Shown: in pieces, positions 1 through 64,000 of the stretch
Layout of the letters: every line of letters starts with the position of its first letter
Position numbering within the stretch: the first letter of the stretch is position 1
Assembly (NCBI GenBank): GCA_016183305.1
Contig: JACPEW010000020.1
Span: 4,247 to 68,246 of the forward strand
Length of the DNA stretch: 64,000 nucleotides
Reading direction: 5' to 3'
Source: Candidatus Daviesbacteria bacterium
GTDB lineage: Bacteria > Patescibacteriota > Microgenomatia > Daviesbacterales > UBA10151
Made by a program: the position numbers and the translations under genes
The notes under the pieces: model-generated
Databases searched by the model: none
The model's input: the letters and a program-made list of their open reading frames with translations, nothing else
What the model was told of the DNA's origin: nothing

Positions 1-33
1 TTATACCATAAATGTACTGACAATGTACTGACA

Positions 34-437
34 TTAAATTTTTATACCAAGCTCCTGAAGCCTTATATTTAGATCTTGAGGATCTTTAAAAAGTATCCCT
101 TTTATGCCTACTTTTTCTGCTCCTTTGATATTACTTTCTCTGTCATCAATAAATATAGCCTCTTCAGGTTTAACTTTTTCATCAATTCATACACCTCTTC
201 ATTTAAAATAGAAGTATTTAAAATTTCCTCCTTAACTTGCCCTACAGTTTTACCGGTTTCTTTTGCCAGGTGCTCCAAAAATTGAGTGGGAGTAATGGTC
301 TCCCTATCAACTTGATGGGAAATATCCATAAAAAATTGTCTTTTTTCCTCAAGGTTAGGGATATTTTTTCCTAGCCACATCCAATAGGCTTCTGACATAA
401 TCACCCCAGCATTGTCAAAAATAATAGCTTTAACCAT
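34..437 (-). pseudogene. HAD-superfamily hydrolase remnant (internal deletion plus frame change)
   Basis: ORF 108..437 begins MVKAIIFDNAGVI (HAD motif I-like). The C-terminal VKPEEAIFIDDRESNIKGAEKVGIKGILFKDPQDL is readable only in another frame from about 175 down to stop 34..36. The central cap and motif II/III region is absent. Confidence 0.6.
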
Positions 438-475
438 TAAACTTAATATATTATAACAAACTTACCTCTTCCCCT

Positions 476-556
476 GTCATTCCGACCCTGAGCGAACGAA
501 GTGAGGTCGAAGGGGAGGAATCTTCCACCTAAATCAATTAATTAACTTGGAAGATT
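476..556. repeat. GTCAT-hairpin-ATCTTCC miniature repeat with downstream GGAAGATT inverted partner
   Basis: gtcattccgaccctgagcgaacgaagtgaggtcgaaggggaggaatcttcc (476..526), then ggaagatt at 549..556, complementary to aatcttcc. Same family as 6095..6160 and others. Confidence 0.7.
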
Positions 557-631
557 GCTTCAGGTTTTTTAGACCTTTAAGGATTATATGGTTTAAATAC
601 ATATTTTTTCATTGTTTTTAAGTATGTCAAT

Positions 632-1432
632 TTATAGCTCAAAATCCAAAATTAAGGGTAGATGATCGGAGACATCAGAATCTAAAACTTCAAAAGAATT
701 TACCTTAACCCCTTTGCTGATAAGGATAAAATCTATAACATTTCTTTTTAAATGGCTTAACTCATTACTTTCAGGCCTGGTGGTTTGGATATTATGCTGG
801 TCTACTAAGCTAATAAAGTGTTTATTAAATACCTTCATAGATTCAGAATCAGGAAACAAATTAAAATCCCCAGCTATAATAGTGGGATAATTTACCTCTC
901 TAGCAAGCTGATTAATCTTTTTACAAGCTTTCAAAGTTTCTTTATTCCCAATTTTCTCCTTGGTCCAAATACCATGGTAATTTAGAATCCTAAGCTTTTT
1001 ATTTCCTGATAAGATTAAGTCTACTACCTGGACTGATTTAACCTCATTTTCAGGCCAATTTGTCCACTCAGTCATTGGCCCAAAGTTATTTTTGAGGAAA
1101 ATATTAGCAGTTTTTAACATCTCAAACCTAGATTTAACATAAATTCCAGATTCAATCCAGCCTCCAAAATCTATAAAATAATCTTCTTTTTTGTGGAAAT
1201 TTTTAAGATGAAAATCTTTGCTTAACCAAGTAGAGCTAAAAAAAGAGTGGGTTAGTTTTTTAGTAGCTTTATCAATAAAATCTTTAGATAAATAGTCTTT
1301 AACTACTTTAGGGTCAATGCTTAAGGCCACTTCCTGCAAACAGACAATATCAGGTTCCTGATCAAGCAAGAATTGATAAAGTTTCTCATTGTTAGTCTCG
1401 AATAGGGCTACATTTAGAGAGATTAGTTTCAT
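632..1432 (-). CDS. endonuclease/exonuclease/phosphatase (EEP) family protein
   Basis: 266 aa with N-terminal LISLNV, DIVCLQEV, GDFN and C-terminal SDHLPL motifs typical of the EEP fold. Confidence 0.8.
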   Translation of the reverse strand: MKLISLNVALFETNNEKLYQFLLDQEPDIVCLQEVALSIDPKVVKDYLSKDFIDKATKKLTHSFFSSTWLSKDFHLKNFHKKEDYFIDFGGWIESGIYVKSRFEMLKTANIFLKNNFGPMTEWTNWPENEVKSVQVVDLILSGNKKLRILNYHGIWTKEKIGNKETLKACKKINQLAREVNYPTIIAGDFNLFPDSESMKVFNKHFISLVDQHNIQTTRPESNELSHLKRNVIDFILISKGVKVNSFEVLDSDVSDHLPLILDFEL

Positions 1433-1447
1433 TTACTAAAAATTATA

Positions 1448-1867
1448 TCAGTTACCGATGTCCTGAGGTTGCAAAAGGGTAATTTCCTTAAACTTTTTGA
1501 AGTCTTTATCAAAAGTAACGATCTTATTAATTTTATTTTCTAAGCAGACTGCCAGATGGATTAAATCCCTGCTGCTGGCATTTTTATAAATAGAAACATA
1601 TTTTAAGTAAATTTCTATGATGGACTGATCAATGGGTAGCAGACCGCTTAACAATTGAAGGGTTTGCTTAGCAGCTTCTAAACCTTCCTTCACCTGTTTA
1701 ACATTTTTACTGTAATGGATAATTTCCTGAATGGTTTCCGTTGAGGTCAGCAGTAAAATCTTTTCTTTTTTACAAAATTTAATAAACTTAAAACAAGAGA
1801 GATAATAGGGAGATGATTTGTCTGATAAATAGAGGAAAATATTGGTATCCAAGTACAGGCTATTCAT
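1448..1867 (-). CDS. vapC: PIN-domain toxin (VapC-like)
   Basis: LYLDTNIFLY near the N-terminus and TFDKDF near the C-terminus. ATG 1867 overlaps the upstream antitoxin stop (ATGAATAG). Confidence 0.75.
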   Translation of the reverse strand: MNSLYLDTNIFLYLSDKSSPYYLSCFKFIKFCKKEKILLLTSTETIQEIIHYSKNVKQVKEGLEAAKQTLQLLSGLLPIDQSIIEIYLKYVSIYKNASSRDLIHLAVCLENKINKIVTFDKDFKKFKEITLLQPQDIGN

Positions 1868-2096
1868 ACCTTTTTTCAAAGATCTTTTTCATCTGCCCAG
1901 GGCTTTGGGTTTTAATGCCAATAGATCCCATTCTTTTGGCAACTGTTTCTATATCAGGCTTGGAACCTTCCTCTAAAGGGATAATTTTGTATCTTTTATT
2001 GCTATCTTTTTTAATAATAGTCACTTCTTCTCCACCATCTATCATCTTAAAAACCTTAAATATCTGGTTGCGAAGTTCTGTCACATGCAGGATCAT
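1860..2096 (-). CDS. small antitoxin (Phd/YefM-like) paired with VapC
   Basis: 78 aa, overlaps the PIN gene start by 8 nt, the typical TA operon arrangement. The family assignment is tentative. Confidence 0.5.
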   Translation of the reverse strand: MILHVTELRNQIFKVFKMIDGGEEVTIIKKDSNKRYKIIPLEEGSKPDIETVAKRMGSIGIKTQSPGQMKKIFEKRYE

Positions 2097-2142
2097 ATGT
2101 ACATAGTGTACATGACAACTGTTATGCTGTCAAGATATTATT

Positions 2143-2342
2143 TTAGGAACCATTTCTTGCAGGATATTCTCTCAGTAATGGTCTATCTCTAAAACCTCTG
2201 TAAAGAGCAAGTTGGTAATGAAATGCGATACCTTTATTGATTTGCCAAGGATGAGGTGCATCAGGTCTAGCGGGCTCAGCTAATTCACCTCCGTCTTGGG
2301 TTGTTGATTCAGCACCTTTATAATTCCTTCCGCATTTTCCAT
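2143..2342 (-). pseudogene. small GC-richer ORF, apparently frameshifted (ATG frame stops after 20 codons; a 65-codon open frame without start follows)
   Basis: ATG at 2342 gives MENAEGIIKVLNQQPKTEVN-stop. The adjacent frame reads YGKCGRNYKGAESTTQDGGELAEPARPDAPHPWQINKGIAFHYQLALYRGFRDRPLLREYPARNGS-stop (2143..2145). Confidence 0.25.
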
Positions 2343-2450
2343 AAATTATATTTTATCATGAATAAATTACTGGCTAATGGCTACTTGATCTAGATTGTTG
2401 TAGATAAGCTATCTTGTAGTGCTACCTAAAAATGAACTATTTTAGAGTAT

Positions 2451-3320
2451 ATGGCTTGGGATAATATTCCCCGTATTCACTGTTTTTCTTTGGGGGATCT
2501 TCATGAATTTGACAGGTGTTTTTTTTCTTTTTTTGTTAAACACCATTTAGGTAAAAAATACGAAGTGGCAGAAGGTAATATGAGCCAGGCTGTAGGTTGC
2601 TTGCTGGATTTGGCTATTAAAAAGCTTCATCAAATTAGAGCTTATAACCAGTCCCCCCAGTATCTTCAAACTTTAATTAAAGCAGCAGAAAGGGAGATGA
2701 GGGAAGATATTGAAAAAAGAGGTAAAAATTCTTTTTATGGGGCCCAATTGGAATTCTTAACTCCTGAGGTAGTAAGCAGAGCCCAGGAAATTTTTAAAAA
2801 ATATATGCAGCAGATAGCAGGTAAGTTTAAAAAACTGCTTTTGACAGAAATATCTCAAAAACAAAAACCATTCTGGCAAAGAGTAATTAGCTCTACCCAA
2901 GATTTAAAACTCTGGGGAGGACCAGATGCTATAGAAATAGGAGAAGACGGGGTTCCCGAGGTGGTGGATTATAAATACTTTGAGGATTTAGAAAGAGGTA
3001 AAGGTAATTTAGATATGGATTTGATGCCTAAAGTCTATATTTTGCTTTGTGCTGAAGATTTAAAAAAATCAGGTTTTTCTAAAGCCAGGTTTAAAATCAG
3101 GTTTTGGGAGGATCCTTTAAATGAGGATTTTTATGAAGAATTTGATTTAACAAATGCTCCAAATTTAGAAAATTATCTAAAAGATAAAATAGAAAGGATA
3201 CTGCGGACTACTGAAGTTTCTTTTTGTGAAAGGGATTACTGTAGGGTCTGCAAGCATCCTCAAAAAGCAGAATGGCTTAAACAATTAGCAGCTTTGGGTC
3301 TGGTAGAGCATAAAGTATAA
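2451..3320 (+). CDS. PD-(D/E)XK nuclease superfamily protein (Cas4/RecB-like, four-Cys)
   Basis: GGPDAIEIGEDGVPEVVDYKY (D...E-x-K-like core). An N-terminal Cys (FDRCFF) and the C-terminal C-x4-C-x2-C (CERDYCRVC) resemble Fe-S Cas4/AddB-type nuclease domains. Confidence 0.5.
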   Translation: MAWDNIPRIHCFSLGDLHEFDRCFFSFFVKHHLGKKYEVAEGNMSQAVGCLLDLAIKKLHQIRAYNQSPQYLQTLIKAAEREMREDIEKRGKNSFYGAQLEFLTPEVVSRAQEIFKKYMQQIAGKFKKLLLTEISQKQKPFWQRVISSTQDLKLWGGPDAIEIGEDGVPEVVDYKYFEDLERGKGNLDMDLMPKVYILLCAEDLKKSGFSKARFKIRFWEDPLNEDFYEEFDLTNAPNLENYLKDKIERILRTTEVSFCERDYCRVCKHPQKAEWLKQLAALGLVEHKV

Positions 3321-3336
3321 TACTATTGACTTATAT

Positions 3337-3356
3337 GAGCAGAGCAGAGCAGAGCG
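3337..3356 (+). repeat. pentanucleotide repeat (GAGCA)x3 plus GAGCG directly after an ATG
   Basis: atgagcagagcagagcagagcg read directly; ATG at 3335..3337. Confidence 0.95.
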
Positions 3357-3485
3357 ATTTGGCCAGGTTTTTTCCCACTAGCTCTAAGACCTTGTAGTCT
3401 TAGATTCCATATTCCTTACCAGCCAGTAGGGATTGACCAGGGTTTATTAATAGAGGAACAAGAAACCAGTAAAGTAAATTCAACC

Positions 3486-4133
3486 TTGGCTGAAGCTGAA
3501 ATTTGTTTTTCAGTAGTGGAACTAAACCAGCGGGCGGGCGCAGGGGAATTAGTAGCTGTTAGAGTAGCTAAGCTTATTAATAATGATCTTCAAACTAGGT
3601 TACTAGAACGGGAAGGAAAATATTCGTTTCAAGTAACAGCTGCTGGTAAATCAGGTTTATATAATGCTTTAGTTTTTGCTAAGGCGATTAGCTTAACAGA
3701 TGCCTTGCGTTTGATTAAAGAAGAATCCAAAGCAATTGGATTGGCTCAAAAAGCCTATTTCTCCTCTGCCGTTACCTCGGAAGATTTGTTATATACGCCT
3801 ATTCTAAGGGATTTCTTAAACAATATGCAGGACACTACTGCTGAAGTAGCAATTAAACAACCTAACTTGACTGTAGTAAACGGAAAAGGTAATAAGGTTT
3901 CTGGGGAGGCAGAAATCAGGCAAGAAATCATCGAGCAAGCTCTTAGGCCATACAACGAATTAGCAGTTAATGAGACATTAAGAAAGCTTAAAGCTTATCG
4001 GCCTTTTGAGGTTGGACTACAACCAAGAGGTAATAAAACATACCTGACCGGTGCAATGGCAGCAGGTACAATTTTAGCACTAATAGCTTGTGAGGCTTAT
4101 GGTAGATATCAGAGAAGAAATAAATTAAGTTAG
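3486..4133 (+). CDS. hypothetical C-terminally membrane-anchored protein (frame is open upstream to 3339)
   Basis: 215 aa from a TTG start with a C-terminal hydrophobic helix (GAMAAGTILALIACEAY). The same frame has no stop back to 3339, next to the pentanucleotide repeat. Confidence 0.5.
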   Translation: MAEAEICFSVVELNQRAGAGELVAVRVAKLINNDLQTRLLEREGKYSFQVTAAGKSGLYNALVFAKAISLTDALRLIKEESKAIGLAQKAYFSSAVTSEDLLYTPILRDFLNNMQDTTAEVAIKQPNLTVVNGKGNKVSGEAEIRQEIIEQALRPYNELAVNETLRKLKAYRPFEVGLQPRGNKTYLTGAMAAGTILALIACEAYGRYQRRNKLS

Positions 4134-4685
4134 TTTCACTTCAGTTAAAGTATTATGCTGATGGAAGCCATCAGAGGGGATTGATTCAAAAAGTTTTATA
4201 GAAGTAATCTGGATTGGCTCAAAGTTTTGGGCCATGATTTCTTCTAAACCTCTTTCCAGATTTCTATCAACTGCAAAGTCATTATTTAATTTGGCAATGG
4301 AAATATGTGGGACAAAGCGCCTTTCATCTATGGGTAAGTGTAAGTCTTCTAGCTCATCTTGAATTCTTTCATGGATAATAAAAAGCTTATCAATATCACC
4401 TTTTACCCCTACCCATAAAACCTTAGGTTGGTGAATGGTAGGGAAGCCATCAATATATGCAGGAGTCACCTCAAAAGAAGGAATATCAAAGGTTGCATCT
4501 TTAATAACTTGAGCTAAAGACTTTCTATAAATATCTGGTTGTTCCCCAATAAAGGCTAAAGTAAGGTGAACTTTGTCCAAAGCAGTAAGTTTTGCCTGAG
4601 GAATTAATGTATGCAAACTCTTTTGAATAGCTTGAAACTGTGCTAAATTCCCACTTGGTATTTCCAGGGCTATGAAGAACCTCAT
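4125..4685 (-). CDS. thpR: RNA 2',3'-cyclic phosphodiesterase (2H phosphoesterase, LigT/ThpR family)
   Basis: Two H-x-T/S motifs (HLTLAF and HISIAK) at the expected spacing. MRFFIALEIP N-terminus typical of the family. Confidence 0.8.
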   Translation of the reverse strand: MRFFIALEIPSGNLAQFQAIQKSLHTLIPQAKLTALDKVHLTLAFIGEQPDIYRKSLAQVIKDATFDIPSFEVTPAYIDGFPTIHQPKVLWVGVKGDIDKLFIIHERIQDELEDLHLPIDERRFVPHISIAKLNNDFAVDRNLERGLEEIMAQNFEPIQITSIKLFESIPSDGFHQHNTLTEVKLT

Positions 4686-4704
4686 TTAATTTTTATTTTA
4701 GAAA

Positions 4705-5001
4705 CTAGCTTGAGAGCCCGAAGGGTATCGGGGAGTATGGCTTTTGTAAACATACTACCTTTCTTTTATCTAATCCTAAAAAGTCAGCCCAAAAGTTGGC
4801 AGTTTTTGGTGAAAGGTCCCTGCTGGTTAAGAGTAAAGCCTTAATATCCTCTTTTTGGAAATTATCCGCTACCCATTTTAAAGCGCTGGTGTCACCGCGG
4901 TCAAGCAGGCGTTTGAGGATAAAAGACCGGGATTTTTCCAAGCTTACCTTATTAAAATCCACATCCCAAAAATATTGTTTAAATGATCTAGGAAGTTTCA
5001 T
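4705..5001 (-). CDS. conserved hypothetical protein
   Basis: 98-aa ORF (YFWDVDF...ANFWADFLGL); I cannot name the family with confidence. Confidence 0.4.
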   Translation of the reverse strand: MKLPRSFKQYFWDVDFNKVSLEKSRSFILKRLLDRGDTSALKWVADNFQKEDIKALLLTSRDLSPKTANFWADFLGLDKRKVVCLQKPYSPIPFGLSS

Positions 5002-5043
5002 GTCTTGACAATATTATACCAATATTTTATATTAATTGTGAAA

Positions 5044-5169
5044 ACTGAATATCAATCAAGAGCGGTAGATAGAGTATTGGCTCGTTAAGCTACCCAGCAA
5101 CCTAGCAAAACTAAGGTGCTACACCCAAACCTAACGTCGATTTACAATCGAACGAAAGGGAGGATTAGT
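5044..5169 (+). promoter_or_regulatory. candidate SAM-I-clan riboswitch aptamer
   Basis: AAGAG (5058..5062); P2 GGUAG/CUACC (5064..5068 / 5090..5094) enclosing GAG-UAUUGG-CUC; GCAACC (5097..5102); AAGGUGCUA (5113..5121). Possible pseudoknot UUGG (5077..5080) with CCAA (5125..5128). P4 hairpin tcgatt-tac-aatcga (5137..5151); GAAAG (5154..5158). The order matches the SAM-I consensus. Confidence 0.55.
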
Positions 5170-5197
5170 CCTGAAATAAATTTAAGGAAAAAAGTAT

Positions 5198-5224
5198 AAC
5201 CTCTCTTTCAAGAGAGGTTTTTTT
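5198..5224 (+). terminator. intrinsic terminator (riboswitch expression platform)
   Basis: aacctctct-ttca-agagaggtt followed by a T-run. The 5' arm cctctcttt (5200..5208) can alternatively pair with aaagggagg (5155..5163). Confidence 0.7.
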
Positions 5225-5242
5225 ATGGAAGGAGGTGAAAAT

Positions 5243-5617
5243 ATGGCAAGTAGAGAAAATGGAAATCCATATGGATTTTATGATGCATTATTAGATGAGG
5301 CTGCAACAGCTGTAGCCCGAGGCCGAAAGGCCACTGCACCTGAGGATTCAGGGCAAGTTGTTATTCCTGTTGCTGACATTAACAACGGACATGCACGTTT
5401 AGTATTAGGTAATTTTCCCTATGAGAAAAGATTTAGAGGTATTCCAGGTCGCAGCCTAACTGGAAGATCAACAATACAACCTGTGTTTGCTGTGGTAGAA
5501 GGCCGAGCAATTACGCCTATACCTTACGCAGAGAATGTTTTAGGACTGGGGGTGCCATTAGCTTCAGAGGTAGTTAGTCGTTTGGAAGCATTAAGGGAGA
5601 GGCAGGCTGCTATTTAA
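5243..5617 (+). CDS. hypothetical protein (GC-richer than flanks), downstream of the riboswitch candidate
   Basis: ggaggtg SD 6 nt before ATG 5243 (the track start 5225 sits in the terminator T-run). 124 aa with no family recognised. Confidence 0.6.
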   Translation: MASRENGNPYGFYDALLDEAATAVARGRKATAPEDSGQVVIPVADINNGHARLVLGNFPYEKRFRGIPGRSLTGRSTIQPVFAVVEGRAITPIPYAENVLGLGVPLASEVVSRLEALRERQAAI

Positions 5618-5635
5618 TGCCCAAAGATTTAATTT

Positions 5636-5669
5636 GAGCTGGGTGAGTCAACCCGCGCCCAGCTCTTTT
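5636..5669 (+). terminator. intrinsic terminator
   Basis: gagctggg ... cccagctc stem followed by tttta. Confidence 0.6.
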
Positions 5670-5755
5670 ATTGGACAAACGGGGAGAGTTGCTTAAGATA
5701 CTTGAAATCTCAATTATTTATGGCATACCGTAGGGATGAGGGGAGGTGATGGAAA

Positions 5756-6031
5756 ATGGTAAAACCAGAAAGCGGATCAGGTGAGATGACTATCAGAGAA
5801 GCTGGAAAACTGGGTGGTGAGGCTGTGGTTGAGACAAGAGGTCCGGAATTCTATAGAGAAATCGGCAGGAAAGGCGGTATAGCAGTTAGAGAAAGCAGGG
5901 GGTCTGAATTCTTTAAAGAAATTGGCAGAAAGGGTGGGGAGACTTTAAGAGATCAGGTGGGCCCGGGATATTATTCCAGAATAGGCCGGATGGGTGGCAC
6001 GTCAAAAAAAGGTCGGGAGCGGTTACATTAA
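5756..6031 (+). CDS. KGG-repeat general stress protein (YciG/GsiB-like)
   Basis: Three repeats of G-x-EF[YF]-x-EIGRKGG (EFYREIGRKGG, EFFKEIGRKGG, YYSRIGRMGG). Confidence 0.75.
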   Translation: MVKPESGSGEMTIREAGKLGGEAVVETRGPEFYREIGRKGGIAVRESRGSEFFKEIGRKGGETLRDQVGPGYYSRIGRMGGTSKKGRERLH

Positions 6032-6094
6032 GTTTTTGTAATTATGTCCGTGGCTGCTGCATAGAGTAGAGCTTCAGGATTTAACAAAGGATTT

Positions 6095-6160
6095 GTCATC
6101 TCGAGCGACTAGCGAGAGATCTTCCGAGGTTGGAAGATTCCTCGTTTCACTCGGAATGAC
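6095..6160. repeat. inverted pair of GTCAT-hairpin-ATCTTCC repeats
   Basis: gtcatctcgagcgactagcgagagatcttcc (6095..6125), gaggtt, ggaagattcctcgtttcactcggaatgac (6132..6160). Confidence 0.8.
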
Positions 6161-6235
6161 AGGTTTTGACAACTCCTGAACGATTACTGCATAGAATCTT
6201 GACTAATACATACAAAAACTATATAATTATATTGT

Positions 6236-6520
6236 ATGAATAGGGTTATTGTTCAGGTTCCTATGTCAAAAGAGTTAAAAGAAAAGGCTGAAACAGTATC
6301 TTCTGATATGGGTTTTTCTTCCTTGCAAGAGATCATTAGATTGTTTCTTAATAAGATAGCTGCTGGTGAAGTTAATGTGAGATTTGAAGAAACAGTTAAG
6401 CTTTCACCAAAAGCTGTTAAACGTTACGATAAAATGATTGATGAGATAGAATCCGGGAAAGTTAAGACTGAAGAGTTTACTGATACAGATAGTTTGATGA
6501 AGTATTTAAATGATAATTAG
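6236..6520 (+). CDS. RelB/DinJ-like antitoxin
   Basis: 94 aa, N-terminal ribbon-helix-helix-like VIVQVPMSKELKEKAETV..SSLQEIIRLFL. Overlaps the downstream toxin start. Confidence 0.6.
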   Translation: MNRVIVQVPMSKELKEKAETVSSDMGFSSLQEIIRLFLNKIAAGEVNVRFEETVKLSPKAVKRYDKMIDEIESGKVKTEEFTDTDSLMKYLNDN

Positions 6521-6776
6521 GTTAGGTAAGAGGTTTAAAAAAGCTTACAAAACTAGAATTGCTTCTAATAAAAGATTAATTCTACAAGCAAAAGAGAGAA
6601 TTGATTTGTTTAGATCTGATCCTCAAAATCCCATTTTAAAAGATCATAGATTGTCCGGAGCCAAACGGGAATTACGTGCATTTTCTATTACAGGGGATAT
6701 CCGTTTAGTTTATTAACCAGTTTCAGAAGACGAAGTTATATTCTTAGATATTGGATCACACAACCAGGTGTATTAA
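6510..6776 (+). pseudogene. RelE/YafQ-family toxin with in-frame TAA
   Basis: ...LKDHRLSGAKRELRAFSITGDIRLVY-TAA(6714..6716)-PVSEDEVIFLDIGSHNQVY-TAA(6774..6776). The family-typical C-terminal strand lies after the first stop. Confidence 0.65.
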
Positions 6777-6777
6777 C

Positions 6778-6818
6778 TTTAGGTTCCCTCATTCCAGGAG
6801 GAGAGGTATTTTTTCTGT
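6778..6818 (-). pseudogene. orphan duplicate of the ahcY 3' end (12 codons plus stop)
   Basis: 39/41 identical to 8244..8284. Encodes QKKYLSSWNEGT-stop; both differences are synonymous. Confidence 0.9.
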
Positions 6819-6966
6819 ATTATTTATACTCTTTTTGTTAAGCGTCTCTGTCTAAACGCGTTAGATTTGCCTGATAGACTTTGAAGTGTTTTTATTATAA
6901 ACTATAAGTCTGAAAATATACTTATGGTAGAAATACAACGGAGGCCTATTGATATAGATTTGGCAA

Positions 6967-7479
6967 TTGCAGATATCAGGTATCCTGTGGGGGGGAGAAT
7001 GTGATGCAGAAAAGCTTCAGGTTGAATGTTTAGCTTTGGCAGCAGCAGATCAAAGTTTAGCGTTACCAGCTCAAGCTGTGTTGGAGTTAAGCAGGATAAT
7101 GAGGGTGCCTGTTAGTTCGGTTCCTGTGTTTGCAGGATTCGGGCGATGGGTCTTAGATCCTGAGGCGAGCGATGAATTGGGTGATTACGCTGAAGCATTA
7201 AGTGGTGTGCAGGAATGGCTTATTGAAAAAAGGCAATTTGAAAAATTAAAAGCTCCCCGTCCTAATGTGTCTGTAAATAGAGGATCACGACATGTAAGGT
7301 GAGACTTTAAAGGAAAAGTATTAGCCCTAAGACAGGCTGGAGATTCTTGCGCTGAGGTTGCTGAACAATTGGAGCGTCCCTTGGGAGCTATCCAGGAAGC
7401 ATCACGATGGTTAATAAGACAAGGCTTGCTTGATAATAGATCTAACAATAATCCTCAGGTTCGAAGAGGTTTGTATTAA
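6967..7479 (+). pseudogene. GC-rich ORF with in-frame TGA; C-terminal helix-turn-helix
   Basis: 111 codons, TGA (7300..7302), then 58 in-frame codons DFKGKVLALRQAGDSCAEVAEQLERPLGAIQEASRWLIRQGLL... (HTH-like). TTG start is uncertain. Confidence 0.4.
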
Positions 7480-7502
7480 AATTCTGCCTCAGAGGAGTGA
7501 AG

Positions 7503-7922
7503 CTACACCTGGGGTTTGTGATATAACTTTTTCAAATCTTGGTCAGAAGTCAGGAATTCATCAGGCTGAAAGTTTTGGATTTGAGTTAAAATTATTGAAT
7601 CAGTAAATTTGATATTTGATTGCCTGAAGATATTTAAGGCCTGTTCTAGACTGGGTTTGTCTTCTGTCAGTACTCCTTCCAGAGCGAGTAATTCTTCAAG
7701 AAACTCAATGATTAAATCTTTTGGTTGTTTATAAAAAGACCATAAAACCCACTCTATTTCCGGGAAAACAATATCAGGAATAAAAATTCTGACCTTATTC
7801 AAAACACAATTGTTTATTAAATGTAATGCTTGAGTAAATCCAGGCTCTCTTTTAAGACGGTAGTCCAGTAAAACATTGGTATCAACGGCTGCGATTTTTG
7901 TCATATGGTCGTTTATCCTCAA
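7503..7922 (-). CDS. vapC: PIN-domain toxin (VapC-like)
   Basis: AAVDTNVLLDY N-terminal acidic motif, PIN-size protein, overlaps the upstream AbrB-type antitoxin. Confidence 0.75.
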   Translation of the reverse strand: MRINDHMTKIAAVDTNVLLDYRLKREPGFTQALHLINNCVLNKVRIFIPDIVFPEIEWVLWSFYKQPKDLIIEFLEELLALEGVLTEDKPSLEQALNIFRQSNIKFTDSIILTQIQNFQPDEFLTSDQDLKKLYHKPQV

Positions 7923-8169
7923 TCCATTTTTCTACAGCTATCTTTTCAGCAATTTCCCTGATTTGTTTTAAAGATTTTCCATCATCCAGATGAGCAAGGT
8001 CACCGGCAAACTGTAAAATATCTGATTTTTTCCTGGGTCTGCCAATAAAACCACCATCCAGGGTAGGGTAAATATCTATTTTAGCGCCTCTTTTTAAACC
8101 CAGAGTGTCCCGTACTGGTTTAGGAAGGGTTAATTGATTTTTGGTAGTTAGAGTTGTAGTAAAATTCAT
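7882..8169 (-). CDS. AbrB/MazE/SpoVT-family antitoxin
   Basis: TTKNQLTLPKPVRDTLGLKRGAKIDI looped-hinge-helix signature. Confidence 0.7.
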   Translation of the reverse strand: MNFTTTLTTKNQLTLPKPVRDTLGLKRGAKIDIYPTLDGGFIGRPRKKSDILQFAGDLAHLDDGKSLKQIREIAEKIAVEKWIEDKRPYDKNRSR

Positions 8170-8244
8170 ACACGCTAATTATATAAAAATCTTACTTTAT
8201 TGTCAAATGCCTTACTTTAAATTAAATATCCTTACTTAATAATT

Positions 8245-9498
8245 TTAAGTCCCCTCATTCCAGGAGGAGAGGTATTTTTTCTGTTCCTCTGTGAGGGTAT
8301 CAATTTTAGTTCCCAAAGATTCTAACTTTAATTTAGCAATCATATCATCTAGCTCTCGTGGAATAGTATAAACTCCTGGTTTTAATTTACCCTTATGTTG
8401 AATCAAATATTCTGCTGCTAAGGCTTGGTTAGCAAAAGACATGTCCATCACATCAGGCGGATGGCCTTCTGCTGAGACTAAATTAATTAACCTGCCCTCA
8501 CCTAAAACAAAAACCTTTTTCCCATCCTTTAAAGTAATTTCTTCCAAATTAGACCTTAAAACCCTTCTATTTTTAGCAGCTTTTACCAAGCCTTCATAAT
8601 CAAATTCCACATTAAAATGGCCGGTATTACAAACAACTGCCCCATCTTTTAATGAAGTGAGCATTTTTAAAGGCAATACATCTTTATTGCCAGTAGCTGT
8701 GCAAATAATATCTGCTGATTTAATAGCCTCCTCCATTGGCATTACCTCAAATCCATCCATAACAGCCTCCAAAGCTTTTAGAGGATCTACCTCAGTAACT
8801 ATTACTTGTGCTCCCATCCCTCTGGCTCTGCTAGCCAAACCTCTGCCACACCATCCATAACCTGCCACCACAAACTTTTTCCCAGCCAGTAATACATTAG
8901 TAGCCCTGATTATTCCATCAATAGTAGACTGGCCAGTGCCATACCTGTTATCAAACATATGTTTGGTGTTTGAGTCATTGACAGCAATCACTGGAATTTT
9001 TAAAGCCCCGTCTTTTAACATAGCTTTAAGCCTGATTACTCCAGTGGTAGTTTCCTCAGATGAGCCTAAGACTTCCTTTAACTGTGACTTTCTTTCTGTA
9101 TGCAAAAGAGTAACCAAATCTGCCCCATCATCCATAGTAATTTGGGGTTTAAAGTCTAAAACAGCATTTAAGTGTTTATAATAAGTTTCTTTATCCTCAT
9201 CTCTGATAGCAAAAGTAGGGATATCAAAATCTTCTGATAAGGAGGCTGCTACCTCATCCTGGGTAGAAAGGGGATTGGAGGCACATAATGCTAATTTAGC
9301 TCCAGCGGTTTTCAAAGCAATCATGAGATTTGCTGTTTCACTCGTTACATGAAGGCAAGCTCCAATGGTTATGTCTTTGAGGGGTTTTTCCTTAGCAAAA
9401 TGCTTCTCTAAAAGCTCTAGGACCTTCATTTGTGATCCAGCCCACTCAATTTTTAATTTCCCAGCTTTTGCTAAATTTTTATCTTTAATATCGCTCAT
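8245..9498 (-). CDS. ahcY: adenosylhomocysteinase
   Basis: 417 aa, full-length similarity pattern to SAH hydrolases (EWAGSQM, NPLSTQD, TTTGV, NDS-TKH-FDNRYG, GYGWCGRG NAD site). Confidence 0.9.
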   Translation of the reverse strand: MSDIKDKNLAKAGKLKIEWAGSQMKVLELLEKHFAKEKPLKDITIGACLHVTSETANLMIALKTAGAKLALCASNPLSTQDEVAASLSEDFDIPTFAIRDEDKETYYKHLNAVLDFKPQITMDDGADLVTLLHTERKSQLKEVLGSSEETTTGVIRLKAMLKDGALKIPVIAVNDSNTKHMFDNRYGTGQSTIDGIIRATNVLLAGKKFVVAGYGWCGRGLASRARGMGAQVIVTEVDPLKALEAVMDGFEVMPMEEAIKSADIICTATGNKDVLPLKMLTSLKDGAVVCNTGHFNVEFDYEGLVKAAKNRRVLRSNLEEITLKDGKKVFVLGEGRLINLVSAEGHPPDVMDMSFANQALAAEYLIQHKGKLKPGVYTIPRELDDMIAKLKLESLGTKIDTLTEEQKKYLSSWNEGT

Positions 9499-9588
9499 AA
9501 TAATTCAAAATTTAAAATTCAAAATGCGAAATTACAATTCAAAATTAAAAAGTTTAAATAAAAGTTTTCGAAGAAAACTTCCATACTT

Positions 9589-10524
9589 TTAACTTAACTT
9601 TAGCTCTTCTCCAAAATTCTGTTTATATCTCTCACAAAACTCTATAATTGAGAACTTGTGGTTAGTTGTACCATATTTTTCTACAGCATAACAAGCGGTA
9701 ACAGAACCCATCTGGCCACAAGTTTTGAGATCAAGATTCTTTAAATACCCTGCTAAAAAACCTGCTCTATAAGCATCACCAGCTCCTGTTGGATCTATAG
9801 CTTTGCTAACTTTACCAGCAGTTATTTGGATATTTTGGTCTTTAGTTTGGATTAAAGAGCCTTTTTCTCCTAAAGTGGTAATTAATACTTCTATATTATC
9901 CAAAAGTCCAGCCTCATCTAAAGAAACTTTTTCTTTTAATAAACTGATTTCATAATCATTGCCTATTAAGATAGCAGCTTCTTTGAGCATACCCCTTAAA
10001 TTATCTGGATTTAAAGCAGGCAGCTGCATACCTGGATCTAACATAAAAGGAATTCTTTTTTGCTGAGCTTCTCTGGTTAAATTAACCATAGCTTCTGGAT
10101 TATTTGGAGAAATTACTGCAAAATCAGTTTTTACTTTTGCTAAAGATAATTTATTAGCATACTCCATTGCTCCTGGATAAAAGGCAGTAATTTGGTTATC
10201 AGAAGAATCAGTCATAATAAAAGCAGAAGAAGTTAAATTATTTTCGGCTGTTTGGATTTGAGAAATATCTACTCCAGCATTGGCTAAGAACTTGGCATAC
10301 TCCAAAAAATCTATACCAGCCATTCCTAAGATCCCAACAGGGATGTTAAGTAAAGCCAAATTGTAGGCAATATTGCCGGCAGTCCCGCCTTTTTGTTTGC
10401 TTAAAGTATTTACCAAAAAAGATAAATTAATCTGATGGATTTTACCGGGCATAATATGGTCAGAAAACCTACCCGGGTAATTCATAATATGATCAAAAGC
10501 CAAAGATCCAGTTACGGTAATCAT
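9589..10524 (-). CDS. PfkB-family carbohydrate/nucleoside kinase (possibly adenosine kinase)
   Basis: GGTAGN and DPTGAGDAYRAGF motifs. The position next to ahcY suggests an adenosine kinase role (inference). Confidence 0.7.
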   Translation of the reverse strand: MITVTGSLAFDHIMNYPGRFSDHIMPGKIHQINLSFLVNTLSKQKGGTAGNIAYNLALLNIPVGILGMAGIDFLEYAKFLANAGVDISQIQTAENNLTSSAFIMTDSSDNQITAFYPGAMEYANKLSLAKVKTDFAVISPNNPEAMVNLTREAQQKRIPFMLDPGMQLPALNPDNLRGMLKEAAILIGNDYEISLLKEKVSLDEAGLLDNIEVLITTLGEKGSLIQTKDQNIQITAGKVSKAIDPTGAGDAYRAGFLAGYLKNLDLKTCGQMGSVTACYAVEKYGTTNHKFSIIEFCERYKQNFGEELKLS

Positions 10525-10949
10525 TGGTATATAGTATATTGTTTTTGGTGTGCCGTAAATATATAATTTTTAAAGAAAATAAATTTAATTTGTTATATGT
10601 AATTAGGTAAAATTTACTTCCTAAGGTGGTTAGGTAAATTAAAGTTTGGGCAAACACAAGAAATTAGATAGCACTGAAAGGTGTTTAATTTTTGAGTGGC
10701 ATAACCAAGGATTATCTAATATGAACCAACCCATGCCCAATCAATTTCAGAGAAAAGAAGGTAGAATGCCTGGAATGTCAAACAGCCTTTGAAAAGCAAG
10801 AGAATTTTGGATATGTGATTGATCATTTAAGAGGAGGTTGGAGCCCCAACAGACCCAGAAAAAGGTTACAACACAAAACACCACAGGAAGGAAGTATTAC
10901 TCATACCTTAAGGGGTTGCATTAGTTCCTAGAATACAGGAGAATTGTGT

Positions 10950-11615
10950 TTAGCGCCAGTCGATGGGTGTTATCCCGTGTGCCAAAAGGTATTGATTACA
11001 CTTGCTAAAGTGATGTTTGCCAACAAATAGTGATGCAGAATACGGAGATGGATGCCCGGATGTCAGCACTAAATTCTGATCTCTGCTTATTACCTCCCCT
11101 TTGCTTTGGGCATATTTTCCCCATAATAGATATACTATGTGAGTGCGTTTATTGTTAAGTGTCCGGATAACACTATCAGTAAATTGCTCCCAGCCTATTC
11201 CGGCATGAGAGGCAGGCTTATTTACCAGTACTGTTAGTACACTATTTAACATAAGTACACCTTGCTTTGCCCAGCGTGAAAGATCTCCTGAAGGTAGTGG
11301 TTTAACCTGCAAATCATTTTGTATTTCCGAAAATATATTTTTAAGGGAAGGCGGGAGGGGTATGTTGTTATTTACAGAAAAGGATAATCCATTTGCCTGG
11401 CCTGCTCCATGATATGGATCCTGTCCAACAATAACAACTTTTACAGAGTCCAAAGGGCAAAGATCAAAAGCTTTGAAGATATTTACAGCAGGGGGGTATA
11501 CCTGTTTGGTTTGATATTGACCCCGGATATTAGCGGTTAATTCTGCCCAGTATGATTTGAGGAATTCTGGTTCTAATGCTTTTTTCCATGTCGGATCAAT
11601 TTTAATATTATTCAT
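10950..11615 (-). CDS. ung: uracil-DNA glycosylase, family 1
   Basis: GQDPYH water-activating loop, GVLMLN, HPSP motif. GC visibly higher than neighbours. Confidence 0.85.
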   Translation of the reverse strand: MNNIKIDPTWKKALEPEFLKSYWAELTANIRGQYQTKQVYPPAVNIFKAFDLCPLDSVKVVIVGQDPYHGAGQANGLSFSVNNNIPLPPSLKNIFSEIQNDLQVKPLPSGDLSRWAKQGVLMLNSVLTVLVNKPASHAGIGWEQFTDSVIRTLNNKRTHIVYLLWGKYAQSKGEVISRDQNLVLTSGHPSPYSASLFVGKHHFSKCNQYLLAHGITPIDWR

Positions 11616-11625
11616 CTAGCTTCTA

Positions 11626-13362
11626 TTATTGTGTTCCCACTAAATATACTGCCTGCCAGGGTTTGTAATTAGACCTCCAGGTTTCAGAGGCAATAATCCC
11701 CTCCCCTCTGGTAACAATCCTTTTAAAGCTGACACTGGCTCCCCAGGCTGACCAATCAACTTGTTTAACTGTACCTCTTGGTAAGGTGGGATCATCCTGT
11801 CTTAATTCGGGCGGAGGAGGAGTTTGATTAGTGATTACTGGTTTACTTAAATTAACCTCTCTACCATCAGAGGTCCCATATAGATCAACATATAAAATAG
11901 TACCTGAGGTGTAAGCCTGGATTAAAATATGGGCCGGGGTATCATTTTTAAACTGAAAATCCACACTAGGATAATAAACTGTAGCATCAAGTCCTGGAGG
12001 AAAACCCTGCTCATAATAACCCACTCTATAAACATGGGCTGTTCTTTGTATTATTGGCAGCCCGGCATTCAAAACTGCCCTAAATAGGGTAGTAGAATCC
12101 TGGCAAACCCCACCACCATCATCTAAAACAGTCCTGCCTTCTTTAATCACGTAAGCTTGTCTAAAACCAGTAGCAGCAGAGATATCTCCAACTGTCCGGT
12201 TAAAAGAAAAAATCTGGCTAGGCGCTACTAAAACTCCATTAATTTTAGAAGCAGTGAGGGCAATATTATAGATCCTGTTTGGAATTGAACCAGCAAAATG
12301 GGAAATACCTCTGCCCAAAAGTTCTTTAATTCCCAAGCTGTTAACATCTTCAGTTTGGATTTTAGGCAAAACTTTAGCAACAGGCAGATTAATGGTTTTT
12401 GATCCATCATGAGTCAAAGCGGCGGTGATTTGTTGATAAGTTGCTTCAATATCTAATTTTCTGCCTTCTTGGGAGGGTTTAAAAGCAGTTACTCTTTTAG
12501 TTTCCGGATTAAATTCAAATAATCCTTCCACTACTTCCTGGTCTATTTCTGAAGCAATGCTTTTTAAATAAATAGCAGCTTTATCTTTGTTAAGCAGATT
12601 ATCTTGTCCAGTTTCTAAATCAAGTAAAGTTAGTAGTTGTTTGATATCAATAAACCAATTTTGGTTATCGAACACAAGCCTTATAGGATTACTGGCTAGT
12701 TTATCCAAAGCTGTTTTAGCTTTAATAACATGCTGGGTAGTCACTTTTGCTGGAATTGTCTTTAAAGGTATGGAAGAGGAGTATTTACCGGATAATAAAT
12801 AAGATTCTACTTTTCTTTTCATCTGGTCTTTATCTAAAGTAAAGCCAGGAACACTGTCTGTAATTTGTATTTGGGAAGAGGAAGTAGCTTCAGCAGGGGT
12901 TTCATTAAAGATTAATTTAGCATCTTGGGGTTCCTTATTTACTGCTAGTGCAGTATTATCTAATTGTTTATCTAAATTAATTACTACTTTAGGGTTGATC
13001 TTTGAGTTAGTAAAAAAGACAAATGGTGAGGTATGGGTATTATTAAAACCTTTTTCTAAAGCAGAATAATCAAGGCTAGCTGAAGAGGTAGCTAAATCTA
13101 GGGTAAATGAGCCTTGCGCCCATTCAAACTGCAGTTTTTGTTGGGCTCTTTTTTGAAACCTAGCATCTACAGCTTTTATAGCCTGTCCTTTGGTTAAAAA
13201 AGAGATATTAGTGTCTCCTACCAGGGTAACTGGGTAGTATTTGTTTGCCATAGCTAGCTGATAAGTAATGGTTGTTAAAACCAAAAGCACAAAGAATAAA
13301 ACTATTGACAGAAGATTTTGTTTAAAAATTTTAAAATAAGATACCTTTTTAGCTTTAGCCAC
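11626..13362 (-). CDS. VanW-domain protein with C-terminal G5-like domain
   Basis: N-terminal TM helix. VanW core YVIKEGRTVLDDGGGVCQDSTTLFRAVLNAGLPI..R..H; GTG start. Confidence 0.7.
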   Translation of the reverse strand: MAKAKKVSYFKIFKQNLLSIVLFFVLLVLTTITYQLAMANKYYPVTLVGDTNISFLTKGQAIKAVDARFQKRAQQKLQFEWAQGSFTLDLATSSASLDYSALEKGFNNTHTSPFVFFTNSKINPKVVINLDKQLDNTALAVNKEPQDAKLIFNETPAEATSSSQIQITDSVPGFTLDKDQMKRKVESYLLSGKYSSSIPLKTIPAKVTTQHVIKAKTALDKLASNPIRLVFDNQNWFIDIKQLLTLLDLETGQDNLLNKDKAAIYLKSIASEIDQEVVEGLFEFNPETKRVTAFKPSQEGRKLDIEATYQQITAALTHDGSKTINLPVAKVLPKIQTEDVNSLGIKELLGRGISHFAGSIPNRIYNIALTASKINGVLVAPSQIFSFNRTVGDISAATGFRQAYVIKEGRTVLDDGGGVCQDSTTLFRAVLNAGLPIIQRTAHVYRVGYYEQGFPPGLDATVYYPSVDFQFKNDTPAHILIQAYTSGTILYVDLYGTSDGREVNLSKPVITNQTPPPPELRQDDPTLPRGTVKQVDWSAWGASVSFKRIVTRGEGIIASETWRSNYKPWQAVYLVGTQ

Positions 13363-13426
13363 CTCGTTATTGTAACTTTTTAAGGTATAATTAACAAATC
13401 AGTTTATAATTTCAAAAAACCAATTT

Positions 13427-13455
13427 GTCATCCTGAGTGATTAGCGGAGGATCTC
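13427..13455 (+). repeat. GTCAT-hairpin repeat overlapping the Shine-Dalgarno of the next gene
   Basis: gtcatcctgagtgattagcggaggatctc. The ggagg inside it lies 9 nt before ATG 13460. Confidence 0.75.
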
Positions 13456-13459
13456 TATA

Positions 13460-14770
13460 ATGAAAAAAATCATAATTATTGTCCTATCCTTAAGTATAGT
13501 TTTAGGTTTTGTATTTTGGAAATTTGGTCCAAGCATTTCCCTATTTAATAAACCAAAAGAACAGAATCCAATAACTTTAACTTATTGGGGTTTATGGGAA
13601 GATGATAATTTAATAAGGCCAGCAATTGCCCAGTATCAAAAACAACACCCCAATATTACTATCAGTTATGAACGGAAATCTTCTGTAAATTACCGGACTA
13701 GAGCTCAAACTCAAATTAGGGAAGGTGTGGGTCCAGATATCTTCAGGATGCATAATTCCTGGCTGCCGATGTTTGAGTCAGATTTAGCTCCGGCCCCTGC
13801 TGATGTTTTTAGCTTAAAAGACTATAAAAATATCTTTTACCCGGTGGCTGCAGACAGTTTTGTTAGGGGAAATTACATATATGCTGCACCAATGGAAATA
13901 GATGGTTTGGCTCTTTTTTATAATGAAGAAATGTTAAATGGAGTAGGCGGCAAACCACCAAAAAACTGGCAGGAATTTATAGATTTGGCAAATAAAATGA
14001 CAGTAAAAGATGCTACAGGGATCAAAACTTCTGGAGCAGGACTTGGGACTGCTTCAAATGTTGATCATTGGTCAGATATAGTAGCTTTACTTATTTTGCA
14101 GCAGCCAGATTCTAGTTTGACTAATGTAGCTACTCCAGAGGTGGCTGAAGTAATACGTTTTTATACTGGTTTTGTGACAGACCCAAGAAGAAAAACCTGG
14201 GATATAAATTTACCCCGGTCTACAGATATGTTTGCCCAAGGCAGGTTAGGTTTTTACTTTGCCCCTTCCTGGAGGGCTCATGAGATTAGAATAGTAAGTC
14301 CTAATCTTAAATTTAAAGTAGCTGCAGTGCCACAACTTTCTGGTAAAGCTTTTGGCTGGGCTTCGTTTTGGGGTGAGGCTGTCTCTGCAAGGTCTAAAAA
14401 TATTGCTGAAGCCTGGAAATTTATTAAATTTTTAACTTCCCCTGAGGTACAAAGACTGACTTACCAACAGGCTGCTCAAATTAGGTTATTTGGTGAGCCT
14501 TACTCACATACTAGCCTGCAAGCAGAGTTAAGTCAGGATCCGATTGTTGGAGCATTTGTAACTCAAGGCCCAATTTATAAAACCTGGTATCTTTCTTCAA
14601 ATACTTTTGATAATGGCTTAAATGATGAAATGATTAAATATTTTGAAGATGGGATCAACGCTGCCTTAGCAGGATCTAATCCACTCTCAGCTTTACAGAC
14701 AGTTAACCAAGGTATCCAGCAAGTCTTAGGAAAATACACTCAACAAGCCCCTCCTGCTACAAGTAGATAA
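13460..14770 (+). CDS. ABC transporter substrate-binding protein (sugar-type, family 1), orphan
   Basis: 436 aa, signal/anchor helix, family-1 SBP pattern (WGLWEDD..., FRMHNSW, YNEEML). No permease genes adjacent. Confidence 0.65.
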   Translation: MKKIIIIVLSLSIVLGFVFWKFGPSISLFNKPKEQNPITLTYWGLWEDDNLIRPAIAQYQKQHPNITISYERKSSVNYRTRAQTQIREGVGPDIFRMHNSWLPMFESDLAPAPADVFSLKDYKNIFYPVAADSFVRGNYIYAAPMEIDGLALFYNEEMLNGVGGKPPKNWQEFIDLANKMTVKDATGIKTSGAGLGTASNVDHWSDIVALLILQQPDSSLTNVATPEVAEVIRFYTGFVTDPRRKTWDINLPRSTDMFAQGRLGFYFAPSWRAHEIRIVSPNLKFKVAAVPQLSGKAFGWASFWGEAVSARSKNIAEAWKFIKFLTSPEVQRLTYQQAAQIRLFGEPYSHTSLQAELSQDPIVGAFVTQGPIYKTWYLSSNTFDNGLNDEMIKYFEDGINAALAGSNPLSALQTVNQGIQQVLGKYTQQAPPATSR

Positions 14771-14771
14771 T

Positions 14772-15092
14772 ATGGATATGGTTAAGATTGTGACTTTTGT
14801 TCCTGTAAAAGATGCTGAGAAAGTGAGAACTGTTATGGGAGATGCAGGGGCTGGAGTATTAGGAAATTATACTCATGCCTCTTTTTCTACCAGAGGCATA
14901 GGTAGATTCATTCCCACTCAAGGAGCACATCCAGCCATAGGTAAGATAGGGCAGTTAACAGAAGTAGAAGAAGAAAGGATAGAAGTAATTTGTCCAAAAG
15001 AAAAAGCCAAAGAAGTAATTGCAGCAATTAAGAAAACTCATCCCTATGAAGAAGTTCCTTTGGAAGTTTACCAGTTAGTAGAGGAGGCCTGA
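14772..15092 (+). CDS. YqfO/COG3323-like protein (stand-alone Nif3-insert, PII-like fold)
   Basis: KIVTFVPVKDAEKVRTVMGDAGAG..GNYTHASF...PAIGKIGQLTEVEEERIEV..K.HPYEEV pattern. Confidence 0.55.
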   Translation: MDMVKIVTFVPVKDAEKVRTVMGDAGAGVLGNYTHASFSTRGIGRFIPTQGAHPAIGKIGQLTEVEEERIEVICPKEKAKEVIAAIKKTHPYEEVPLEVYQLVEEA

Positions 15093-15302
15093 TGCAAAGA
15101 GCATCAAAGCCCCAAAAATTATAGCTAGTATTCCGTATATTCTATATGTCCATACAGTAATTGTTGTTATCTTGGTCTGAATCCCACGCATTGAATTAGT
15201 CAAACGTATTGTGAATTCCCTAGTAGGTTTGAAAAGCATACTTATCCCCCATACAATAAAAACAATTCCGAAAAAAGCAAATACAATATTAGTAGGTGTC
15301 AT
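15075..15302 (-). CDS. small membrane protein
   Basis: 75 aa, two hydrophobic helices. Confidence 0.4.
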   Translation of the reverse strand: MTPTNIVFAFFGIVFIVWGISMLFKPTREFTIRLTNSMRGIQTKITTITVWTYRIYGILAIIFGALMLFASGLLY

Positions 15303-15314
15303 TTCTTGATAAAG

Positions 15315-15509
15315 TTAAGACTTACGATTAAAGTAGTTTCTGTTTTGATACACATAAAATGCAGCTAATGCTACGATTACGAGAAAAAATCCTGTATATA
15401 TTTTGTCACTAGTTTGGGTATTATTGTTTAAACCTATTATAAAAAGTAGTACCTCAGTTAAAGTTATCCCTAAAAATAATTTCCAGCTCCAGGATAATCT
15501 TTTAATCAT
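15315..15509 (-). CDS. small membrane protein
   Basis: 64 aa, two hydrophobic helices. Confidence 0.4.
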   Translation of the reverse strand: MIKRLSWSWKLFLGITLTEVLLFIIGLNNNTQTSDKIYTGFFLVIVALAAFYVYQNRNYFNRKS

Positions 15510-15569
15510 CCCAATGATCCATTACTAAATTTGTCTTAGTATAGCGATAAGAAATTTGCAACGGTCGTT

Positions 15570-16532
15570 TTAGAGTAAAGGTGGTAAGTTAATTAGCTGG
15601 ACTTCAGGTTCTAAGATAACTCCAAATTTTTCTTTGACTTTTTTAGCATATTCTTTGGCTAAAGTATAAAAAGCTTTAGCTGTGCCAGTACCAGTGTTTA
15701 AGAATAAATTAGCATGGTATGGGGCTATTTCTATACCATCTACAGACTGGTCTTTTGCTCCAACTATTTCTAATAATGTTCCTGCTGGGATTTTTCCATA
15801 AACTATTTTGCCTGCAGGGATTCTGGCTAAGATTTCAGCAGGTAAATCTGAGGCAATTAGGTTTTTGAAAAAACTGCCAGGACATTTAATGCCTTTTGGA
15901 TATTTAATTAATCTGGCTGCTAAAGTTTGCTCAGCTTCTTTTTTGAGTTCAATAGTATCTCCTGCTGTAAGCTGAAATTCAACTTCTAAGATAAAATGAT
16001 GGGTTTTTTTAAAAATGCTATCCCTGTACCCAAACCTACACTCAGGATTGTTAAATTGCTGAATTGTTAAATTATTGGGATTTAAAGTTGTGACTGTAAT
16101 AAGGTGGTCAGAAATTGCCTGGCCATAAGCTCCTGCATTACCATAGATTGCTCCGCCAACAGTACCGGGAATGCCTGCTAATTTTTGCAAGCCAGCAAGT
16201 TGATGGGAAATAGCATAATCAACCAATGCTTGCAAAGGAGTGCCACTTTTAACCTTTACTTTTACAGGCACCTCGGGGGTGGGCTTTGACTCCCCCGAGG
16301 CGGATATTCCCACTATTTCATTTTTTATAACTAGGGCATTCACCCCTTCATCAGCAATTAGTAAATTGCTGCCACCGCCAATTATTAAATAATCCAAATT
16401 ATTTTCTTTGGCATATTGGATAGCTTGAACTAATTCTTCCTGGGTTTTAACTGCTGCAAATTTTTTAGCAGGCCCACCAATAGATAGTGTAGTGATATTT
16501 TTTAATAAGTAGTTATCAATAAATTTAAGCAT
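15570..16532 (-). CDS. murB: UDP-N-acetylenolpyruvoylglucosamine reductase
   Basis: LSIGGPAKKF, IIGGGSNLL, GLQKLAGIPGTVGGAIYGNAGAYG motifs. ATG 16532 (MLKFIDN) preferred over the track start 16580, which overlaps the divergent gene. Confidence 0.85.
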   Translation of the reverse strand: MLKFIDNYLLKNITTLSIGGPAKKFAAVKTQEELVQAIQYAKENNLDYLIIGGGSNLLIADEGVNALVIKNEIVGISASGESKPTPEVPVKVKVKSGTPLQALVDYAISHQLAGLQKLAGIPGTVGGAIYGNAGAYGQAISDHLITVTTLNPNNLTIQQFNNPECRFGYRDSIFKKTHHFILEVEFQLTAGDTIELKKEAEQTLAARLIKYPKGIKCPGSFFKNLIASDLPAEILARIPAGKIVYGKIPAGTLLEIVGAKDQSVDGIEIAPYHANLFLNTGTGTAKAFYTLAKEYAKKVKEKFGVILEPEVQLINLPPLL

Positions 16533-16551
16533 AGGTGATATTATACCTCTT

Positions 16552-17433
16552 ATGGAGAAGGCTATACTTAAGACTCTCATTTATGCTGATATCTTTGATT
16601 ACCCTTTAACTGTATTTGAAATTCATAAATGGTTAATAGGTAAAAAAGCCACCCTCAGGCAAGTAGAGAAGACTCTTTATAAGTTGAGTCGAGAGTCAAG
16701 GGTTAAGAGTCAAGGGGAATATTATTATTTACCCAGAAGAAGTAAATTAGTAAGCAAAAGATTACGCTGCGGGCAGCAGTCTTTAATATATTTTAGAAAG
16801 GCAAAGATGCTTTCTCAAATTTTAAAACTTATTCCCTGGGTAAAACTTGTAGGGATTTCTGGAGGTCTTGCGCTAAATAGTGCCTCTAAAAAGGATGATA
16901 TAGATTTATTTATTATTATCTCTAAAAACAGGTTATGGGTTAGCAGATTATTTATAATAGGACTGTTTTCTTTGATAGGCCAAAGAAGGAAAAAAGGTGA
17001 CCAGGGAAGAAAAATTGCAGGCAAATTCTGTATCAATATCCTGCTTGAAGAAGATAAATTAGAGCAGCAAAATAAAGATATTTTTATAGCACATGAACTA
17101 TTACAAATGAAACCTTTATGGTTTAGAGGCGGGATTTATTCTAAATATCTTTTAGATAATGAGTGGGTTTTTAAATCTTTACCAAACTGGATAGGGAATG
17201 CCAGCCAGGAATTAAGAATTATGAATTATGAATCAAGGAGAAAGCACAAAAACCGCAATTCACTTATAAGTCTTCTAGAGAGTTTTGCTAAATGGTTTCA
17301 ACTTAAGATTATGCAGCAATCCCGAGGCATGGAGCGGATAGAAGATGGGGCTTTATACTTTCATCCAAAAGATTGCAGGCGCGGGGTTTTGTCTAAATAT
17401 AAGCAAAGAGTGAGTTTCATAATCAGTCCTTGA
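16552..17433 (+). CDS. predicted nucleotidyltransferase-fold protein with N-terminal wHTH-like region
   Basis: GISGGLALNSASKKDDIDLFII matches the G[SG]-x(9-13)-D-x-D pol-beta NTase signature. Confidence 0.45.
   Translation: MEKAILKTLIYADIFDYPLTVFEIHKWLIGKKATLRQVEKTLYKLSRESRVKSQGEYYYLPRRSKLVSKRLRCGQQSLIYFRKAKMLSQILKLIPWVKLVGISGGLALNSASKKDDIDLFIIISKNRLWVSRLFIIGLFSLIGQRRKKGDQGRKIAGKFCINILLEEDKLEQQNKDIFIAHELLQMKPLWFRGGIYSKYLLDNEWVFKSLPNWIGNASQELRIMNYESRRKHKNRNSLISLLESFAKWFQLKIMQQSRGMERIEDGALYFHPKDCRRGVLSKYKQRVSFIISP
16686..16713 (+). repeat. 28-bp block of four imperfect heptamers (GAGTCGA GAGTCAA GGGTTAA GAGTCAA)
   Basis: Read directly; lies inside the CDS (LSRESRVKSQGE). Confidence 0.85.
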
Positions 17434-17459
17434 CAAGTAGTGCTAGTGTTTGGTATAAA
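17430..17459 (+). promoter_or_regulatory. putative sigma70-type groESL promoter with a CIRCE right-half remnant
   Basis: ttgaca (17430..17435), 17-18 nt, tataaa. The spacer contains tagtgctag, 7/9 to the CIRCE half GAGTGCTAA; no left half is present. Confidence 0.45.
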
Positions 17460-17496
17460 TCATTTCTAGTTTGTAGTCTGCCCTCAATATCTTAGT

Positions 17497-17826
17497 ATGT
17501 CAAAAGTTAAAAAAGAGTCAAGAGTCAAGAGTCAAGAGTCAAGGATTAAACCTCTGATGGGTTATATACTGGTTGAACCTTCTGAGGCAGAAAGCAGGAC
17601 AGCCTTAGGTATAATCTTGCCAGAATCAGCTCAAGAAAAGCCAGCCCAGGGAAAAGTAGTAGCTTGTGGTGATGAAATGGTTTTAGAAAATGGCAAAGTG
17701 GTAAAATGCCCAGTTAGTGTTGGAGATAAAGTAGTTTACAAAAAATGGGGCGGGGATGAAATTAAAGCAGATGGCAGGGAATTAAAATTAGTAAAATTTG
17801 ATGACCTAATGGCAATATTGGAGTAA
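17497..17826 (+). CDS. groES: co-chaperonin GroES (with repeat-encoded N-terminal extension)
   Basis: IKPLMGYILVEP...GKVVACG...GDKVVYKKWGG..IK.DG.E. 16 extra N-terminal residues. Confidence 0.9.
   Translation: MSKVKKESRVKSQESRIKPLMGYILVEPSEAESRTALGIILPESAQEKPAQGKVVACGDEMVLENGKVVKCPVSVGDKVVYKKWGGDEIKADGRELKLVKFDDLMAILE
17514..17541 (+). repeat. perfect (AGAGTCA)x4, 28 bp, in the groES 5' end
   Basis: agagtcaagagtcaagagtcaagagtca read directly. Confidence 0.98.
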
Positions 17827-19446
<1,620 letters not shown>

Positions 19447-19448
19447 AA

Positions 19449-19862
19449 TTAGAAAAAAGGGTTAATTATTCTAAGGCCTTGAAATTTCTTAAAATCAGAA
19501 ACATTATCTGTTGCTATCGTAGCTATCCCATTGCTTAAAGCAGTAGCTGCCAGGTATGCATAAAATATCCTATTACCAACCAGATTATGTTTTTTTATAA
19601 GTTCAAGAAATAGGTAATAAGAAGTTTGTGTAGGAGAAATTATCCGGCATGATTGCGTGATGGCCTGGGTAGCTGTTAGTGCCATATCTAAGCTCATTGG
19701 ATTAGAAAATTTTTGGTGAGTTAATACCCTGATAGTCTCTAAAATATTTTGATGGGCAATTTCTAAATTTCTTAAATTTTCTTGTAAAAATTGCTGGGAT
19801 TTTTTATGTTTAGGAGAATCAGTATTTATAGAGTAGATTAAAATATTACTATCAATGAGCAT
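19449..19862 (-). CDS. vapC: PIN-domain toxin (VapC-like)
   Basis: MLIDSNILIY start at 19862, 2 nt after the stop (19864..19866) of the upstream antitoxin reading frame. Confidence 0.7.
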   Translation of the reverse strand: MLIDSNILIYSINTDSPKHKKSQQFLQENLRNLEIAHQNILETIRVLTHQKFSNPMSLDMALTATQAITQSCRIISPTQTSYYLFLELIKKHNLVGNRIFYAYLAATALSNGIATIATDNVSDFKKFQGLRIINPFF

Positions 19863-19863
19863 T

Positions 19864-20260
19864 TTAAATCTTAGGGTCTTGGTAAAAATCGTCACGGGTT
19901 AAATTATCCAGAGGTTCTCCCAGGTGATGGGTTTTAAAGATGATTTTTTCAGCTTTTTTTGGCGTCTTTGTCTAAATATTCTTCCAGGGCCTGGTTAAAA
20001 ATTTCCTGCAAAGCGACATCGTCTTGCAAAGCTTTCCTTTCGGGCCTTTGTGGTTGTTGTGGATGACGGGTTAAATTTAACCTTCTTGGTTCAACTGGTG
20101 CTTCAGGGAGTCTTAAAACTAATGGCTCTTCCCGTTGTGGTCTTGGTTGTTGCCCTGACCTTCTTAAAATTAAGGGAGGCCTGTGTAAAGACCTGATAGT
20201 ATCTTCCATGGCTTTATATAATCCTTCCCCATCTGTAATAGGCCTTTCGTTTTCAGGCAT
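19864..20260 (-). pseudogene. antitoxin gene interrupted by a frameshift in an A7 run
   Basis: 103-aa ORF ends ...EEYLDKDAKKS-TGA. The +1 frame continues AEKIIFKTHHLGEPLDNLTRDDFYQDPKI-stop, abutting the vapC ATG. The shift is at 19954..19960. Confidence 0.55.
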
Positions 20261-20444
20261 AGCAGCTATCTCCTCTCAAGTAATAGAGCAGCACCTGTGC
20301 CCATATTTATCCCAACCATATCCTTTGACTTTTTCTTCTAATTCACGCCTTTCTCTACTGTCTCTTTCAGCAAGTGGTTCTACCATAATAAAGATATTAT
20401 AACAGGAACACTTAAGCTTATCAGAATTTGGTACAATATTCTTG

Positions 20445-21038
20445 ATGGTTAAGTTTCATTACCGGGATTCCCCGACAGACAAACAAAAAAATACTTTTAA
20501 AAAATATTTATCTGAAGATGAAGAGCTGGTTTTGTTAACTGGTTTTTCTCAGGCCTATATTAGGTCTAAATTTATAATTTATTTATTATTCCCTGGTATG
20601 TTTTTTTTGGGATTAAGCTTGGGGTTAGGGTGGGTTTTAGGATTAGATAAAATCTTGGTATTAGTGTTAGGCTTGGTATTAATGTTTATGGCAGCAATCC
20701 TTAGGACCATGCATATTTATCATGCAAATAGGTATTTATTAACAACCAGAAGAGTAATAATTAAAAAAGGTTTATTTTCAGTAAAGCTTACTGCTGCCCT
20801 TTTTGACAAAATTACCCATTTAGAAGTTGATCAGTCATTTGTTGATAGGTTATTTTTGCACCATGGCACAATTATTATTAACACAGCTGGATTAAATAAA
20901 GGAGAAATTCAACTACAGTTTATTGATTATCCATTAGAACTTAAAAACTTGCTTGAAAGGCTTATAAACCGCGAAAGGGAGCAATTTGGACTCCGGGGAG
21001 CAACTTTAACAGAAGTAGAAGGAGAGATTATCTCTTAG
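20445..21038 (+). CDS. membrane protein with bacterial PH (bPH_2/YdbT-like) domain
   Basis: Two TM helices, then YLLTTRRVIIKKGLFSVKLTAALFDKITHLEVDQSFVDRLF..GTIII. Confidence 0.6.
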   Translation: MVKFHYRDSPTDKQKNTFKKYLSEDEELVLLTGFSQAYIRSKFIIYLLFPGMFFLGLSLGLGWVLGLDKILVLVLGLVLMFMAAILRTMHIYHANRYLLTTRRVIIKKGLFSVKLTAALFDKITHLEVDQSFVDRLFLHHGTIIINTAGLNKGEIQLQFIDYPLELKNLLERLINREREQFGLRGATLTEVEGEIIS

Positions 21039-21702
21039 CTAAAGTAGGCAAATTAGATATTTTTGGAAGTAAAGCCTGAGGGTCAATGAATCTGCCATCT
21101 TTAGTAATCTCCAAGTGGGTGTGAGGGCCAGAGGTCCTGCCAGTTAATCCTACTTCTCCCAGGGTGTTTTCAGAAAGTACCTTATCCCCAACTTTTACGT
21201 AAATTTTTCCCATATGGCTATATTTTGACTTAAAACCATTTTGATGGGCTACTACTACAAAATTGCCTAAACCGAATAAATCCCTGCCTACTTCTGAAAC
21301 TTCCCCTTCAGTAATAGAGTGAATTGGCATCCCCAAGCCTGTAGCAAGGTCTATACCAGGGTGATAAGAGGCAAACTTAGTAGTTAAATAACCTGGATGT
21401 GGCAACACAAGCGGTTTAGAAAAAGACTCTGCAATAACCTCTCCTGTTTGCTCCAAAGATTCAGCTTGAACAATGGACCTTTTAACAGGTGGGATAGCTA
21501 AGGTAGGGTAATAACCTGCAAAGTTGAGCAAAATAAAGAGAAATATAACAAGCCTTGTAAACCTATGAGGAACCCTAGGCTTGATTTTCGGAAGCTTCTG
21601 AGTTAGGGCATCCCTTTCAGAAACTGTCTTAGACAGAAGGTTTTTGTGCCTTATTAGCACAAGACAAAGCTGTATGATAGCAAATCCTGCCTCAAAAGTC
21701 AA
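21028..21702 (-). CDS. M23 family metallopeptidase
   Basis: HPGIDLA ... GLTGRTSGPHTHLEI (H-x-x-x-D and H-x-H motifs). TTG start is uncertain. Confidence 0.8.
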   Translation of the reverse strand: MTFEAGFAIIQLCLVLIRHKNLLSKTVSERDALTQKLPKIKPRVPHRFTRLVIFLFILLNFAGYYPTLAIPPVKRSIVQAESLEQTGEVIAESFSKPLVLPHPGYLTTKFASYHPGIDLATGLGMPIHSITEGEVSEVGRDLFGLGNFVVVAHQNGFKSKYSHMGKIYVKVGDKVLSENTLGEVGLTGRTSGPHTHLEITKDGRFIDPQALLPKISNLPTLAKR

Positions 21703-21727
21703 AGGTTAGGGTATAATTAAAATATTC

Positions 21728-22531
21728 ATGAAAAAATTTCTTGTCTGGTTGTTAGTTTTTATTAGTTTAGGAGCGCTGCTTCTGCGCTTTTCTGATAAAT
21801 GGGCAGAGATCTTTTTTGGAATTAAAGCTACCAGTGGAATATCTATATTGTCTCAACCTTCTGAAGCTGTAGTTTTTATCAATGATAAGGAGGTTGGTAA
21901 AACTCCATATGAAGATAAGAACTTAGATGTTAAAGATTATCTTGTTAAACTCAGTAAAGAGGGTGCTTCTTGGCAAGGCAAAGTGGCCTTAACTGCTGGG
22001 ACAGTTACTGTTATAAACCGGGATTTATCTCCAGATCCAACCTCGTCTGCAGGAGAAATCCTAACCTTAAAGAAAGGTAAAGGTTTAACTATTACCTCTA
22101 ATCCTGCTGGAGCTGATATAGAAATAAATGGCAAATCCTATGGTAAAACACCGGTTACTCCCGGTATTGAGCCAGGCGATCATACTATTTTAGTAAATCA
22201 AGCCAATTATTTAAAAAGAAGCATCAGGGCTAATCTGCCCAAAGGGTATAATCTAACAATTTCAGTAGATTTAGCTTTATCAGAAGCAGATTTAACTGAA
22301 ATCCAAACTCCGGTAACTACTAAAACCTTGGAGATAGTGGTAAAAAATACTCCTACTGGGTTTTTGAGGGTGAGAAATAAAGCAAGTTTAAATAGTGCAG
22401 AAATAGCCAGAGTTAAACCAGGGGACAGCCTAATACTTTTAGAAGAATTAGGGTCATGGAATAGAGTGCGTTTGTCTAATAATACAGAAGGTTTTGTTTC
22501 TTCTGACTATGTGGAGAAAAAAAGCTTCTGA
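21728..22531 (+). CDS. PEGA-domain and SH3b-domain envelope protein
   Basis: Two PEGA-like units (SQPSEAVVFINDKEVGKTPYE; SNPAGADIEINGKSYGKTPV). C-terminal LRVRNKASL..GSWNRVRL..EGFVSSDYV. Confidence 0.6.
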   Translation: MKKFLVWLLVFISLGALLLRFSDKWAEIFFGIKATSGISILSQPSEAVVFINDKEVGKTPYEDKNLDVKDYLVKLSKEGASWQGKVALTAGTVTVINRDLSPDPTSSAGEILTLKKGKGLTITSNPAGADIEINGKSYGKTPVTPGIEPGDHTILVNQANYLKRSIRANLPKGYNLTISVDLALSEADLTEIQTPVTTKTLEIVVKNTPTGFLRVRNKASLNSAEIARVKPGDSLILLEELGSWNRVRLSNNTEGFVSSDYVEKKSF

Positions 22532-23188
22532 CTAGACAGAATCAATTGATGATTCTTCAATAAGTAGCGGTAGGTTTTTTACTATTAAATGTCTGCTCCG
22601 GTATTCAATTAAACCTTTTTTCTGCATTTTTTTCATCTCAATACTGACTGTTTCGCGGGCTATTCCCAATAGCTTGGCAATATCCTGATGGGTTACAGGC
22701 AAATGGACAAGAATGCCTTTTTTGTCTTGCAACCCATGTCTTTCAACAAAGATTACAATTATGGAGGCTACCTTGCTATAAGCATTGCCAAACATAGCAT
22801 GCTCCATTCTTTTTAATAGTCCACCAAAACGGGTTAAAACACGGCTGTTAATCTCAAAAAGCAGCTCATTATCATTTTTGATAAACTTAAGGAATTCTTC
22901 TCTTGGAGCTTGATAAAGTTCTACGCTAGTCATAGCATCCATATAATAAGTATGTGGTGTAGCATTAATAGCCCACATAATAGGGAAGAAATCCTCAGGC
23001 TTAAAGATGATTAAAGTTAATTCCTGGGCGTTTTTAGAAACAGAGTAAAGCTTGGTGTAGCCTTTTTTAAGGTATAAAACTCCCCTTGGTTCATCTTGGG
23101 CGCGGAGTATTGTCTCGCCTTTTTTATATAAGATTTTTTTATATTTAGAGAAAAAATTCTCAAGTTTTGCAAAAGCGCTTTTTTCCAT
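22532..23188 (-). CDS. Crp/Fnr family transcriptional regulator
   Basis: cNMP-binding-like beta-roll N-terminus and C-terminal HTH THQDIAKLLGIARETVSIEMKKMQKKGLI. Confidence 0.8.
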   Translation of the reverse strand: MEKSAFAKLENFFSKYKKILYKKGETILRAQDEPRGVLYLKKGYTKLYSVSKNAQELTLIIFKPEDFFPIMWAINATPHTYYMDAMTSVELYQAPREEFLKFIKNDNELLFEINSRVLTRFGGLLKRMEHAMFGNAYSKVASIIVIFVERHGLQDKKGILVHLPVTHQDIAKLLGIARETVSIEMKKMQKKGLIEYRSRHLIVKNLPLLIEESSIDSV

Positions 23189-23255
23189 AAGCGGATTTTA
23201 TAACTAACATACCTTAAATTACAATAATTGTATTAGTTTACGATTGGTATACTGC

Positions 23256-24188
23256 TCATACCCCTAGATAGTAAATAATTCCTAATACTAATATTCCCCA
23301 GATTAATACAGAGATAAGAAGCGGGGTATCAGTGAGGATTACCCGTTCAGGGGATTCTCCTTCCTTTTTCTCATAAATAATATAAAGGTATCTCATGACA
23401 GCATAAAGAACTACTGGAACTGTGGCCATTAAATATTTAGCTTGAGTAAATGGCAGCTCAAAACCACCTAAAATATTTGATACTACATTCCTGGCTTGAA
23501 TAGGTGGTTGCAGGAAAGCAAAGAATGCATAAGTTAACCAGGTTGAGTTGGCAAACATAGAAGTTAAAATATCTAGTAAATTTTCAGGATAATGCAATAA
23601 AGTTTCCCGGTGGCGGAAAGCTTGTGATTCCATCAAAGTCCTCTCAGATCTTCTTTTTCCAATTGCAAGAAACAGCGCAAAACTAGTAACAGAAAGCAGG
23701 AACCAAACATTCAAATGAGCATCAATTACCCACACCCCTGCATACACCCTTAAAACAAACCCGGCTGCAATAACCAATACATCAACTAAAATTACTTGCT
23801 TAAGATATGCTGAATATAATACCTGCATTATTAAATAAGCAGTTGCAGCAAAGAAAAAAGCAGGAGAGAGGCTATATGATAATGGTAAAAATAAGATAAT
23901 AAGGGCAAAAGCTATGCCGATCGCTACTGGAATAGGAATAATTCCTAAGGCAATTGGACGTTTTCTTTTAAAAGGATGGAGTTTGTCCCGCTCAATATCA
24001 AATACATCATTTAGTAAATAGGTAGCAGATGAAAAAATGCAAAACAAGGCAAAAGCTGCTAAGGTTTTAAGCTGATTTGTTGGATCAGTTAAGGTACCAG
24101 AAAAAATCAAAGCAGCAAAAACTGCAAAGTTTTTTATCCATTGTCTGGGACGGACTGCTTTGAAAAGCGCCCAAAGAAATTTAACCAT
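23256..24188 (-). CDS. UbiA-family prenyl-phosphate phosphoribosyltransferase (DPPR synthase-like)
   Basis: RPRQWIKNFAVFAALIF N-terminus and NDVFDIERDKLHPFKRKRPIA aspartate-rich motif; 8-9 TM helices. Confidence 0.65.
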   Translation of the reverse strand: MVKFLWALFKAVRPRQWIKNFAVFAALIFSGTLTDPTNQLKTLAAFALFCIFSSATYLLNDVFDIERDKLHPFKRKRPIALGIIPIPVAIGIAFALIILFLPLSYSLSPAFFFAATAYLIMQVLYSAYLKQVILVDVLVIAAGFVLRVYAGVWVIDAHLNVWFLLSVTSFALFLAIGKRRSERTLMESQAFRHRETLLHYPENLLDILTSMFANSTWLTYAFFAFLQPPIQARNVVSNILGGFELPFTQAKYLMATVPVVLYAVMRYLYIIYEKKEGESPERVILTDTPLLISVLIWGILVLGIIYYLGV

Positions 24189-25150
24189 AATATAGCTCCT
24201 AAAATAATTATTCCTACTAAGCTTGCTGCAAATAGCTTGCCGGAAGATGTTAGACTTAGGGCTGCTGCACCCAGAATAACACTTCCGGAAATGTAAAACA
24301 AGGCTATTTGCTCGTGCGTTAGACCTTTTTCTAGTAGTTTATGGTGAAGATGGCCGCGGTCTCCCCAGACAGGTGATTTGCCTTGTAAAATCCTGCGGAA
24401 AAAAGTGTAGGCAAAATCAGTGGCAGGAATAAGTAGTACTAATCCTGCTGTGGCTAGTTTTCCTCCAGACAGAATAGCTAAAACTGCGATCATAAATCCT
24501 AGTATGCCTGATCCGGAAAAACCAGGAAAAATTTTTGCTGGATGCCAATTAAAAACTAATAATCCTAAAGCAGCGCCTGCAGTAATAAAGGCCAGTTCTG
24601 GTGAAGAGTTTAATTTTAAAGATAACAATCCTAAAACTGTGGCAGAAACAACAGACACTCCTGGCATTTGGCCATCAACCCCTTTTGACCAGTTCAACAT
24701 ATTCATTACCCAGACAATCCAAATCAAAGCTAACAAGTCTGCAATTGGACCAAAATAAAGAATACCTCCCAAGGGATTGGTAATAAATGGGATGCTGACT
24801 CCGCTATAAACTGCTGCCCCTGCTGCCAAAACCTGGCCAGCAAGTCTAAGGTAAGGTGAAAAATTGTGATATTTATCATCCAGAAGTCCTATTAACAATA
24901 AAATAAAAAGCCCAATAATAATTCCAATAGTAGAAGTTTGAAAAGGAAGAAAGGCAGTTATAGCAAATATTATTCCTATAAATACAGCCAACCCTCCTGC
25001 TCTTGGCACAATCCTTTGTTGGGTATGGGCAGGGTGTAATCTTTTTTGGGGATTATCCACCAAGTTAAATTTTTTAGCAAAAGCAATGGTAACTGGTATA
25101 CAGGCAGCAGTTAAAATAAATGAAATTAAACCAGGCAAGATTAAATCCAT
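24134..25150 (-). CDS. glycosyltransferase family 4 polyprenyl-phosphate sugar-1-phosphate transferase (WecA/MraY-like)
   Basis: LLDDKY, NMLNWSKGVDGQ, multi-TM protein. Confidence 0.7.
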   Translation of the reverse strand: MDLILPGLISFILTAACIPVTIAFAKKFNLVDNPQKRLHPAHTQQRIVPRAGGLAVFIGIIFAITAFLPFQTSTIGIIIGLFILLLIGLLDDKYHNFSPYLRLAGQVLAAGAAVYSGVSIPFITNPLGGILYFGPIADLLALIWIVWVMNMLNWSKGVDGQMPGVSVVSATVLGLLSLKLNSSPELAFITAGAALGLLVFNWHPAKIFPGFSGSGILGFMIAVLAILSGGKLATAGLVLLIPATDFAYTFFRRILQGKSPVWGDRGHLHHKLLEKGLTHEQIALFYISGSVILGAAALSLTSSGKLFAASLVGIIILGAILWLNFFGRFSKQSVPDNG

Positions 25151-25151
25151 T

Positions 25152-25481
25152 TTAAATAAACATTAAAACAATTTTTATAAAAGCAATCACTAAAATTAAA
25201 CTAACTATAATTGATGCTGCAAATAAAGCAATTCTAAAAAAGGCTTGAGATTTATGCAGCTGCCAACAAATAAGCAAATTAAGAAGAGTCACGATGCTGA
25301 TACTGGCAGGAATAATTAAAAATTGACTGGATGTGGCTAATTGGTTTTCTCCCCAAGGCAGAGAATAAAACAAAGGCATTCTAGAAGGTAAATATTTTAG
25401 GGTAGTTATAATTACCGTAATTAAAATTAGACTTAAAAGCAGTGGGGATAATCCTGTCCAAAGATATAATTTCTTAGGCAT
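25152..25481 (-). CDS. small integral membrane protein
   Basis: 109 aa, three to four hydrophobic helices, in an operon with GT genes. Confidence 0.45.
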   Translation of the reverse strand: MPKKLYLWTGLSPLLLSLILITVIITTLKYLPSRMPLFYSLPWGENQLATSSQFLIIPASISIVTLLNLLICWQLHKSQAFFRIALFAASIIVSLILVIAFIKIVLMFI

Positions 25482-25484
25482 ATT

Positions 25485-27260
25485 TTAAGCTTTTTCTAAA
25501 AGCCGGGATTTGTTGGTGACTCTAAACTCTAATTTTCTGCCAAACATTAATGAAGTTTGAGCATCTATAGCCGGAATGGAGGAAATAGTTATTAAAATAA
25601 GCGGTATCAAAAGCCATTGGATATATGACCAGATGATTTTAAAAGTAGACCAATTAGCAGGTCTTTTGGGAGCTAATTTTTCATGAACAAAGATAGTGGC
25701 AAAAAGCCCAAAAAAGGTAATGGTTAATATCCAGGAAGAGATAATTGGTAAATTAACTGATAAAACCGATGCTCTAAAGTTTGGGTTTATTAGAGGGATA
25801 AGAAGGCTGCCAAAGGTGACAAATATAGCCAAAAATCCCCACTTTAAATCACCCCAGATCTTAAACAATACTCTGTCTGTTTTATCCCAGAAATCCATTT
25901 CCTTTTTAAAATATTCTTTAACAATATAAGGAATGTGTTCTACCCCATAAGCCCATCTTTTAATTTGGAAATACTGATTTTGGAAAGTTTTTAAAAGAGT
26001 TGTATCTTGGACAGCATCGCCAGAAATTGGCAAAAAATGAGGAACAACCTTATAATCTCCATTAAAATGGAAATAGGCCTTCCAGTAAAAACCATTATCA
26101 TCATTAACCTTATCCGGTATCCAAAGGCCAATATCAAGTAAAGCTTTAAGGCTGATTGACATAGAAGAGTAGTTCATATATTTATCAGATCCTACCATTT
26201 CTGCCATTTGCCAAAATGAAGTTCCTGTTGCCATAAGCCTCATTGGTGTGGGAGTTTGCCAATAATTATTATGGTATAAAAATACTCCGGTAAAAGTTCT
26301 TCTATCCCGTTCAGTTTCTGGCAATGATAAATATTTATGTAAAGCTCCTGCTAAAAATTCCGGGTGGACAACAAAGTCAGCATCTAAAGTAGTGACAAAC
26401 ACATCCTCAATTTTGATCCCTTTTTCCTGTAACTTGGGTACAATATGTTTTACCATCCAATTTTTATTTGATCCCTGGCCTGCTACTTCTCCTGTTAAAC
26501 CATATGGATGAGTAGTTATAAAAACACCAGCAATCTTTTTTTCAATCTTTTTAAGATATGCAGTAACCTCTTGAATTTTTTGAGGGTCATCCCTTTCCTC
26601 AAAGCCAACAGCAAGTAATATTTTTTCTTTAGGGTAATTAGAATTAGTAATAGCATCACAGGTTGGACCAAGGATATATAAAGCTTCTTTATATGTAGGA
26701 AGGAGTATTAAATGGTAATATTTATCCCACTCTTTAGGGTAATCTTTTTTTAACAGTTCAAGCCAGGGTTCTTTCTTGGCCCATTCAAGTTTTTTATAAC
26801 CAATCAAAATTAAGACAGCAATCCTAAAAGCTGTCAGCAACCAATACACATCAGCAATTAAAATTAAATAAGCAACAGCATAAGGGAGAGAAAAAGATAG
26901 CCAAATAGGTGAAGTTAAAGCCAACCAAGTTAAACAACCTGGTAAGATTTCTAAAAACCTTTCAAATCTGTTTTCATGCCTTAAAACAAAAGCTTGTTCT
27001 TTTTTGGCAAAAAGGATAAAACGCCTGGATAATAAATGATGGGTGATAGTGCCCGCTCCAGCGCCTATTAAAAAAAAGGATGTTAAAATATTTAATCCTT
27101 CTGGTAAATAGGTTCCACCCAATAGTCCTGTTAAAATTCCCACTGTAACGAAGATAAGTCCAATAATGCTATAGCGCAGATCTTTAATTAAGCGCTTGAT
27201 GATTTCTGAGGAGTAGAAAAATCCCAAGAATCCAATAAAAAATACCAGTAAAATCCGCAT
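25485..27260 (-). CDS. membrane-embedded family 2 glycosyltransferase with QxxRW (processive synthase-like)
   Basis: TTLDADFVV (DxD) and QIKRWAYG (Q-x-x-R-W), flanked by multiple TM helices. Confidence 0.65.
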   Translation of the reverse strand: MRILLVFFIGFLGFFYSSEIIKRLIKDLRYSIIGLIFVTVGILTGLLGGTYLPEGLNILTSFFLIGAGAGTITHHLLSRRFILFAKKEQAFVLRHENRFERFLEILPGCLTWLALTSPIWLSFSLPYAVAYLILIADVYWLLTAFRIAVLILIGYKKLEWAKKEPWLELLKKDYPKEWDKYYHLILLPTYKEALYILGPTCDAITNSNYPKEKILLAVGFEERDDPQKIQEVTAYLKKIEKKIAGVFITTHPYGLTGEVAGQGSNKNWMVKHIVPKLQEKGIKIEDVFVTTLDADFVVHPEFLAGALHKYLSLPETERDRRTFTGVFLYHNNYWQTPTPMRLMATGTSFWQMAEMVGSDKYMNYSSMSISLKALLDIGLWIPDKVNDDNGFYWKAYFHFNGDYKVVPHFLPISGDAVQDTTLLKTFQNQYFQIKRWAYGVEHIPYIVKEYFKKEMDFWDKTDRVLFKIWGDLKWGFLAIFVTFGSLLIPLINPNFRASVLSVNLPIISSWILTITFFGLFATIFVHEKLAPKRPANWSTFKIIWSYIQWLLIPLILITISSIPAIDAQTSLMFGRKLEFRVTNKSRLLEKA

Positions 27261-27302
27261 ACAGTATTGTTAAGTTTATCTTTTTGAATCTCAGAAAGCA
27301 AA

Positions 27303-28166
27303 TTAAATCTTAAATACTCGTTTGGCGTTTGTGGTTGTTTGTTTAGCTACTTCTTTCAGAGAGCTTCCTTTTAACTCTGCTATCAGTTGGGCAATTTCTT
27401 TGACAGTTGCTGGTTCATTCCTTTGGCCTCTTCTGGATTGAGAAGATAGAAAAGGAGAGTCAGTCTCTAGGATAATCCGGTCTAAAGGAATAATTTTGGC
27501 AGCCTTTCTTAGATATTCATTTTTAGGATAAGTAATATTAGCTGCAAAAGAAATTAGAAAATTAGTGTTTTGCAAGACAGAATCAGTAGTTTGGGGTAAA
27601 CCAGAATAACAATGGTAAATTCCAAAATGATCTTTAGTCATCTCTATAACTTTGTCCCAACATTCAGTATTTTCATGATTTTGGGAACGGTCATCCCTAC
27701 TATGAACTACTAAAGGTAGTTTAAGCCTTTTTGCCAGGTCAATTTGTGCCTGGAATAATTTAACTTCTAATGCTTTAACCTGGTCAAGCGATAGGGCAGA
27801 GGGAATAAATTCAGGATTAAACAGATAGTCCAAACCACACTCCCCAACAGCAACTACTTTTTTTGGGTTAGTACTATAAACTGTCTGTAATTCCTTAATA
27901 TCTCCCTCTAACTTGTCACTTGTCTCTTGTTCCTTGTCACTATACTTGGGGGCCTCGTGTGGGTGAATACCAATAGTTGAGTATACTGATAAGCCTTCAG
28001 GCAAGTTAGTGTTATTAGTTTGATCTAGGGCAATTTGGCTTTTTTCCACATCAACCCCGGTATTGATAATAGTAGTAATGTCAGCATCTAAAGCTCTTTG
28101 GATAACATCGTTAAAATCATCTTTAAAAGAATCCCAATAAAGGTGAGCATGAGTATCAATTAGCAT
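27303..28166 (-). CDS. tatD: TatD family metal-dependent hydrolase
   Basis: MLIDTHAHL, GECGLDY, VVHSRD, ETDSPFL motifs. Confidence 0.85.
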   Translation of the reverse strand: MLIDTHAHLYWDSFKDDFNDVIQRALDADITTIINTGVDVEKSQIALDQTNNTNLPEGLSVYSTIGIHPHEAPKYSDKEQETSDKLEGDIKELQTVYSTNPKKVVAVGECGLDYLFNPEFIPSALSLDQVKALEVKLFQAQIDLAKRLKLPLVVHSRDDRSQNHENTECWDKVIEMTKDHFGIYHCYSGLPQTTDSVLQNTNFLISFAANITYPKNEYLRKAAKIIPLDRIILETDSPFLSSQSRRGQRNEPATVKEIAQLIAELKGSSLKEVAKQTTTNAKRVFKI

Positions 28167-28174
28167 GTAGCAAA

Positions 28175-28804
28175 TTATACATGCTTTAGTCCTAAAACTG
28201 TAGCAAATCTAAAATCCTCAGGTAGGTTTTGGTCAACATATCTTCTGTGGGAAAAATATTCTATATTATGATAAGTACAGATTTTGGGATTATCAATATT
28301 CTTGGGTAAAACTCCTAAGTTTTTCAACTGATTTTCTGCTTCTTTCCAAAGGTCCATTCTATAACAACAAGGCCCGATAGCAGGGCCAAATCTAACAATT
28401 AAATCTTTTGATTTTGATTTATAATTTTTCTTCATCTTTTCAACTGCATTTTTAATAATGCCTTTTTCTAAGCCCTTAAAGCCTGCATGGATTAAAGCTA
28501 TAGCTCCATTTTTAGGATCATAAAAAGCAATCTGGTGACAGTCAGCAGCTTTAACCATTAGGTATATATTAGGTAAATTAGTCATAAATCCATCTGCTTC
28601 TGTCAGCCTTTTTCCTAAAGATGATCTGGTAATTTTAAGAATCCTTTTACCATGGATTTGTGTAGTATCAATTACTGATGTTATATCAATATCAAATTTA
28701 CTTAAAAACTTCTGTCTGTTTACTAAAGCTTGTTTGGGATCTCCTCTTAGAAAAGACATATTTCCATCCTTTACTGTGGAAGTAAGGAAAACTAAAGAGT
28801 TCAT
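28175..28804 (-). CDS. pgeF: YfiH/PgeF (DUF152) family protein
   Basis: KAADCHQIAFYD...ALIHAGFKGL...CTY....FSHRR motifs. Confidence 0.75.
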   Translation of the reverse strand: MNSLVFLTSTVKDGNMSFLRGDPKQALVNRQKFLSKFDIDITSVIDTTQIHGKRILKITRSSLGKRLTEADGFMTNLPNIYLMVKAADCHQIAFYDPKNGAIALIHAGFKGLEKGIIKNAVEKMKKNYKSKSKDLIVRFGPAIGPCCYRMDLWKEAENQLKNLGVLPKNIDNPKICTYHNIEYFSHRRYVDQNLPEDFRFATVLGLKHV

Positions 28805-30219
28805 ATTCTGGGAAATAGTGGGGCAGACGAGGTGACTTGACCGGAAAATTGTTGGAGGATTTTGTCAGCAGTTTCTGGCAAGAAAGGTTTTAAGCTTAAA
28901 GCAATAGAACGGATTTTTACTGCACTTTCAGATAAAAATTCCTTAAGCTTTTCTTCTTCTAGCTTCCAGGGTTGAACCTCATTAATCTTTTTATCTAAAG
29001 CAGCAATATCTTGCCAAATAGCTCCTAAAGCTTCATTAAATTTAAATTGCTCTAATCTTTCTTTTACCAAAGGATCAAAAATTTCTGTGGTTTGAGTTAT
29101 TTCAAAACTAACCTTTTCTGCAAGTTTAGCAATCCTGGCTACTAAATTACCCAAACCATTAGCCAAATCAGCATTATATGTTTCCAGCATCTTTTCATCA
29201 GAATAATCACCATCTGTAAAAGGAGAAACTTTAGCCAGAAGATAATATCTTAGTGCATCAGTGCCATATTTTTTAATTACTTCCAAAGGATCAATAATAT
29301 TGCCTAGGGTTTTAGACATTTTTTGTCCATTAATAGTAATGTAATCATGAACAAATAATTTTTTTGGTAAAGCTAAACCTGCTGAAAGTAAAATTGCAGG
29401 CCAATAAACAGCATGAAATCTGATGATTCCTTTACCAATCACATGAAGATCTGCTGGCCACCATTTTTTATATTTTTCTTCATCCCAGCCAAAGCCTATT
29501 CCAGACTGATAAATGTTTAAAGCATCAAACCATACATATTCCCGTTGGTTAGGGTCTCCTGGCACTGGTACCCCCCAATTCTTAGCTCTTTTATTAGTTC
29601 TGGAAATACTAAAATCTTGCAAACCGCTTTTTATAAATGAGATAACCTCGTTTTTTCTAAAACTTGGGATAATTTGGTATTTTTCTGATTCTATAAGTTG
29701 TAACAGTTTATCCTGATAACTTGATAATTTAAAAAAGTAATTTTCTTCTTTAACCTCTTCTAGTTTTTTGCCAGGATGCTCAAAGCATTCTCCTTTTTCA
29801 TCCAATTCATCAGGGGTATAAAAAGCCTCGCATCCAACACAATATAAACCCTTGTAGGATTTCTTATAAATATCCCCCTGTTCTGCGCAAAGCTGCCAAA
29901 GCTTTTGGGAAGCAAGATGATGTTTTTCATCACTACCTTTTTGGAAAACATCAAACCGAACATTTAGTTTTTCTGCCAGGTCCTGGAATAACTTGGCATT
30001 TTTATCAACAAAAGCCTGGACATTTTCTCCTAAGCTTTCAGCTGCCTGGACATTTTTTAAGGCATTTTCATCAGCTCCTGATAGTAAAATAACTTCACTA
30101 TCTAAAAGCCTATGATAACGGGCAATAGTGTCCCCTTGGATAAACTCTAAGGCATGACCCGCGTGGGGCGCGGCATTTACATAAGGAATAGCACAAGTAA
30201 TATATTGTTTCACGCCCAA
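28801..30219 (-). CDS. metG: methionine--tRNA ligase
   Basis: IPYVNAAPHAGHAL (HIGH), KMSKTLGN (KMSKS), CVGCEAF zinc knuckle. TTG start. Confidence 0.9.
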   Translation of the reverse strand: MGVKQYITCAIPYVNAAPHAGHALEFIQGDTIARYHRLLDSEVILLSGADENALKNVQAAESLGENVQAFVDKNAKLFQDLAEKLNVRFDVFQKGSDEKHHLASQKLWQLCAEQGDIYKKSYKGLYCVGCEAFYTPDELDEKGECFEHPGKKLEEVKEENYFFKLSSYQDKLLQLIESEKYQIIPSFRKNEVISFIKSGLQDFSISRTNKRAKNWGVPVPGDPNQREYVWFDALNIYQSGIGFGWDEEKYKKWWPADLHVIGKGIIRFHAVYWPAILLSAGLALPKKLFVHDYITINGQKMSKTLGNIIDPLEVIKKYGTDALRYYLLAKVSPFTDGDYSDEKMLETYNADLANGLGNLVARIAKLAEKVSFEITQTTEIFDPLVKERLEQFKFNEALGAIWQDIAALDKKINEVQPWKLEEEKLKEFLSESAVKIRSIALSLKPFLPETADKILQQFSGQVTSSAPLFPRI

Positions 30220-30229
30220 ATTATACCAT

Positions 30230-31060
30230 TTATCCCTTTAAAAGAGCTTGGAGTTTGGTTAAATAGTTTTGTTTAGTGGAAACTTTTTTGTGGCTTTTCT
30301 GTTCAAGCTCTTCTCTGGCATTCCCGGCTACTGTGCCGCCGTCCTGAGCAGCTTTCTTGTTCTGATGAAATTCTTGAGTATCTCTATTCTTAGCGGTCTC
30401 TGTAGTAGAAGCATCGCCCAGCATAGAAAAGATTAGTTCTAAATCATTCATATGATCCCTTAAGTCTTCCCTTTCTAAGTTCTTAAATTTTTTATATTAG
30501 GATGGAGTCATCCCAAGAGTAGCTTTAGAAATTTCTGCAGTGAGTATTGCATATTCTCTATCTTTACCAACTTCTCTTTTCTTCCATTCATCAGTTAAGG
30601 TCTCTCTGATCTCAATTCCCCTCACCCTTTTTTCAATCCAAGATTCAGAGTAACCTTTAGCTTTATATAAAGCCCTTGTGCTTTTAGTAGCTGGTTCCGG
30701 ATCTTCTATTTCCTGTACTCTTTCATAACCAACCCTGGCTAACCATCTTTTAAATGGTTCTGTTTTTGGTGAGGGGATAGTTTGAATAATTCTAAATACA
30801 GTCTCGGTATTGGCACAGTCTATTAAGTATTTTTTGCCATCAGGGGATTCTAGTTTCAGTTGTCCGATTTTTTCGGACAACTCAATATATCCTTCCTTAA
30901 TAATCTTGGTTTTTAAATCATTCCAATACTTTCTTGGTCTGTCTGTACCAGTCAACGCTTCGGCAATATCAGTTACAGAAAACCACCATTCATTGTTATA
31001 GATAGTTTTTCTAACCTTGGTGCCTTTAAAGATTGCTACTTTAGTGATTTCGTTAACCAT
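30230..31060 (-). pseudogene. dinD: DinD/Bro-N family protein with in-frame TAA
   Basis: ORFs 30497..31060 and 30230..30451 are in one frame: ...ATLGMTPS-TAA(30497..30499)-YKKFKNLEREDLRDHMNDLELIFSMLGDASTTE... Confidence 0.65.
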
Positions 31061-31098
31061 ATATCAATATAACCAAATAAAAACCGAAAAGTCAAGGG

Positions 31099-31488
31099 TT
31101 ATTTTTCTCTTCTCCGGAGGTTAGTTAGCTTGTGGATTTTTGGCAACTTAATAAGTTCCTTTCTCTGGTTCTTTTTAAAGTAGCTGACAAGTAATCCTAC
31201 AGAAATAATAATTAAAATACCTGTCACAATATTTAGTGAGTCCAGGGCTTGCAAAATTAAAAAGAAAATTAATCCTAAACTAATAGAAGAAGAAATAAAA
31301 ATATTTTTTAATATAATATTCAAAGTAAAGACAAATGCTAAATATAGAGGTATGAAAAACAGAGCAGTTTGATTAAGGTTTGCCTGGGTCAGGCTGTCAG
31401 GATAAGGGGTACTAAAAATAACAAATATAACAACTCCCCAAAATAATAAACCAGGAACAATCTTTTGAATTATTTTAAACATAAACAC
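31099..31488 (-). CDS. membrane protein
   Basis: 129 aa, four hydrophobic helices, basic C-terminus. Confidence 0.45.
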   Translation of the reverse strand: MFMFKIIQKIVPGLLFWGVVIFVIFSTPYPDSLTQANLNQTALFFIPLYLAFVFTLNIILKNIFISSSISLGLIFFLILQALDSLNIVTGILIIISVGLLVSYFKKNQRKELIKLPKIHKLTNLRRREK

Positions 31489-31500
31489 ATTCTAGCTTAA

Positions 31501-32706
31501 ATGCTTATTACTTCAAAAGGTGGTAAAATACCGGAGCTTATGGATACCAATCCTACCACGACGATACTCGTTTGCCCTAATTGTAAAAAACAAATATCTA
31601 TTGATGAAGCGTTAAGGTCTCGACTGGAAGGTCAGATCAAAAATAATTTAAGAAACGAATTTAATCAAAAGTGGGTTGAAGAAAAGAAAAAGCTGGAGGA
31701 AAATTTGCAGGGTCAAATTGATGAGAAAACCAAAAAAGAAAAACTGGAACTTGAGAAGCGGTTGGAAAAGCAAAAGAAAGAGATAGATACATTTAGGGAA
31801 AATGAACTCACTCTCCGCAGAAAAACCCAGGAAATGGAAGAAAAAGAGAAAAATTTAGAGCTTGAAAAACAGCGTCAGATTGATGAGGAAAGAAAAAAAA
31901 TACAGGAAAAAACTGCGGAGGAGTTTATGGAAAAATTTCATCTTAAAGAAAAGGAGCATGAACAGCAAATGGAAGCAATGAAAAAATCTTTGGATGAAGC
32001 CCAAAGAAAAGCCAGTCAGGGCTCACAACAACTACAGGGAGAGGTTTTAGAACTTGAACTTGAAGGTATTTTAAAACAGGAATTTCCAGCTGATGAAATT
32101 ATTCCTGTTCCAAAAGGAGTCACCGGGGCGGATGTTATTCAAAAAATTAAAGATTTAAACGGCAGAGATTGTGGCATAATTATCTGGGAAAGCAAAAGAA
32201 CTAAAAATTGGACAGAAGGTTGGATACAAAAGCTGAAGGATGATCAGCGGGCTACTAAGGCAGATGTGGCAATAATTGTATCGAGTATTTTACCTGAAGG
32301 AGTGAAAAATTTTGTAACAAAGGATGGGATTCATATCACAAGTTTCGACGCGTTTATCAGTCTTGCGAAATTAGTCAGGTCATCCTTAGTTGATCTTCAG
32401 AAAACAAAACTTTCTACAGTGGATAAGAGCAATAAAATGGAAATTGTCTATACATATCTTTCCGGAATTGAATTTAGACAAAGGTTTGAGGCAATCATAG
32501 AAGCATTTACCGGAATGAAGGGAGATTTGGAAAAGGAAAAACTGCTTTATATCAAGGTTTGGGCGAAGAGGGAGAAACAAATTCAAAAGGTTGTTGGTAA
32601 TACTGCCGGCATGTATGGAGATTTGCAGGGACTGATGGGTGCGTCTTTGCCGGAAATAAAATTGTTGGATGTTGATGTTGAACTACTTGAAAGTCCGGAA
32701 GAATAA
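31501..32706 (+). CDS. DUF2130-like protein: Zn-ribbon, long coiled coil, C-terminal restriction-endonuclease-like domain
   Basis: CPNCKK near the N-terminus, about 150 aa of K/E-rich heptad-like sequence, then GVTGADVIQKI..GIIIWESKRTKNW..GWIQKLKDDQR..ADVAIIVS. Start may be ATG 31540. Confidence 0.5.
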   Translation: MLITSKGGKIPELMDTNPTTTILVCPNCKKQISIDEALRSRLEGQIKNNLRNEFNQKWVEEKKKLEENLQGQIDEKTKKEKLELEKRLEKQKKEIDTFRENELTLRRKTQEMEEKEKNLELEKQRQIDEERKKIQEKTAEEFMEKFHLKEKEHEQQMEAMKKSLDEAQRKASQGSQQLQGEVLELELEGILKQEFPADEIIPVPKGVTGADVIQKIKDLNGRDCGIIIWESKRTKNWTEGWIQKLKDDQRATKADVAIIVSSILPEGVKNFVTKDGIHITSFDAFISLAKLVRSSLVDLQKTKLSTVDKSNKMEIVYTYLSGIEFRQRFEAIIEAFTGMKGDLEKEKLLYIKVWAKREKQIQKVVGNTAGMYGDLQGLMGASLPEIKLLDVDVELLESPEE

Positions 32707-35700
32707 TGGTTTCACCGCAATTTAAAAATCTATATTCCAAATTGAATACCAGACAAAAAGAGGCAGTTGATGAAATCGAGGGGCCGGTTATGGTAATTGC
32801 AGGTCCGGGCACAGGCAAGACTCAAATACTTACCTTAAGAATTGCTAATATCCTACTTAAGACTCAAGTTAACCCGGAAAATATTCTGGCTTTAACTTTT
32901 TCGGAAGCTGCCAGTTTTGAAATGAGGGACAGGCTTTCGGAAATTATCGGAACACCGGCCTTCAGAGCGGAAATTTCAACATTTCATTCTTTTTCAAACA
33001 GTATTATCAAAAATTATCCGGAGGAATTCCCCACTCTTTTATCTTCAGAACTTATTACCGAAATTGAACAGGTTGAGATTATTGAGAAATTGATCGGATC
33101 GTTGGATCTGCTTCTCCTTAAGCCTTTCGGAGAACCACTTTATTTTCTAAAAGATATATTGCAATCCATCAATGATCTAAAAAAAGAAGGGATAGTGCCG
33201 GAGAAGTTAAAAACTGCTGTTTTAAAACAGGAAAATGCTTTTACAAAAATAAAGGATTTGTATCACGAAAAAGGTAAGTACAAAGGGGAAATGAAAGGGC
33301 AGCACCAGACTCTTAAAAAAGATATTGAAAAAACAAAAGAATTTTTAAAAGTTTTTGAAAATTATCAGAAATCTTTAAGCGGGCAAAAAAAATATGATTT
33401 TAACGATATGCTTTTGGAGGTTATCAAAAGTTTGCAGTCCAATAAATCTTTACTTCTAAGAATACAGGAAAAATATCAATATATATTAATAGATGAGCAT
33501 CAGGATACCAATGCAGCGCAAAATAGACTTATTGAGCTGGTTGCGAGTTTTTATGAAATTCCTAATTTATTCGTAGTAGGAGATGCTAGTCAGGCAATTT
33601 ACCGTTTTCAGGGGGCTTCTTTGGAAAACTTCCTCTATTTTAAAAAAATTTATCCGGTTGCTAAGTTAATAAATCTAAAGATTAATTACCGGTCCCATCA
33701 AACTATTTTGGATGCATCAGGAAGCCTGATAGAAAAAAATATCAGCGCAAATGTTTTGCCTGCGGAAAATTTAGTATCCAGTCCTCAAAAAATGCCGGAG
33801 AAAATAAAAGTTGCGGAACTTTCCGGTTATGATCTGGAATACGAATATATAGCATCGGAAATCGGTAAACAGATTAAAAAAAATGATCCTTCTAAGATAG
33901 CAGTTTTGGCAAGAAGAAATATGGATCTTGCACCGCTTGCGCAAATTTTTAACAGGAAAGGTATTAAATTTGTAATCAGAGCAGATCAGGATATTCTAAA
34001 AGATCTTGAGATAGAAAAAATTCTGCTTATTTTTGAAGCCATCGGAAAACCTTTTGACGAAGAAACGCTTGTAAAAGTTTTACAGATAAATTTCTTGGGT
34101 ATTGATTCTTTTGACGTTTATAAAATAATAAGTTATTCAAGAAAACAGAAAATAAGTATTAATGAATTTATAAGGAAGATAAATGACAAGAATGGTAATA
34201 AGTTAGGATTGGAGAAACCTAATGCAATTATCAGTTTCTACAGGAAATATTCTAGTTGGATAAGCGGTAGCAATAATATTCCTTTTGATGAACTGTTTGT
34301 TGATGTGGTAAACGGATCAGGGTTTAAAGAATATTTTCTGCAGTCAGGGCAAAGGTATCAGATACTTAATAAATTAACCGCTCTTTTTGATGAAGTTAAA
34401 CTATATCTTAGTAAAAACCCCAAATTTAATTTAACAGATTTTTTGCATCTTCTGCAGACAGCGGAAAAACACAAAGTTTCCTGGAGGACAAAATATAATT
34501 TGTCTACGGAAGAGGGAACAAGGCTTATGACAGTGCATCAATCCAAAGGTTTGGAGTTTGAATCTGTATATATCATAAATTGTTTTGATGAAAGATGGGG
34601 TAATAGCAGAAAAAGGGGTACGAAGATAAAAATCCCCTGGGAATATTTGGGACAAAGTATTAAAGCGGATGTTTCTTTTGAAGAAATTGAAGACGAGCGA
34701 CGGCTTTTTTATGTTGGGATGACCAGGGCTAAAAAAAGCGTTTTACTAACATATTCTAAATACGGGATAGACGGAAAGGCGCAACTACCAAGTCAATTTC
34801 TACAGGAAATCAGCAGCAAGTTTTTAGAAAAAATAAATATTTCCGGGTTTGAAAAAAGTTTTAATAATGCTCAGGTTTTTAATCAACCGGAAAAAAAGGA
34901 AATTTCTCCAAAAGATAAAAAATATTTGCAGGGTCTTTTTTTGGAAAAAGGTCTGTCAGCAACAGGACTGGATAATTTTATCAAATGCCCCTGGAGATAT
35001 TTTTTCAGAAACCTTGTTTCCCTGCCGGAAAGGAAAGATAAAAATTTAATATTCGGGTCTGCAGTGCATTTTGCATTAAGCGCCTACATTAAATACGGAA
35101 AAATAAAAAAAAGAAGGTACCATTTCTTGATTGATAAATTCAGGGAATACTTAGACGGTCAACCTCTTTCCCAGGAAGAAGAAACAGAGTGTCTGACTAA
35201 GGGTGAAAAAGCGTTAAAACATTTTTATAAAGAGGCAATCCCGGCCTGGCCTGCAGATTTGCAAAGCGAAATGCCAATTAAGGGAGTGAAGTTTGCTGAA
35301 GGGATAATTCTTAATGGAAGATTGGATATGATCGAATTTTTGCCAGGTGATGGGGCGGTTCGGGTGCATGATTTTAAATCAGGTAAACCAAAAAACAGAT
35401 CACAAATTGACGGAAGCAAGAATACGAAAGATTACAATTATTTAAGACAACTGATTTTTTATAGAATACTGCTGGATAGATACAAAGAAGGATTAATGAA
35501 AATGAAAGAAGGTGTTATTGATTTTATAGAACCGGATGAAAAGCAAAGACTCAGAAGCGAGACTTTTTCAATCGGTGAATCAGAAGTACGCAGTTTGGAG
35601 CAGATGATAAAATCAGTTGGAGAGCAAATTATTAATTTGTCATTTTGGGATCAGACATGCGGAGAGAAAGATTGTGAATTTTGCTTATTACGGAAAATGG

Positions 35701-35708
35701 TTTTTTAA
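32706..35708 (+). CDS. UvrD-family helicase fused to a C-terminal PD-(D/E)XK (Cas4/AddB-like) nuclease
   Basis: AGPGTGKTQ (Walker A), LIDEHQDTN, VGDASQAIYRFQGA, NYRS, MTVHQSKGLEF. C-terminal KCPWRYF, RLDMIEF...VHDFKSGK, C-x4-C-x2-C (CGEKDCEFC). Confidence 0.8.
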   Translation: MVSPQFKNLYSKLNTRQKEAVDEIEGPVMVIAGPGTGKTQILTLRIANILLKTQVNPENILALTFSEAASFEMRDRLSEIIGTPAFRAEISTFHSFSNSIIKNYPEEFPTLLSSELITEIEQVEIIEKLIGSLDLLLLKPFGEPLYFLKDILQSINDLKKEGIVPEKLKTAVLKQENAFTKIKDLYHEKGKYKGEMKGQHQTLKKDIEKTKEFLKVFENYQKSLSGQKKYDFNDMLLEVIKSLQSNKSLLLRIQEKYQYILIDEHQDTNAAQNRLIELVASFYEIPNLFVVGDASQAIYRFQGASLENFLYFKKIYPVAKLINLKINYRSHQTILDASGSLIEKNISANVLPAENLVSSPQKMPEKIKVAELSGYDLEYEYIASEIGKQIKKNDPSKIAVLARRNMDLAPLAQIFNRKGIKFVIRADQDILKDLEIEKILLIFEAIGKPFDEETLVKVLQINFLGIDSFDVYKIISYSRKQKISINEFIRKINDKNGNKLGLEKPNAIISFYRKYSSWISGSNNIPFDELFVDVVNGSGFKEYFLQSGQRYQILNKLTALFDEVKLYLSKNPKFNLTDFLHLLQTAEKHKVSWRTKYNLSTEEGTRLMTVHQSKGLEFESVYIINCFDERWGNSRKRGTKIKIPWEYLGQSIKADVSFEEIEDERRLFYVGMTRAKKSVLLTYSKYGIDGKAQLPSQFLQEISSKFLEKINISGFEKSFNNAQVFNQPEKKEISPKDKKYLQGLFLEKGLSATGLDNFIKCPWRYFFRNLVSLPERKDKNLIFGSAVHFALSAYIKYGKIKKRRYHFLIDKFREYLDGQPLSQEEETECLTKGEKALKHFYKEAIPAWPADLQSEMPIKGVKFAEGIILNGRLDMIEFLPGDGAVRVHDFKSGKPKNRSQIDGSKNTKDYNYLRQLIFYRILLDRYKEGLMKMKEGVIDFIEPDEKQRLRSETFSIGESEVRSLEQMIKSVGEQIINLSFWDQTCGEKDCEFCLLRKMVF

Positions 35709-35728
35709 CTATGATGAATTTTATATTT

Positions 35729-35768
35729 GTCATTGCGAGGCCCGTCAAAGGCGGATCGTGGCAATCTT
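35729..35768 (+). repeat. GTCAT-hairpin repeat
   Basis: gtcattgcgaggcccgtcaaaggcggatcgtggcaatctt. Confidence 0.7.
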
Positions 35769-35789
35769 GATTGAGCTGGAAGGTATAAT

Positions 35790-36941
35790 ATGAGGATGTT
35801 TACCAGCCGCATCAACATAATTAGAGCTTACTTAAACAAGCAAAAACTTGATGCGGTTTTGATTTCTTCTGTTTTCAATATTACATACCTAACTGGGTTT
35901 TCTAATTTTTCCAAAGAAGAAAGGGAAGCATATTTACTGATTGGTAAGGATTTCCAATATATTATTACTGATGCCAGGTATTCAGAGGCAGTTAAAAGTG
36001 AAGTGCCTCATTTGATATTATTTGAAAGGGGTTATAAGCAATCTACAGAAGACCTTCTTAAAAAGCATAAAAAAGAAATTAAAAATTTGGGGATAGAGGA
36101 AGATGATTTAACTGTAGCAGAACATAAGTTACTCAAAAAACATTTTAAAACTATTAAACATTTAGATATTAAAACTCACCGGGCTATTAAAACCCTTGAA
36201 GAAATAGACAAAATTAAAAAAGCTGCTAAGTTAGGAGATAAAGCTTTTGAATATATTTTGGAAAAGATTAAACCAGGAGTTTCTGAAAAAGAAATTGCTT
36301 TTGAGCTGGAATCTTTTGTTAAAAAATATGGAGCAGATTTAAGCTTTCCTTCTATTGTAGCTTTTGGGAAAAATTCCGCGGTACCTCATCATCAAACAGG
36401 GAATACTAAATTAACTGGCAAAGGAGAATTTGTGTTGTTAGACTTTGGGGTAAAATACAAAAATTATTGTTCTGATATGACCAGGACTGTTTTTTTAGGA
36501 AAACCCTCAGAAAAACAACAAAAAATTTACCAGGCAGTTTTAGCAGCTCAACAAAAAGCGATAGATTTTATCAATAAAAAATTAAAGGCTGGTAAGGAAA
36601 TTAAGGCAGGTGAGGCAGATAAGGCAGCTAGGGATTATATTGTCTCTAAAGGTTATCCCGGTATTCCTCATTCGCTTGGACATGGGATTGGTCTAGAAGT
36701 TCATGAACATCCTTTTCTTTCTTCAAAAAGCAAAGAAGTTTTAAAGGAGGGGATGGTTTTTTCTATAGAGCCGGGTATTTATATTCCTGATTTTGGCCCG
36801 CCTCGCCCGTCTTTGGCGAGGCTTCGTGAGGCTCGCTTCGCGGGCGAAGCGGGAGGAGTAAGAATTGAGGATTTATTTGTTTTAGAAAAGGATAAGCTAA
36901 GTAACATAACTCACAGCCCAAAGCAAATAATTTCAATTTAA
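35790..36941 (+). CDS. pepP: Xaa-Pro aminopeptidase (M24B) carrying an in-frame GC-rich insertion
   Basis: DFG..Y..YCSDMTRT, HSLGHGIGLEVHE, FSIEPGIYIP...GGVRIED. About 19 extra residues sit between the last two motifs. Confidence 0.85.
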   Translation: MRMFTSRINIIRAYLNKQKLDAVLISSVFNITYLTGFSNFSKEEREAYLLIGKDFQYIITDARYSEAVKSEVPHLILFERGYKQSTEDLLKKHKKEIKNLGIEEDDLTVAEHKLLKKHFKTIKHLDIKTHRAIKTLEEIDKIKKAAKLGDKAFEYILEKIKPGVSEKEIAFELESFVKKYGADLSFPSIVAFGKNSAVPHHQTGNTKLTGKGEFVLLDFGVKYKNYCSDMTRTVFLGKPSEKQQKIYQAVLAAQQKAIDFINKKLKAGKEIKAGEADKAARDYIVSKGYPGIPHSLGHGIGLEVHEHPFLSSKSKEVLKEGMVFSIEPGIYIPDFGPPRPSLARLREARFAGEAGGVRIEDLFVLEKDKLSNITHSPKQIISI

Positions 36942-36943
36942 AT

Positions 36944-37501
36944 TTACTTCTGGTAAAACCAAAAATTACCAGCCCCTTTAATATCCTTTGATAAACCTAC
37001 TTCTTTAGAAAAGTCTAATTTCTTAAAAGGCTTCCAATTAGGAAAATGATAAGTCTGGGTAATTATGATAGTGCCTTTTTTTAATTCTTTCTTTAATTTC
37101 TCTTCTAATTTTTTAACACCTTTATGTAATAGGTAAATATAAACAATATCAGCATCTCGGTAGGTTCTTTTAAAAACATCCTCATGATAGAACTCCACAT
37201 TCCCACATCGGAAGTGGGAAGCTAGTTTACTTGTTTGGTATTTAGAATATAAAACCCGTAGCCAGGATTGTTCTATACCAGTAGCATCTGCACCTAGTCT
37301 CGCTGCATGGATAACAACCCTGCCATCTCCTGACCCCAGCTCATAAAACTTTTTCCCTTTTTTAACCCCAGCCAATCTTAGGATCCTCCTAATAATATCT
37401 GAGTTAGTAGGCACATAAGGAGCATCAGATCCAGCAAACCAAGATAGGGCAATAAAGCATCCCAATAATATCCCTCCAGAAATTATTAATGTAATATCCA
37501 T
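36944..37501 (-). CDS. class I SAM-dependent methyltransferase with N-terminal TM helix
   Basis: FYELGSGDGRVVIHAA (motif I), DIVYIYLL (post-II region). Confidence 0.65.
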   Translation of the reverse strand: MDITLIISGGILLGCFIALSWFAGSDAPYVPTNSDIIRRILRLAGVKKGKKFYELGSGDGRVVIHAARLGADATGIEQSWLRVLYSKYQTSKLASHFRCGNVEFYHEDVFKRTYRDADIVYIYLLHKGVKKLEEKLKKELKKGTIIITQTYHFPNWKPFKKLDFSKEVGLSKDIKGAGNFWFYQK

Positions 37502-37651
37502 AATAAGTTAAAAATCAAAAGTAAAAAGTTAAAAGTATGGTAGTTCTGCTTTGCAGAACTTTTTAATTTTAAATTGTAATTTTGATTTTTGAGTCTTCGA
37601 AAAAATAGTCTTTTGAAGAAAGTATATTTTTGCATTTTAAATTTTGAATTA

Positions 37652-38662
37652 CTATTTTCCAAGTAGTTTTAACAAGAAAACCTTAATTGGTGTTAACCGG
37701 TCAATAGCAGTAAATGCTAAATAAATAGGCCAGTTAAATACCAAATCATAAGTACTAATATATTCTACTAACCTGCCACCATATCCCTGTTTAAATCTGT
37801 GGAATCCATACCAGGGGTCTTTTGGGTCTGCATCAGGGCCTAAAGCTCCCCACATATCAAACTTTTTTAAGCCTAATTTCTTGCCTAATTTAATTGCTTC
37901 CCAAGCTACTAAATTATTGGCCATTACCTCCTGATGGGCTTTGGAAGAACCACCATAAGGATAATAAAGAGTGTCTTTAAAATTAAGTAACATCCAGGCA
38001 GTTAGAGGTTGGTTCTTATAATAGGCAATAATCAATCTAACTAGTCCAACTTTTTTTAGAGTTTCCCAAACTTGTTGATGATAATATTGGTTGTGCCCAT
38101 GGTAACCCTGTCTTTTGGTGGTGTCAAAATAGAGTTTTAAATAATCCTTAAAAGCCGCGTCATCTGTTTTAGATTCTACCTTTACCCCATGTCTTTGTGC
38201 AACCCTAATATTATATCTGGTTTTAGAATGCATGTTTTTTAACAATTCCTCTTCTGATTTTGTTAAATCCAAAACAAAGTTATATTTGGTGAAAAGTGGT
38301 TTTGGTGATTTCGTGAATCCATCTGTAACTTGTAACCTGTCCCCTGAAACCTGTTCTATATCTGGCTCTATTTTGACAAAAGCACAATTATTTTTTTTAC
38401 CAATTTCTTTTAAAGCCTCAGCTAGTTGCTTATCTGGGTCTGGCCCTTTAGGCAAATAACCTATATATTGATTGGTAAAGGGAATTTTATGTAAAACTAG
38501 CTGGAAAGCTGCAGTTAATTTATTATTCTGGTAAATGCCATATCTTAAAACCGGAATATCTAAACTTTTTCTAAACTCTCCCCACTCCCAAGACTGAATT
38601 ACATGAGTAACTAACTTATTATATTGAGCTTTCTGTTTGTCAGTGATTGGTCGCAAATCCAT
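37652..38662 (-). CDS. FemAB-family peptidoglycan aminoacyltransferase
   Basis: 336 aa. SWEWGEF, TRYNIR, TTKRQGY..H...Y, YYPYGGSS pattern of FemX/MurM-type enzymes. Confidence 0.75.
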   Translation of the reverse strand: MDLRPITDKQKAQYNKLVTHVIQSWEWGEFRKSLDIPVLRYGIYQNNKLTAAFQLVLHKIPFTNQYIGYLPKGPDPDKQLAEALKEIGKKNNCAFVKIEPDIEQVSGDRLQVTDGFTKSPKPLFTKYNFVLDLTKSEEELLKNMHSKTRYNIRVAQRHGVKVESKTDDAAFKDYLKLYFDTTKRQGYHGHNQYYHQQVWETLKKVGLVRLIIAYYKNQPLTAWMLLNFKDTLYYPYGGSSKAHQEVMANNLVAWEAIKLGKKLGLKKFDMWGALGPDADPKDPWYGFHRFKQGYGGRLVEYISTYDLVFNWPIYLAFTAIDRLTPIKVFLLKLLGK

Positions 38663-38674
38663 GCAACCATTATA

Positions 38675-39349
38675 CTAGAAGATTTGGATTTTAGCTTTAG
38701 AGCGGAGTTCTTGAAATTTTTGCTGGAATATTTGGGATAATTTTTGGTTTCTTAAAGCATCAGTTGCTTCTTTTTTCTGTCCAGCAGAATCTGTAGCTTT
38801 GAGCTGTTCGCTATTTTGTTCTATAAATTCTTCCACCTCTTGTGCAGAAACTGTAGCTTCTTTAGCATAAAGCTTTTCAATAGAAAGTTGGAGTTTAATC
38901 TGTTGTCTAATAGAATCCTTAGTTTGACCTTGTTGAGAAAGCAAAGCATTTAAAGCTTCTGCTCCGCCAATACTGGTTTCTATCTCGGATATTTTTTTGT
39001 TAACTTCTACTTCAGTTACTACAGCATTATTTTTAATTGCCTCGTTTAAAATAACTCTCTCATTAATTAGCTGATTTAAGACTTGAGTACGGAATTCTTT
39101 ATTTAAGCGCAGTTGTAGATCTAAATTAGTAATAGGAGAACTATTAACAGTAGCAGCAATAAACCAATTCTTTTTATATACAGCCAAAAGTAATAATACA
39201 GCAATGATTAAAACAATATAAAAAGTTTTGGATCTTCTAAAATTAATAACCTTATCTGAATAAGTATTTAGAAAATTATTTAACTTACCTCCCGGGATAA
39301 TTTCTAAATTTTGATTTTTGACCTTTGATTTTTGACCTTTTTTCACCAT
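38675..39349 (-). CDS. SurA N-terminal-domain-like periplasmic chaperone (no PPIase domain seen)
   Basis: TM anchor, then VNSSPITNLDLQLRLNKEF..QVLNQLINERVILNEA. Confidence 0.45.
   Translation of the reverse strand: MVKKGQKSKVKNQNLEIIPGGKLNNFLNTYSDKVINFRRSKTFYIVLIIAVLLLLAVYKKNWFIAATVNSSPITNLDLQLRLNKEFRTQVLNQLINERVILNEAIKNNAVVTEVEVNKKISEIETSIGGAEALNALLSQQGQTKDSIRQQIKLQLSIEKLYAKEATVSAQEVEEFIEQNSEQLKATDSAGQKKEATDALRNQKLSQIFQQKFQELRSKAKIQIF
39311..39338. repeat. 28-bp tandem repeat (14-mer x2, heptamer periodicity) in a gene 5' end
   Basis: ttgatttttgacct x2 on the + strand. Encodes KGQKSKVKNQ at the N-terminus of the 38675..39349 product. Confidence 0.95.
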
Positions 39350-39406
39350 TGGCCGATAATAACAAAATTACTTGCATCTTGGCAATAGCTAACTTATGAT
39401 GATTGT

Positions 39407-40057
39407 ATGCACTTCGACTATGCTCAGTGTAAACAAAAAGGCTCTGTCCAGCTTTTGGTAATTATTGCGATTCTACTGTTTATTGGCGGAAGTGTAGTAT
39501 ATTTTCTCTCAAGTCAGAAGAAAAACAAAGAAACCCTGCCTACTCCATATAATAGTTATAACAATTATTCTAACCAATCCTTGGGTTTTGAGTTTCAGTA
39601 TGCAGACAAAGCCTTAGCAGTTAAAGGAGATTCAGAAGAAGAATTTAATAAACGGGGTAATGGTAATTTTAGAAAAAATTTTAAAGGTTATGTTGGCTAT
39701 GAACCAGGAAAGCCTCTAGGAGCTGTAGCAGTTTTAGATAAAACAGCTTCTTATGAAACTAATCCTTTTTCTGTTTGGGTTTTTGATAATCCTAATGAGT
39801 TGGCTGTTGATAAGTGGTTTGATAATTACTGGTATTACCCTTTTGTTTGGGGAGTATTTGATTGGACTTCAAAGAGCCATATTGCTCCGGATACAGAAGC
39901 AACAATCAGCGGTCAATTAGCTAAATCTAAAATTATTGCTTATCAACCTGGCAAGCCAAAGTTTATCTACATAAAAAATAAAGATAAGATGTATTTGATT
40001 AGGCTATTTGAAGGTGAAGGGGATAAATTGCTTTCTACTTTTAAGTTTTTAGAGTAG
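39407..40057 (+). CDS. hypothetical anchored protein (paralog of 54779..55462)
   Basis: N-terminal TM. The C-terminal FIYIKNKDKMYLI...LLSTFKFLE resembles VFIKNKNLIYTI...LVSTFKFVN of the other ORF. Confidence 0.45.
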   Translation: MHFDYAQCKQKGSVQLLVIIAILLFIGGSVVYFLSSQKKNKETLPTPYNSYNNYSNQSLGFEFQYADKALAVKGDSEEEFNKRGNGNFRKNFKGYVGYEPGKPLGAVAVLDKTASYETNPFSVWVFDNPNELAVDKWFDNYWYYPFVWGVFDWTSKSHIAPDTEATISGQLAKSKIIAYQPGKPKFIYIKNKDKMYLIRLFEGEGDKLLSTFKFLE

Positions 40058-40744
40058 ATAAATATCGATAAAACGGGCCCGCCAGCCAGCAGTTCTGGCA
40101 TCCTCAAAACCTAAATCAATAATATTGCCCTTAATTGCTCCCCCTGTATCTCCAGCAACAGCCATACCGTATCCAGGAATATAAACCTTGCTTCTTAGGC
40201 GAATAACTTTAGGATCAACTGCAATTACTCCTTTGCCTGCCCTCATGCCTATGGCTGTCCACTCATCACAGCCCTTACAACGTGAATCATAATGGGTGGC
40301 ATAAACCCGCATTTTCTTCCAGTATTTTATTTGTCCATCAGCTGTATCTAGAGTTTTCCAAACGATTTTAGTGCCTCTTAAAATTTTCTTATCTTTGGCT
40401 GGAATAGTTTCAACTGATACTAATTCTCTTTCAAATTCTTTGCCGTCTAAAGAGTAAGTAACTTTAAAAATTTTAGTTTTTTTACCATCACTACCTTCTT
40501 CCACAACTTTTTCTTCTCCTGCTTCAGTTTCTGGATCATCCTGGTAGACTACTTTTTTAGTTATAGCTTCACTTTCTTCCTGTAATTTAATTGTAAAGGA
40601 AGACTCGGTAGTAACAGGTTGGTTTATAGGTAAAATTTCTGTAGGAGAAAGAGTAGAGGTGCCTAAAACAGCAGGGGGCTGCCAAAAGGTTTTAGCAAAT
40701 ATGGTTAAGATAATGATTAAAAGAGCGCCTAAATAGCGTTCCAT
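40049..40744 (-). CDS. G5-domain and 3D-domain cell-wall protein
   Basis: G5-like VVYQDDPETEAGEEKVVEEGSDGKKT and 3D domain YATHYD...AIGMRAGKGVIAVDPKVI...VAGDTGGAIKGN.IDL. Confidence 0.65.
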   Translation of the reverse strand: MERYLGALLIIILTIFAKTFWQPPAVLGTSTLSPTEILPINQPVTTESSFTIKLQEESEAITKKVVYQDDPETEAGEEKVVEEGSDGKKTKIFKVTYSLDGKEFERELVSVETIPAKDKKILRGTKIVWKTLDTADGQIKYWKKMRVYATHYDSRCKGCDEWTAIGMRAGKGVIAVDPKVIRLRSKVYIPGYGMAVAGDTGGAIKGNIIDLGFEDARTAGWRARFIDIYLL

Positions 40745-40759
40745 ATTTAGTTTAGACTA

Positions 40760-42682
40760 TTAATAATTTAACCAATCATCTTTGTCCGGACTAGTATCAT
40801 CAAACGAGTCTTGACCCATGAAGTTGCTATTTGAGGTAATTAATTCCTTTGGGATATCTGATAAAAACCGGGAAACTAAATTATTGTTTCTTTGGCCAAA
40901 ATATAATCTTTGTCTGGTATAGGTTAAATATAATTTAATCTTGGCTCTGGTAATACCAACATAACAAAGTCTTCTTTCTTCCTCCAGTTCAGCCATATCC
41001 AGCATTGATCTGGAATGGGGGAATAACCCTTCTTCCATGCCTACCATAAACACTATGGGAAACTCTAACCCTTTGGCAGAATGCAGAGTCATTAAAGTAA
41101 CTGCGTTAGTCAGCTGTTCGCTATTAGCTTTTCGCTTTTGGCCAGATAGATGGCTATTTTCCACTAAAGCCACATTTTCCATAAATTCAATTAGGTTGGG
41201 AAATTCTTCAGCCACTGATCTAAGTTCTTTTACATTCTCTACCCTCCCTTTGCCTTCTTCCGTGCCATCGTCAAGATAGGCTAAATAGCCTGTTTTCTGA
41301 AGTATCTGGTCCAGTAGATCTAATGTGGAATATTGATCTATTTGAGGGCTTACTTCTGCAACAAGCTCCATAACCTTTCCTAACCTGCCTTTGCCAATTT
41401 TTTCAGCCCTTTTTAAAGCAACAGAATCTTTGGGGTTTTGCAGTAAACGGAGATATGAAAGCACATCTTTAATTTCCCTTCTTTCATAAAAGCTCACTCC
41501 TCCTACTAATTTATAGGGGATGCCAGCTTTTAAAAACTGTTCCTCCAAAGACCTTGATTGAGCATTAGTGCGGTACAAAATAGCAAAATCGGATAGTTTA
41601 GGTACACCTCCGGGGTGTGAGTTAGGTGACTGCTTGCGCTCACCTCGGAGGTGAGCTATGGTATCGATGATAAATAGCGCTTCTTCTACCTCATTTCTAA
41701 CTTCTACCACTTCTATTTTTTCTCCATTATCATTACTAGTCCAAAGTTTTAAAATAGGGTGGGACCTATTTTTTGAAATTACTGCAAAAGCTGTATCTAA
41801 GATATTTTGAGTAGATCTATAGTTTTGTTCTAAATTAAAAATTTTTGCGCCAGGATAATCTTTTTGGAAATTCAACATATTCCTATAATCAGCTCCTCTG
41901 AACGAATATATACTTTGTGCCATGTCTCCAACTACACAAATATTTTTGTGTCTGTTGGCCAAATATTTAGAAATTAAATATTGGGCAGGATTAGTATCCT
42001 GGTATTCATCAATTAAAATATACCTAAATTGGATTTGATAGCGGGTTAAAATTCTGGGATCTGTCTGGAAAAGTTTAATGGTTTTTAACAGCAAATCATC
42101 AAAATCTAAAGCATGATTATCCTCTAGAATTTTTTGATATTCCAGATAAATTTTAGCTACAGTTTCCTGAAAATAACCTCTGGCATATTGAGGGTATTCT
42201 AAAGCAGAAATAAGCTCATTTTTAGCTCCTGAGATAGTGGAGCGGACTGCATGAGGGGAAGTTTTTTGGGTAGGAATATTTAATTTACTCATTGCTTGTT
42301 TAATAGCATCTAAAGCATCGCCCTCATCATAAATAGCAAAACCAGGAGGCAGGCCTAAAACTTGGCCTTCCCGGCGCAATATCTTGGTGCAAAAAGAATG
42401 GAATGTTCCCATAACGGGAAGGTTGTAGGTGGTAGTTTGTAGGTTGTAGTTAAGGAGTTTTAAAATGCGGTCCCGCATCTCTCCGGCTGCTTTATTGGTA
42501 AATGTGACCATGAGAATATTTTCAGGAGGAATTTGTTTTTCTTTGATTAAATAAGATACCCGGTGGGTTAAGGCTTTCGTCTTCCCGCTTCCTGCGCCTG
42601 CCAAAATTAAAACCGGGCCTTCAGTGGTTTTAACAGCTTTTCGTTGGATAGGATTTAACTCATCAAGCAGGGAAGAAGACAT
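40760..42682 (-). CDS. pcrA: ATP-dependent DNA helicase PcrA/UvrD
   Basis: AGAGSGKTKALTHR, TFHSFC, LIDEYQDTN, VGDMAQSIYSFRGA, QNYRST, LYRTNAQSR, TLHSAKGLEFP, RRLCYVGITRA. Confidence 0.9.
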   Translation of the reverse strand: MSSSLLDELNPIQRKAVKTTEGPVLILAGAGSGKTKALTHRVSYLIKEKQIPPENILMVTFTNKAAGEMRDRILKLLNYNLQTTTYNLPVMGTFHSFCTKILRREGQVLGLPPGFAIYDEGDALDAIKQAMSKLNIPTQKTSPHAVRSTISGAKNELISALEYPQYARGYFQETVAKIYLEYQKILEDNHALDFDDLLLKTIKLFQTDPRILTRYQIQFRYILIDEYQDTNPAQYLISKYLANRHKNICVVGDMAQSIYSFRGADYRNMLNFQKDYPGAKIFNLEQNYRSTQNILDTAFAVISKNRSHPILKLWTSNDNGEKIEVVEVRNEVEEALFIIDTIAHLRGERKQSPNSHPGGVPKLSDFAILYRTNAQSRSLEEQFLKAGIPYKLVGGVSFYERREIKDVLSYLRLLQNPKDSVALKRAEKIGKGRLGKVMELVAEVSPQIDQYSTLDLLDQILQKTGYLAYLDDGTEEGKGRVENVKELRSVAEEFPNLIEFMENVALVENSHLSGQKRKANSEQLTNAVTLMTLHSAKGLEFPIVFMVGMEEGLFPHSRSMLDMAELEEERRLCYVGITRAKIKLYLTYTRQRLYFGQRNNNLVSRFLSDIPKELITSNSNFMGQDSFDDTSPDKDDWLNY

Positions 42683-42743
42683 GACGCTGCATATATTAAC
42701 ATTCTGCTTATAGAATTTACAAACTATGTTTAGACTGGAAAAT

Positions 42744-43013
42744 TTAAATTATGAATTGGCAGGTAGATATTTTGAAGGACTGCTTATCAATAGTGTCTAC
42801 TACTGCAGCTTTCATTATTTCTGCCTGGGTTAATAGATGGTAGTTTATAAATCTTTGGTAAAAACTTTTAATATCAGATTGCTTGTGGAATTTGTAGGCA
42901 GCTAGTTCTGTTTGATAAGCTGCGGTCCGGTTTAAAGTATAGGTATTTAAATTTAGCTTTTGGCAAAATTCCACCAAAGAATGAGTTTGCGTAGGTTCAA
43001 AGTCAAAAATCAT
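42744..43013 (-). CDS. hypothetical protein
   Basis: 89-aa ORF, no family recognised. Confidence 0.35.
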   Translation of the reverse strand: MIFDFEPTQTHSLVEFCQKLNLNTYTLNRTAAYQTELAAYKFHKQSDIKSFYQRFINYHLLTQAEIMKAAVVDTIDKQSFKISTCQFII

Positions 43014-43139
43014 GGCTATAACTTTGTCTGCTAAAACCTACTGTAATAGCTTTGCTGCTACTAAGGAATTAATGTCTAAAGATACTTCCGCTATAATTTT
43101 GGTATAACCTTGTTTAATTAAATCCTTCTGGGAGTATTG

Positions 43140-43159
43140 AAGTAAGTAAGTAAGTAAGT
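43140..43159. repeat. tetranucleotide repeat (AAGT)x5
   Basis: aagtaagtaagtaagtaagt read directly, in the divergent intergenic region. Confidence 0.98.
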
Positions 43160-43250
43160 TTACTGATCAATTGATCATCAATGTTTTTCTTATTAAACAA
43201 ACTGGACAGGTTTATTGTTTTGTATTATTTAGTAATAGTATACTAATTTT

Positions 43251-44147
43251 ATGGACAACCCGCCTTCTCCTGTTCAAGTAGCTCAAGGTTCTTCCTCAGG
43301 TGGTAATAAAGAGGATGAGGAGTCTTTATTTGAAGCAAAAATAAACAATCCTTTTAGCAAATTCTTTGGTTGGATTAAAAGATTAATTCAGAGTGAAGGG
43401 ATAAATATTAAAATTAAACCCCTAACAGCTATTGGTTTGGTTATGGCTTTGACAGGAGGCGGAGGAATAATAGGTGGTGTTATAGTCTATTTTTTTCCGC
43501 ATAATTCTCCAATCCTCCACAGGGAAGTAATGTATCAGGGCAGCTTACAAAGAACAGAAAAAGGCTTCTTTTTAACCTTACCTAACTCAGACTTATATAT
43601 CTTAAGACCTAAAGTAAACTCCAGTATTAATTTTCAGACCCTGCAAAATGGACAAGCTTTGATAAAAGGCAATCTGACTCCGGAAAATTTTGTGATTGAA
43701 GTATCGGAAATTATCCTTTTGAATCCATCAGCTTCGCTAAATCCAACCCCGGAGGTTGCTGTTCCCCAGATTTCCCTAAATTCCCCTAATTCTCCCAATC
43801 TCCCAAACAGCTCAACTCTTCCTGATCTTTATTCTGGTCTAAAGTGGGAAACCAATCAAAAGAAGCTGTTAATCTTTACCTCTGGCAAGAGAAAGATAGA
43901 ACAGGAAGGTATTTATCTGGAATCTGCTCAAATTTCTGCTTTTCCCCAGGATTTTATTAATTACTATCTTGGAAGCCTAAAAGCTCAAGGTTTTAAAGAA
44001 ACCTTAAATTCTATTAATCCCGAAGGAATTACTATTACCTATGCCAAAGATAATTTATTCTTAACCTTTGGCATCAAAAATATCTACAAAGGACCGGGGG
44101 ATAGAAAACAGCCTTCAGGCTACAAAGCCTTTATCGAGCATAACTAA
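43251..44147 (+). CDS. hypothetical membrane-anchored protein
   Basis: 298 aa, one TM helix (IGLVMALTGGGGIIGGVIVYFF), NSPNSPNLPNSS low-complexity linker. Confidence 0.45.
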   Translation: MDNPPSPVQVAQGSSSGGNKEDEESLFEAKINNPFSKFFGWIKRLIQSEGINIKIKPLTAIGLVMALTGGGGIIGGVIVYFFPHNSPILHREVMYQGSLQRTEKGFFLTLPNSDLYILRPKVNSSINFQTLQNGQALIKGNLTPENFVIEVSEIILLNPSASLNPTPEVAVPQISLNSPNSPNLPNSSTLPDLYSGLKWETNQKKLLIFTSGKRKIEQEGIYLESAQISAFPQDFINYYLGSLKAQGFKETLNSINPEGITITYAKDNLFLTFGIKNIYKGPGDRKQPSGYKAFIEHN

Positions 44148-44194
44148 TTTTCCTCTTTTATATTTTTTAAAAGAGTGATATTATCTTTGTCCGT

Positions 44195-45877
44195 ATGGTT
44201 AAACTTTTAGACTTTTGGGCTCCTTGGTGTGTAGATCCTCAAACTCCAGTATTAACAGAAAATGGTTATTTGCCTGCTTCAAAAATACAAGTTAATATAA
44301 ATCTACTAACAATTGATCCAAGAACGAAAAAACAGAGTCTTAAAAAGGTTAAAAAAATAAGAATTTTTAAGGATATTCCATCTAAGAGAATAATTTTGGA
44401 AACTGGAATAAATCTAATAGGAGATGTTAATCATCTGGTTTTAACCCAAGAAGGATTTAAGTCTTTAGGCAAGCTTAAGATTGGAGAGAGAGTTTTAATA
44501 AACCCTGTACAGGCTTCAGTTTTCGAACCGATTACTGATACAATCATACTGGAGACCACTGGGAATAATTTTGCTGATAAAGTTTTAAAAAGCTTAAACT
44601 TATTGCCTTTAAGATCAAATGATATCAGATTACCAGTTTTAGCAAGGTTGTTGGGCTTTGTAATGACCGATGGATATTATTTAAGACACAATATTTATGA
44701 AACACATTTTTTTATGGATACGGAAAAGGACGCTCAAGATATAAAAGCGGATTTACAAATTTTAGGTTTTGATAAATTGGAGATTAAACGACAGATCAAA
44801 AATCGCCAAATTGGAGAAAGAAAATTTACAATTAGCATTTTACGTTGTCGTAACTTGAACAAAGCAATATTTTTCTTGCTCAAAGCTTTAGGGGCTCCTG
44901 AAGGAAGAAAGAAAAATCAAGCTTATTTTATTTCGGATTGGATTATGGATGGAGAAAATTCTATTAAAAGAGCCTTTCTGAGTGGGTGGTTAGGTGGTGA
45001 TGGATGTAAAATCACCTATAGAGTAAAACACGAAGGAACAAGTTCTCATGATGCTGGATTTCATGTAAACGCAATCGAATTTCATAAAGAAAAAGAACTA
45101 GAGAAGGAAGGTATACTGTATGCTAAACAATTAGCAATTCTATTTGAGGAACTTGGAGTTGAGGTTAGAGATATATCAAGTAGCGGTGATGAGGATGGGG
45201 TTATTATATATCTTAGAGTTTCGAATTCTTATCCCTCACTACTAAATTTAACCAAGATTGGTTATGCCTATGCTTCGACTAAAAATAAACAAGTCCCCTT
45301 TATAAAGGAGTTTTTGAAGTATAGGTTGTTTGAACGAAGTAGTTATGCTGAGGTTAAAGAAATTGTTTTGAAGCAATTGGCGCTTGGAGTAAGTAATAGA
45401 AGTATAGCCGAAAATTTACAAATTCCTTTACATACAGTAGTCAGTTGGAGATATACAAGTCGCAATTCAAATATCTCGCATCCTTCTAACTCTGGTCAGG
45501 CGCTTTTTACAGAATGGTTGGAAGATAGGCAGGAAGGAAAATTATTGTGGGAAAAGGTAAAATTTATAGGTGATGCTGAGAATCGTGATGTAGTTGGTAT
45601 TACAGTAGCAAATCCCCATACGATTGTGACTAATGGAATAGTTTCTCATAATTGCGGTCCCTGCAGATTAATGAGTTCTATTATTGAAGAACTGGAGAAA
45701 GAATGGGCTGGGAAAGTAGAGGTAGAGAAAATTAATGTTGATGAATCTCCAGATAAAGCTTCTAAATATGGAGTAATGAGTATTCCTACTTTTATTGCCT
45801 TAAAAGATGAAAAAGAAGTAGGCAGGAAAATTGGAGTTACCGCCAAAGAAGATCTTCTTAAGTTGCTGCAATCATAA
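44195..45877 (+). CDS. trxA: thioredoxin precursor containing an intein
   Basis: Exteins MVKLLDFWAPW + CGPCRLMSSIIEELEKEW...YGVMSIPTFIALKDEKEVGRKIGV join to a WCGPC thioredoxin of 85 aa. Confidence 0.85.
   Translation: MVKLLDFWAPWCVDPQTPVLTENGYLPASKIQVNINLLTIDPRTKKQSLKKVKKIRIFKDIPSKRIILETGINLIGDVNHLVLTQEGFKSLGKLKIGERVLINPVQASVFEPITDTIILETTGNNFADKVLKSLNLLPLRSNDIRLPVLARLLGFVMTDGYYLRHNIYETHFFMDTEKDAQDIKADLQILGFDKLEIKRQIKNRQIGERKFTISILRCRNLNKAIFFLLKALGAPEGRKKNQAYFISDWIMDGENSIKRAFLSGWLGGDGCKITYRVKHEGTSSHDAGFHVNAIEFHKEKELEKEGILYAKQLAILFEELGVEVRDISSSGDEDGVIIYLRVSNSYPSLLNLTKIGYAYASTKNKQVPFIKEFLKYRLFERSSYAEVKEIVLKQLALGVSNRSIAENLQIPLHTVVSWRYTSRNSNISHPSNSGQALFTEWLEDRQEGKLLWEKVKFIGDAENRDVVGITVANPHTIVTNGIVSHNCGPCRLMSSIIEELEKEWAGKVEVEKINVDESPDKASKYGVMSIPTFIALKDEKEVGRKIGVTAKEDLLKLLQS
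44228..45652 (+). mobile_element. intein (475 aa) with LAGLIDADG homing-endonuclease domain
   Basis: Starts Cys (CVDPQTPVLTENG), block-B-like GDVNHLVLT, LAGLIDADG motifs LARLLGFVMTDGY and FLSGWLGGDGC, HTH (SNRSIAENLQIPLHTV). Ends VVGITVANPHTIVTNGIVSHN, followed by Cys+1. Confidence 0.85.
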
Positions 45878-45896
45878 GTGATTAATCACTTTCATC

Positions 45897-46199
45897 ATGT
45901 CCTTTAAAGTTAAGGTAATAAATATAGTTAATCAAATTCCTTATGCTAGGGTTACCACCTATGGTACGATAGCCACCTTAGCAGGAATTCCCAGGGGAGG
46001 TAGGCTAGTAGGTGGGATTTTGCATAATTTTGGAGAGGAAATTCCCTGGTATAGAGTAGTTAACAGGCATGGATTTATCTCTACCAAATGCCTTGATCAC
46101 TTTAAAAAAGCTCAAAAGGCTTTACTTGAACAGGAAGGGATAGAAGTAAGCGCAGATTTCATGATAGACTTGGATAGGTATGGTTGGTTTCCTTACTAA
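45897..46199 (+). CDS. atl: alkyltransferase-like protein (MGMT DNA-binding domain, active-site Cys replaced by Trp)
   Basis: IPYARVTTYGTIA..AG.PRGGRLVGGIL......IPWYRVVN, where MGMT has PCHRV. Confidence 0.7.
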   Translation: MSFKVKVINIVNQIPYARVTTYGTIATLAGIPRGGRLVGGILHNFGEEIPWYRVVNRHGFISTKCLDHFKKAQKALLEQEGIEVSADFMIDLDRYGWFPY

Positions 46200-46201
46200 T
46201 T

Positions 46202-46867
46202 ATGTGGATTATTGCTAATTGGAAATCTAACAAAACAATAGCAGAAGCTTTAGATTGGCTGGCCCAAGCCGGACCCAAAATCCCCAAAAACCCTAATTTA
46301 ACAGTAGTAGTTTGCCCTTGTTTCAGCGCACTTTCAGAAGTTAAAAAAGCCATCATTGTTGGTAATTTTCCACTACTGGTAGGGGCTCAAGATTTATCAC
46401 CTTTTGGAATGGGCGCCTACACAGGAGAAGAACCGGCACAAATTTTAAGGGAGCTTATAACCCATGCAATTTTAGGTCATTCTGAAAGAAGGCAAAATTT
46501 TGGGGAAACAGATGAAATAATAAGTCAAAAAGCAGCTCAAGCTAAAGCCAACAACATCACCCCTTTGATTTGTGTACAGGGAACAGATATTTTAATACCA
46601 CAAGATTGTGAGCTGGTTGCTTTTGAGCCAATCTCTGCAATAGGCACAGGTAATCCTGATACTCCAGAAAATGCTAATGAAGTGGCTAAGACTTTAAAAG
46701 AAAAGAATGGTCAGGATATACAAGTGTTATATGGTGGAAGTGTGACTGCAGATAATGTTCAAAGTTTTCTTACACAATCCTTTTTAAGCGGAGTAATGAT
46801 TGGTAAAGCTTCTTTGGATGTACAAGAGTTTATTAAAATATGCAAGAAAGCTTTGGAAAATATTTAA
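46202..46867 (+). CDS. tpiA: triosephosphate isomerase
   Basis: IIANWKSN, GHSERR, AFEPISAIGTG, YGGSV. ATG 46202 directly follows the upstream stop. Confidence 0.85.
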   Translation: MWIIANWKSNKTIAEALDWLAQAGPKIPKNPNLTVVVCPCFSALSEVKKAIIVGNFPLLVGAQDLSPFGMGAYTGEEPAQILRELITHAILGHSERRQNFGETDEIISQKAAQAKANNITPLICVQGTDILIPQDCELVAFEPISAIGTGNPDTPENANEVAKTLKEKNGQDIQVLYGGSVTADNVQSFLTQSFLSGVMIGKASLDVQEFIKICKKALENI

Positions 46868-48118
46868 ATGGAAAAATTAAGACAATTAAATCTGGGAAAA
46901 AGCGGGAAGGATAATCCCTTTAAAGTCAGAAAAGTTAAAAAAGTTTTGAAGAAGTTGTTTCCTTTATTGCTGGTAATTGGTATTTTAATATTAATTTCTT
47001 TCTTCTTAATTACCAGGTCAGGTACTACAACTTATGTCAATCTTAGCAAGATGTTGTCTGGTACATCTCTAAACTCTTCAGACGGAAAGGTTAATATATT
47101 GCTTTTAGGTATAGCAGGAGGCGCTCATGGTGGGGCAAATTTAACAGATACAATAATTGTTGCTTCTTATGATCTTAAAACTAACCAAGTTTACTTATTT
47201 TCTATTCCAAGAGATCTGTGGCTTCCTTCTTTTAAAAGTAAAGCCAATGCCATATACCAAATTGGTTTAACTCAAAATAATGGCTTAGGACTGGCTAAAA
47301 CTGTGATGGATAATATCGTTGGTTTGCCAATTCATTATGCTTTAAGGATAGATTTTAGAGGTTTTGTTCAAGTTATAGATGCTCTTGGTGGGATAGAAGT
47401 AATGGTGGAAAATTCATTTGATGATTATCTTTATCCAATACAAGGCAAAGAGAATGATTTATGTGGAAATGAAGAAAAAGAGATTGAATTTAGTGAAGAA
47501 GAGGCAGAAAAGCTTAATATCCCTTCAGGCAAAAGAACAGTTTTGATTACACCTGATGGCAGCATTGCTACTGATTCAGCAGAAGAAGATAAAGGGATTA
47601 AATATTATAGCTGCAGGTATGAACATATCAGCTTTAATAAAGGTAAAACTAGTATGAATGGGGCAATAGCTTTAAGTTTTGTTAGGTCAAGGCATGGTAC
47701 AAATGGTGAAGGTTCAGATTTTGCCAGGTCAAAAAGGCAGGAAAAAGTACTTGATGGAGTCAAAAGTAGAATATTCTCGCTTGAGGTTTTAGGTAACCCT
47801 GCTAAAATTTCAGAACTTTTAAAAACTTTTGATAAAAGTCTTGATACAGATATTTTAGCAAAAGATAGCTGGGAGCTTTATAAACTGTCCCGTAAAATGG
47901 ATAAAATTCACAGTTTTGTTTTAGATGATTCTCCAAGAACAGGTTTACCAAATAACAGAATCTCGCTTTTAGCTCATCCTAACCGCGGTGAATATGGAGG
48001 AGCCTATGTTTTAGTTTCTTTAGATGATGACTTTTCTTTAATACAAGGATATGTTAAAAACATACTCGAAGGGCAAATTTCAGAATATGAAGCTACTGCT
48101 TCTGCACGGTCCCGCTAA
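46868..48118 (+). CDS. LytR-CpsA-Psr (LCP) family protein
   Basis: TM anchor, NILLLGIAGG....LTDTIIVASYD, FSIPRDLW, GGIEV, ALSFVRSRHG. Confidence 0.8.
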   Translation: MEKLRQLNLGKSGKDNPFKVRKVKKVLKKLFPLLLVIGILILISFFLITRSGTTTYVNLSKMLSGTSLNSSDGKVNILLLGIAGGAHGGANLTDTIIVASYDLKTNQVYLFSIPRDLWLPSFKSKANAIYQIGLTQNNGLGLAKTVMDNIVGLPIHYALRIDFRGFVQVIDALGGIEVMVENSFDDYLYPIQGKENDLCGNEEKEIEFSEEEAEKLNIPSGKRTVLITPDGSIATDSAEEDKGIKYYSCRYEHISFNKGKTSMNGAIALSFVRSRHGTNGEGSDFARSKRQEKVLDGVKSRIFSLEVLGNPAKISELLKTFDKSLDTDILAKDSWELYKLSRKMDKIHSFVLDDSPRTGLPNNRISLLAHPNRGEYGGAYVLVSLDDDFSLIQGYVKNILEGQISEYEATASARSR

Positions 48119-48728
48119 AGTTGCCTCAAGGCAAAAGTTAATAGAGCTAAAACAAAAGTTTGATCAAAATGATATTGTAGTTTTTGAAGAAAGGGCAAAT
48201 ATTCAGGCAATGTTAGGTAGTTTATCTACTGCCTCTCTTTTTTCTGAGGAAAGATTAATTATTTTAGAAAACCCTTCAGAAGATTCTATTAACTATACCC
48301 TATACCCTATACCCTATACCCTAATATTGTGGTTTGATCATGAGGTAAACCCTAAAAAATGGCCTGGATTTGAGTGTCTGCTATTTTCAGAAGGCAGGGA
48401 AGTGTCTGTTTTTCCCTTTTTGGACTGTTTAGCAGAAGGCAGCAATAAAGCTTTTTTGGAAATAAATAAACTAAAAAAAGCTGGTTTTGAGATCCAATAT
48501 TTTATCACCATGGTTTTTTATTTACTGAGGAATCTGGCAGCTACCCCTAAAAATGCTCCACAATTTGTTAAGGACAAGCTCCAAAGACAAAGAAAAAACT
48601 TCTCCCAAGAAAAAATTACAAAACTATATAAAGAAATATTAGAAATTGATTTTAAAATTAAATCAGGTTTGTTAGAAAAAGACCAGGCAGGATTTCTGCT
48701 AATAAATAAGTTTGTTATCTCCAATTAA
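48087..48728 (+). CDS. possible DNA polymerase III delta subunit (HolA-like)
   Basis: MKLLLLHGP....QKLIELK N-terminus and size resemble minimal HolA. Weak call; start chosen at the second Met. Confidence 0.35.
   Translation: MKLLLLHGPAKVASRQKLIELKQKFDQNDIVVFEERANIQAMLGSLSTASLFSEERLIILENPSEDSINYTLYPIPYTLILWFDHEVNPKKWPGFECLLFSEGREVSVFPFLDCLAEGSNKAFLEINKLKKAGFEIQYFITMVFYLLRNLAATPKNAPQFVKDKLQRQRKNFSQEKITKLYKEILEIDFKIKSGLLEKDQAGFLLINKFVISN
48294..48321 (+). repeat. perfect (TATACCC)x4, 28 bp, inside the CDS
   Basis: tataccctataccctataccctataccc read directly; encodes YTLYPIPYTL. Confidence 0.98.
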
Positions 48729-48738
48729 ATACTATTGT

Positions 48739-49653
48739 TTACCGGGACCCTAAATCCTTAAGCTTTTGGGCCATTAAATCTAAATCTTTTTGATTAACAA
48801 CACCATCTTTATTTAAGTCAGCCTTATTATTTTTAGGATTATTACTGAAGTTTTGTAAAATAATTGCATTATCTGCTGAGTTTATTTTCCCATCACCGTT
48901 TAAATCATAATTTGGTGGAGGAGTCTCTTCTGGAGTAGTTAGATCTAAACTTTGTCCCAGTTTTATAGAAGGCAAAGGTAGTGTGTTGGCTGTTAATTTA
49001 GTTATTAAACTGGCTGATCCTTTATTTGAGATTATGGTAATTTTGGCAGTAGCATCTTCTGTTAAAGAATATATATCAGAAAGGTCATTTTTTCTAAGGT
49101 ATGAAAGAGGAATCAAGAAATTGCCTCCTGTTTTAATCAAGGCAGATTGCAGGTAAGCTCCGGTTACTGAAAGGTAAACAATACCTTCGTTTACAGGAGC
49201 AGTATCATCTAGTGCAGCCCCTATGATTGGAGTAAAACCAGTTTGACTAGCTAGAGATTTTGCTGTTTCAAAGCTTTTAAGCTCAGAAGTAACTTTACCT
49301 GAGGTAATTTTATATTGGTAACGGGCTTGGGGCAGTAAATTTTTTAAAGTTACATAATGGATCAGATGAGGCTTTGGAGCTGTATCCCGGTCATCCAAGG
49401 CTGTTTGTTCAGTTGGGTTCTCTTGACCAAAAGTTACAAAAGAGCTAGCAGGAGTATTGGTTTGCCAAGAAATAGTGACCGAATTTTCTGTTAAGTTTGT
49501 TAGAGTAATATTTTGCGGGGTTAAGTCTGGAGCAGCTTGACTTGTAAATATTTGTTCTTGTAAAACTAAATAGACTCCGCTTGCTAAACCTAAAAAAATT
49601 ATACTGAGCCCTAAAATAGTTGGAATCTTAAATCTGCTTAAAAAATCTGTCAT
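48739..49653 (-). CDS. secreted FN3-like plus dockerin-repeat protein
   Basis: PQNITLTNLTENSVTISWQT (FN3-like). C-terminal DLNGDGKINSADNAIIL and DLNKDGVVNQKDLDLM (dockerin/EF-hand-like repeats). Confidence 0.55.
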   Translation of the reverse strand: MTDFLSRFKIPTILGLSIIFLGLASGVYLVLQEQIFTSQAAPDLTPQNITLTNLTENSVTISWQTNTPASSFVTFGQENPTEQTALDDRDTAPKPHLIHYVTLKNLLPQARYQYKITSGKVTSELKSFETAKSLASQTGFTPIIGAALDDTAPVNEGIVYLSVTGAYLQSALIKTGGNFLIPLSYLRKNDLSDIYSLTEDATAKITIISNKGSASLITKLTANTLPLPSIKLGQSLDLTTPEETPPPNYDLNGDGKINSADNAIILQNFSNNPKNNKADLNKDGVVNQKDLDLMAQKLKDLGSR

Positions 49654-49826
49654 GGTGTAGATTGTATGCTTTTAATATTAAAATCCGGGCTAATTGGTTC
49701 AATTATGATTTGCAGCTGGGTAGGAATTTGAACCTGTGACCTGATATGGATTATATCAAATATTACCCAGGCCAAAATTGTAACAAATGTTAATATTGCA
49801 GCTATTAGCCACTCTTTTTTAGTCAT
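49650..49826 (-). CDS. small membrane protein (58 aa, below the ORF-track cutoff)
   Basis: ATG 49826, MTKKEWLIAAILTFVTILAWVIFDIIH.... The stop overlaps the ATG of the downstream gene (ATGA). Confidence 0.45.
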   Translation of the reverse strand: MTKKEWLIAAILTFVTILAWVIFDIIHIRSQVQIPTQLQIIIEPISPDFNIKSIQSTP

Positions 49827-49827
49827 A

Positions 49828-50433
49828 TTATTTTAGATAGTAAGCCTTTCCTGAAACTGACATAATTATGGTTGTTCCTTCGTTGGCTTTAGATAAAGAT
49901 AAATTATCTATAGAAAACAACCTATTGCTAGTTTGAAGATCTTGCAAGAGAGCAAGCAGGCTTGTATAGCTGCCTTCAGTGTTGAAGATAAAAGAAGCTT
50001 CGGCAATTGATCCTACCTGAACTTCATTTTTTGGTTCTAAAACCAGTGGTTGTATTTGTAATGCAGAGATTGATGCTTCGTTTCTTTTGGCTGTTTGTTC
50101 TAATGTTTGAATGATTGATTTTAAACTAACTGTATCAGGGATTAAAGCTGTAATCTTATCTTTAATATCCTGATCCATATTATCGTAATTTTCTTTACCC
50201 AAAGATAAATTATTGGCTTTTTGGGTAATCTTTTGTAAAACCTCGTTTGAATCAGCTAATTTTTTTTGTAGAACTAAAATCGTTTCAACGGTGGGTTTAA
50301 TAGCAAAAAATAACAGTATAGAGATAGTTAAAAGGCTAAATATTGTCGGCCCGTAATTTTTAACAATTGGGAGTTTGGTAACTGGTTTAATATATGTAAA
50401 ATATTTAGAATAAAGATTCGATTCGTTTCTCAT
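49828..50433 (-). CDS. PilO-like type IV pilus assembly protein
   Basis: TM helix, then a coiled-coil and a ferredoxin-like C-terminus. Overlaps the upstream PilN-like gene by 4 nt. Confidence 0.4.
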   Translation of the reverse strand: MRNESNLYSKYFTYIKPVTKLPIVKNYGPTIFSLLTISILLFFAIKPTVETILVLQKKLADSNEVLQKITQKANNLSLGKENYDNMDQDIKDKITALIPDTVSLKSIIQTLEQTAKRNEASISALQIQPLVLEPKNEVQVGSIAEASFIFNTEGSYTSLLALLQDLQTSNRLFSIDNLSLSKANEGTTIIMSVSGKAYYLK

Positions 50434-51014
50434 ATGACTTGTTGTTTAAAACCAGTTGCTTTAGCTGTTGCGTCAAGACTAAATTTAATTACTCCTTGTT
50501 CTAAACCAGCATTAACAAGGGTAACATTACTAAATGTTGTATCGCTTTTTAATCCAGCAATAAAACTCATTAAATCATTATTTTGAGGGGTTTGACCAGC
50601 AATACGAACTTTACCGCTATTTATTTGTTTTTCGATATTGATTGCAGTAATTTTAACACTGGTAGGTATCTGGTCAGCAATTTTTTTTAAAATTGCTGAC
50701 CAGTCAGGGGAATTTGTTTTGGTGTTATCAATAGTTGCTAGTTTAAGTTGGGTCTGTCTAATTAGAACTTCGTAAGCTTTTAGGCTTTCAATATAAGGAA
50801 TTTGTTCCTCAATAGCTTCTTTATCGGCTGCAAGGTCTGCATCTAATTTAAATCTGGCTCCAAAGGCAATTAATACCAAGGCCTCAACAAATACAAAAAT
50901 GTATCTGCCCGATAAAAGCAGCCAACGGAAGAGTTTAACAGGTAATTTTTCTGGATTACTTTGAGGTTTAAGTAAATTAAGCTTGATTGTTAGCTTAGGC
51001 TTAGGTTTGGGCAT
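50430..51014 (-). CDS. PilN-like type IV pilus assembly protein
   Basis: Basic N-terminus, single TM (YIFVFVEALVLIAFGA), coiled-coil periplasmic part. Confidence 0.4.
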   Translation of the reverse strand: MPKPKPKLTIKLNLLKPQSNPEKLPVKLFRWLLLSGRYIFVFVEALVLIAFGARFKLDADLAADKEAIEEQIPYIESLKAYEVLIRQTQLKLATIDNTKTNSPDWSAILKKIADQIPTSVKITAINIEKQINSGKVRIAGQTPQNNDLMSFIAGLKSDTTFSNVTLVNAGLEQGVIKFSLDATAKATGFKQQVI

Positions 51015-51057
51015 ATTAATATTGTACAGCGATAAGGAATTGAGGTATAGAGGTGAA

Positions 51058-51291
51058 TTATTTCACGCCTTTTGATAATCTTGACTTTAATCTAGAGGCC
51101 TTATTCTTATGAATAAGATTTACTTTGGTGGCCTTATCTAAAGCAGAAAAAACAACTTGTAAATCTTTTGTGGCTCTACTTGTCCTTACTTTTTTAATAG
51201 CAGATTTTAAAGCTAGCTCCCGTTTTTTATTGCGGGCTGTTCGAGTTTTATCTTTCCGTACCTTTTTAATTGCTGATTTAATGATTGGCAT
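51058..51291 (-). CDS. rpsT: 30S ribosomal protein bS20
   Basis: MPIIKSAIKKVRKDKTRTARNKK... typical bS20. Confidence 0.9.
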   Translation of the reverse strand: MPIIKSAIKKVRKDKTRTARNKKRELALKSAIKKVRTSRATKDLQVVFSALDKATKVNLIHKNKASRLKSRLSKGVK

Positions 51292-51351
51292 GCTCAGTAT
51301 AGTATCACAAGCGTCTATTATAAAGCAAGTTTATCTACTATAATATTTTAA

Positions 51352-52986
51352 ATGGTTAAGAATTTATTCTCTCTTCTTTATTCAAGACAAACATCAATTT
51401 TATCAGGTGCCACCATCATTATGCTAACTATGCTGGTAGCAAAAGTGCTTGGATTGTTAAAAGACCGTTTGCTGGCCCAGTTTTTTTCTCCTGACACTAT
51501 TGATATTTTTTGGGCAGCTTTTAGATTGCCAGACTTGATTTTTCAAATAGCAATACTGGGGGCTTTATCAGTAGCTTTTATCCCGGTATTTATTGAACTA
51601 AATGAAAATAAAGGCAAAGAAGAAGCTTTTGATCTTTCCAGAGCAATCTTAAATTTATGTTTGCTTACTTTTACTGCTGCATCAATTCTTATTTTTATTT
51701 TTGCTGAACCAATTATTACTTATTTTATAGCGCCGGGTTTTCCTTTTGCTAAACAACAACAAGTAATTGAACTTACAAGGATTATTATCTTTGGTCAGAT
51801 CATCCTGGTTTTTGGGGCATTTTTTATTGGTATTTTGCAATCTTTCCAAAAATTTATTATTCCAGCTTTTGCTCCTGTTTTTTATAACTTAGGAATTATT
51901 TTAGGAATAGTATTTTTATCTGGCTCAATGGGTATTAAAGGGGCAGCAATTGGGGTAATCATTGGTGCTATCTTGCATGCTTTAATCCAGTTACCGCTTA
52001 TTTTATCAGTCGGGTTTAGATTTAAATTGCCTCTAAAACTTTTTCATCCTGGGGTAAAAGAAATAATGAAACTAATGAGTGTCAGGACAATCGGACTGGC
52101 TGCAGAACAGATTAACGAAACAGTTGGTTTAAGGTTTGCCTCTTTAATTTCAGCTGGTTCTTATACATACCTTACTTTTGCGCAACACTTGCAAGTTGCT
52201 CCAATAGGTTTGTTTGGAGCAGCTTTAGCCCAGGCTGCTTTACCAGTTCTAGCCTCAGAAAAAGCCCGGGGTAAAATTGAGGAATTTAAAATTACTTTAA
52301 TTACTACTTTGCACCAAATCCTTTTTTTAACCTTGCCTGCAGCAGCTATTTTAATTGTGATTAGGATTCCAGTTGTCAGACTTATTTTTGGTGCAAGTAA
52401 ATTTGATTGGGAGGCAACTGTTTCAACCGGGGCAACATTGGCTTTTTTATCTATTGGCCTGGCTGCGCAAGCAGTGTCCCTTCTTTTAGTCAGAGGTTTT
52501 TATGCAATTAAAGACACTAAAACTCCCGTAATAGTTTCCTTGATTGTTGTTTTTGTAAACATTGTTTTAATTTATTACTTTATAACTATTTTAAGGTTAG
52601 ATGTGTGGGGAATAGGTCTAGCAAACTCGATCGCTGCAATTTTATCTGGAGTGCTGCTTTTTTCCGGCCTCCACTTTAAAATAGGCAAGTTTGACTTAAG
52701 GAGTGTGGTTTTGCCCTTTGCCAAAATGCTGATGGCCACTGTAATTATGGGTATGGCTTTATATATCCCAATAAAGCTTTTGGATCAGGTAATTTTTGAT
52801 ACGACCAAAACTATAAATCTGCTGATTTTAACTGGTTTATCTTCTATATTTGCTATAACAGTATACTTTGTTTTAGTTTGGTTTTTAAAAGTACGGGAGC
52901 TGGAAACCTATATTGAACTATTAAAAAGAATTGGTAATTTTCCCACAAAACTTAAGTCCAAAGAAATGCTGCAAGATACTGTTTAG
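51352..52986 (+). CDS. murJ: lipid II flippase MurJ
   Basis: 544 aa, 14 TM. GLLKDRLLAQFFS, AFRLPDLIFQ..ILGALSVAFIPVF pattern of MviN/MurJ. Confidence 0.85.
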   Translation: MVKNLFSLLYSRQTSILSGATIIMLTMLVAKVLGLLKDRLLAQFFSPDTIDIFWAAFRLPDLIFQIAILGALSVAFIPVFIELNENKGKEEAFDLSRAILNLCLLTFTAASILIFIFAEPIITYFIAPGFPFAKQQQVIELTRIIIFGQIILVFGAFFIGILQSFQKFIIPAFAPVFYNLGIILGIVFLSGSMGIKGAAIGVIIGAILHALIQLPLILSVGFRFKLPLKLFHPGVKEIMKLMSVRTIGLAAEQINETVGLRFASLISAGSYTYLTFAQHLQVAPIGLFGAALAQAALPVLASEKARGKIEEFKITLITTLHQILFLTLPAAAILIVIRIPVVRLIFGASKFDWEATVSTGATLAFLSIGLAAQAVSLLLVRGFYAIKDTKTPVIVSLIVVFVNIVLIYYFITILRLDVWGIGLANSIAAILSGVLLFSGLHFKIGKFDLRSVVLPFAKMLMATVIMGMALYIPIKLLDQVIFDTTKTINLLILTGLSSIFAITVYFVLVWFLKVRELETYIELLKRIGNFPTKLKSKEMLQDTV

Positions 52987-52998
52987 TATAATACCTTC

Positions 52999-54771
52999 AT
53001 GAATATACGGAATTTCTCAATAATTGCTCATGTTGATCATGGCAAATCAACCTTAGCAGATAGGTTGCTGGAAATAACTGGTACTATACCTAAAGATAAG
53101 CTGCAGCCTCAGCTTCTAGATTCTTTGGCTTTGGAACGTGAACGCGGTATTACTATTAAGCTTGCTCCTGTCCGTATGTCTTACATTCTGAATTCTGAAT
53201 TATACATTCTAAATTTAATTGATACTCCTGGCCATGTTGACTTCTCCTATGAAGTTTCCAGGGCTTTGGCAGCAGTAGAAGGAGCGATATTGTTAGTTGA
53301 TGCTACTCAGGGAATTCAGGCTCAAACTCTGGCTCATGGTTTAGCTGCTTTAGAGCAAAACCTAACTTTGATACCTGTTATTAATAAAATCGATTTACCA
53401 AATGCTGATATAGAAAATACCAAAAATCAACTGATGGAAACTTTTGGTTTTTCTGATGAAGAAATACTGCTTGTTTCTGGTAAGACTGGTCAGGGTGTGG
53501 ATAAATTACTAGAGATAATTGTAACTAAGGTTCCGCCGCCAAAGCAGGAAATAGGAAATGCTTTAAGAGCTTTAATTTTTGATTCATTTTTTGACAGCTT
53601 CAAAGGAGTAGTTGCCCAAGTTAGGATTGTAGAAGGCCAAACTCCGCCAAATCAAACTCCAATTGTATTTTTAGGTACAAAAGCGTCGGGGTATGTTTTA
53701 GAAAGTGGTTTTTTTGCTCCGCAGTTAACACCGGAAAATGGTTTAAAATCAGGCGAGATAGGCTATATTGCTACAGGGATTAAAGAGCCAGATTTAGTAA
53801 GAGTTGGTGACACTATTGCCACAGATTTTTCTTCTCAGCCTTTGCCTGGATACAAGCAAGTAAAACCAATGGTTTTTGTGGGGCTTTTCCCAATAGATGC
53901 AGATAAATATTTTGAACTTAAAGAAGTGCTGGGAAAATTTAAGTTAACTGATCCAGCTTTTTCTTATCTGCCGGAACAGTCACAAGCTTTGGGAGCAGGT
54001 TTTAGATGCGGGTTTTTAGGTTTGCTTCATGCTGAAGTTGTTCAGGAAAGATTATCTAAAGAGTTTAATATGGATGTGCTGGCTACTGCTCCCTCAGTAG
54101 AATATTTGCTGGATGATCAGCCAATTACTTCGCCTACTGAACTTACCGAGGGAGACAATACTAAAAATCTAAAAGAGCCTTGGGTAAACCTTAGGATCTT
54201 TGTACCACAAACTTATATTGGTCCAGTTATGGAATTAGTGCAGGATAAAAGAGGAAAGTTTTTAGATATGCAGCATTTTGGGTTACAAGTTGAGTTAAGT
54301 TATGAAATGCCTTTATCTGAGATGGTGACTAATTTTTATGATAAACTAAAATCAGTTTCCTCAGGTTTTGCTTCTTTGGATTGGGCATTGATAGATTTTA
54401 GGGAGGTAAATGCAGTAAGGGTAGATATCATGGTGGGAGGAGAAAAAGTAGATGCCCTGTCTTCTATTATTTTTAAGCCTAAGGCAGAAAGTTTTGGCAG
54501 GCAGATAGTGGAGAAATTAAAAGAAGTTTTACCCAGGCAAAATTTTTCAGTAGCAATACAGGCTGCTATTGGGGGAACTATTATTGCCAGAGAGACAATT
54601 TCACCATTTAGAAAAGATGTTTTGATGCATGGTAGCAAGGTCGTTGGCGGAGGGGACTACAGCCGCAAGAGAAAACTTTTGGAAAAACAGAAAAAAGGCA
54701 AAAAGAAAATGAAAATGATCGGTAAAGTGGAAATCCCCCAAGAGGCGTTCTTGTCAATTCTTAAGAGTTAG
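52999..54771 (+). CDS. lepA: translation elongation factor 4
   Basis: IRNFSIIAHVDHGKSTLADR, DTPGHVDF, NKIDL and the LepA C-terminal domain. Confidence 0.95.
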   Translation: MNIRNFSIIAHVDHGKSTLADRLLEITGTIPKDKLQPQLLDSLALERERGITIKLAPVRMSYILNSELYILNLIDTPGHVDFSYEVSRALAAVEGAILLVDATQGIQAQTLAHGLAALEQNLTLIPVINKIDLPNADIENTKNQLMETFGFSDEEILLVSGKTGQGVDKLLEIIVTKVPPPKQEIGNALRALIFDSFFDSFKGVVAQVRIVEGQTPPNQTPIVFLGTKASGYVLESGFFAPQLTPENGLKSGEIGYIATGIKEPDLVRVGDTIATDFSSQPLPGYKQVKPMVFVGLFPIDADKYFELKEVLGKFKLTDPAFSYLPEQSQALGAGFRCGFLGLLHAEVVQERLSKEFNMDVLATAPSVEYLLDDQPITSPTELTEGDNTKNLKEPWVNLRIFVPQTYIGPVMELVQDKRGKFLDMQHFGLQVELSYEMPLSEMVTNFYDKLKSVSSGFASLDWALIDFREVNAVRVDIMVGGEKVDALSSIIFKPKAESFGRQIVEKLKEVLPRQNFSVAIQAAIGGTIIARETISPFRKDVLMHGSKVVGGGDYSRKRKLLEKQKKGKKKMKMIGKVEIPQEAFLSILKS

Positions 54772-54778
54772 ATTAGGT

Positions 54779-55462
54779 CTAGTTAACGAATTTAAAAGTT
54801 GAGACCAGCACACCAAACTGATCTTCATCTTCTTTATATAAGAGACTGCCAGAAGTAATTGTATATATTAAGTTCTTGTTCTTTATAAACACTAATTTAG
54901 ATTTATAACCTTTTGGTAGTGGCGAACCTTTGGTCTGAAAATACGATTTCTGCTTCCTTATGATTTCGTCTGTAACTTCATAGTCGACCGCGACAGCGCT
55001 ACGTCCATCAACTAAAATATCATGGTAATTTTGATCTGGTAAAAATTCTATATAAGGTTTAAGACCGCTTTTTTTAACATAATCCTTAACATTGACATCT
55101 TGATCTAACTTGTTTACATTTATTGAAATTTCTATATTGTAAAGTTGATTATCAGTTTGTGAGCCTCCCGGGGGTATAAATTTTATCCATCCATATTGGT
55201 ATGTATCATCAATAGGACTGTATCCTTCCTGAAAAGTACTGTCCTTAGGATATTTAAATGCAAAATTAAATCTTGGATTTAAATAAATATGCCACCCTTT
55301 AGTCTTAGGATTTTCTATTTTTTGATCCCATAAAATTTGAGGTTGTTTATATAAATTGGGGGTTGTCCATTTATAATAGCTGAAGCCTAAATAAAAACTT
55401 ACCGGTGATAAAACCAATAGTATTCCAATTAAAATAATTTTATTTTTATTATATTTTTTCAT
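54779..55462 (-). CDS. hypothetical anchored protein (slot-1 cargo of the lepA-ldcA array)
   Basis: 227 aa, N-terminal TM, C-terminal ...LVSTFKFVN; paralog of 39407..40057. Confidence 0.45.
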   Translation of the reverse strand: MKKYNKNKIILIGILLVLSPVSFYLGFSYYKWTTPNLYKQPQILWDQKIENPKTKGWHIYLNPRFNFAFKYPKDSTFQEGYSPIDDTYQYGWIKFIPPGGSQTDNQLYNIEISINVNKLDQDVNVKDYVKKSGLKPYIEFLPDQNYHDILVDGRSAVAVDYEVTDEIIRKQKSYFQTKGSPLPKGYKSKLVFIKNKNLIYTITSGSLLYKEDEDQFGVLVSTFKFVN

Positions 55463-55502
55463 CTATTTTATAGTAGCATTATTTTAAAGTAATTACAAAA
55501 TT

Positions 55503-55590
55503 TTGTATAATACTTCCATAAAATTAGTAAAGCCGTCTAAATTAAATATTGGGAGTACTGTTGAAATTGTAGCTCTTTCTTTGCCAACAC
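55503..55590 (+). pseudogene. diverged fragment of the ldcA promoter and 5' end (copy 1)
   Basis: ttgtataat...ATA AAA TTA GTA AAG CCG TCT AAA TTA AAT ATT GGG AGT ACT GTT... aligns base-for-base with 58577..58664. ATG is replaced by ATA. Confidence 0.8.
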
Positions 55591-55595
55591 GAAAG

Positions 55596-55856
55596 CTAAT
55601 TGTATGTTTGGGTGGTACAGCGTTTGATATCAACAATTAAGATAACTTTAATAGTAAGGTCAATATCTAAGAAGATTCTGTAGTTGCCAGTTCTAATTCT
55701 GTGGCTAGTTTGATGAGGAGGTTTAAGCTTTTTAATATCTAAACTAAAAGGATTCTGCTTTATCTTTCCAAAAAAGGTCTTAATATACACTTGATCTTTT
55801 GACGGAAACCTCTTGAAGGACTTGACTGCATTTTTGGAAAAGTTTATCTGGAACAC
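55596..55856 (-). CDS. relE: RelE/ParE-family toxin
   Basis: ...HRIRTGNYRIFLDIDLTIKVILIVDIKRCTTQTY, the typical RelE/StbE C-terminal half. Confidence 0.7.
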   Translation of the reverse strand: MFQINFSKNAVKSFKRFPSKDQVYIKTFFGKIKQNPFSLDIKKLKPPHQTSHRIRTGNYRIFLDIDLTIKVILIVDIKRCTTQTYN

Positions 55857-55857
55857 T

Positions 55858-56160
55858 CTAGATGTCTAGTTCTTCCCATATTTTTTCTGCGGGGATGCCA
55901 CCATGCTTTTTTACATCAGCTAGAGCTTTATTTAATTTTTTGACAAACTTTGGATCATAGTCTGCCAGGTCATCTTTTAATTCCTTGATTCTTATATACG
56001 TTTCAATATCTACTAAAACCCCTTTTGGCTTGCCATTTTGAGTTATTACCATTTCTTTTTCTTTTGGTAATTTGCTTAAGATATCAGTGAGCTGCTTTCT
56101 TAGATCATCAGCACCGATAAATTTTTTGTCCAGTAATGAATACAGATTAATTGTTTGCAT
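55858..56160 (-). CDS. Phd/YefM-family antitoxin
   Basis: 100 aa, DDLRKQLTDILSKL.....VITQNGKPKGVLV; stop abuts the toxin start. Confidence 0.7.
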   Translation of the reverse strand: MQTINLYSLLDKKFIGADDLRKQLTDILSKLPKEKEMVITQNGKPKGVLVDIETYIRIKELKDDLADYDPKFVKKLNKALADVKKHGGIPAEKIWEELDI

Positions 56161-56243
56161 TAGGATATCATAACATATTCCTTAGGATTGTAAAGAATTA
56201 AATTTGCACAGGGCTTTAAATAGCGAGCGTCATATCTAATAAA

Positions 56244-56288
56244 GTGAAAATATCCCAAGAAGCATTTTTAAGTATCCTCAAGAGTTGA
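56244..56288 (+). pseudogene. diverged fragment of the lepA 3' end (copy 2)
   Basis: Encodes VKISQEAFLSILKS-stop versus VEIPQEAFLSILKS-stop of lepA (54727..54771). About 30/45 nt identical, with most differences synonymous. Confidence 0.8.
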
Positions 56289-56292
56289 CAAG

Positions 56293-56313
56293 TAATGTAT
56301 AATGTATAATGTA
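56293..56313 (+). repeat. (TAATGTA)x3 between a TTGACA box and the vapB start
   Basis: ttgaca(56285..56290)-ag-taatgta-taatgta-taatgta, with the last 'a' being the A of ATG 56313. Confidence 0.95.
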
Positions 56314-56594
56314 TGATTAGAAAACAGATATACCTGACACCCGAAATAGATAGAGAATTGAATATTCTTGCCAGACAGCAGGGTAAAAGCATGGCTGAAA
56401 TTGTCAGGGATATTCTAGAGAAAAGGCTAAAAATTAGCGAGAGACCAAAAAATACTGTTGAAGGTTTCTTAAATAGGATAACAGGAATTGGTAAGAAAGG
56501 CCCCCATGATTTATCTACAAACCTATTCAATTATCTGTATGGTGACAAGTCCCCTAATTATGGTAAACACAAGAAAATTACTCGTAGACGCTGA
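56313..56594 (+). CDS. vapB: ribbon-helix-helix (CopG/VapB-type) antitoxin
   Basis: MIRKQIYLTPEIDRELNILARQQGKSMAEIVRDILEKRL. Confidence 0.7.
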   Translation: MIRKQIYLTPEIDRELNILARQQGKSMAEIVRDILEKRLKISERPKNTVEGFLNRITGIGKKGPHDLSTNLFNYLYGDKSPNYGKHKKITRRR

Positions 56595-56982
56595 TGCTTT
56601 TGTGGCATTGGTTTGTCAAAATGATTCCAGTCACCAAAGGGCGGAAATTTTTCAAGAGCAAATTATCAAAGACAACTTTGAATTAATAGTTTCTGATCCA
56701 GCATTTGGAGAAGCAATAACAGTTATTAGTCAGAAAGAAGGTTTAAGGGTTGCTGTTAAATTTGCGGATGAGGTATTTGCCAGTCCACTAGAAATTATTG
56801 AGGTTGATCCGGCATTGCGCAAAGAGGGGTTGGATATTTTTAAAAAGCAAACTTCCAAAAATTCCAGGTTTACTGATTGTATTAATATGGCAATTATGAA
56901 AAAATTAGGCCTTAATACTATCTTCAGTTTTGATGTCCAATACAAAAAAAATAAATTTAAAAGATTTGGAGTAGATAAATGA
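56560..56982 (+). CDS. vapC: PIN-domain toxin (VapC-like)
   Basis: MVNTRKLLVDADAFVALV..., C-terminal FTDCINMAIM...IFSFD. Start chosen at ATG 56560. Confidence 0.7.
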   Translation: MVNTRKLLVDADAFVALVCQNDSSHQRAEIFQEQIIKDNFELIVSDPAFGEAITVISQKEGLRVAVKFADEVFASPLEIIEVDPALRKEGLDIFKKQTSKNSRFTDCINMAIMKKLGLNTIFSFDVQYKKNKFKRFGVDK

Positions 56983-57038
56983 AAGTTTTAAAGCCTTCTA
57001 AATTAAATATTGGGGATTACTATTGGGATTATGGCTTA
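56979..57038 (+). pseudogene. diverged, frameshifted fragment of the ldcA 5' end (copy 2)
   Basis: ATG AAA GTT TTA AAG CCT TCT AAA TTA AAT ATT GGG GAT t ACT ATT GGG ATT ATG GCT aligns with 58592..58650. Confidence 0.8.
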
Positions 57039-57040
57039 AT

Positions 57041-57301
57041 CTAGTGATAAGTTTGGGTGGTGCGACGCTCTATTTCTACTATTTCAATTATCTTAATTTC
57101 AAAGTCAATTCTCAGAAAGATTCTGTAATCTCCGACCCTCAATCTATGCGTGGCTTGGTAATAAGATGATAATTTTCTAAGATCCAGATCAAACGGACTA
57201 AGGCTTAATCTATCTGATGCTTTTTTAATTTTAACTTGGTAATCAATAGGGATTTTCTTTAAAGACTTAAGAGCTTTTTTAGAAAAGGTAATTTGATACA
57301 C
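57041..57301 (-). CDS. relE: RelE/ParE-family toxin (second copy)
   Basis: ...HRLRVGDYRIFLRIDFEIKIIEIVEIERRTTQTY. GTG 57301 mirrors the start position of copy 1. Confidence 0.7.
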   Translation of the reverse strand: MYQITFSKKALKSLKKIPIDYQVKIKKASDRLSLSPFDLDLRKLSSYYQATHRLRVGDYRIFLRIDFEIKIIEIVEIERRTTQTYH

Positions 57302-57303
57302 TT

Positions 57304-57606
57304 TTAAATACCTAGTTGTTTCCAAACTTTCTCTGCAGGAATACCGCCATGCTTTTTAATTTCCTCAACAGCCTTGTTAACTTTTTTAATAAGTTTAGGA
57401 TCAAAATCCGCTATTTGTTCATACAATTCTTCTATTTCAAGATAAGATTTAATGTCTAAAAGTACCCCTTTTGGCTTGCCATTTTGAGTTATTACTATTT
57501 CTTTTTCTTTTGGTAATTTGCTTAAGATATCAGTGAGCTGCTTTCTTAGATCATCAGCACCGATAAATTTTTTGTCCAGTAATGAATACAAATTAATTGT
57601 TTGCAT
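57304..57606 (-). CDS. Phd/YefM-family antitoxin (second copy)
   Basis: The first 36 residues are identical to 55858..56160; the C-terminal half is diverged. Confidence 0.7.
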   Translation of the reverse strand: MQTINLYSLLDKKFIGADDLRKQLTDILSKLPKEKEIVITQNGKPKGVLLDIKSYLEIEELYEQIADFDPKLIKKVNKAVEEIKKHGGIPAEKVWKQLGI

Positions 57607-57829
57607 TAGGATATCATAACATATTCCTTAGGATTGTAAAGAATTAAATTTGCACAGGGCTTTAAACGGGCGTTATAATCACTAGCAGAAAACCCCGCTT
57701 TCTTGCAATTTGTAAAACAAATTGGGTGCGTTAAGCAGGGATGAATGCTTTTGTGATTACAGTCTTCCGTGGGGTAGGTGGTAGAGTGGTAGATCTGGAT
57801 AGGGTTTTCTGTAGTTTCTTGTAAACTTT

Positions 57830-57859
57830 CAAAGAAAACCGCGGGCTTTCAGCCCGCGG
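57830..57859 (-). terminator. GC-rich hairpin with a T-tract on the minus strand
   Basis: ccgcgggct-ttc-agcccgcgg (57839..57859). The minus strand continues ttttctttg. Confidence 0.45.
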
Positions 57860-57904
57860 AAGTTTATAGTTAAAAAAAGAAAAAGATTTAAAAAATAGAA
57901 ATCC

Positions 57905-57948
57905 CCCAGAAGCACTCTTGAGTATTCTTAAATCGTAAAAGGTAGAAG
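57905..57948 (+). pseudogene. diverged, frameshifted fragment of the lepA 3' end (copy 3)
   Basis: atagaaatcccccagaagcactcttgagtattcttaaatcgtaa. Restoring one A gives IEIPQEALLSILKS-stop. Confidence 0.75.
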
Positions 57949-57995
57949 CTTACAAAATAATTGAATTACTGGTTAACTTATGAGACAGTTAAAAT

Positions 57996-58523
57996 ATGAA
58001 AGAAAGAGGTTTTACTTCAATATTATTTATATTCATCATATTGGTAATCTCAGCAGGGATTATTAGTGGGGCTTTTTACATTAAACAATCTAATCTTTCC
58101 AACAAGCAACTTAATAAGCAGCCTGAGGCTTATGTTAACACAACATCGATTGATCAACCTGCGCAACCTTCTTTAGAATCTTCACCGATTCAGTCTGCAA
58201 AACTAGACCAAGCACCAAAATCTGCTGTATCAAACAATGAAGCTGCTAGGTTTACTGGAATGATTACAGAGACTAACAATAGTTGTTGGGTAGATGGAGT
58301 GTGTAGTGTTAAAATTGATAGTTCATGGGTTGAAGTGGAAAGAGGTGGTTTAAGGCCTCCGAATATGATGGGAGAACCTGGCGGACAATTAATTGGAATA
58401 TCTTTTAGTTCTGATACTGAAAAGTATATTGGCCAAAAAGCAGAATTCTACGGCGCCAAAAAAGATGATGGAAGCTTTACAATTTATGGTAACTCTAATT
58501 ACTATCTAAAGTTAGTTAACTAA
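57996..58523 (+). CDS. hypothetical anchored protein (slot-3 cargo)
   Basis: 175 aa, N-terminal TM helix, Q/S/P-rich linker. Confidence 0.45.
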   Translation: MKERGFTSILFIFIILVISAGIISGAFYIKQSNLSNKQLNKQPEAYVNTTSIDQPAQPSLESSPIQSAKLDQAPKSAVSNNEAARFTGMITETNNSCWVDGVCSVKIDSSWVEVERGGLRPPNMMGEPGGQLIGISFSSDTEKYIGQKAEFYGAKKDDGSFTIYGNSNYYLKLVN

Positions 58524-58591
58524 TAATTTGATAAAACAATCATTATTAGTTGTTGTTATATCAACGAAATACTACATTGTATAATGCTTAA

Positions 58592-59521
58592 ATGCAGATT
58601 TTGAGACCTTCTAAATTAAATATTGGGGATACTGTGGGGATTGTGGCTTCTTCTTTGCCAGTTCTGCCTGTTTTTAAAGAAAGTTATGAAAGGGGCAAAA
58701 AAATACTTGCAGACTTAGGATTTAAGATCAAAGAAGGGGAAACTATTGGCAAAATCAGGTGGTGGGCTGCCGGAACACCAAAAGAGGTGGCAGCAGATAT
58801 AAATAAGATGTTTGCTGATAAAAGCATAAAAGCTATTATGGCTCAAACCGGTGGATACTCTGCTTTTTCTGTTTTGGAATATTTAGACTATGAACTTGTA
58901 ACTGCTAACCCAAAACCTTTTATTGGTATGAGCGATGTAACCAATTATTTAATGGCTTTTTTTACCAAATGCAGTATGGTTGGATTCCATATGGATGATG
59001 TTTTACACCTCAATAAAGAACTTTTCTTAAGATTTTTAACAAAAACTAAAGTACCGGGTAAAATTAAACCTTTAACTGAATGGGATGAGTGGAAAAAAGG
59101 CCAAACAGGAGGACATTTAATGGGTGGAAACTTGCATTTATTTTCTGGTTTAATAGGAACTGAATATTTTCCTAAGCCAGAATTTTTTGATGGGGCAATA
59201 CTGTTTTGGGAAGAAGTTGGGGAACCTTTACACAGCATTGCCAGGTTTTTAACCCAGCTAAAATATGCTGGAATTTTAGACAGGATTACCGGTATGCTGA
59301 TCGGTAAAATTACCCATATTAAACCAGCCAGGGAAAAAGAAGTAATAGAACCAACAGCAAAAGAGCTGGTTTTGGATATTTTAAAAGATTATAAATTCCC
59401 TGTTATGGCTAATATGGATTTTGGCCATTTTACAGTTAATATTCCAATGCCTATAGGAACAAAAGTTTCCTTTGATACTTCCAAATCAGAATTAAACTTT
59501 TTAGAATCAGCTGTAGCCTAA
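58592..59521 (+). CDS. ldcA: LD-carboxypeptidase (peptidase S66, LdcA/MccF family)
   Basis: LNIGDTVGIVASS, GGYSA, GMSDVT (nucleophile Ser), DFGH (His) pattern. Confidence 0.75.
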   Translation: MQILRPSKLNIGDTVGIVASSLPVLPVFKESYERGKKILADLGFKIKEGETIGKIRWWAAGTPKEVAADINKMFADKSIKAIMAQTGGYSAFSVLEYLDYELVTANPKPFIGMSDVTNYLMAFFTKCSMVGFHMDDVLHLNKELFLRFLTKTKVPGKIKPLTEWDEWKKGQTGGHLMGGNLHLFSGLIGTEYFPKPEFFDGAILFWEEVGEPLHSIARFLTQLKYAGILDRITGMLIGKITHIKPAREKEVIEPTAKELVLDILKDYKFPVMANMDFGHFTVNIPMPIGTKVSFDTSKSELNFLESAVA

Positions 59522-59524
59522 TCT

Positions 59525-60229
59525 CTAAACATCACGCCTGACTATACAATCAGGACATCTTAAGGAGTCTGTCTCATAGATTTTGGCTATTTTATCAGAT
59601 AATTGGAAAATTAGTTCTGATCCTTCATCAATATTAAAAATATCTGGATTATTATCAAAAGATAAAGTAGCCTGGCCCCGGACTAATTTGAAAACAACTT
59701 GATTCCGGTCTTTTAGTAAAAGAGGACCGATTTTTTCAATAGTATTATTAAAAGCTACCCCAAAGCCTTTATCAAAAGTCTGCCTGGTGATGCTTTTAAA
59801 ATAACCAGTTGAGCCAAAAGAAGTTGAAATAACAATCCCGTCTCCAAGAATCAGTTTATCTGAAGGTGGAATTTTAAAACGGATAGTATGGATAGGGTGT
59901 TTATTCCTTATGACAAAATCATTTAAAGCATAAAATGTTTTATAAAAAAATGTAGTTTCAAGCTTCTTATATTCTTTTAGTTTTAATTTACTTTTAAGAA
60001 GTTTTTGCAGTAATAATGTCTCATCGTGTCTGGGGCATTTTTTACAAATTAAACTATTCCGAATAGGTAATTTAGGAATCCCTGGATATGTTCTTTCTGA
60101 ATAAAGTAAAGTCCCATCCCCTCCATAGCTTATTATTACTTCAGGATTATAACTTACGACCTCAATTCCTAAACTTTTTAATAAAGGTTTGATATTTTGA
60201 GAATTCTTACCAGTTACTAATGCTTTCAT
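59525..60229 (-). CDS. nadK: NAD(+) kinase
   Basis: ISYGGDGTLL motif, GDGIVISTSFGSTGY. Short form of 234 aa. Confidence 0.7.
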   Translation of the reverse strand: MKALVTGKNSQNIKPLLKSLGIEVVSYNPEVIISYGGDGTLLYSERTYPGIPKLPIRNSLICKKCPRHDETLLLQKLLKSKLKLKEYKKLETTFFYKTFYALNDFVIRNKHPIHTIRFKIPPSDKLILGDGIVISTSFGSTGYFKSITRQTFDKGFGVAFNNTIEKIGPLLLKDRNQVVFKLVRGQATLSFDNNPDIFNIDEGSELIFQLSDKIAKIYETDSLRCPDCIVRRDV

Positions 60230-60288
60230 GAGCTCATGATACTACAAACATAACCCTAGTTTCAGGTATACTGGGATATTAAAAATTT

Positions 60289-61527
60289 ATGACCAATAAA
60301 ATCTCACCTTTTACTAGCCTTAAAATACCCCATTATAGAAATTATTTAACAGGAGCATTTCTTTCTGAAATTGGTAACCAGATGCAGGTAGTAGCAATTG
60401 CCTGGCAAGTTTATGAGCTAACCAGAAATCCTGCTGCTTTAGGACTAATTGGGGTAGCTAATTTTATACCAATAATACTGTTTTCTTTAATCGCTGGACT
60501 AATAGTTGATAAAGTAGACAGGAAGAAATTACTGATTTTAAGTCAGATTACCCAGGCTGTTTTAGCATTTGTGTTATTCTTTTTAAATTTTTACCAACTA
60601 ATTAACCCAGGGGTGATTTACTTAATTTTAGTGTTTATAGCTACTGCTCAATCATTTTCTATTCCAGCAAGACAGGCAGTTATTCCACATCTTGTGCCTA
60701 AAAAATATTTTATGAATGCTGTATCTTTAGGAACCTTGCAATTTCAAGCTGCCACAATGATTGGTCCAGCCATTGCTGGTTTTTTGATTGGCGGGGCAGG
60801 GGTACAAATTGTTTATTTAATAAATGCTTTATCATTTTTGTTTTTTATTGGTTCAATTCTTTCCATTAATATCTCCTTACAAAAACACAATCAGGAGGAT
60901 ATAAAGCTGAATGTTTCCTCTATTTGGGAGGGGATTAGATTTGTGTTGACTACTCCTATTCTATACCTGACTATGATTTTAGATTTTTTGGCAACCTTTT
61001 TTGGTACAGCCACTATCTTAATGCCTGTTTTTGCCAAAGATGTGCTTCATGTAGGAGCTCAAGGCTTAGGTTTTCTCTACTGCGCTCCAGCAATTGGCGG
61101 AGTGTTGGCAGGTTTGCTGGTTGCTTCTTTGCATCATAAACTAAAACACCAAGGCAAGGTTATTGTTGGGTCAGTGGTTTTATATGGTTTGGCTACGGTT
61201 GGCTTTGGCTTGTCAACAATTTTTCCTTTGTCTTTACTATTTTTGGTATTAGTTGGTTTTGGAGATATGACTTCAACTATTATTAGGAATACTATTAGAC
61301 AGTTAATTACCCCAGACCGCTTAAGAGGTAGGATGGGTTCGGTTACCAGGATCTTTTTCCAAGGGGGGCCGCAACTAGGTGAAATAGAAGCTGGATTTTT
61401 AGCCAAAGCCATAGGCGCTCCAGCCTCTGTGGTAATTGGCGGGGTGGGAGTAGTAATGATTACTATGCTGGTTGCTTTAAAAAGCAAAGCCTTAAGAAAT
61501 TACCAGGGCAAAGATTTAGCAGTTTAG
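60289..61527 (+). CDS. MFS transporter
   Basis: 412 aa, 12 predicted TM helices. GLIVDKVDRKKLL motif A-like loop. Confidence 0.75.
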   Translation: MTNKISPFTSLKIPHYRNYLTGAFLSEIGNQMQVVAIAWQVYELTRNPAALGLIGVANFIPIILFSLIAGLIVDKVDRKKLLILSQITQAVLAFVLFFLNFYQLINPGVIYLILVFIATAQSFSIPARQAVIPHLVPKKYFMNAVSLGTLQFQAATMIGPAIAGFLIGGAGVQIVYLINALSFLFFIGSILSINISLQKHNQEDIKLNVSSIWEGIRFVLTTPILYLTMILDFLATFFGTATILMPVFAKDVLHVGAQGLGFLYCAPAIGGVLAGLLVASLHHKLKHQGKVIVGSVVLYGLATVGFGLSTIFPLSLLFLVLVGFGDMTSTIIRNTIRQLITPDRLRGRMGSVTRIFFQGGPQLGEIEAGFLAKAIGAPASVVIGGVGVVMITMLVALKSKALRNYQGKDLAV

Positions 61528-61541
61528 GTTAGAATACCCTC

Positions 61542-61578
61542 TTGACAACAGTTAGCACTCATTATATTATACTGCTAG
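61542..61578 (+). promoter_or_regulatory. sigma70-type promoter overlapping a half-degenerate CIRCE operator
   Basis: ttgaca (61542..61547), 17 nt, tattat (61565..61570). TTAGCACTC (61552..61560)-N9-tactgctag (61570..61578) versus the consensus right half GAGTGCTAA (6/9). Confidence 0.55.
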
Positions 61579-61581
61579 TTT

Positions 61582-62172
61582 ATGTCAGATTTAACTGATC
61601 GGCAGCAAGCACTAAGGCAGCCTCATACTTCTGCAGGCAGAGCTCCTACATCTATGGGAATGAAGTTTTATATTGCTTCCTTGATGAAGGAAAAGACCTT
61701 GCCCGTGACAGCTGAAGTTTCTATTAAAGAGAAACTGATGGCAAATAGGTTTAAGCAGGAAAGATTAGTAAAAGAAGCAGTAACAGCTTTGGCCCAGAGG
61801 TTGGATATGTTAGGTTTGGCAATTGATGATGAAGGGATAGTCTATTATGCTGGAGCTGCCAATATCTTGGATTGGCCGGAGTTTTATGATATTGATGTAA
61901 CCAGATTTGTGCTGTCTTTATTTGATGAAAACCCAAGGTTGAGGGAGATTATTGGGAAAGCAGTTGGGACTGACCCAATCCATATTTTGTTTGGTGAAGA
62001 TATGGAGTTTGAGTACCTTAGGCCAACAGGTTTTGTTTTTACAAAATATGATGCAAGAGGAGACAAAACTGGGGTTATTGGAGTGATTGGTCCAGCCAGG
62101 ATGAATTTTTCTTTAGTGTTGCCTTATGTAAAATATGTCAGGAATTTGTTAAGCGAAGCAGTTAGAATATAG
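61582..62172 (+). CDS. hrcA: truncated HrcA-like protein lacking the N-terminal winged-helix domain
   Basis: MSDLTDRQQA joined directly to LRQPHTSAGRAPT. C-terminal GVIGVIGPARMNFSLVLPYV matches the HrcA C-terminus. 196 aa versus about 340 in B. subtilis HrcA. Confidence 0.7.
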   Translation: MSDLTDRQQALRQPHTSAGRAPTSMGMKFYIASLMKEKTLPVTAEVSIKEKLMANRFKQERLVKEAVTALAQRLDMLGLAIDDEGIVYYAGAANILDWPEFYDIDVTRFVLSLFDENPRLREIIGKAVGTDPIHILFGEDMEFEYLRPTGFVFTKYDARGDKTGVIGVIGPARMNFSLVLPYVKYVRNLLSEAVRI

Positions 62173-62179
62173 AATAAAT

Positions 62180-62686
62180 ATGACTAAAAAAATTGATAAA
62201 GTACAGGAACTGGAAAATAAAGTTAACGAATTGGAAGCCTTACTAAAAAGGGCAGTGGCTGATTATCATAACTTGGAAAAAAGGGTGCAGGAAGGAAGGT
62301 CAGAGTTAACCAAATGGGGTACTGGAGAATTATTAGTTAGGATTTTACCTACTTTGGATCATTTAGAACAAGCTTTAGGTGGGGCAAGTGAAGTTGACAA
62401 ACAATCAGGATGGTTTAGAGGGGTTGAGCTGGCTGTTAAAGAATTTAAAGGTGTTTTACAGTCTGAAGGTTTGGAAGAAGTTCCAACCGGAGGTGCATTT
62501 AATCCTGCTCTGCATGAGGCAGTTGACATACAGCAAGGTGATGATAATATAATTTTAAAAGTAGTAAGATGTGGGTATACTTTAAATGGTAAGGTATTAA
62601 GGCCAGCAGGAGTGGTGGTTGGCCGTAATGTCATTGCGAGCGAAGCGAAGCAATCTGGCTCAGAAGAAGGAGAAATGTCATCCTGA
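62180..62686 (+). CDS. grpE: nucleotide exchange factor GrpE (3' end extended by repeat elements)
   Basis: RAVADYHNLEKR, LPTLDHLEQAL, NPALHEAV, GYTLNGKVLRPAGVVV, then VIASEAKQSGSEEGEMSS encoded by GTCAT repeats. Confidence 0.9.
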   Translation: MTKKIDKVQELENKVNELEALLKRAVADYHNLEKRVQEGRSELTKWGTGELLVRILPTLDHLEQALGGASEVDKQSGWFRGVELAVKEFKGVLQSEGLEEVPTGGAFNPALHEAVDIQQGDDNIILKVVRCGYTLNGKVLRPAGVVVGRNVIASEAKQSGSEEGEMSS

Positions 62687-62771
62687 AGGTGTGTCATTCC
62701 CGCGTAGGCGGGAATCTAATTAACCATTTAAGATTAGTTTATAATTGGATCCCTGCATTCGCAGGGATGAC
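62630..62771. repeat. cluster of four GTCAT-hairpin repeats between grpE and dnaK
   Basis: 62630..62656 gtcattgcgagcgaagcgaagcaatct; 62677..62689 gtcatcctgaagg (truncated); 62693..62717 gtcattcccgcgtaggcgggaatct; 62747..62771 reverse copy ggatccctgcattcgcagggatgac. Confidence 0.85.
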
Positions 62772-62842
62772 AGAAAAGCAGAGAAAAGAGAAAAATTATG
62801 AAATGTCCAGTTGATCAAACAGAAAAGGAGGATTAATAACTT

Positions 62843-64000
62843 ATGGCCAAAATTGTTGGTATTGATTTAGGTACAACAAATTCTTGTGTAGCAGTAATGG
62901 AGGGTGGAAAGCCCAAAGTTATTCACTCTGCTGAAGGGGAAAATATTATCCCCTCAGTTGTTAATCCTATCAAAAATATTGTAGGAAGAGTGGCTAAAAG
63001 ACAGGCAATAGTTAACCCCAAAGAAACAATCTTTTCTATTAAAAGACTGATGGGTAGGAAGTATAAAGACCCGGAAGTCCAAAGAGACCTTAAATGGCTG
63101 CCTTACACTATTAAAGAAGGCAGGGAAGGTATGGCAGTTGTTGAAGTAGAAGGCCATGAATATACGCCTCAAGAACTCTCAGCTCAAATCCTGCAAAAAA
63201 TTAAAGCAGATGCACAGTCTTATTTAGGTGAAAAAGTTACAGATGCAGTAATTACAGTTCCTGCTTACTTTGATGATGCTCAAAGACAGGCCACCAAGCA
63301 GGCTGGAGAAATTGCTGGATTAAATGTTCAAAGAATTATTAATGAGCCAACTGCTGCTGCACTAGCTTATGGCTTGGATAAATCTCATGCTCATACTATT
63401 GCTGTTTACGACCTTGGTGGAGGAACTTTTGATATTTCTGTTTTGGAGCTGGGTGATGGGGTAATTGAGGTTAAATCTACTAATGGTGATACTCACTTAG
63501 GAGGGGATGATTTTGATCAAGTAATCCTAGACTGGCTGGCTGAGGAATTTAAAAGGACTGAAGGGATTGATCTTAAGACTGACAGGCAGGCTTTGCAAAG
63601 GCTAAGGGATGCAGCTGAAAAAGCCAAGATTGAGTTGTCTTCTACTCAGGAAGCAGAAATTTCCATCCCATTTATTACTGCTGGTGAGGGCGGGCCAAAG
63701 CATTTGGAAATCAAACTATCAAGGGCAAAACTGGAAGCCATGGTTAAACCTCTTATTGATAAAACCTTTGATGCTGTCAAGTCAGCCTTAAAAGATGCAA
63801 AACTGGAAGCTTCCAAAATAGATGAGGTAGTTTTGGTGGGTGGTATGACCAGAATGCCCCTCTGTCAAAAAGCTGTCCAGGATTTCTTTGGAAAAGAACC
63901 ACACAAAGGTATTAATCCAGATGAAGTGGTGGCAGTAGGTGCTGCAATTCAAGGTGGAGTCTTGGGTGGGGAAGTTAAAGATGTATTGCTTTTGGATGTG
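62843..64000 (+). CDS. dnaK: chaperone DnaK (5' partial, runs off the window)
   Basis: [51 protein letters not shown]. Not in the ORF track because no stop is reached. Confidence 0.97.

Follow-up and report, generated by a model that had tools for sequence, protein, structure and literature searches.

SAM-I (S-box) riboswitches (Rfam RF00162), such as those of Thermoanaerobacter tengcongensis metF and Bacillus subtilis yitJ, fold into a four-way junction of helices P1-P4 with a pseudoknot between the P2 loop and J3/4. They carry conserved AUC-AAGAG, GCAACC, GGUGC and GAU segments, and the P3 internal loop formed by GCAACC and GGUGC is the SAM pocket in the solved SAM-I structures. Their switching follows terminator/antiterminator OFF logic, and their regulon includes metK, metE, metF and Cys/Met PLP enzymes. 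The SAM-IV (RF00634) and SAM-I/IV (RF01725) riboswitches of clan CL00012 have the ligand-binding core sequences in common with SAM-I. They are not known to have its P4 arrangement or its k-turn/P2-loop pseudoknot, and possess other peripheral helices and pseudoknots. In Clostridium acetobutylicum, an S-box element reportedly controls antisense transcription of a sulfur operon.

The leader described here lies in a 64-kb window (the whole stretch of DNA that was analyzed) from a Candidatus Daviesbacteria (CPR) contig, and shares each of these SAM-I attributes, the OFF logic by prediction. Compared with RF00162, P2a has one additional pair and a nucleotide is bulged out after AAGAG, the bulged A of P3 is displaced by one pair, and P1 has only about four conserved pairs. 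The switching segment lies mainly in the P4 3' strand and J4/1 (AGGGAGG) rather than in the P1 3' strand. The window copy diverges further, with A.A and A.U in place of the GA/AG pairs of the k-turn, a 23-nt P4 extension and an Rfam score below gathering. In contrast to SAM-IV and SAM-I/IV, this leader has both P4 and the SAM-I pseudoknot, each supported by covariation, and RF00162 is the best match within the clan. We conclude, with a probability of roughly 85%, that the leader is a real, unusually divergent SAM-I riboswitch, predicted to act as a termination OFF switch for a small protein gene. The riboswitch class is already known, the k-turn is non-standard, and the regulated ORF is a new, uncharacterized member of the SAM regulon. 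The central claim of the initial annotation, that an uncharacterized ORF is preceded by a SAM-I-like aptamer with OFF logic of the terminator/antiterminator kind, therefore stands. The features are listed in Table 1.

Table 1. Features of the riboswitch locus, in window coordinates
Feature	Position	Strand	Basis
Sigma-70-like promoter: TTGACA (5005-5010), 17-nt spacer, TATATT (5028-5033)	5005-5033	+	consensus scan, 11/12 matches
SAM-I (S-box) aptamer, CPR/Microgenomates clade	5049-5171	+	RF00162 full-length match; clade model R1
P1 5' strand AAUC, partner GAUU (5163-5166)	5054-5057	+	cmscan alignment, family pairing
J1/2 AAGAG (5058-5062) and C; pair G5062-C5095 shared with the Rfam model	5058-5063	+	cmscan
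P2 arm: P2a, internal loop, P2b, terminal loop UAUUGG (5075-5080)	5064-5094	+	family pairing
P2a GGUAG/CUACC	5064-5068 / 5090-5094	+	sequence, family pairing
K-turn, non-bulged strand AUA (3n, 2n, 1n)	5069-5071	+	tabulated over 95 leaders
P2b GAG/CUC	5072-5074 / 5081-5083	+	sequence, family pairing
P2-loop pseudoknot strand UUGG, partner CCAA (5125-5128) in J3/4	5077-5080	+	family pairing
K-turn, partner strand GUUAAG: L1-L3 = GUU; 1b, 2b, 3b = A, A, G	5084-5089	+	
P3: AGCA-A-CC-UAG, loop CAAAA, CUA-A-GG-UGCU	5096-5120	+	cmscan
P4: CCU/AGG base and 23-nt extension hairpin CGUCGAUU-UAC-AAUCG-A-ACG	5130-5159	+	single-sequence fold
Switching sequence AAAGGGAGG (aaagggagg): P4 3' strand, J4/1, first P1 3' nucleotide	5155-5163	+	sequence
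GAG and GAUU (J4/1, P1 3' strand)	5160-5166	+	sequence
Intrinsic terminator AACCUCUCU-UUCA-AGAGAGGUU, then UUUUU; stem 5198-5219	5198-5224	+	terminator scan
Ribosome-binding site AGGAGGUG, 6 nt before ATG at 5243	5229-5236	+	sequence
Regulated gene, 124-aa protein (NCBI hypothetical protein HYU93_04005, Candidatus Daviesbacteria)	5243-5617	+	
Terminator of the ORF: GAGCUGGG ... CCCAGCUC and UUUUAUU; stem 5636-5665	5634-5669	+	sequence
ahcY (SAH hydrolase)	8245-9498	-	
pfkB-family kinase	9589-10524	-	

Aptamer identity and covariation

In cmscan, RF00162 aligns over its whole length (positions 1-108) with nucleotides 5050-5170. The score of 28.9 bits (E = 1.3e-4 when the 351-nt region is searched, 0.023 when all 64 kb are) falls short of the 44.4-bit gathering score, and at gathering no Rfam family is found in the entire window. 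R1, a clade-specific covariance model derived from 85 homologous leaders, has a single match in the 64 kb, the window copy, with a score of 87.8 bits (E about 1e-22). Twelve of 21 clade leaders tested exceed the RF00162 gathering score (44.7-53.9 bits; 33.5-53.9 for all 21), and these sister leaders align along their full length with the window copy, the lowest-scoring family member tested. Wherever clan matches overlapped, cmscan retained RF00162 and discarded the lower-scoring ones, so RF00634 and RF01725 are not better descriptions. Annotation at the gathering score thus overlooks the window copy and about 40% of the sampled clade (9/21), making CPR genomes appear poorer in riboswitches than they are. 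The remaining Rfam matches below threshold in this leader, Phe_leader, PyrR and ohsC among them, reflect just the terminator hairpin. The aptamer pattern found no match among viral contigs.

Pattern scans and protein-guided look-ups yielded 95 distinct homologous leaders. They represent a divergent SAM-I clade that is common among CPR bacteria (Microgenomates, Daviesbacteria, Levybacteria). The search patterns fixed 22-26 core nucleotides, so the invariance of these core positions across the leaders arises by construction. Pairing is seen in 89.8% of cells over the 95 leaders, versus 82.5% for shuffles and 24-50% for slid partners, with compensatory changes in 23 pairs and a covariation score of 0.211 versus 0.090; the shuffle statistics are inflated because the leader sequences are related to each other. 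The paired fraction is 98.8% for P2a, 100% for P2b, 99.7% for the P3 base and 81.7% for P4. Compensatory changes affect five of six P2a pairs, and the distal pairs of P3 covary. The P2-loop/J3-4 pseudoknot is 99.2% paired, and three of its four pairs show compensatory changes (UA-to-CG or GC-to-AU; e.g., CUGG/CCAG and CCGG/CCGG). Of the four inner P1 pairs, one covaries (AU/UA) and the others do not vary; the outer pairs are formed in just 31-57% of the family.

The pocket segments of the window copy (AAUC-AAGAG, CAGCAACC, GGUGCUA and GAUU) align with upper-case consensus positions of RF00162, a conservation that is informative only for the window copy against Rfam, since the positions of the relatives were fixed by the search patterns. 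GCAACC and GGUGCUA occupy 5097-5102 and 5115-5121. The four solid pairs of P1 are followed by C.A, U.G and A-U, and we found no convincing longer or shifted P1 in this copy. The P4 extension recurs in two other leaders (L023 and L087), each preceding a homologue of the ORF. The SAM-I elements named by the initial annotation (AAGAG, P2, GCAACC, P3, the P4 hairpin, GAG and GAUU) are all where it had placed them, and it had rightly called P1 ambiguous and the GAGGGA box replaced, as the GGAGGGA box position reads AUAGAGU. Among the checks that it proposed, the comparison with Rfam leaves this copy below gathering, and the covariation analysis is clearly passed for P2a, P2b, P3, P4 and the pseudoknot.

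Promoter, terminator and predicted switching

Transcription probably starts near 5040, about 10-14 nt upstream of P1. The switching sequence can pair with CCUCUCUUU (ccucucuuu, 5200-5208), the 5' arm of the terminator, over 9 bp including one G.U, as had been proposed from the single sequence. This antiterminator duplex has a predicted energy of -10.3 kcal/mol in the window copy, against -5.4 for shuffles, and the corresponding AGGGAGG:CCUCUCU duplex averages -8.3 versus -4.9 kcal/mol in the family. The complementarity extends throughout the family: a terminator follows the leader in 82 of 90 members, with a CCUCUCU 5' arm complementary to the AGGGAGG of the aptamer.

By homology with SAM-I, a transcript initiated near 5040 would respond to SAM as follows. 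At high SAM, the aptamer would close P1 and P4 and dock the P2 loop on J3/4, sequestering AAAGGGAGG; the terminator would then form and the transcript would stop before the gene. At low SAM, AAAGGGAGG would instead pair with CCUCUCUUU and block the terminator, allowing the ORF to be transcribed and the 124-aa protein to be translated from its own ribosome-binding site.

A non-standard k-turn and its possible readings

The canonical k-turn guanines G2n and G1b are each replaced in the window copy, which therefore departs from a standard k-turn. The 3 x 6 geometry of the internal loop is kept, and the opposed nucleotides become A1b.A1n, A2b.U2n and G3b.A3n. G1b is present in about 80 of the 95 relatives, and A1n and A2b are invariant. 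An A occupies 1b in 13 of the 95 members, 12 of which also have U at 2n. The exact AUA/GUUAAG combination occurs in seven leaders and, together with one AUA/CUUAAG leader, defines an eight-member sub-clade. The P3, P4 and P2a sequences of these eight differ yet stay paired, with compensatory changes in one of them (L048; P2a GAUAG/CUAUC and P4 GCC/GGC), and the eight leaders precede at least three gene families. Because the combination persists across leaders with differing P3 and P4, the L048 compensations and at least three downstream families, the variant k-turn is, as far as the alignment tells, under selection.

G1b.A1n is counted among the core pairs of a k-turn, and SAM-I in its riboswitch context tolerates G2nA as well as replacement of the k-turn by a pk-turn (PMC4316175). 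Other non-standard k-turns have been described. Thermus thermophilus Kt-23 (A2b.U2n; PMC4316175) resembles the window copy in having U at 2n opposite A2b, but the window copy additionally replaces G1b to give A1b.A1n, with G3b.A3n. Thelohania solenopsae Kt-23 carries A2b.A2n (PMC4316175). The combination of A1b.A1n, A2b.U2n and G3b.A3n was not found described in the k-turn literature that we searched. SAM-I provides a precedent for tertiary contacts that stabilize imperfect kinks and for an unrelated kink structure taking the place of the k-turn (PMC4316175). In the window copy, the pseudoknot probably maintains the shape of the non-standard P2 kink. With its other SAM-I features kept, the eight-member sub-clade offers a natural test case for the rescue of non-standard kinks by tertiary contacts.

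The same departures could mark a decaying relic, a SAM-I descendant that has lost its ligand response and now serves as a constitutive attenuator or a plain 5' UTR. The family's lowest RF00162 score (28.9 bits), the loss of both G1b and G2n and the C.A mismatch in P1 would fit such decay. We consider it unlikely, because AUA/(G|C)UUAAG is retained in eight distinct leaders whose helices differ but stay paired, L048 included, and because the window copy preserves the pseudoknot, every ligand-contact segment and the complementarity between antiterminator and terminator. The tolerance of SAM-I for G2nA and for a pk-turn argues in the same direction (PMC4316175).

Less probable still, by a clear measure, is a change of specificity, in which the variant aptamer would sense a ligand other than SAM, for instance SAH or another adenosyl compound. 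The ORF does lie beside a SAH hydrolase gene, and the aptamer is atypical and sub-gathering. The aptamer differs, however, at the k-turn, an architectural element, and at P4, a peripheral one, and not in the pocket: sisters before metK, metE and metF have exactly the same J1/2, P3 internal loop, J3/4 and P1 base. The idea of a variant aptamer with a different ligand, one of two alternatives in the initial annotation, thus finds no support, as AUC-AAGAG, CAGCAACC, GGUGCUA and GAU match these sisters. Chance resemblance of an AT-rich intergenic region with SAM-I-like words, for which the sub-threshold Rfam match at window scale might speak, is already refuted by the clade-model score, the 95 covarying leaders and the correct order of promoter, terminator and ribosome-binding site, and retains practically no probability.

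The regulated protein and its genomic setting

The ribosome-binding site of the ORF reads AGGAGGTG. At 44.3% G+C versus 35.6% for the window, the gene falls within the top 1% of 375-nt segments, and it is followed by its own stem and T run; both its GC richness and its terminator had been recognized beforehand. Given this terminator, the unit is monocistronic in the window. The closest homologue (L001) retains the terminator stem as well as the 3' UTR before it; its upstream side is uninformative because the contig begins at the ribosome-binding site of a preceding gene.

The 124-aa protein belongs to a small unnamed family found in CPR genomes and metagenomes. Pfam gives no match for the window ORF or for 23 family members; for the window ORF, NCBIfam returns noise only and PHROGs nothing. 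The AF2 model (pLDDT 77) has no fold match in Foldseek searches of PDB and BFVD (E at least 0.05, TM at most 0.31). A ribosomal protein eL27/KOW-SH3-like fold was rejected (PDB profile E = 0.83, hhalign probability 6%, nothing from Foldseek against PDB); the motif alignment of this weak profile match is eye-catching. Matches to the giant Ig-repeat proteins P0006 (nine stretches) and P0022 (five stretches) in a search of representatives were judged spurious or compositional. An HMM from 35 family members detected no relationship to other small riboswitch-controlled ORFs.

Riboswitch-guided discovery of gene function has repeatedly been a source of transporters and enzymes. Recognizable genes downstream of the clade aptamers include metK, metE, metF, Cys/Met PLP enzymes and SAM_HAT; by domain, they are MetK (four), Meth_synt_2 (three), Cys_Met_Meta_PP (three), MTHFR (three), SAM_HAT (two) and methyltransferases. 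S-AdoMet_synt is also among the downstream Pfam families, and together these families tie the clade to methionine/SAM genes. Upstream sequence is available for seven family members retrieved by homology (the window copy, L003, L006, L007, L110, L111 and L112), and in each of them the aptamer precedes the ORF; pattern scans added some ten further members with an aptamer. The ORF is usually a neighbour of ahcY in related CPR bacteria: in 11 loci it is tail-to-tail with ahcY, and ahcY-pfkB is directly adjacent to it in relatives; in the window, 2.6 kb of other genes separate the ORF from ahcY. Elsewhere it forms ORF-metE-methyltransferase (L110) and SAM_HAT-ORF (L006) operons. The initial annotation saw no recognizable link to Met/SAM metabolism; this is corrected by the conserved context (ahcY-pfkB, metE, SAM_HAT), which together with riboswitch control supports its other alternative, a new member of the SAM regulon.

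Constant riboswitch control, with ahcY-pfkB adjacency or metE and SAM_HAT operons, suggests from context that the protein belongs in SAM/methionine metabolism. Tentatively, and at slightly less than even odds, the 124-aa family may be an unrecognized CPR-specific component of the SAM cycle that is induced at low SAM, with AUA/GUUAAG as a natural functional kink devoid of both k-turn guanines. The protein might then, for instance, partner or regulate either core-MetE methionine synthase or SAH hydrolase/adenosine kinase. A nameless small protein family tied to SAM would give an entry into the methionine/SAM metabolism of ultra-small, host-dependent bacteria. The literature that we searched held no relevant account of riboswitches from CPR, Patescibacteria or Daviesbacteria.

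Among the collected leaders, no other single target of SAM-I riboswitches in this CPR lineage is as common as the 124-aa family. Dozens of other small uncharacterized ORFs also lie behind a SAM-I riboswitch, which suggests that SAM is a broad nutritional signal in host-dependent CPR bacteria.

The adjacency to ahcY is convergent rather than co-transcribed and could be simply inherited synteny. Its likeness to the antisense arrangement of C. acetobutylicum is positional only. The window ORF has its own terminator and the 2.6-kb gap. In L003 and L007, the ORF ends 1-4 nt from, or overlaps, the stop codon of the convergent ahcY, so that read-through there would be antisense to ahcY.

SAM-I identity of the leader

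Sequence comparison supports the view that the window leader is a true SAM-I riboswitch of the terminator/antiterminator type. The riboswitch class is already known; new are a CPR SAM-I clade partly missed by Rfam thresholds, a SAM-I variant that recurs with both k-turn guanines replaced, and a conserved orphan protein family tightly linked to SAM sensing.

The leader is intergenic, lying between a divergent DUF6922 gene and the 124-aa ORF in a window of 35.6% G+C, and presents promoter, terminator, ribosome-binding site and ATG in that order. All aptamer elements listed in the initial annotation were located at their positions when checked against the sequence. The whole 64 kb gave no report against Rfam at gathering thresholds. 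With E-value reporting, cmscan aligns 5050-5170 to complete RF00162 (positions 1-108) at 28.9 bits (E = 1.3e-4 for a 351-nt region, 0.023 for the whole window), so the RF00162 comparison proposed earlier leaves the window copy below the gathering score of 44.4. The low score arises because the "GGAGGGA" box is AUAGAGU, with GUUAAG in place of uaUGAA on the opposite strand, and because P4 carries a 23-nt extension and P1 a C.A mismatch beyond four good pairs. The stretch separating P1 from the terminator can form a weak hairpin (UCCU...AGGA), and segments resembling it (AGUCCUGAG..AAGGAAAA) recur in sister leaders L027, L065, L019 and L104.

Coordinates of features in the window and in related contigs (L handles)
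Feature	Sequence	Position	Strand	Basis or remark
DUF6922 gene	window	4705-5001	-	divergent
Promoter TTGACA-17-TATATT	window	5005-5033	+	consensus scan, 11/12 matches
SAM-I aptamer	window	5049-5171	+	
Weak hairpin	window	5168-5189		
Intrinsic terminator AACCUCUCU-UUCA-AGAGAGGUU + U5	window	5198-5224	+	consensus scan
Ribosome-binding site AGGAGGUG	window	5229-5236	+	read from sequence
ORF start codon ATG	window	5243	+	read from sequence
124-aa ORF	window	5243-5617	+	
3' UTR and terminator stem	window	5618-5665		
3' UTR and terminator stem	L001	877-930		
KGG/LEA_5-repeat stress protein	window	5756-6031		G+C 47.8%
RelB-like ORF and small partner ORF	window	6236-6716		
ORF pair resembling antitoxin and PIN-type toxin	window	7503-8169		
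RF03531 match	window	34662-34760	+	38.9 bits; inside ORF 32706-35708 (+)
RF03531 match	window	40911-41005	-	59.8 bits; inside ORF 40760-42682 (-)
Stops of ORF and convergent ahcY	L003	4339-4341		
Stops of ORF and convergent ahcY	L007	3910-3913		
SAM_HAT_N gene	L006	202-1695		
Paired aptamers	L062	558-668 and 1104-1204		
Paired aptamers	L020	1577-1686 and 4672-4784		

Homologues of the ORF are very few: a word-indexed search returned two proteins, and exhaustive HMMER over 1.84 billion representatives returned 25 at E < 1e-3. RF00162-type matches of about 36 bits lie directly upstream of the homologous ORFs on contigs L003 and L007, the latter identical to L008 and L009. Patterns designed from the shared aptamer core were scanned over two collections, yielding 70 loci from JGI metagenome contigs and 30 from GTDB species-representative genomes, mostly Daviesbacteria, Levybacteria, Microgenomates and Patescibacteria MAGs. 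The covariance model R1, built from the 85 distinct aptamers so obtained, assigns 87.8 bits to the window copy and detects no other aptamer across the 64 kb; in the collected loci it gives 98 matches (95 distinct), several of them missed by the patterns. Of the 21 clade members tested against Rfam, twelve pass the RF00162 gathering cut-off, at 44.7-53.9 bits, and the rest reach 33.5-43.5 bits. With scores on both sides of the curated threshold, the clade belongs to SAM-I proper, and the window copy scores lowest of those tested. Ten loci with CPR-type aptamers (L081, L086, L090, L094-L098, L103 and L107) come from MAGs titled "uncultured Gammaproteobacteria", which looks like placeholder taxonomy rather than true lineage; L103 additionally has window-like synteny (LigT, PDDEXK, ahcY).

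Covariation, named earlier as a check on the assignment, was found in P2-P4 of the homologous leaders. Pairs were counted on a model-based alignment with the pseudoknot added, and a MAFFT alignment gives the same picture of pairing. Standard pairs fill 89.8% of cells, vs 82.5% in shuffles and 24-50% after shifting the partners by 1-3 columns; both sides change in 23 of 34 pairs (13.5 in shuffles), and the covariation score of 0.211, vs 0.090 in shuffles, is reached by 0 of 500 shuffles, though the aligned leaders are related sequences and the slid-partner control and pair-type counts are the more trustworthy measures. Compensatory changes occur in five of six P2a pairs (98.8% of cells paired), two of three in P2b (100%), three of four in the pseudoknot (99.2%), all three in distal P3 (65.6%) and all four in P4 (81.7%). 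P1 has four conserved pairs (AAUC/GAUU), the fourth showing an AU-to-UA change, and outer pairs at 31-57%. The segments TCAAGAG, CAGCAACC and GGUGCUA, and in one scan MACCC, were fixed by the search patterns and are invariant by construction.

On several CPR contigs (L062, L020, L092, L095, L071) a second SAM-I aptamer lies within a few kb of the first. Elsewhere in the window, two stretches that match RF03531 below its threshold (n00280, "C. difficile sRNA included into helicase gene"; gathering 65.2) most likely represent conserved helicase coding sequence, not an sRNA.

Ligand and switching

Pfam domains were sought in 56 distinct genes that come first after a clade aptamer. The recognisable products are S-AdoMet synthetase (4), cobalamin-independent methionine synthase (3), Cys/Met PLP enzymes (3), MTHFR (3; a BLAST cluster of 8), SAM_HAT (2) and methyltransferases. 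These genes constitute the classical SAM regulon, from which we infer that the clade responds to SAM. The alternative raised initially, a variant aptamer with a different ligand, is unlikely: in its pocket segments the window copy is identical to sister aptamers preceding recognisable SAM-regulon genes.

A terminator lies within 150 nt of 82 of the 90 leaders. Its 5' arm, usually CCUCUCU or CCUCCC, is complementary to an aptamer AGGGAGG or GGGAAGG that spans the P4 3' strand and J4/1. For the window, the 9-bp complementarity noted earlier between aaagggagg (5155-5163) and ccucucuuu (5200-5208) is correct and includes one G.U. Antiterminator duplex energies average -8.3 kcal/mol in the family vs -4.9 shuffled, and reach -10.3 vs -5.4 in the window. 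The conserved arm complementarity together with the terminator makes the mechanism a standard OFF switch. Mutually exclusive pairings, conserved family-wide, thus bear out the terminator/antiterminator logic assigned ahead of the uncharacterised ORF; SAM binding and its effect on termination we infer.

A recurrent kink variant in P2

Most clade members have a canonical k-turn, N-G-A on the non-bulged strand (positions 3n, 2n, 1n) and L1L2L3-G-A-N on the bulged strand (nomenclature of PMC4316175). The window kink is A-U-A opposite GUU-A-A-G, giving A1b.A1n, A2b.U2n and G3b.A3n. Among the 95 leaders A1n and A2b never vary, position 2n can be G, U, A or C, and 1b is A in 13, with 2n = U in 12 of these. 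The exact window kink with P2a GGUAG/CUACC recurs in L013, L040, L087, L095 and L103; L048 has the same internal loop and L077 the close variant AUA/CUUAAG. That the eight window-type leaders differ in P3 and P4, that L048 carries compensatory changes (P2a GAUAG/CUAUC, P4 GCC/GGC), and that several gene families lie downstream (the ORF family in five, a MetE-like gene in L048, a histidine-phosphatase gene in L095) points to a variant kept in working order, not to decay. Tolerance at this site has published precedent: T. thermophilus Kt-23 has A2b.U2n, G2nA is tolerated by SAM-I within the riboswitch, and a pk-turn can substitute for the SAM-I k-turn with SAM binding retained (PMC4316175). For replacement of G1b we found no precedent in the literature consulted.

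The regulated ORF family

The aptamer lies upstream of all seven members with upstream sequence that were retrieved by protein homology, independently of the RNA (window, L003, L006, L007, L110, L111, L112), and the RNA-pattern loci add ten more distinct cases. With 17 distinct members, the family is the largest riboswitch-target cluster in the sample, vs eight MetF-like and six MetK. Eleven loci place the ORF directly tail-to-tail with ahcY (SAH hydrolase), beyond which come pfkB and vanW; the other flank has LigT and sometimes DUF6922 or PDDEXK genes, the window's own neighborhood. On L110 the ORF is first in an operon with core-MetE and a methyltransferase, and on L006 a member lies downstream of a riboswitch-controlled SAM_HAT gene. 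These associations support adding the uncharacterised ORF to the SAM regulon as a new member, and at the level of context they supersede the earlier statement that it has no recognisable link to Met/SAM metabolism.

On L003 and L007 the two convergent stops are 1-4 nt apart or overlapping, so a terminator would not fit between them; transcripts that continue past the ORF from the SAM-controlled promoter would be antisense to the SAH hydrolase gene. The window differs from these loci: a terminator of its own follows the ORF, and 2.6 kb of genes separate it from ahcY, with an inserted block (5756-8169) of one KGG-repeat stress gene and two pairs resembling toxin-antitoxin systems. The 3' UTR and terminator stem (GCCCAAAGAUU..AAUUUGAGCUGGG...CCCAGCUC) appear by eye more conserved in nucleotide sequence between the window and its closest homologue, L001, than expected at 57% amino-acid identity, and were not found in other loci.

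The ORF encodes the same protein as the database entry [quoted passage not shown], which makes the window a CPR/Patescibacteria contig. Neither this protein nor its relatives match a family in Pfam, NCBIfam or PHROG. An AF2 model from a 10-sequence alignment (pLDDT 77, pTM 0.68) predicts one helix at the N-terminus, then four strands, and two helices at the C-terminus, for which Foldseek found nothing in PDB or BFVD. A relationship to eL27 was rejected, the profile match being weak and hhalign giving no support. Conserved family residues (window numbering) are L53, V54, R63, T77, Q79, P80, Y95 and D98, the last being N in the window ORF.

About 35 of the 56 genes that directly follow an aptamer match no Pfam family, many encoding 60-130 aa, and at least six further families recur among them. 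The SAM-I regulon in the CPR lineage appears, on this gene content, to have expanded into many small uncharacterised ORFs. On L006, a 497-aa SAM_HAT_N (PF01887) protein is encoded directly behind a SAM-I aptamer, followed by a 61-aa ORF and then the ORF-family member. SAM_HAT (DUF62) enzymes are usually shorter. A SAM-cleaving enzyme turned on at low SAM is counter-intuitive.

Follow-up and report, generated by a model that had tools for sequence, protein, structure and literature searches.

In Candidatus Daviesbacteria, the interval between ahcY and ligT is an insertion hotspot, and the segment 6819-8243 of the window (WIN, the whole 64-kb stretch of DNA analysed here) is its youngest unit. 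Unrelated cargoes have entered this hotspot repeatedly, always within the same zone of about 20 nt at the 3' end of ahcY, and a replacement gene end accompanies them. The reading that we favour, to which we give slightly less than an even chance, is a recurrent position-specific insertion comparable to the accretion of integrase-less (CIME-type) islands, preferably catalysed by a recombinase acting in trans.

The genomes of CPR bacteria are tiny and streamlined, and how these organisms acquire genes is very poorly known. The ahcY locus provides a comparative record that includes an empty site, single insertions, stacked arrays and a cassette moving between distant genomes, and it shows how toxin-antitoxin (TA) and defence modules enter and accumulate. 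To our knowledge, ahcY has not previously been reported as an att site. The literature search gave no account of this hotspot at ahcY, nor of TA arrays bounded by gene-end copies, for CPR bacteria.

The repeat pair at the 3' end of ahcY

A repeat search over the window identified two direct repeats, 6771-6818 and 8237-8284, that are identical at 44 of 48 positions and share an exact core of 33 nt (6786-6818 and 8252-8284). Within the 64 kb there are just two occurrences of this core, and in 100 shuffles none; the repeat is not a genome-wide one. On the minus strand, both copies encode QKKYLSSWNEGT-stop and read CAG AAA AAA TAC CTC TCC TCC TGG AAT GAG GG(G/A) AC(T/C) TAA, so that the two coding differences (GGG/GGA and ACT/ACC) are synonymous; the other two mismatches are located just past the stop codon. 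The right copy runs into the 417-aa AdoHcyase ORF, whose product is 100% identical to the NCBI Ca. Daviesbacteria protein P0001. The left copy is devoid of gene body, and only 2 nt separate the complement of its stop codon (6779-6781) from the stop of yafQ. The interior displays no similarity to ahcY beyond the 48 nt of the repeat. The sequence-only reading had proposed 39/41 identical positions (6778-6818 and 8244-8284), synonymous mismatches in the coding part, a functional right copy and an orphan left copy; all of these hold, the repeat being longer than proposed.

The left junction and the interior were also found at 100% identity in the independent Logan assemblies L175-L177, which excludes an artefact of MAG assembly. 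The Logan contigs of the cargo break within the 33-nt core.

Table 1. Features of the ahcY and ldcA loci, with positions in the window
Feature	Position	Strand	Basis
ligT (2'-5' RNA ligase family), conserved far boundary of the hotspot	4125..4685	-	Pfam; syntenic in all Daviesbacteria loci
Remaining variable ahcY-ligT interval	4686..6235		absent from the empty-site relative L166
DUF6922 orphan antitoxin	4705..5001	-	in variable interval
SAM-riboswitch-like leader and ORF130	5050..5617	+	in variable interval
KGG stress protein	5756..6031	+	in variable interval
Long hairpin	6032-6200		in variable interval
Older cassette: relB antitoxin (6236..6520) and yafQ/relE toxin (6510..6776)	6236..6776	+	Pfam RelB E 3e-3; YafQ_toxin E 8e-9 across stop
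Left repeat: orphan ahcY 3' end, displaced former end	6771..6818	-	nhmmer profile of Daviesbacteria ahcY ends, E 5.7e-12
Pseudogene of a ~217-aa protein with C-terminal HTH, GC ~44% (richer)	6924..7479	+	tblastn in two frames; only homologue P0192
vapC toxin (PIN domain), 133 aa from ATG	7503..7904	-	Pfam PIN E 5e-11
vapB antitoxin (AbrB/MazE fold), 95 aa	7882..8169	-	Pfam MazE_antitoxin E 9e-5; 83% aa identity to L184 homologue
Sigma-70 consensus promoter of vapBC, perfect TTGACA-17-TATAAT (12/12)	8178..8206	-	promoter scan; L184 alignment
Right repeat: functional ahcY 3' end (last 12 codons and stop) and 8 nt post-stop	8237..8284	-	repeat search; exact core
ahcY (S-adenosyl-L-homocysteine hydrolase), insertion target, 417 aa	8245..9498	-	Pfam AdoHcyase / AdoHcyase_NAD, E 1e-58 / 5e-55
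Second, similarly designed array at the ldcA 5' end	55503..58660	+	repeat search; alignment; Pfam

Cargo of the youngest unit

The cassette of about 1.4 kb contains a dead HTH gene along with a toxin-antitoxin pair, vapBC, that has a promoter of its own. The two TA genes overlap by 23 nt if vapC starts at its ATG (7503..7904) or by 41 nt if an upstream TTG is used, the vapC ORF then reaching 7922 (7882..8169 versus 7503..7922). The promoter is flanked by AAGTAAGG repeats, which are kept in L184. Given these overlapping genes for a small antitoxin and a PIN toxin, and their own promoter/operator, the pair is predicted to be a type II VapBC system. VapC has 70 homologues at 45-95% identity, many of which come from Daviesbacteria.

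The HTH ORF noted earlier is indeed richer in GC but it is a decayed gene, not an intact ORF: its reading frame is shifted near 6987-6996 and interrupted by an in-frame TGA at 7300-7302, and about 25 aa are missing internally relative to P0192. The latter protein, whose AlphaFold model has a pLDDT of 45, is the sole and remote homologue of the ORF (full HMMER, E 6e-8); a word-based homologue search was empty, no Pfam or PHROG family was matched, and a search of viral contigs with P0192 gave no match. According to Pfam and a motif scan, the cargo includes only PIN, AbrB/MazE and the HTH pseudogene, without any gene for integration, excision or transfer, which agrees with the VapC/AbrB pair lacking a recombinase that was first described.

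Older material between ahcY and ligT

The locus has pfkB-ahcY-ligT as its backbone, to which all of 4686-8244 has been added by accretion. Beyond the left repeat lies an older relB-yafQ cassette, whose promoter (6199-6227) matches the consensus at 11/12 positions and whose toxin gene is inactivated by an in-frame TAA (6714-6716). The remaining variable interval (Table 1) carries an orphan antitoxin, a riboswitch-like leader followed by ORF130, a KGG stress protein and a long hairpin. No tRNA, tmRNA or Rfam family was found at gathering score within the window. An apparent extra orphan ahcY end in L184 (1616-1640) was rejected, as it corresponds to the terminator hairpin of the SAM-riboswitch-like leader, which is conserved in the window.

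The same site in related genomes

In L166, ligT is located 9 nt after ahcY, i.e. the site is empty. In 11 other lineages, the ahcY-ligT interval ranges from 0 to 7 kb and its content differs. A profile of ahcY ends detected 8 orphan ends in 7 of 12 Daviesbacteria lineages (the window; L161, with two; L081; L002; L001; L170-173; L184). It detected no such end in 156 ahcY loci that are more distant. All 8 are in direct orientation downstream of ahcY (E 6e-12 to 0.04), and nothing comparable was found upstream of ahcY or on the other strand. Their inner edges are located 33-51 nt before the stop codon, a spread of about 18 nt, and their outer edges at most 8 nt after it; none of the 8 junctions includes a long ahcY fragment. 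The repeats and the empty site of L166 thus support the initial proposal of an insertion at the ahcY 3' end with a replacement end. The empty allele does not have the predicted form, since ahcY abutting relBE was not found and the actual empty site joins ahcY to ligT. Furthermore, what had been described as a single element is rather the youngest unit of a hotspot or array used by unrelated cargo in 7 lineages.

The cargo beside each orphan differs and mostly consists of TA pairs. No sequence next to the repeats and no common backbone is shared across cargoes, and these are so compact that they leave no room for arm-type sites. Most units other than that of the window, which still carries a pseudogene, consist of TA genes alone, with stop codons abutting the repeats. 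Some cargo looks chromosomal: the proximal cargo of L161 ends in a truncated Cys/Met-PLP gene at the orphan junction, and the position of the KGG gene changes from proximal in L161 to distal in the window.

Stacked arrays occur, with the newest unit beside ahcY. In L161, orphans 1 and 2 enclose the RHH-PIN unit of L002, and a newer cargo adjoins ahcY; distal orphans are more degenerate (43 versus 12 bits in L161). Orphan 2 of L161 has a TGA stop and a CAAAAG flank, as in the L003-type native end.

Two comparisons reveal exchanges between lineages. The unit comprising the ahcY-end copy, the promoter, vapB and vapC is common to the window and L184, with 84% nt identity (83% and 87% aa identity for VapB and VapC), whereas their LigT proteins share only 54% aa identity (67% nt), which indicates that the cassette moved horizontally. 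Between the window and L161, ahcY itself is mosaic, with 63-75% nt identity over its first ~300 nt and 82-93% beyond; homologous exchange therefore acts at the locus.

Search for a recombinase

Pfam and motif scans detected no integrase or resolvase in the 8 cargo units, and Pfam and regex motifs detected no recombinase among the 40 ORFs of the window, the 64 kb being covered. No integrase-bearing element was found at ahcY in the 12 Daviesbacteria lineages. In viral contigs, no attP-like copy of the ahcY end was found (two patterns gave 0 and 6 matches, the latter being chance matches in GC-rich DNA), and the 604-aa protein of L161 had no match. Daviesbacteria do encode Xer-type tyrosine recombinases (L185). 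Of the site-specific integration first proposed, the insertion at the gene end thus stands; the action of a recombinase is deduced, with no integrase in the cargo units, the window or the viral contigs. Exact look-ups of the window AhcY and VapC returned no record; that of RelB returned the same allele only, and hence no population-level empty site.

A second array and other repeats

A second array, built in the same way, is present in the window at the ldcA 5' end (gene at 58592..59521). The real 5' end and promoter copy (58577-58660) is accompanied by orphan B (56973-57040, 86%) and orphan A (55503-55586, 75%), and these copies separate ParE/Phd, RHH/PIN and ParE/Phd-2 cassettes. As the repeat of this array is unrelated to that of ahcY, one dedicated att/integrase pair is insufficient as a whole account. 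L002 harbours a further, perfect 47-nt repeat pair, and together with the ldcA array it implies that a site-specific model would need several different specificities. A 30-nt perfect repeat around an IS66-like gene in L001, beside an N run, was set aside as a probable scaffolding artefact.

Mechanisms of insertion

In the favoured reading, the incoming DNA would bring along a copy of the final ~40-50 bp of ahcY and would recombine reciprocally with the chromosome inside this segment. The incoming copy would now complete ahcY (8237-8284), and the former end would have been displaced to the far side with its old downstream neighbours, becoming the orphan (6771-6818). Repeated rounds would stack cassettes, the newest beside ahcY, while older orphans decay outward. 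As no cargo unit encodes a recombinase, the reaction would have to be catalysed in trans, preferentially by a site-specific recombinase encoded elsewhere, either on the chromosome or by an intact relative of the elements. The exchange would be conservative, and the cassettes may be CIME-like remnants decayed from larger elements, from which addictive TA genes and att copies alone survive genome streamlining. As to such remnants, the youngest unit contains one decaying HTH gene and the units otherwise share no backbone.

RecA exchange at short homology is a serious rival to this trans-acting recombinase, and one which we consider possible, though unlikely. It would be a homology-driven cassette exchange without any dedicated recombinase. 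DNA taken up from related Daviesbacteria, consisting of the 3' part of ahcY and the cargo, with or without an orphan, would be joined at one end by RecA crossover within ahcY. At the other end, the exchange would be completed by crossing over at short homology between the donor orphan and the true ahcY end of the recipient, by the Campbell integration of a circle that bears ~40 bp of ahcY, or by illegitimate joining, as in homology-facilitated illegitimate recombination (HFIR). Orphans would then be the former end of the recipient, and their inner edges would be inherited and later trimmed by deletions. Such an exchange would account for a recombinase being found nowhere in the sequences searched, for compact cargo without backbone or arm sequences, for the mosaic ahcY, and for the same architecture at the unrelated ldcA terminus as well as the repeat pair of L002. 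The truncated Cys/Met-PLP gene at the L161 orphan and the varying position of the KGG gene also fit it, and HFIR is established in competent bacteria (PMC3240628). However, the 8 independent junctions are all located 33-51 nt before the stop codon although joins would be possible across 1.25 kb, and this model does not explain how the duplication first arose for each cargo type. Furthermore, vapBC crossed between genomes whose ligT genes are only 67% identical, and such nucleotide divergence strongly suppresses homologous recombination. To be efficient, RecA exchange also usually needs a segment as long as these 40-50 bp or longer.

A target-site duplication is improbable. In this case, a transposase-like or casposase/Cas1-like integrase would make staggered cuts about 45 nt apart around the ahcY stop codon and insert any DNA, and gap repair would generate copies that are identical at birth and diverge afterwards. 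This would explain how the same target segment frames unrelated cargo without any carried homology and, as for the duplication of CRISPR repeats, the order with newest units proximal and decaying ones distal. The perfect 47-nt pair of L002 would fit, as would the synonymous-only differences, if they arose after duplication (estimated P~0.14, 0/4 changes at constrained positions); the window pair differs at 4/48 positions, a value in which age and origin are inseparable. However, terminal inverted repeats are absent at 6819/8243, the cargo carries no transposase or Cas1 gene, and inner edges (-33 to -51) differ by up to 18 nt between events. Moreover, the window and L184 share the ahcY-end copy along with the vapBC promoter and, in L161, the middle copy reads TGG AAT whereas the older orphan and the current end read TGG CAT, which fits an imported end better than serial copying. 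We know of no transposon family that generates duplications of 40-85 bp.

A capture similar to that of integrons, through a folded attC-type site, or of IMEX, through a dif site and host XerCD, is very improbable. Ordered arrays of compact integrase-less cassettes, which often carry TA genes, do resemble chromosomal integron and IMEX arrays, and the Xer-type recombinases of L185 would be available. Nevertheless, the two versions are largely refuted, attC by DNA folding, since six repeat copies fold no better than shuffles (z -0.8 to +0.3), and dif/Xer by the GC skew, which is positive across the window with no terminus switch at 7-8 kb. Neither intI nor attI is present nearby (40 window ORFs and fetched ahcY loci), no dif-like 11-6-11 motif was seen by eye, and the second array uses a different sequence. 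That there was no insertion at all, but an ancestral arrangement, a local tandem duplication with decay, or an assembly artefact, is hardly credible: L184 has a homologous vapBC at the corresponding place, and repeats can give rise to chimeric MAG contigs, but the site is empty in L166, the cargo is different in every lineage, the vapBC of the window and L184 are much more alike than the backbone, independent Logan contigs cross the left junction and the similarity of the interior to ahcY stops at the 48 nt.

Were the insertions to require a recombinase, trans-acting or from the host, or else recombination at short homology following DNA uptake, the units would be minimal mobile cassettes with a predictable landing site, and part of the high TA load of CPR bacteria would be explained. 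A broader proposal, which we regard as doubtful, is that Daviesbacteria, and perhaps CPR bacteria generally, capture cassettes without any element-encoded integrase, by using ~40-80 bp ends of core genes (ahcY 3', ldcA 5') as landing pads. Each insertion would re-create the gene end and leave the old one, building ordered TA/defence arrays similar to integrons or CRISPR arrays, through a host recombinase or through short-homology recombination after DNA uptake. The ahcY-end profile can serve as a probe for the missing recombinase and for dating insertions.

Comparison with known systems

The ICESt1/CIME elements at fda in Streptococcus thermophilus exemplify tandem accretion at the 3' end of a protein-coding gene (PMC5704250). 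Like CIMEs, the ahcY units lack integration and transfer genes, and new units enter an att copy that includes a gene end, leading to tandem structures. Here, as in 6 other lineages, one copy of the repeat completes ahcY. The ahcY units differ from CIMEs by their size of only 0.6-3 kb, by a content that is usually one TA operon without remnant backbone, by the lack of a known related integrase-bearing ICE or IME, and by their host, a CPR bacterium without known conjugation partner.

The tandem ssrA islands of Dehalococcoides are separated by direct repeats of the gene 3' end and some of them, devoid of integration genes, have been read as CIMEs (PMC3146451). Both systems are strain-variable hotspots with multiple tandem units downstream of a single-copy essential gene. 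However, 16 islands of Dehalococcoides carry a conserved serine-recombinase module (DsiB), with a 20-bp repeat from an RNA gene and a precise insertion point, whereas no ahcY unit carries such a module, the repeat is coding (35-50 nt) and the inner edge varies.

The islands with dusA-specific integrases, which integrate into the 5' end of a protein-coding gene (PMC4482086), are a precedent for the ldcA array; they encode a dedicated tyrosine integrase by the att site, whereas the ldcA array does not. The ahcY array shares with chromosomal integrons the order of compact, promoter-bearing TA cassettes, newest proximal, that encode no recombinase. It differs from them by the absence of intI and attI and by repeats that are copies of the target-gene end instead of structured attC sites. 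Lastly, as in HFIR (PMC3240628), a one-sided ahcY anchor could import DNA without any dedicated enzyme, which would fit the mosaic ahcY and the missing integrase. However, the junctions left by HFIR are dispersed, and recipient DNA is usually lost at them, whereas the ahcY junctions fall in an 18-nt zone and duplicate the gene end.

The duplicated end of ahcY

A repeat search of the window returned a 48-nt direct repeat pair (6771-6818 and 8237-8284; 92% identical), the right copy of which forms the end of ahcY and the left copy of which has no gene body. On the minus strand both encode QKKYLSSWNEGT followed by a stop codon. Over the 41 nt delimited by a previous sequence-only reading, 39 positions agree and the coding mismatches (GGG/GGA and ACT/ACC) are both synonymous, as that reading had stated; two further mismatches lie directly 3' of the stop. 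An exact 33-nt core occurs twice in the window and never in 100 shuffles. As the insert interior and the left junction are reproduced at 100% identity in independent Logan assemblies from several sequencing runs, the repeat structure does not stem from binning or assembly errors. An NCBI Candidatus Daviesbacteria protein encoded on an 83.7-kb contig has the same sequence as AhcY of the window (100% identity).

The insert (6819-8243) carries a vapBC unit and an ORF previously described as a GC-richer HTH ORF. This ORF is present but is a dead gene rather than an intact one: compared by tblastn with its single homologue (P0192, a 217-aa database protein; E 6e-8, full HMMER search of 1.84 billion representatives), it displays a frameshift near 6987-6996 and a TGA at 7300-7302 that the alignment reads through, and lacks ~25 residues. 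Pfam and PHROG searches gave no family for it, and a single-sequence AlphaFold model of P0192 was of too low quality to use. The insert ORFs include no recombinase domain, which confirms that no recombinase is encoded in cis.

Features of the ahcY-ligT interval and of the ldcA region of the window
Feature	Position	Strand	Basis or remark
ligT	4125..4685	-	far end of the variable interval
DUF6922 (AbiEi-like antitoxin)	4705-5001	-	adjoins ligT; no AbiEii partner
SAM-riboswitch-like leader	5050-5225	+	sub-threshold SAM-I match (RF00162)
ORF130, 130 aa	5225..5617	+	no family; behind the leader
Extended hairpin, ~105 nt	6032-6200	n/a	near-perfect, single-copy; between KGG gene and relB promoter
relB	6236..6520	+	looks intact, as does its promoter
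YafQ/RelE-type toxin	6510-6776	+	in-frame TAA at 6714-6716
HTH pseudogene	6924..7479	+	opposite to vapBC; tblastn with P0192
PIN toxin	7503..7904	-	Pfam; overlaps antitoxin gene
AbrB/MazE-type antitoxin	7882..8169	-	Pfam
Sigma-70 promoter	8206 to 8178	-	perfect consensus (12/12), promoter scoring; insert feature nearest ahcY
ahcY (adenosylhomocysteinase, 417 aa)	8245..9498	-	Pfam; right repeat is the gene end
ldcA orphan A	55503-55586	+	75%; start codon lost
ParE/Phd cassette	55596..56160	-	between ldcA-end copies
RHH/PIN cassette	56313..56982	+	between ldcA-end copies
ldcA orphan B	56973-57040	+	86%; 1-nt indel
ParE/Phd-2 cassette	57041..57606	-	between ldcA-end copies
ldcA (LD-carboxypeptidase)	58592..59521	+	promoter and first ~65-70 nt duplicated twice upstream

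Recurrence of ahcY-end copies

A profile of the ahcY end (last 48 nt plus 6 nt) derived from 11 Daviesbacteria lineages was used to scan their loci, a twelfth lineage (L184) being added later. Beyond the true gene ends, it detected eight orphan copies in 7/12 lineages, i.e. two in the relative L161 and one each in the window (E 6e-12), L081, L002, L001, L170-173 and L184. All eight are in direct orientation and downstream of ahcY; no match of comparable score was found upstream or on the other strand of the same loci, nor was any second copy found in 156 more distant ahcY loci (<=70% identity; <=9 mismatches in 36, both strands). All inner edges are located 33-51 nt before the end of the stop codon and all outer edges at most 8 nt after it, no longer ahcY fragment being present among these orphans.

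The cargo between ahcY and the orphan consists of AbrB-PIN and the pseudogene in the window, FitA-RHH and PIN in L002, RelB and YafQ on the opposite strand in L081, AbrB-PIN and Phd-PIN in L001, one GNAT acetyltransferase in L170, a PIN gene in L184, and a 604-aa protein, a KGG protein and a truncated Cys/Met-PLP gene in L161. Because this DNA differs each time, every cargo/orphan junction represents an independent event. The proposed insertion into the ahcY 3' end is borne out in part: the replacement 3' end holds and repeated use of the site is added, but the lone element gives way to a hotspot of which the vapBC unit is one layer.

Natively, ahcY has methionine-cycle genes next to it. A convergent MetE-like gene has its stop 4-6 nt away from the orphan in L002 and L081. 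In L170 (11814-11874), its antisense strand encodes the last 17 residues of a convergent homocysteine S-methyltransferase gene; there, the genes originally overlapped at their 3' ends and the 'orphan' is still coding sequence.

Order of insertions and mobility of the units

In L161, the closest relative (AhcY 88%), the distal orphan resembles the native L003 end in its TGA stop and CAAAAG flank, and the TA pair behind it (89/96 aa) is the one found directly after ahcY in L003. An RHH-PIN unit, 60% aa homologous to the sole L002 cargo, lies between both orphans and newer cargo adjoins ahcY. Therefore, insertions occur at the gene-proximal copy and older ends are pushed outward. The distal orphan is also the more degenerate (12 vs 43 bits with the profile). 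TGG AAT is found in the middle copy and in the L002 end accompanying the same RHH-PIN unit, and TGG CAT in the older orphan and in the current gene end, a small hint that each incoming unit brings an end with it and that the resident end is not copied.

The Logan contig L184 encodes VapB and VapC proteins 83% and 87% identical to those of the window (84% DNA identity), preceded by the same promoter/operator and an ahcY-end copy that is now an orphan, a PIN gene preceding it. The unit made of the ahcY-end copy and vapBC occupies the same position in both, followed downstream of vapC by the pseudogene and orphan in the window and by ORF119 in L184. As the flanks are far more diverged (LigT 54% aa and 67% nt identity; ORF130 homologue 34%) than vapBC, this unit moved between distant Daviesbacteria.

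Mechanism of accretion

Conservative recombination inside a gene terminus, with a replacement end supplied, classically leaves an anatomy of this kind, and junction clustering, array order and transfer across 33% flank divergence fit this reading. Each insertion would enter at the gene-proximal ahcY end, the incoming copy replacing the gene end and the former end being displaced outward as an orphan, so that repeated insertion would build an array; non-TA genes would decay under streamlining and addictive TA genes would survive. The decaying non-TA gene of the youngest unit fits this reading. The closest analogues are the tandem ssrA islands of Dehalococcoides, some without integration genes (PMC3146451), and CIME accretion (PMC5704250). 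We infer, tentatively, a site-specific integrase acting in trans, and such a recombinase is perhaps the agent. However, no integrase was found in the 8 cargo units, 40 window ORFs or motif scans, no intact element at ahcY and no attP-like copy in viral contigs; furthermore, neither a common backbone nor a conserved arm sequence links the cargoes, inner edges vary over 18 nt and the window carries a second array on unrelated sequence.

The lack of integrase, intact element and backbone or arm sequence, the edge scatter and the second array leave room for a recombinase-free route, as does the mosaicism of ahcY between lineages. The short duplicated end could serve as a homology arm for RecA exchange, or the route could be Campbell integration of circles or HFIR (PMC3240628). 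Homology-driven exchange nevertheless explains poorly the confinement of all junctions to one 18-nt zone and the passage of a cassette across such flank divergence, and we consider it somewhat unlikely. Target duplication via staggered cuts is highly improbable, there being no inverted repeats, transposase or fixed length, and the remaining models have only small chances. An attC-like model was rejected on folding of the repeats and a dif/Xer model on GC skew. In this CPR bacterium, integrase-less, TA-only cassettes accrete at the end of a protein gene; a general, integrase-independent capture of cassettes at gene termini seems quite unlikely.

Comparison of the window ahcY (8245-9498) with that of L161 (79-1335) gives 63-75% nt identity over the first ~300 nt and 82-93% beyond, the 5' part of the L161 gene being closest to L081. 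This mosaicism speaks for homologous exchange within the core gene flanking the hotspot.

A second array at ldcA

The region 55503-58660 holds a second array that is organised like the one at ahcY and built on an unrelated repeat sequence. The stop codon of its PIN gene overlaps the ATG of ldcA orphan B. The two Phd/ParE cassettes share a 300-nt antitoxin-gene repeat (55859-56158 / 57305-57604; 81% identity in the repeat search) but are 99% identical over 203 nt covering the antitoxin 5' part and promoter (56018-56220 / 57464-57666), a pattern suggestive of recent gene conversion from one unit of the array to another. The array also includes a ~390-nt non-coding stretch (57607-57995) with a GC-rich hairpin at about 57838-57868 (CCGCGGGCTTTCAGCCCGCGG); its Rfam matches are at chance level only.

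The variable interval and the empty site

As relatives keep a pfkB-ahcY-[variable]-ligT backbone, the whole of 4686-8244 is variable material, comprising the DUF6922 antitoxin, ORF130, a KGG stress protein, relB/yafQ, the orphan and the vapBC unit. An empty site does exist, in the relative L166 (AhcY 84% identical), where 9 nt separate the ahcY stop from ligT, but the predicted allele with ahcY adjoining relBE was not found.

An AbiEii toxin gene follows the DUF6922 gene in L161 (7313-8199); the window gene is an orphan antitoxin that remained after toxin loss. The YafQ/RelE-type toxin appears inactivated, the Pfam YafQ model aligning across the TAA (positions 3-87 of 88). The leader of ORF130 matches the full-length RF00162 model at 28.9 bits, below the gathering score of 44.4 (E 1.3e-4), the match being followed by a perfect terminator hairpin (5195-5225) and the ORF130 start, and is 71% nt conserved in L184 upstream of ORF119, a homologue of ORF130. 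This putative SAM-sensing leader adjoins an SAH hydrolase gene. The 6032-6200 hairpin (-56.5 kcal/mol by RNA folding, z -4.3; 0/200 shuffles equally stable) has no Rfam match and no other copy in the window or fetched loci.

Other repeats in relatives

A perfect 30-nt direct repeat in L001 (5142-5171 / 6849-6878) surrounds a 511-aa ORF, which we take from its sequence to be an IS66-like transposase; one copy is immediately followed by a run of N and the repeat probably reflects scaffolding, not biology. In L002, a perfect 47-nt direct repeat between pfkB and ahcY (2926-2972 / 4870-4916) encloses a Schlafen/AlbA_2-HATPase 'helicase-like' gene (487 aa) and an 88-aa membrane ORF. On the minus strand it encodes a C-terminal protein fragment without gene body, KIAVKVIDIFGNDTT, presumably resembling the C-terminal end of DNA methyltransferases, and the pair may mark a third insertion framed by a gene-end copy.

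Follow-up and report, generated by a model that had tools for sequence, protein, structure and literature searches.

The locus shown here raises the question of why a replication gene in an uncultured Daviesbacteria (CPR) genome should carry, inside an intact reading frame, four perfect tandem copies of a 7-base unit. The array (48293-48323, plus strand; (TATACCC)/(CTATACC) x4.4, 100% matches) encodes NYTLYPIPYTL, and the peptide repeats every 7 aa because the 7-nt unit is read in all three frames. The ORF (48051/48090-48728) is clamp-loader-delta-like (HolA-like), with a Pfam match to DNA_pol3_delta_C; its AF2 model has a mean pLDDT of 88.8, is best matched by Foldseek to the delta subunits 3zh9 and 1jr3_D, and places the array residues in coil 62-76, a stretch of 15 residues between two beta-strands. 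Over-representation of heptanucleotides has been known in certain bacteria since 2007, with a cause that has gone untested, and our literature search found no report of heptamer arrays in CPR/Patescibacteria. Our results indicate that these runs of about 30 bp, with about four tandem 7-base units, are a real and lineage-specific mutational signature of this genome and some of its relatives, typically found in loops and tails of housekeeping proteins, whose positions and lengths are kept across species while the unit sequence is repeatedly homogenised.

The window, by which we mean the whole 64-kb stretch of DNA that was analysed, holds several other arrays of this type. On the minus strand, pcrA has one in each of two loops: the first (42420-42451) is built on the sense unit TACAACC (x4.3, 82% matches) and encodes NYNLQTTTYNL at aa 78-88, and the second (41113-41139) on GAAAAGC (x3.9, 80% matches) at aa 515-524. 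Also on the minus strand are the array of a SurA_N-like gene (39309-39340), a perfect 14-mer repeat, (TTTGATTTTTGACC)x2.2, equivalent to 3.9-4.4 heptamers in codons 4-14 of the N-terminal tail; that of a FemAB-family loop (38323-38354; sense unit ACAGGTT x4.6, 68% matches; aa 103-114); and that of tatD (27911-27941; sense unit GACAAGT x4.4, 79% matches), which encodes SDKEQETSDK at aa 76-86, in a variable segment about 11 aa longer than in the solved structures 2gzx and 6l25. The plus strand carries a perfect (AAGAGTC)x4.4 in the GroES N-terminal tail (17513-17543; KESRVKSQESR), GAATTAA x4.1 with 86% matches (17209-17237) in a hypothetical ORF (16552-17433) whose homolog in the relative L094 has three other heptamer arrays, and (ATTCTGA)x2.4 in lepA (53185-53201), within a 21-nt repeat encoding YILNSEL/YILN in the beta-hairpin before LIDTPGH. 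The frames of holA, pcrA, groES, lepA, tatD and femAB are all intact.

The three intergenic arrays of the window all abut start codons. AATTCAA-like heptamers (9502-9551; x7.3, 75% matches) lie 3 nt upstream of the start codon of a minus-strand AdoHcy hydrolase gene, degenerate heptamers (37501-37537; x5.3, 73% matches) adjoin the start codon of a minus-strand methyltransferase gene (36944-37501), and a perfect (TAATGTA)x3.1 (56293-56314) lies directly upstream of, and overlaps, the ATG of a vapB-type RHH antitoxin (56313-56594) that is followed by a PIN toxin. This last array contains two TATAAT hexamers, the nearer one 14 nt after a TTGACA, and a consensus sigma-70 promoter scan gave no match with 16-18-nt spacing on the strand of the gene. 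All six blocks listed in the preliminary description were recovered, with positions that differed from those it gave by no more than a few bases; six further arrays are present, four of which (in the AdoHcy hydrolase leader, the FemAB loop, pcrA loop 2 and lepA) it had missed, whereas the groES pair had been treated separately.

The recurrence of period 7 was confirmed by a tandem-repeat census against third-order Markov shuffles. In the window, 14 of the 54 TRF rows have period 7, where 2.9 would be expected (maximum 7 in 60 shuffles), and exact offset-7 self-match runs of at least 11 numbered 4 against 0.07 expected. The census was extended to 681-810 kb of DNA from related Microgenomates or Microgenomates-like genomes, where four-copy period-7 arrays were seen 45 times (0.6 expected) and the excess peaked at 30-34 nt (41 arrays in 810 kb; 0.5 expected). 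Two-copy arrays showed no significant surplus in these relatives (30 observed, 23 expected), and arrays of 2-3.8 copies were rarer than those of about four. Periods 5, 6, 8, 10 and 11 stayed near expectation and gave no ridge comparable to that of period 7, so that a general ridge at about 30 nt over all periods was rejected. We likewise rejected, on checking, a detection artefact as the source of the four-copy, 30-34-nt peak, as well as the idea that short arrays had escaped TRF, given that a windowed offset-7 statistic retained no residual signal after TRF rows were masked. Random slippage had been doubted from the start, and the four-copy mode without a significant two-copy surplus, together with copy numbers that do not differ between strains (see below), bears this out.

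These figures also dispose of chance, base composition or faulty assembly as the origin of the arrays. An AT-rich genome (GC 0.33-0.39) does offer more chance repeats, and every sequence used here comes from a metagenome assembly. However, shuffles that preserve composition yield the small expectations given above, equally AT-rich relatives have no arrays, and the same sites bear arrays, with frames intact, in independent assemblies from NCBI, JGI, ENA and Logan; we regard such an origin as having a negligible probability. The period-7 excess is, in fact, absent from 733 kb of Saccharibacteria and other lineages, and array-free Microgenomates of similar GC exist. Array-rich and array-free sister lineages are intermixed, and pairs are found at close range (the window and the Daviesbacteria relative L097, which has no arrays in 20 kb; L019 and L020). 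Because such genomes are closely related, the genetic determinant of the arrays could be found by comparative genomics.

Are the arrays selected for something they do? A periodic DNA, RNA or peptide could be useful in several ways: it might bind a 7-nt-register nucleic-acid-binding protein, serve as a leader in translation initiation, or form a YxL...YxL peptide resembling a beta-hairpin. The hot spots described below are indeed kept across deep divergence, Y-[TNQ]-L is encoded by units at holA, pcrA and lepA alike, the vapB-proximal array overlaps promoter-like hexamers, and arrays are modestly enriched near start codons (18.5% vs 9.9%, p ~0.015, with orthologous arrays counted separately). 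Cold-shock proteins, moreover, bind heptamer repeats with one protein per heptamer (PMC4679880). The 81 arrays of at least 3.85 copies, however, comprise 59 distinct canonical units, mostly A-rich, and thus share no common binding motif; with each array having its own unit, sequence-specific binding is not the explanation. Many orthologs retain the gene with a sequence at the array site that has decayed or is not periodic, whole sister lineages do without arrays, stop-creating units are not depleted, and the holA array is modelled as coil. A selected function is therefore, in our opinion, very unlikely. The preliminary description had called the units unrelated in sequence, which holds only approximately: TATACCC, AACTACC, AAACGAT and TTTCACT are each found again at other genes and in other species, and one unit may even occupy two genes of a single genome (holA and pcrA in L085; holA and the SurA-like tail in L088).

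The uniform length of the arrays, first described as about 28 bp, is a more difficult matter. It was upheld for the window's coding arrays (27-32 bp), and failed for its intergenic ones (22, 37 and 50 bp); over the whole sample, the mode is four copies, lengths spread over 20-43 nt with a maximum of 69 nt, and few arrays exceed six copies. Long stop-free frames contain 103 of the 129 period-7 rows, and 69 of the 81 arrays of at least 3.85 copies. This contrast between coding and intergenic arrays in the window would be expected if slippage added heptamers and only gains of three units (21 nt, or 7 codons) survived, with 28 bp representing 1+3 units and copy number jumping from 1 to 4, and possibly on to 7 and 10. 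A 1+3k series does accommodate the long arrays in genes that have 7.7 and 10.3 copies, and pcrA loop 2 is 7 aa longer in L001 (44 aa, with array) than in L003 (37 aa). Several other coding arrays, though, have 5.4-5.9 copies, and one of these is perfect. Furthermore, the unambiguously non-coding arrays have 4.1-4.7 copies, and a reading-frame filter alone therefore does not explain the length. Nor do orthologs show the 7-aa quantum that such a filter entails: the HolA segment measures 17-18 aa in 95 of about 108 orthologs, none of which falls in a class 7 aa shorter or longer. Loops with arrays are not longer than orthologous loops without, arrays at four sites have largely arisen without a 21-nt indel, and steps of three units would not be expected to homogenise neighbouring units, although homogenisation is what we observe. 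We rejected the idea that this filter by itself sets the 28-bp length, and consider it quite improbable as an account of the arrays in general.

Comparison of orthologs was more informative on how the arrays behave over time. Seven orthologous hot spots were recognised (the holA loop, two pcrA loops, the femAB loop, the SurA-like and GroES N-terminal tails, and the LepA hairpin), and at all of them relatives bear, in the corresponding position, arrays of about four copies built from species-specific units. At the holA site, the approximately 108 orthologs share position and length with other units, perfect arrays of three different units occur, and a metagenome scan for further holA loci returned 11. 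Every close Daviesbacteria relative has about four heptamers in pcrA loop 1, with a unit of its own, and AAACGAT arrays occupy the loop 2 site in L001 and L088. Arrays are also present at the femAB site in L007, L043, L013 and L072 (with other units), at the LepA site in L001, L004, L005, L043 and L088, and in the SurA-like tail of L004 and L088; in the nearest relative, L081, this tail has kept its length and its units have been re-patterned.

Segments with and without arrays are, on the whole, equally long at femAB, both pcrA loops, holA and the GroES tail. The femAB loop has 32-36 aa whether or not an array is present, and pcrA loop 2 has 44-45 aa with an array, against a family norm of 42-43. 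In the case of GroES, 77 of 120 Daviesbacteria homologs have a tail of 13 aa that contains no repeat; a tail bearing an AAACGAT array is likewise 13 aa long, and that of the window has 16 aa. Templated insertion or a repair scar, both proposed in the preliminary description, should have left the arrays longer than their array-free orthologs; they are not, with the exception of lepA in L081, where heptamer and 14-mer repeats add about 105 nt (about 36 aa) in frame. The same description asked whether blocks differ in presence between strains, and we found no change of array length when assembled sequences of L081 and of three near-identical pairs were examined: none between L081 and the window at holA (where the array is identical) and the SurA-like tail, and none between L094 and L095 or between L088 and L089. 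For the L094-L095 pair, an alignment of 4.2 kb shows 4.4% divergence and 0 gaps, and its four arrays have kept their length.

In spite of this stability of length, the units change, and they change together. At holA, unit identity averages 0.73 within a species and 0.51 between species, the latter figure applying to units at the same index and at different indices alike; units of one species are thus more alike than orthologous units, as in concerted evolution. Parallel changes spread over neighbouring units were caught in L081, where pcrA loop 2 has acquired A at unit position 1 in 3/4 units, and, among the relatives whose GroES-tail DNA was compared (L093-L097), in L093, where G has become A in 3/4 units. 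An analysis of variant patterns (AABB, ABAB and ABBA columns, and the index of the odd unit) gave few 2:2 columns, in a setting where end-trimming by TRF biases the edge units. The choice of unit is blind to coding, because units that would create a stop are not depleted: the perfect consensus unit would give an in-frame stop in 28 of the 69 coding arrays (null 0.385, p=0.71), that of tatD among them. Deviations from a perfect repeat concentrate at these would-be stop codons, and all nine perfect arrays (9/9) have stop-free units. We conclude that the arrays are old, positionally conserved and evolving in concert, and are not one-off scars.

The explanation that we favour, to which we would assign a probability of about 0.5, is a lineage-specific misalignment of DNA strands by one 7-nt register, with length-neutral conversion in segments under low constraint. 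Strands would misalign by exactly this register during replication or repair, and the event would surface mainly as length-neutral copying among neighbouring units, that is, as gene conversion and concerted evolution. Gain or loss of a unit would go unseen in these compact genomes, since housekeeping genes would lose their reading frames with a net change of 7 or 14 nt. Arrays would survive only where sequence is nearly unconstrained, such as in surface loops, N-terminal tails and 5' leaders, and would there keep their site and length over long periods, with selection vetoing only those conversions that give an in-frame stop or a harmful residue. Point mutations would either vanish or spread through the units, and each species would thus come to have a unit of its own. 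A bias of slippage set by a 7-nt polymerase footprint has been proposed for the bacterial heptanucleotide SSR excess (Mrazek et al. 2007, as cited in PMC4692102 and PMC4679880). The mode of about four copies (27-35 bp) might reflect a balance between the minimum length at which an array maintains itself and the cost of longer, frameshift-prone tracts. The position of the holA array in a confidently modelled coil, and of the tatD array in a variable segment, counts in favour of misalignment and conversion. On the other hand, gradual conversion predicts a tail of short proto-arrays, of which the masked offset-7 statistic gave no sign, and non-coding arrays cluster at the same copy number as coding ones, which the argument from reading frames does not explain. 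A purely local homogenisation, moreover, does not predict the same unit at two genes of one genome, and strict neutrality of length is contradicted by net change at some sites, such as the LepA insert of L081.

An additional difficulty for piecemeal editing comes from the GroES tail, where about 31 nt appear to have been overwritten whole, at equal length, between L096 and L097. This observation is better accommodated by a lineage-specific replication or repair step that would occasionally copy a local 7-nt template over and over, rather than the complementary strand, until about 30 nt were filled, and so overwrite the stretch at constant length, with the size of a gap or primer as the ruler. 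A protein-measured or otherwise length-defined step behind the arrays was suggested in the preliminary description, and may exist. The narrow 30-34-nt mode seen for period 7 only, the equal size of non-coding arrays and the absence of proto-arrays are all in line with such a step, and the intermixing of array-rich and array-free sisters is what gain or loss of one factor would produce. We know of no bacterial process, however, that writes patches of about 30 nt in this reiterative fashion, and the 64-kb window offered no candidate enzyme, reverse transcriptase or transposase, only housekeeping genes. The changes affecting 3/4 units between close relatives point to continuing small events and not to full-size writes alone, and array lengths range more widely than a fixed ruler would allow. 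We therefore hold this account of the arrays to be unlikely, and equally doubtful the broader proposition that some Microgenomates have an undescribed DNA transaction, perhaps gap filling or priming, that writes 7-periodic patches of about 30 nt over existing sequence at unchanged length and is toggled by gain or loss of one replication or repair factor. If it were true, the arrays would be footprints of that transaction, visible only where selection tolerates them.

Whether the arrays arise by misalignment and conversion, as we are inclined to believe, or otherwise, a bias acting at the DNA level can, in reduced genomes, alter the sequence of protein loops and N-terminal tails again and again. 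This is also a practical caveat for the alignment of CPR proteins, for gene calling, and for the reading of apparent insertions in them. The location of the arrays in alignable housekeeping genes means, in turn, that what happened at each site can be reconstructed; together with the separate unit of each array and the close pairs of array-rich and array-free genomes, it makes this lineage a clean system in which to study the heptanucleotide excess.

Several kinds of tandem repeat already known invite comparison. Long heptanucleotide SSRs are over-represented in some scattered bacterial lineages (Mrazek, Guo & Shah 2007, known to us through PMC4692102 and PMC4679880) and, so far as these accounts describe them, resemble our arrays in having a 7-nt tandem unit, in being over-represented in scattered lineages and in being absent from relatives. 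The excess we observed is likewise one of 7-nt units, specific to that period and to certain lineages. According to the same accounts, however, that class occurs mainly in larger genomes (Burkholderia, Xanthomonas, cyanobacteria, actinobacteria), and its units that are not multiples of three are mostly non-coding, while the Daviesbacteria arrays lie mostly in housekeeping genes, have about four copies, are positionally conserved and change in concert without changing length. The cyanobacterial STRR and the GGGGA(T/C)T / GGGAATC arrays of Nostoc and Xanthomonas are also tandem heptamers; related species have them between the same pairs of genes, in versions that differ in sequence and length, and some form inverted pairs (PMC4692102), as does one array pair seen here in L058. 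These arrays, though, are intergenic, reach up to 26 copies, and use one or a few genome-wide, G-rich, G-quadruplex-capable units (PMC4692102), whereas ours are mostly coding, have about four copies each and are not built on one or a few units shared genome-wide. The TAACTGA repeats of marine Beggiatoaceae, some cyanobacteria and Bacteroidetes are short heptamer sets of 2-6 copies, often immediately upstream of start codons (PMC4679880), much as the window's intergenic arrays abut theirs; they differ in being intergenic and in having a single specific unit, related heptamers being unrepeated, and a regulatory role and horizontal spread have been suggested for them (PMC4679880).

With phase-variable SSRs, such as the heptanucleotide tract of H. 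influenzae hmw1A, our arrays share short tandem units and a presumed slipped-strand mispairing (PMC8262952). Contingency loci, however, are long tracts of hypermutable copy number in surface or virulence genes or in promoters (PMC8262952), and the arrays described here, which lie in essential housekeeping genes, display neither copy-number change between strains or species nor on/off switching of a non-essential surface or virulence gene. Borg tandem repeats are similar in their genome-specific bursts, in having their own unit at each locus, in their partial-repeat flanks and in their association with low-complexity or disordered protein segments (PMC9879509). Those found in Borg ORFs, though, have units divisible by three and are long, perfect and recent, with a number that varies within populations (PMC9879509), while the Daviesbacteria arrays have a 7-nt unit, which is not divisible by three, and are old, short and fixed in length. 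The Daviesbacteria arrays are, in conclusion, related to the heptamer repeats known from other bacteria, and yet different from them.

Period 7 accounted for 14 of the 54 rows that TRF returned for the window, against 2.9 expected and at most 7 in 60 third-order Markov shuffles, and exact self-matches of at least 11 bases at offset 7 numbered 4 against 0.07 expected, with nothing like it at other periods. All six blocks listed in the preliminary description, at 48294 (HolA-like gene), 39311 (SurA-like gene), 27911 (tatD), 42421 (pcrA), 37515 (intergenic) and 56293 (upstream of a vapBC-like pair), are present according to TRF, which also reported period-7 arrays at 9502-9551 (intergenic, 7.3 copies), 17209-17237, 17513-17543 (AAGAGTC, 4.4 perfect copies), 38323-38354, 41113-41139 and 53185-53201. 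That description had proposed that both the period and a length of about 28 bp recur, and TRF runs against shuffled controls bore this out, at a length near 28-31 bp, in the window and in relatives' loci (80 pcrA-centred loci, one genome per species, and 17 added later; numbered with the prefix L below). In 681 kb of Microgenomates-like DNA, observed and expected period-7 arrays were 30 and 23 at two copies, 24 and 4.5 at three, 45 and 0.6 at four, 10 and 0.2 at five, 2 and 0 at six, and 2 and 0 at seven, and by total length the excess was greatest at 30-34 nt (41 vs 0.5 expected). No comparable ridge near 30 nt was seen at other periods; periods 12, 15, 18 and 21 showed only a modest excess consisting of in-frame duplications. 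A period-18/9 in-frame repeat in the window's M24 peptidase gene (AAATTAAGGCAGGTAAGG, 2.7 copies, 36579-36627) is of a different kind from the heptamer arrays. In array-rich loci, short arrays (2-3.8 copies) exceeded chance by only about 30, fewer than those with about four or more copies. Masking the period-7 rows there removed offset-7 self-similarity entirely, and array-free genomes are flat in this measure, which rules out that the mode at four copies is a detection artefact. Chance or artefact is excluded as the source of the arrays, and the regularity is confirmed to reach beyond the window to a clade.

The distribution within that clade is patchy. Arrays are strong in most Daviesbacteria and also in L019, L058 and L072, and they are missing from L006, L010, L011, L016, L018, L020 and L021, although these are equally AT-rich, and from the Daviesbacteria locus L097; in 733 kb from Saccharibacteria and other lineages, the period-7 excess was absent at every copy number. 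Its PcrA relatives place the window itself in Candidatus Daviesbacteria (Microgenomates, Patescibacteria/CPR), the nearest at species level sharing 74-78% PcrA identity. It has a GC content of 0.33-0.39, and its genes are of the ordinary housekeeping kind: groES/groEL, pcrA, metG, lepA, tatD, femAB, murB and murJ, and those for an AddA-like helicase-nuclease, toxin-antitoxin pairs and a clamp-loader-delta-like protein. A Pfam DNA_pol3_delta_C match and a confident AlphaFold model, with delta subunits of B. subtilis and E. coli as top PDB matches, support the label HolA-like for the latter.

Nine of the 12 window arrays lie inside coding sequence, where a single heptamer is read in all three frames and the encoded peptide repeats every 7 aa (YTLYPIP-YTL and ESRVKSQ-ESR are examples). 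In the HolA-like model, the array residues form a 15-residue coil between two strands (mean pLDDT 88.8); the TatD segment is about 11 aa longer than in solved structures, and the remaining coding arrays fall in N-terminal tails or variable loops. Each of the three intergenic arrays adjoins a start codon, and five window arrays have one no more than about 50 nt away (9502-9551, 37501-37537, 56293-56314, 17513-17543 and 39309-39340). Across the sample, 15 of 81 arrays are no farther than 60 nt from a predicted start on either side, where 9.9% would be expected (p about 0.015), a figure inflated by orthologous sites counted repeatedly. The (TAATGTA)x3 repeat upstream of the RHH/PIN (vapBC-like) pair (56285-56315) follows a perfect TTGACA and contains two TATAAT hexamers, the nearer of them spaced by only 14 nt. 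It may serve as promoter or operator and, if so, is a repeat of another kind than the in-gene arrays. The array-rich L058 carries intergenic inverted array pairs (15706-15735/15793-15821, 8970-8996/9016-9046 and 20557-20595/20956-20988), for example (AATTTCC)x4 facing (GGAAATT)x4 across 57 nt, which could be long hairpins such as terminators, or products of template switching. A 293-aa hypothetical protein with no Pfam match, encoded between murB and groES (window 16552-17433; L094 5557-6435), gathers several differing arrays: the window has a single one there and L094 has three. Its gene is missing in L097.

At seven sites (the holA loop, pcrA loops 1 and 2, the femAB loop, the SurA-like and GroES N-terminal tails and the LepA hairpin) relatives carry about four heptamers at the identical position, with a unit specific to the species. 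In pcrA loop 1 (42420-42451) the unit is TACAACC in the window, L007 and L009, TATACCC in L002, CTACGAA/CTACCAA in L001, L043 and L032, CCATGAA/CCATCAA in L003 and CTCATCA/CTCAGTA in L005; at the holA site (48293-48323), perfect arrays of TATACCC (window, L081), TACCAAC (L005, L085) and TTTCACT (L088) occur along with intermediate and decayed forms. Parallel changes were also seen between close relatives, as in the groES array of L093, where three of four units read AAGAATC instead of AAGAGTC, and in pcrA loop 2 of L081, where position 1 became A in three units at unchanged length. Units agree more within species (mean identity 73%) than at the same index between species (51%, equal to that at different indices), which amounts to concerted evolution. 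Some units recur at different genes, many encoding Y-[TNQ]-L: AACTACC in pcrA and holA of L085 (5725, 10201), TTTCACT in the surA-like tail and holA of L088 (898, 10205), and TATACCC in holA of the window, pcrA of L002 (920) and lepA of L005 (1557).

The process forming the arrays is blind to coding. In a perfect array of at least three copies the unit is read in all three frames, and the consensus unit would give an in-frame stop in 28 of 69 coding arrays, a share no different from that of random sense-strand heptamers (0.385, p=0.71). Deviations from consensus cluster at these would-be stops, with AAACGAT arrays held open by TAACGAT (L096 groES) or AAACGAC (L001 pcrA), and all nine perfect arrays are stop-free. 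Such a pattern argues for a DNA-level push toward unit identity, with selection restraining the lethal positions.

The suggestion that the arrays are inserted blocks did not hold. The FemAB loop measures 32-36 aa both in carriers (window, L007, L043, L013, L072) and in non-carriers (L011, L016, L018, L021), and PcrA loop 2 (41113-41139) measures 44-45 aa in array carriers, where 42-43 aa is usual for the family. Of 120 homologs of GroES, 77 have a non-repetitive N-terminal tail of 13 aa; the tail is equally long in the lineage with the AAACGAT array, and in the window it has 16 aa. Among about 108 HolA orthologs, the segment between conserved flanks is 17 aa in 64 and 18 aa in 31, and no group of them departs from this by 7 aa in either direction. 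These lengths weigh against frame-filtered expansion as the main cause, in which selection would pass only jumps from one to four copies, three heptamers being seven codons; so do several coding arrays of 5.4-5.9 copies and clearly non-coding arrays of 4.1-4.7 copies (for example TAATTTC x4.4 in L024, with stops in six frames), and we regard this explanation as improbable. Seven HolA orthologs (P0013, P0042, P0082, P0064, P0069, P0045, P0118) carry an extra 6-12 aa within the array-encoded peptide, alike in sequence (LGEAASSA, PDKVGASSA, VSAESGKASSA), which suggests a second type of small insertion aimed at the array.

Nor are the arrays hypermutable. L081 and the window share one and the same holA array amid flanking DNA about 10% divergent. 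L094 and L095 align without gaps and disagree at 182 of 4152 positions, yet they retain the lengths of all four arrays with one substitution in 133 array nt. Net length change is occasional: the only clear presence/absence length polymorphism among our comparisons is the LepA beta-hairpin of L081 (15598-15912), with an extra in-frame stretch of about 105 nt (about 36 aa, N/K/E/I-rich) of heptamers and 14-mers where the window (53178-53202) has ATTCTGA x2.4. An A18 homopolymer just 3' of the L081 holA array (about 10245-10265, FHKKKKKKW; window 48330-48350, DHEVNPKKW) may be real or an assembly artefact. Inteins occur reciprocally in these close relatives: the window's thioredoxin (44195-45877) has 560 aa and a weak Intein_splicing match and its PcrA (40760-42682) has 640 aa, while in L081 thioredoxin (7439-7696) has 85 aa and PcrA (2005-5253), at 1082 aa, contains the intein and LAGLIDADG domains that the window's PcrA lacks. 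A Phd/ParE toxin-antitoxin pair directly 3' of holA in L081 (10672-11193) is not in the window (48728-48739), and such modules vary around groES among L093-L096.

The arrays are a real and non-trivial finding. The simplest and most likely reading of the observed facts, to which we assign a probability of roughly one half, is misalignment of strands by one 7-nt register. This would act chiefly as copying between adjacent units with length kept; net gain or loss of units would be purged through frameshift of housekeeping genes, and arrays would last only in low-constraint segments. Misalignment of this kind is the bias that was proposed in 2007 for the excess of heptanucleotide SSRs, as reported in PMC4692102 and PMC4679880. 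Four observations fit misalignment poorly, and because of them a length-defined patch process, though rather unlikely, stays in play: proto-arrays are lacking, non-coding arrays likewise have about four copies, array birth resembles a complete overwrite at equal length, and L085 and L088 each carry one unit at two genes. Frame-filtered expansion is less likely than the patch process, as is a selected function of the arrays, which we consider marginally less probable still.

We found no report of such heptamer arrays in the literature on CPR/Patescibacteria. Contingency loci (PMC8262952) and Borg tandem repeats (PMC9879509) differ from them in defining features. Closest among known classes are the heptanucleotide long SSRs that occur in excess in some bacteria, along with cyanobacterial STRRs, Xanthomonas GGGAATC arrays and Beggiatoa TAACTGA repeats; PMC4692102 and PMC4679880 describe these as chiefly intergenic, built on one or few units per genome and variable in length. 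The arrays studied here are neither mostly non-coding nor built on a shared unit nor copy-number polymorphic, but they do show a period-7-specific, lineage-specific excess and concerted evolution.
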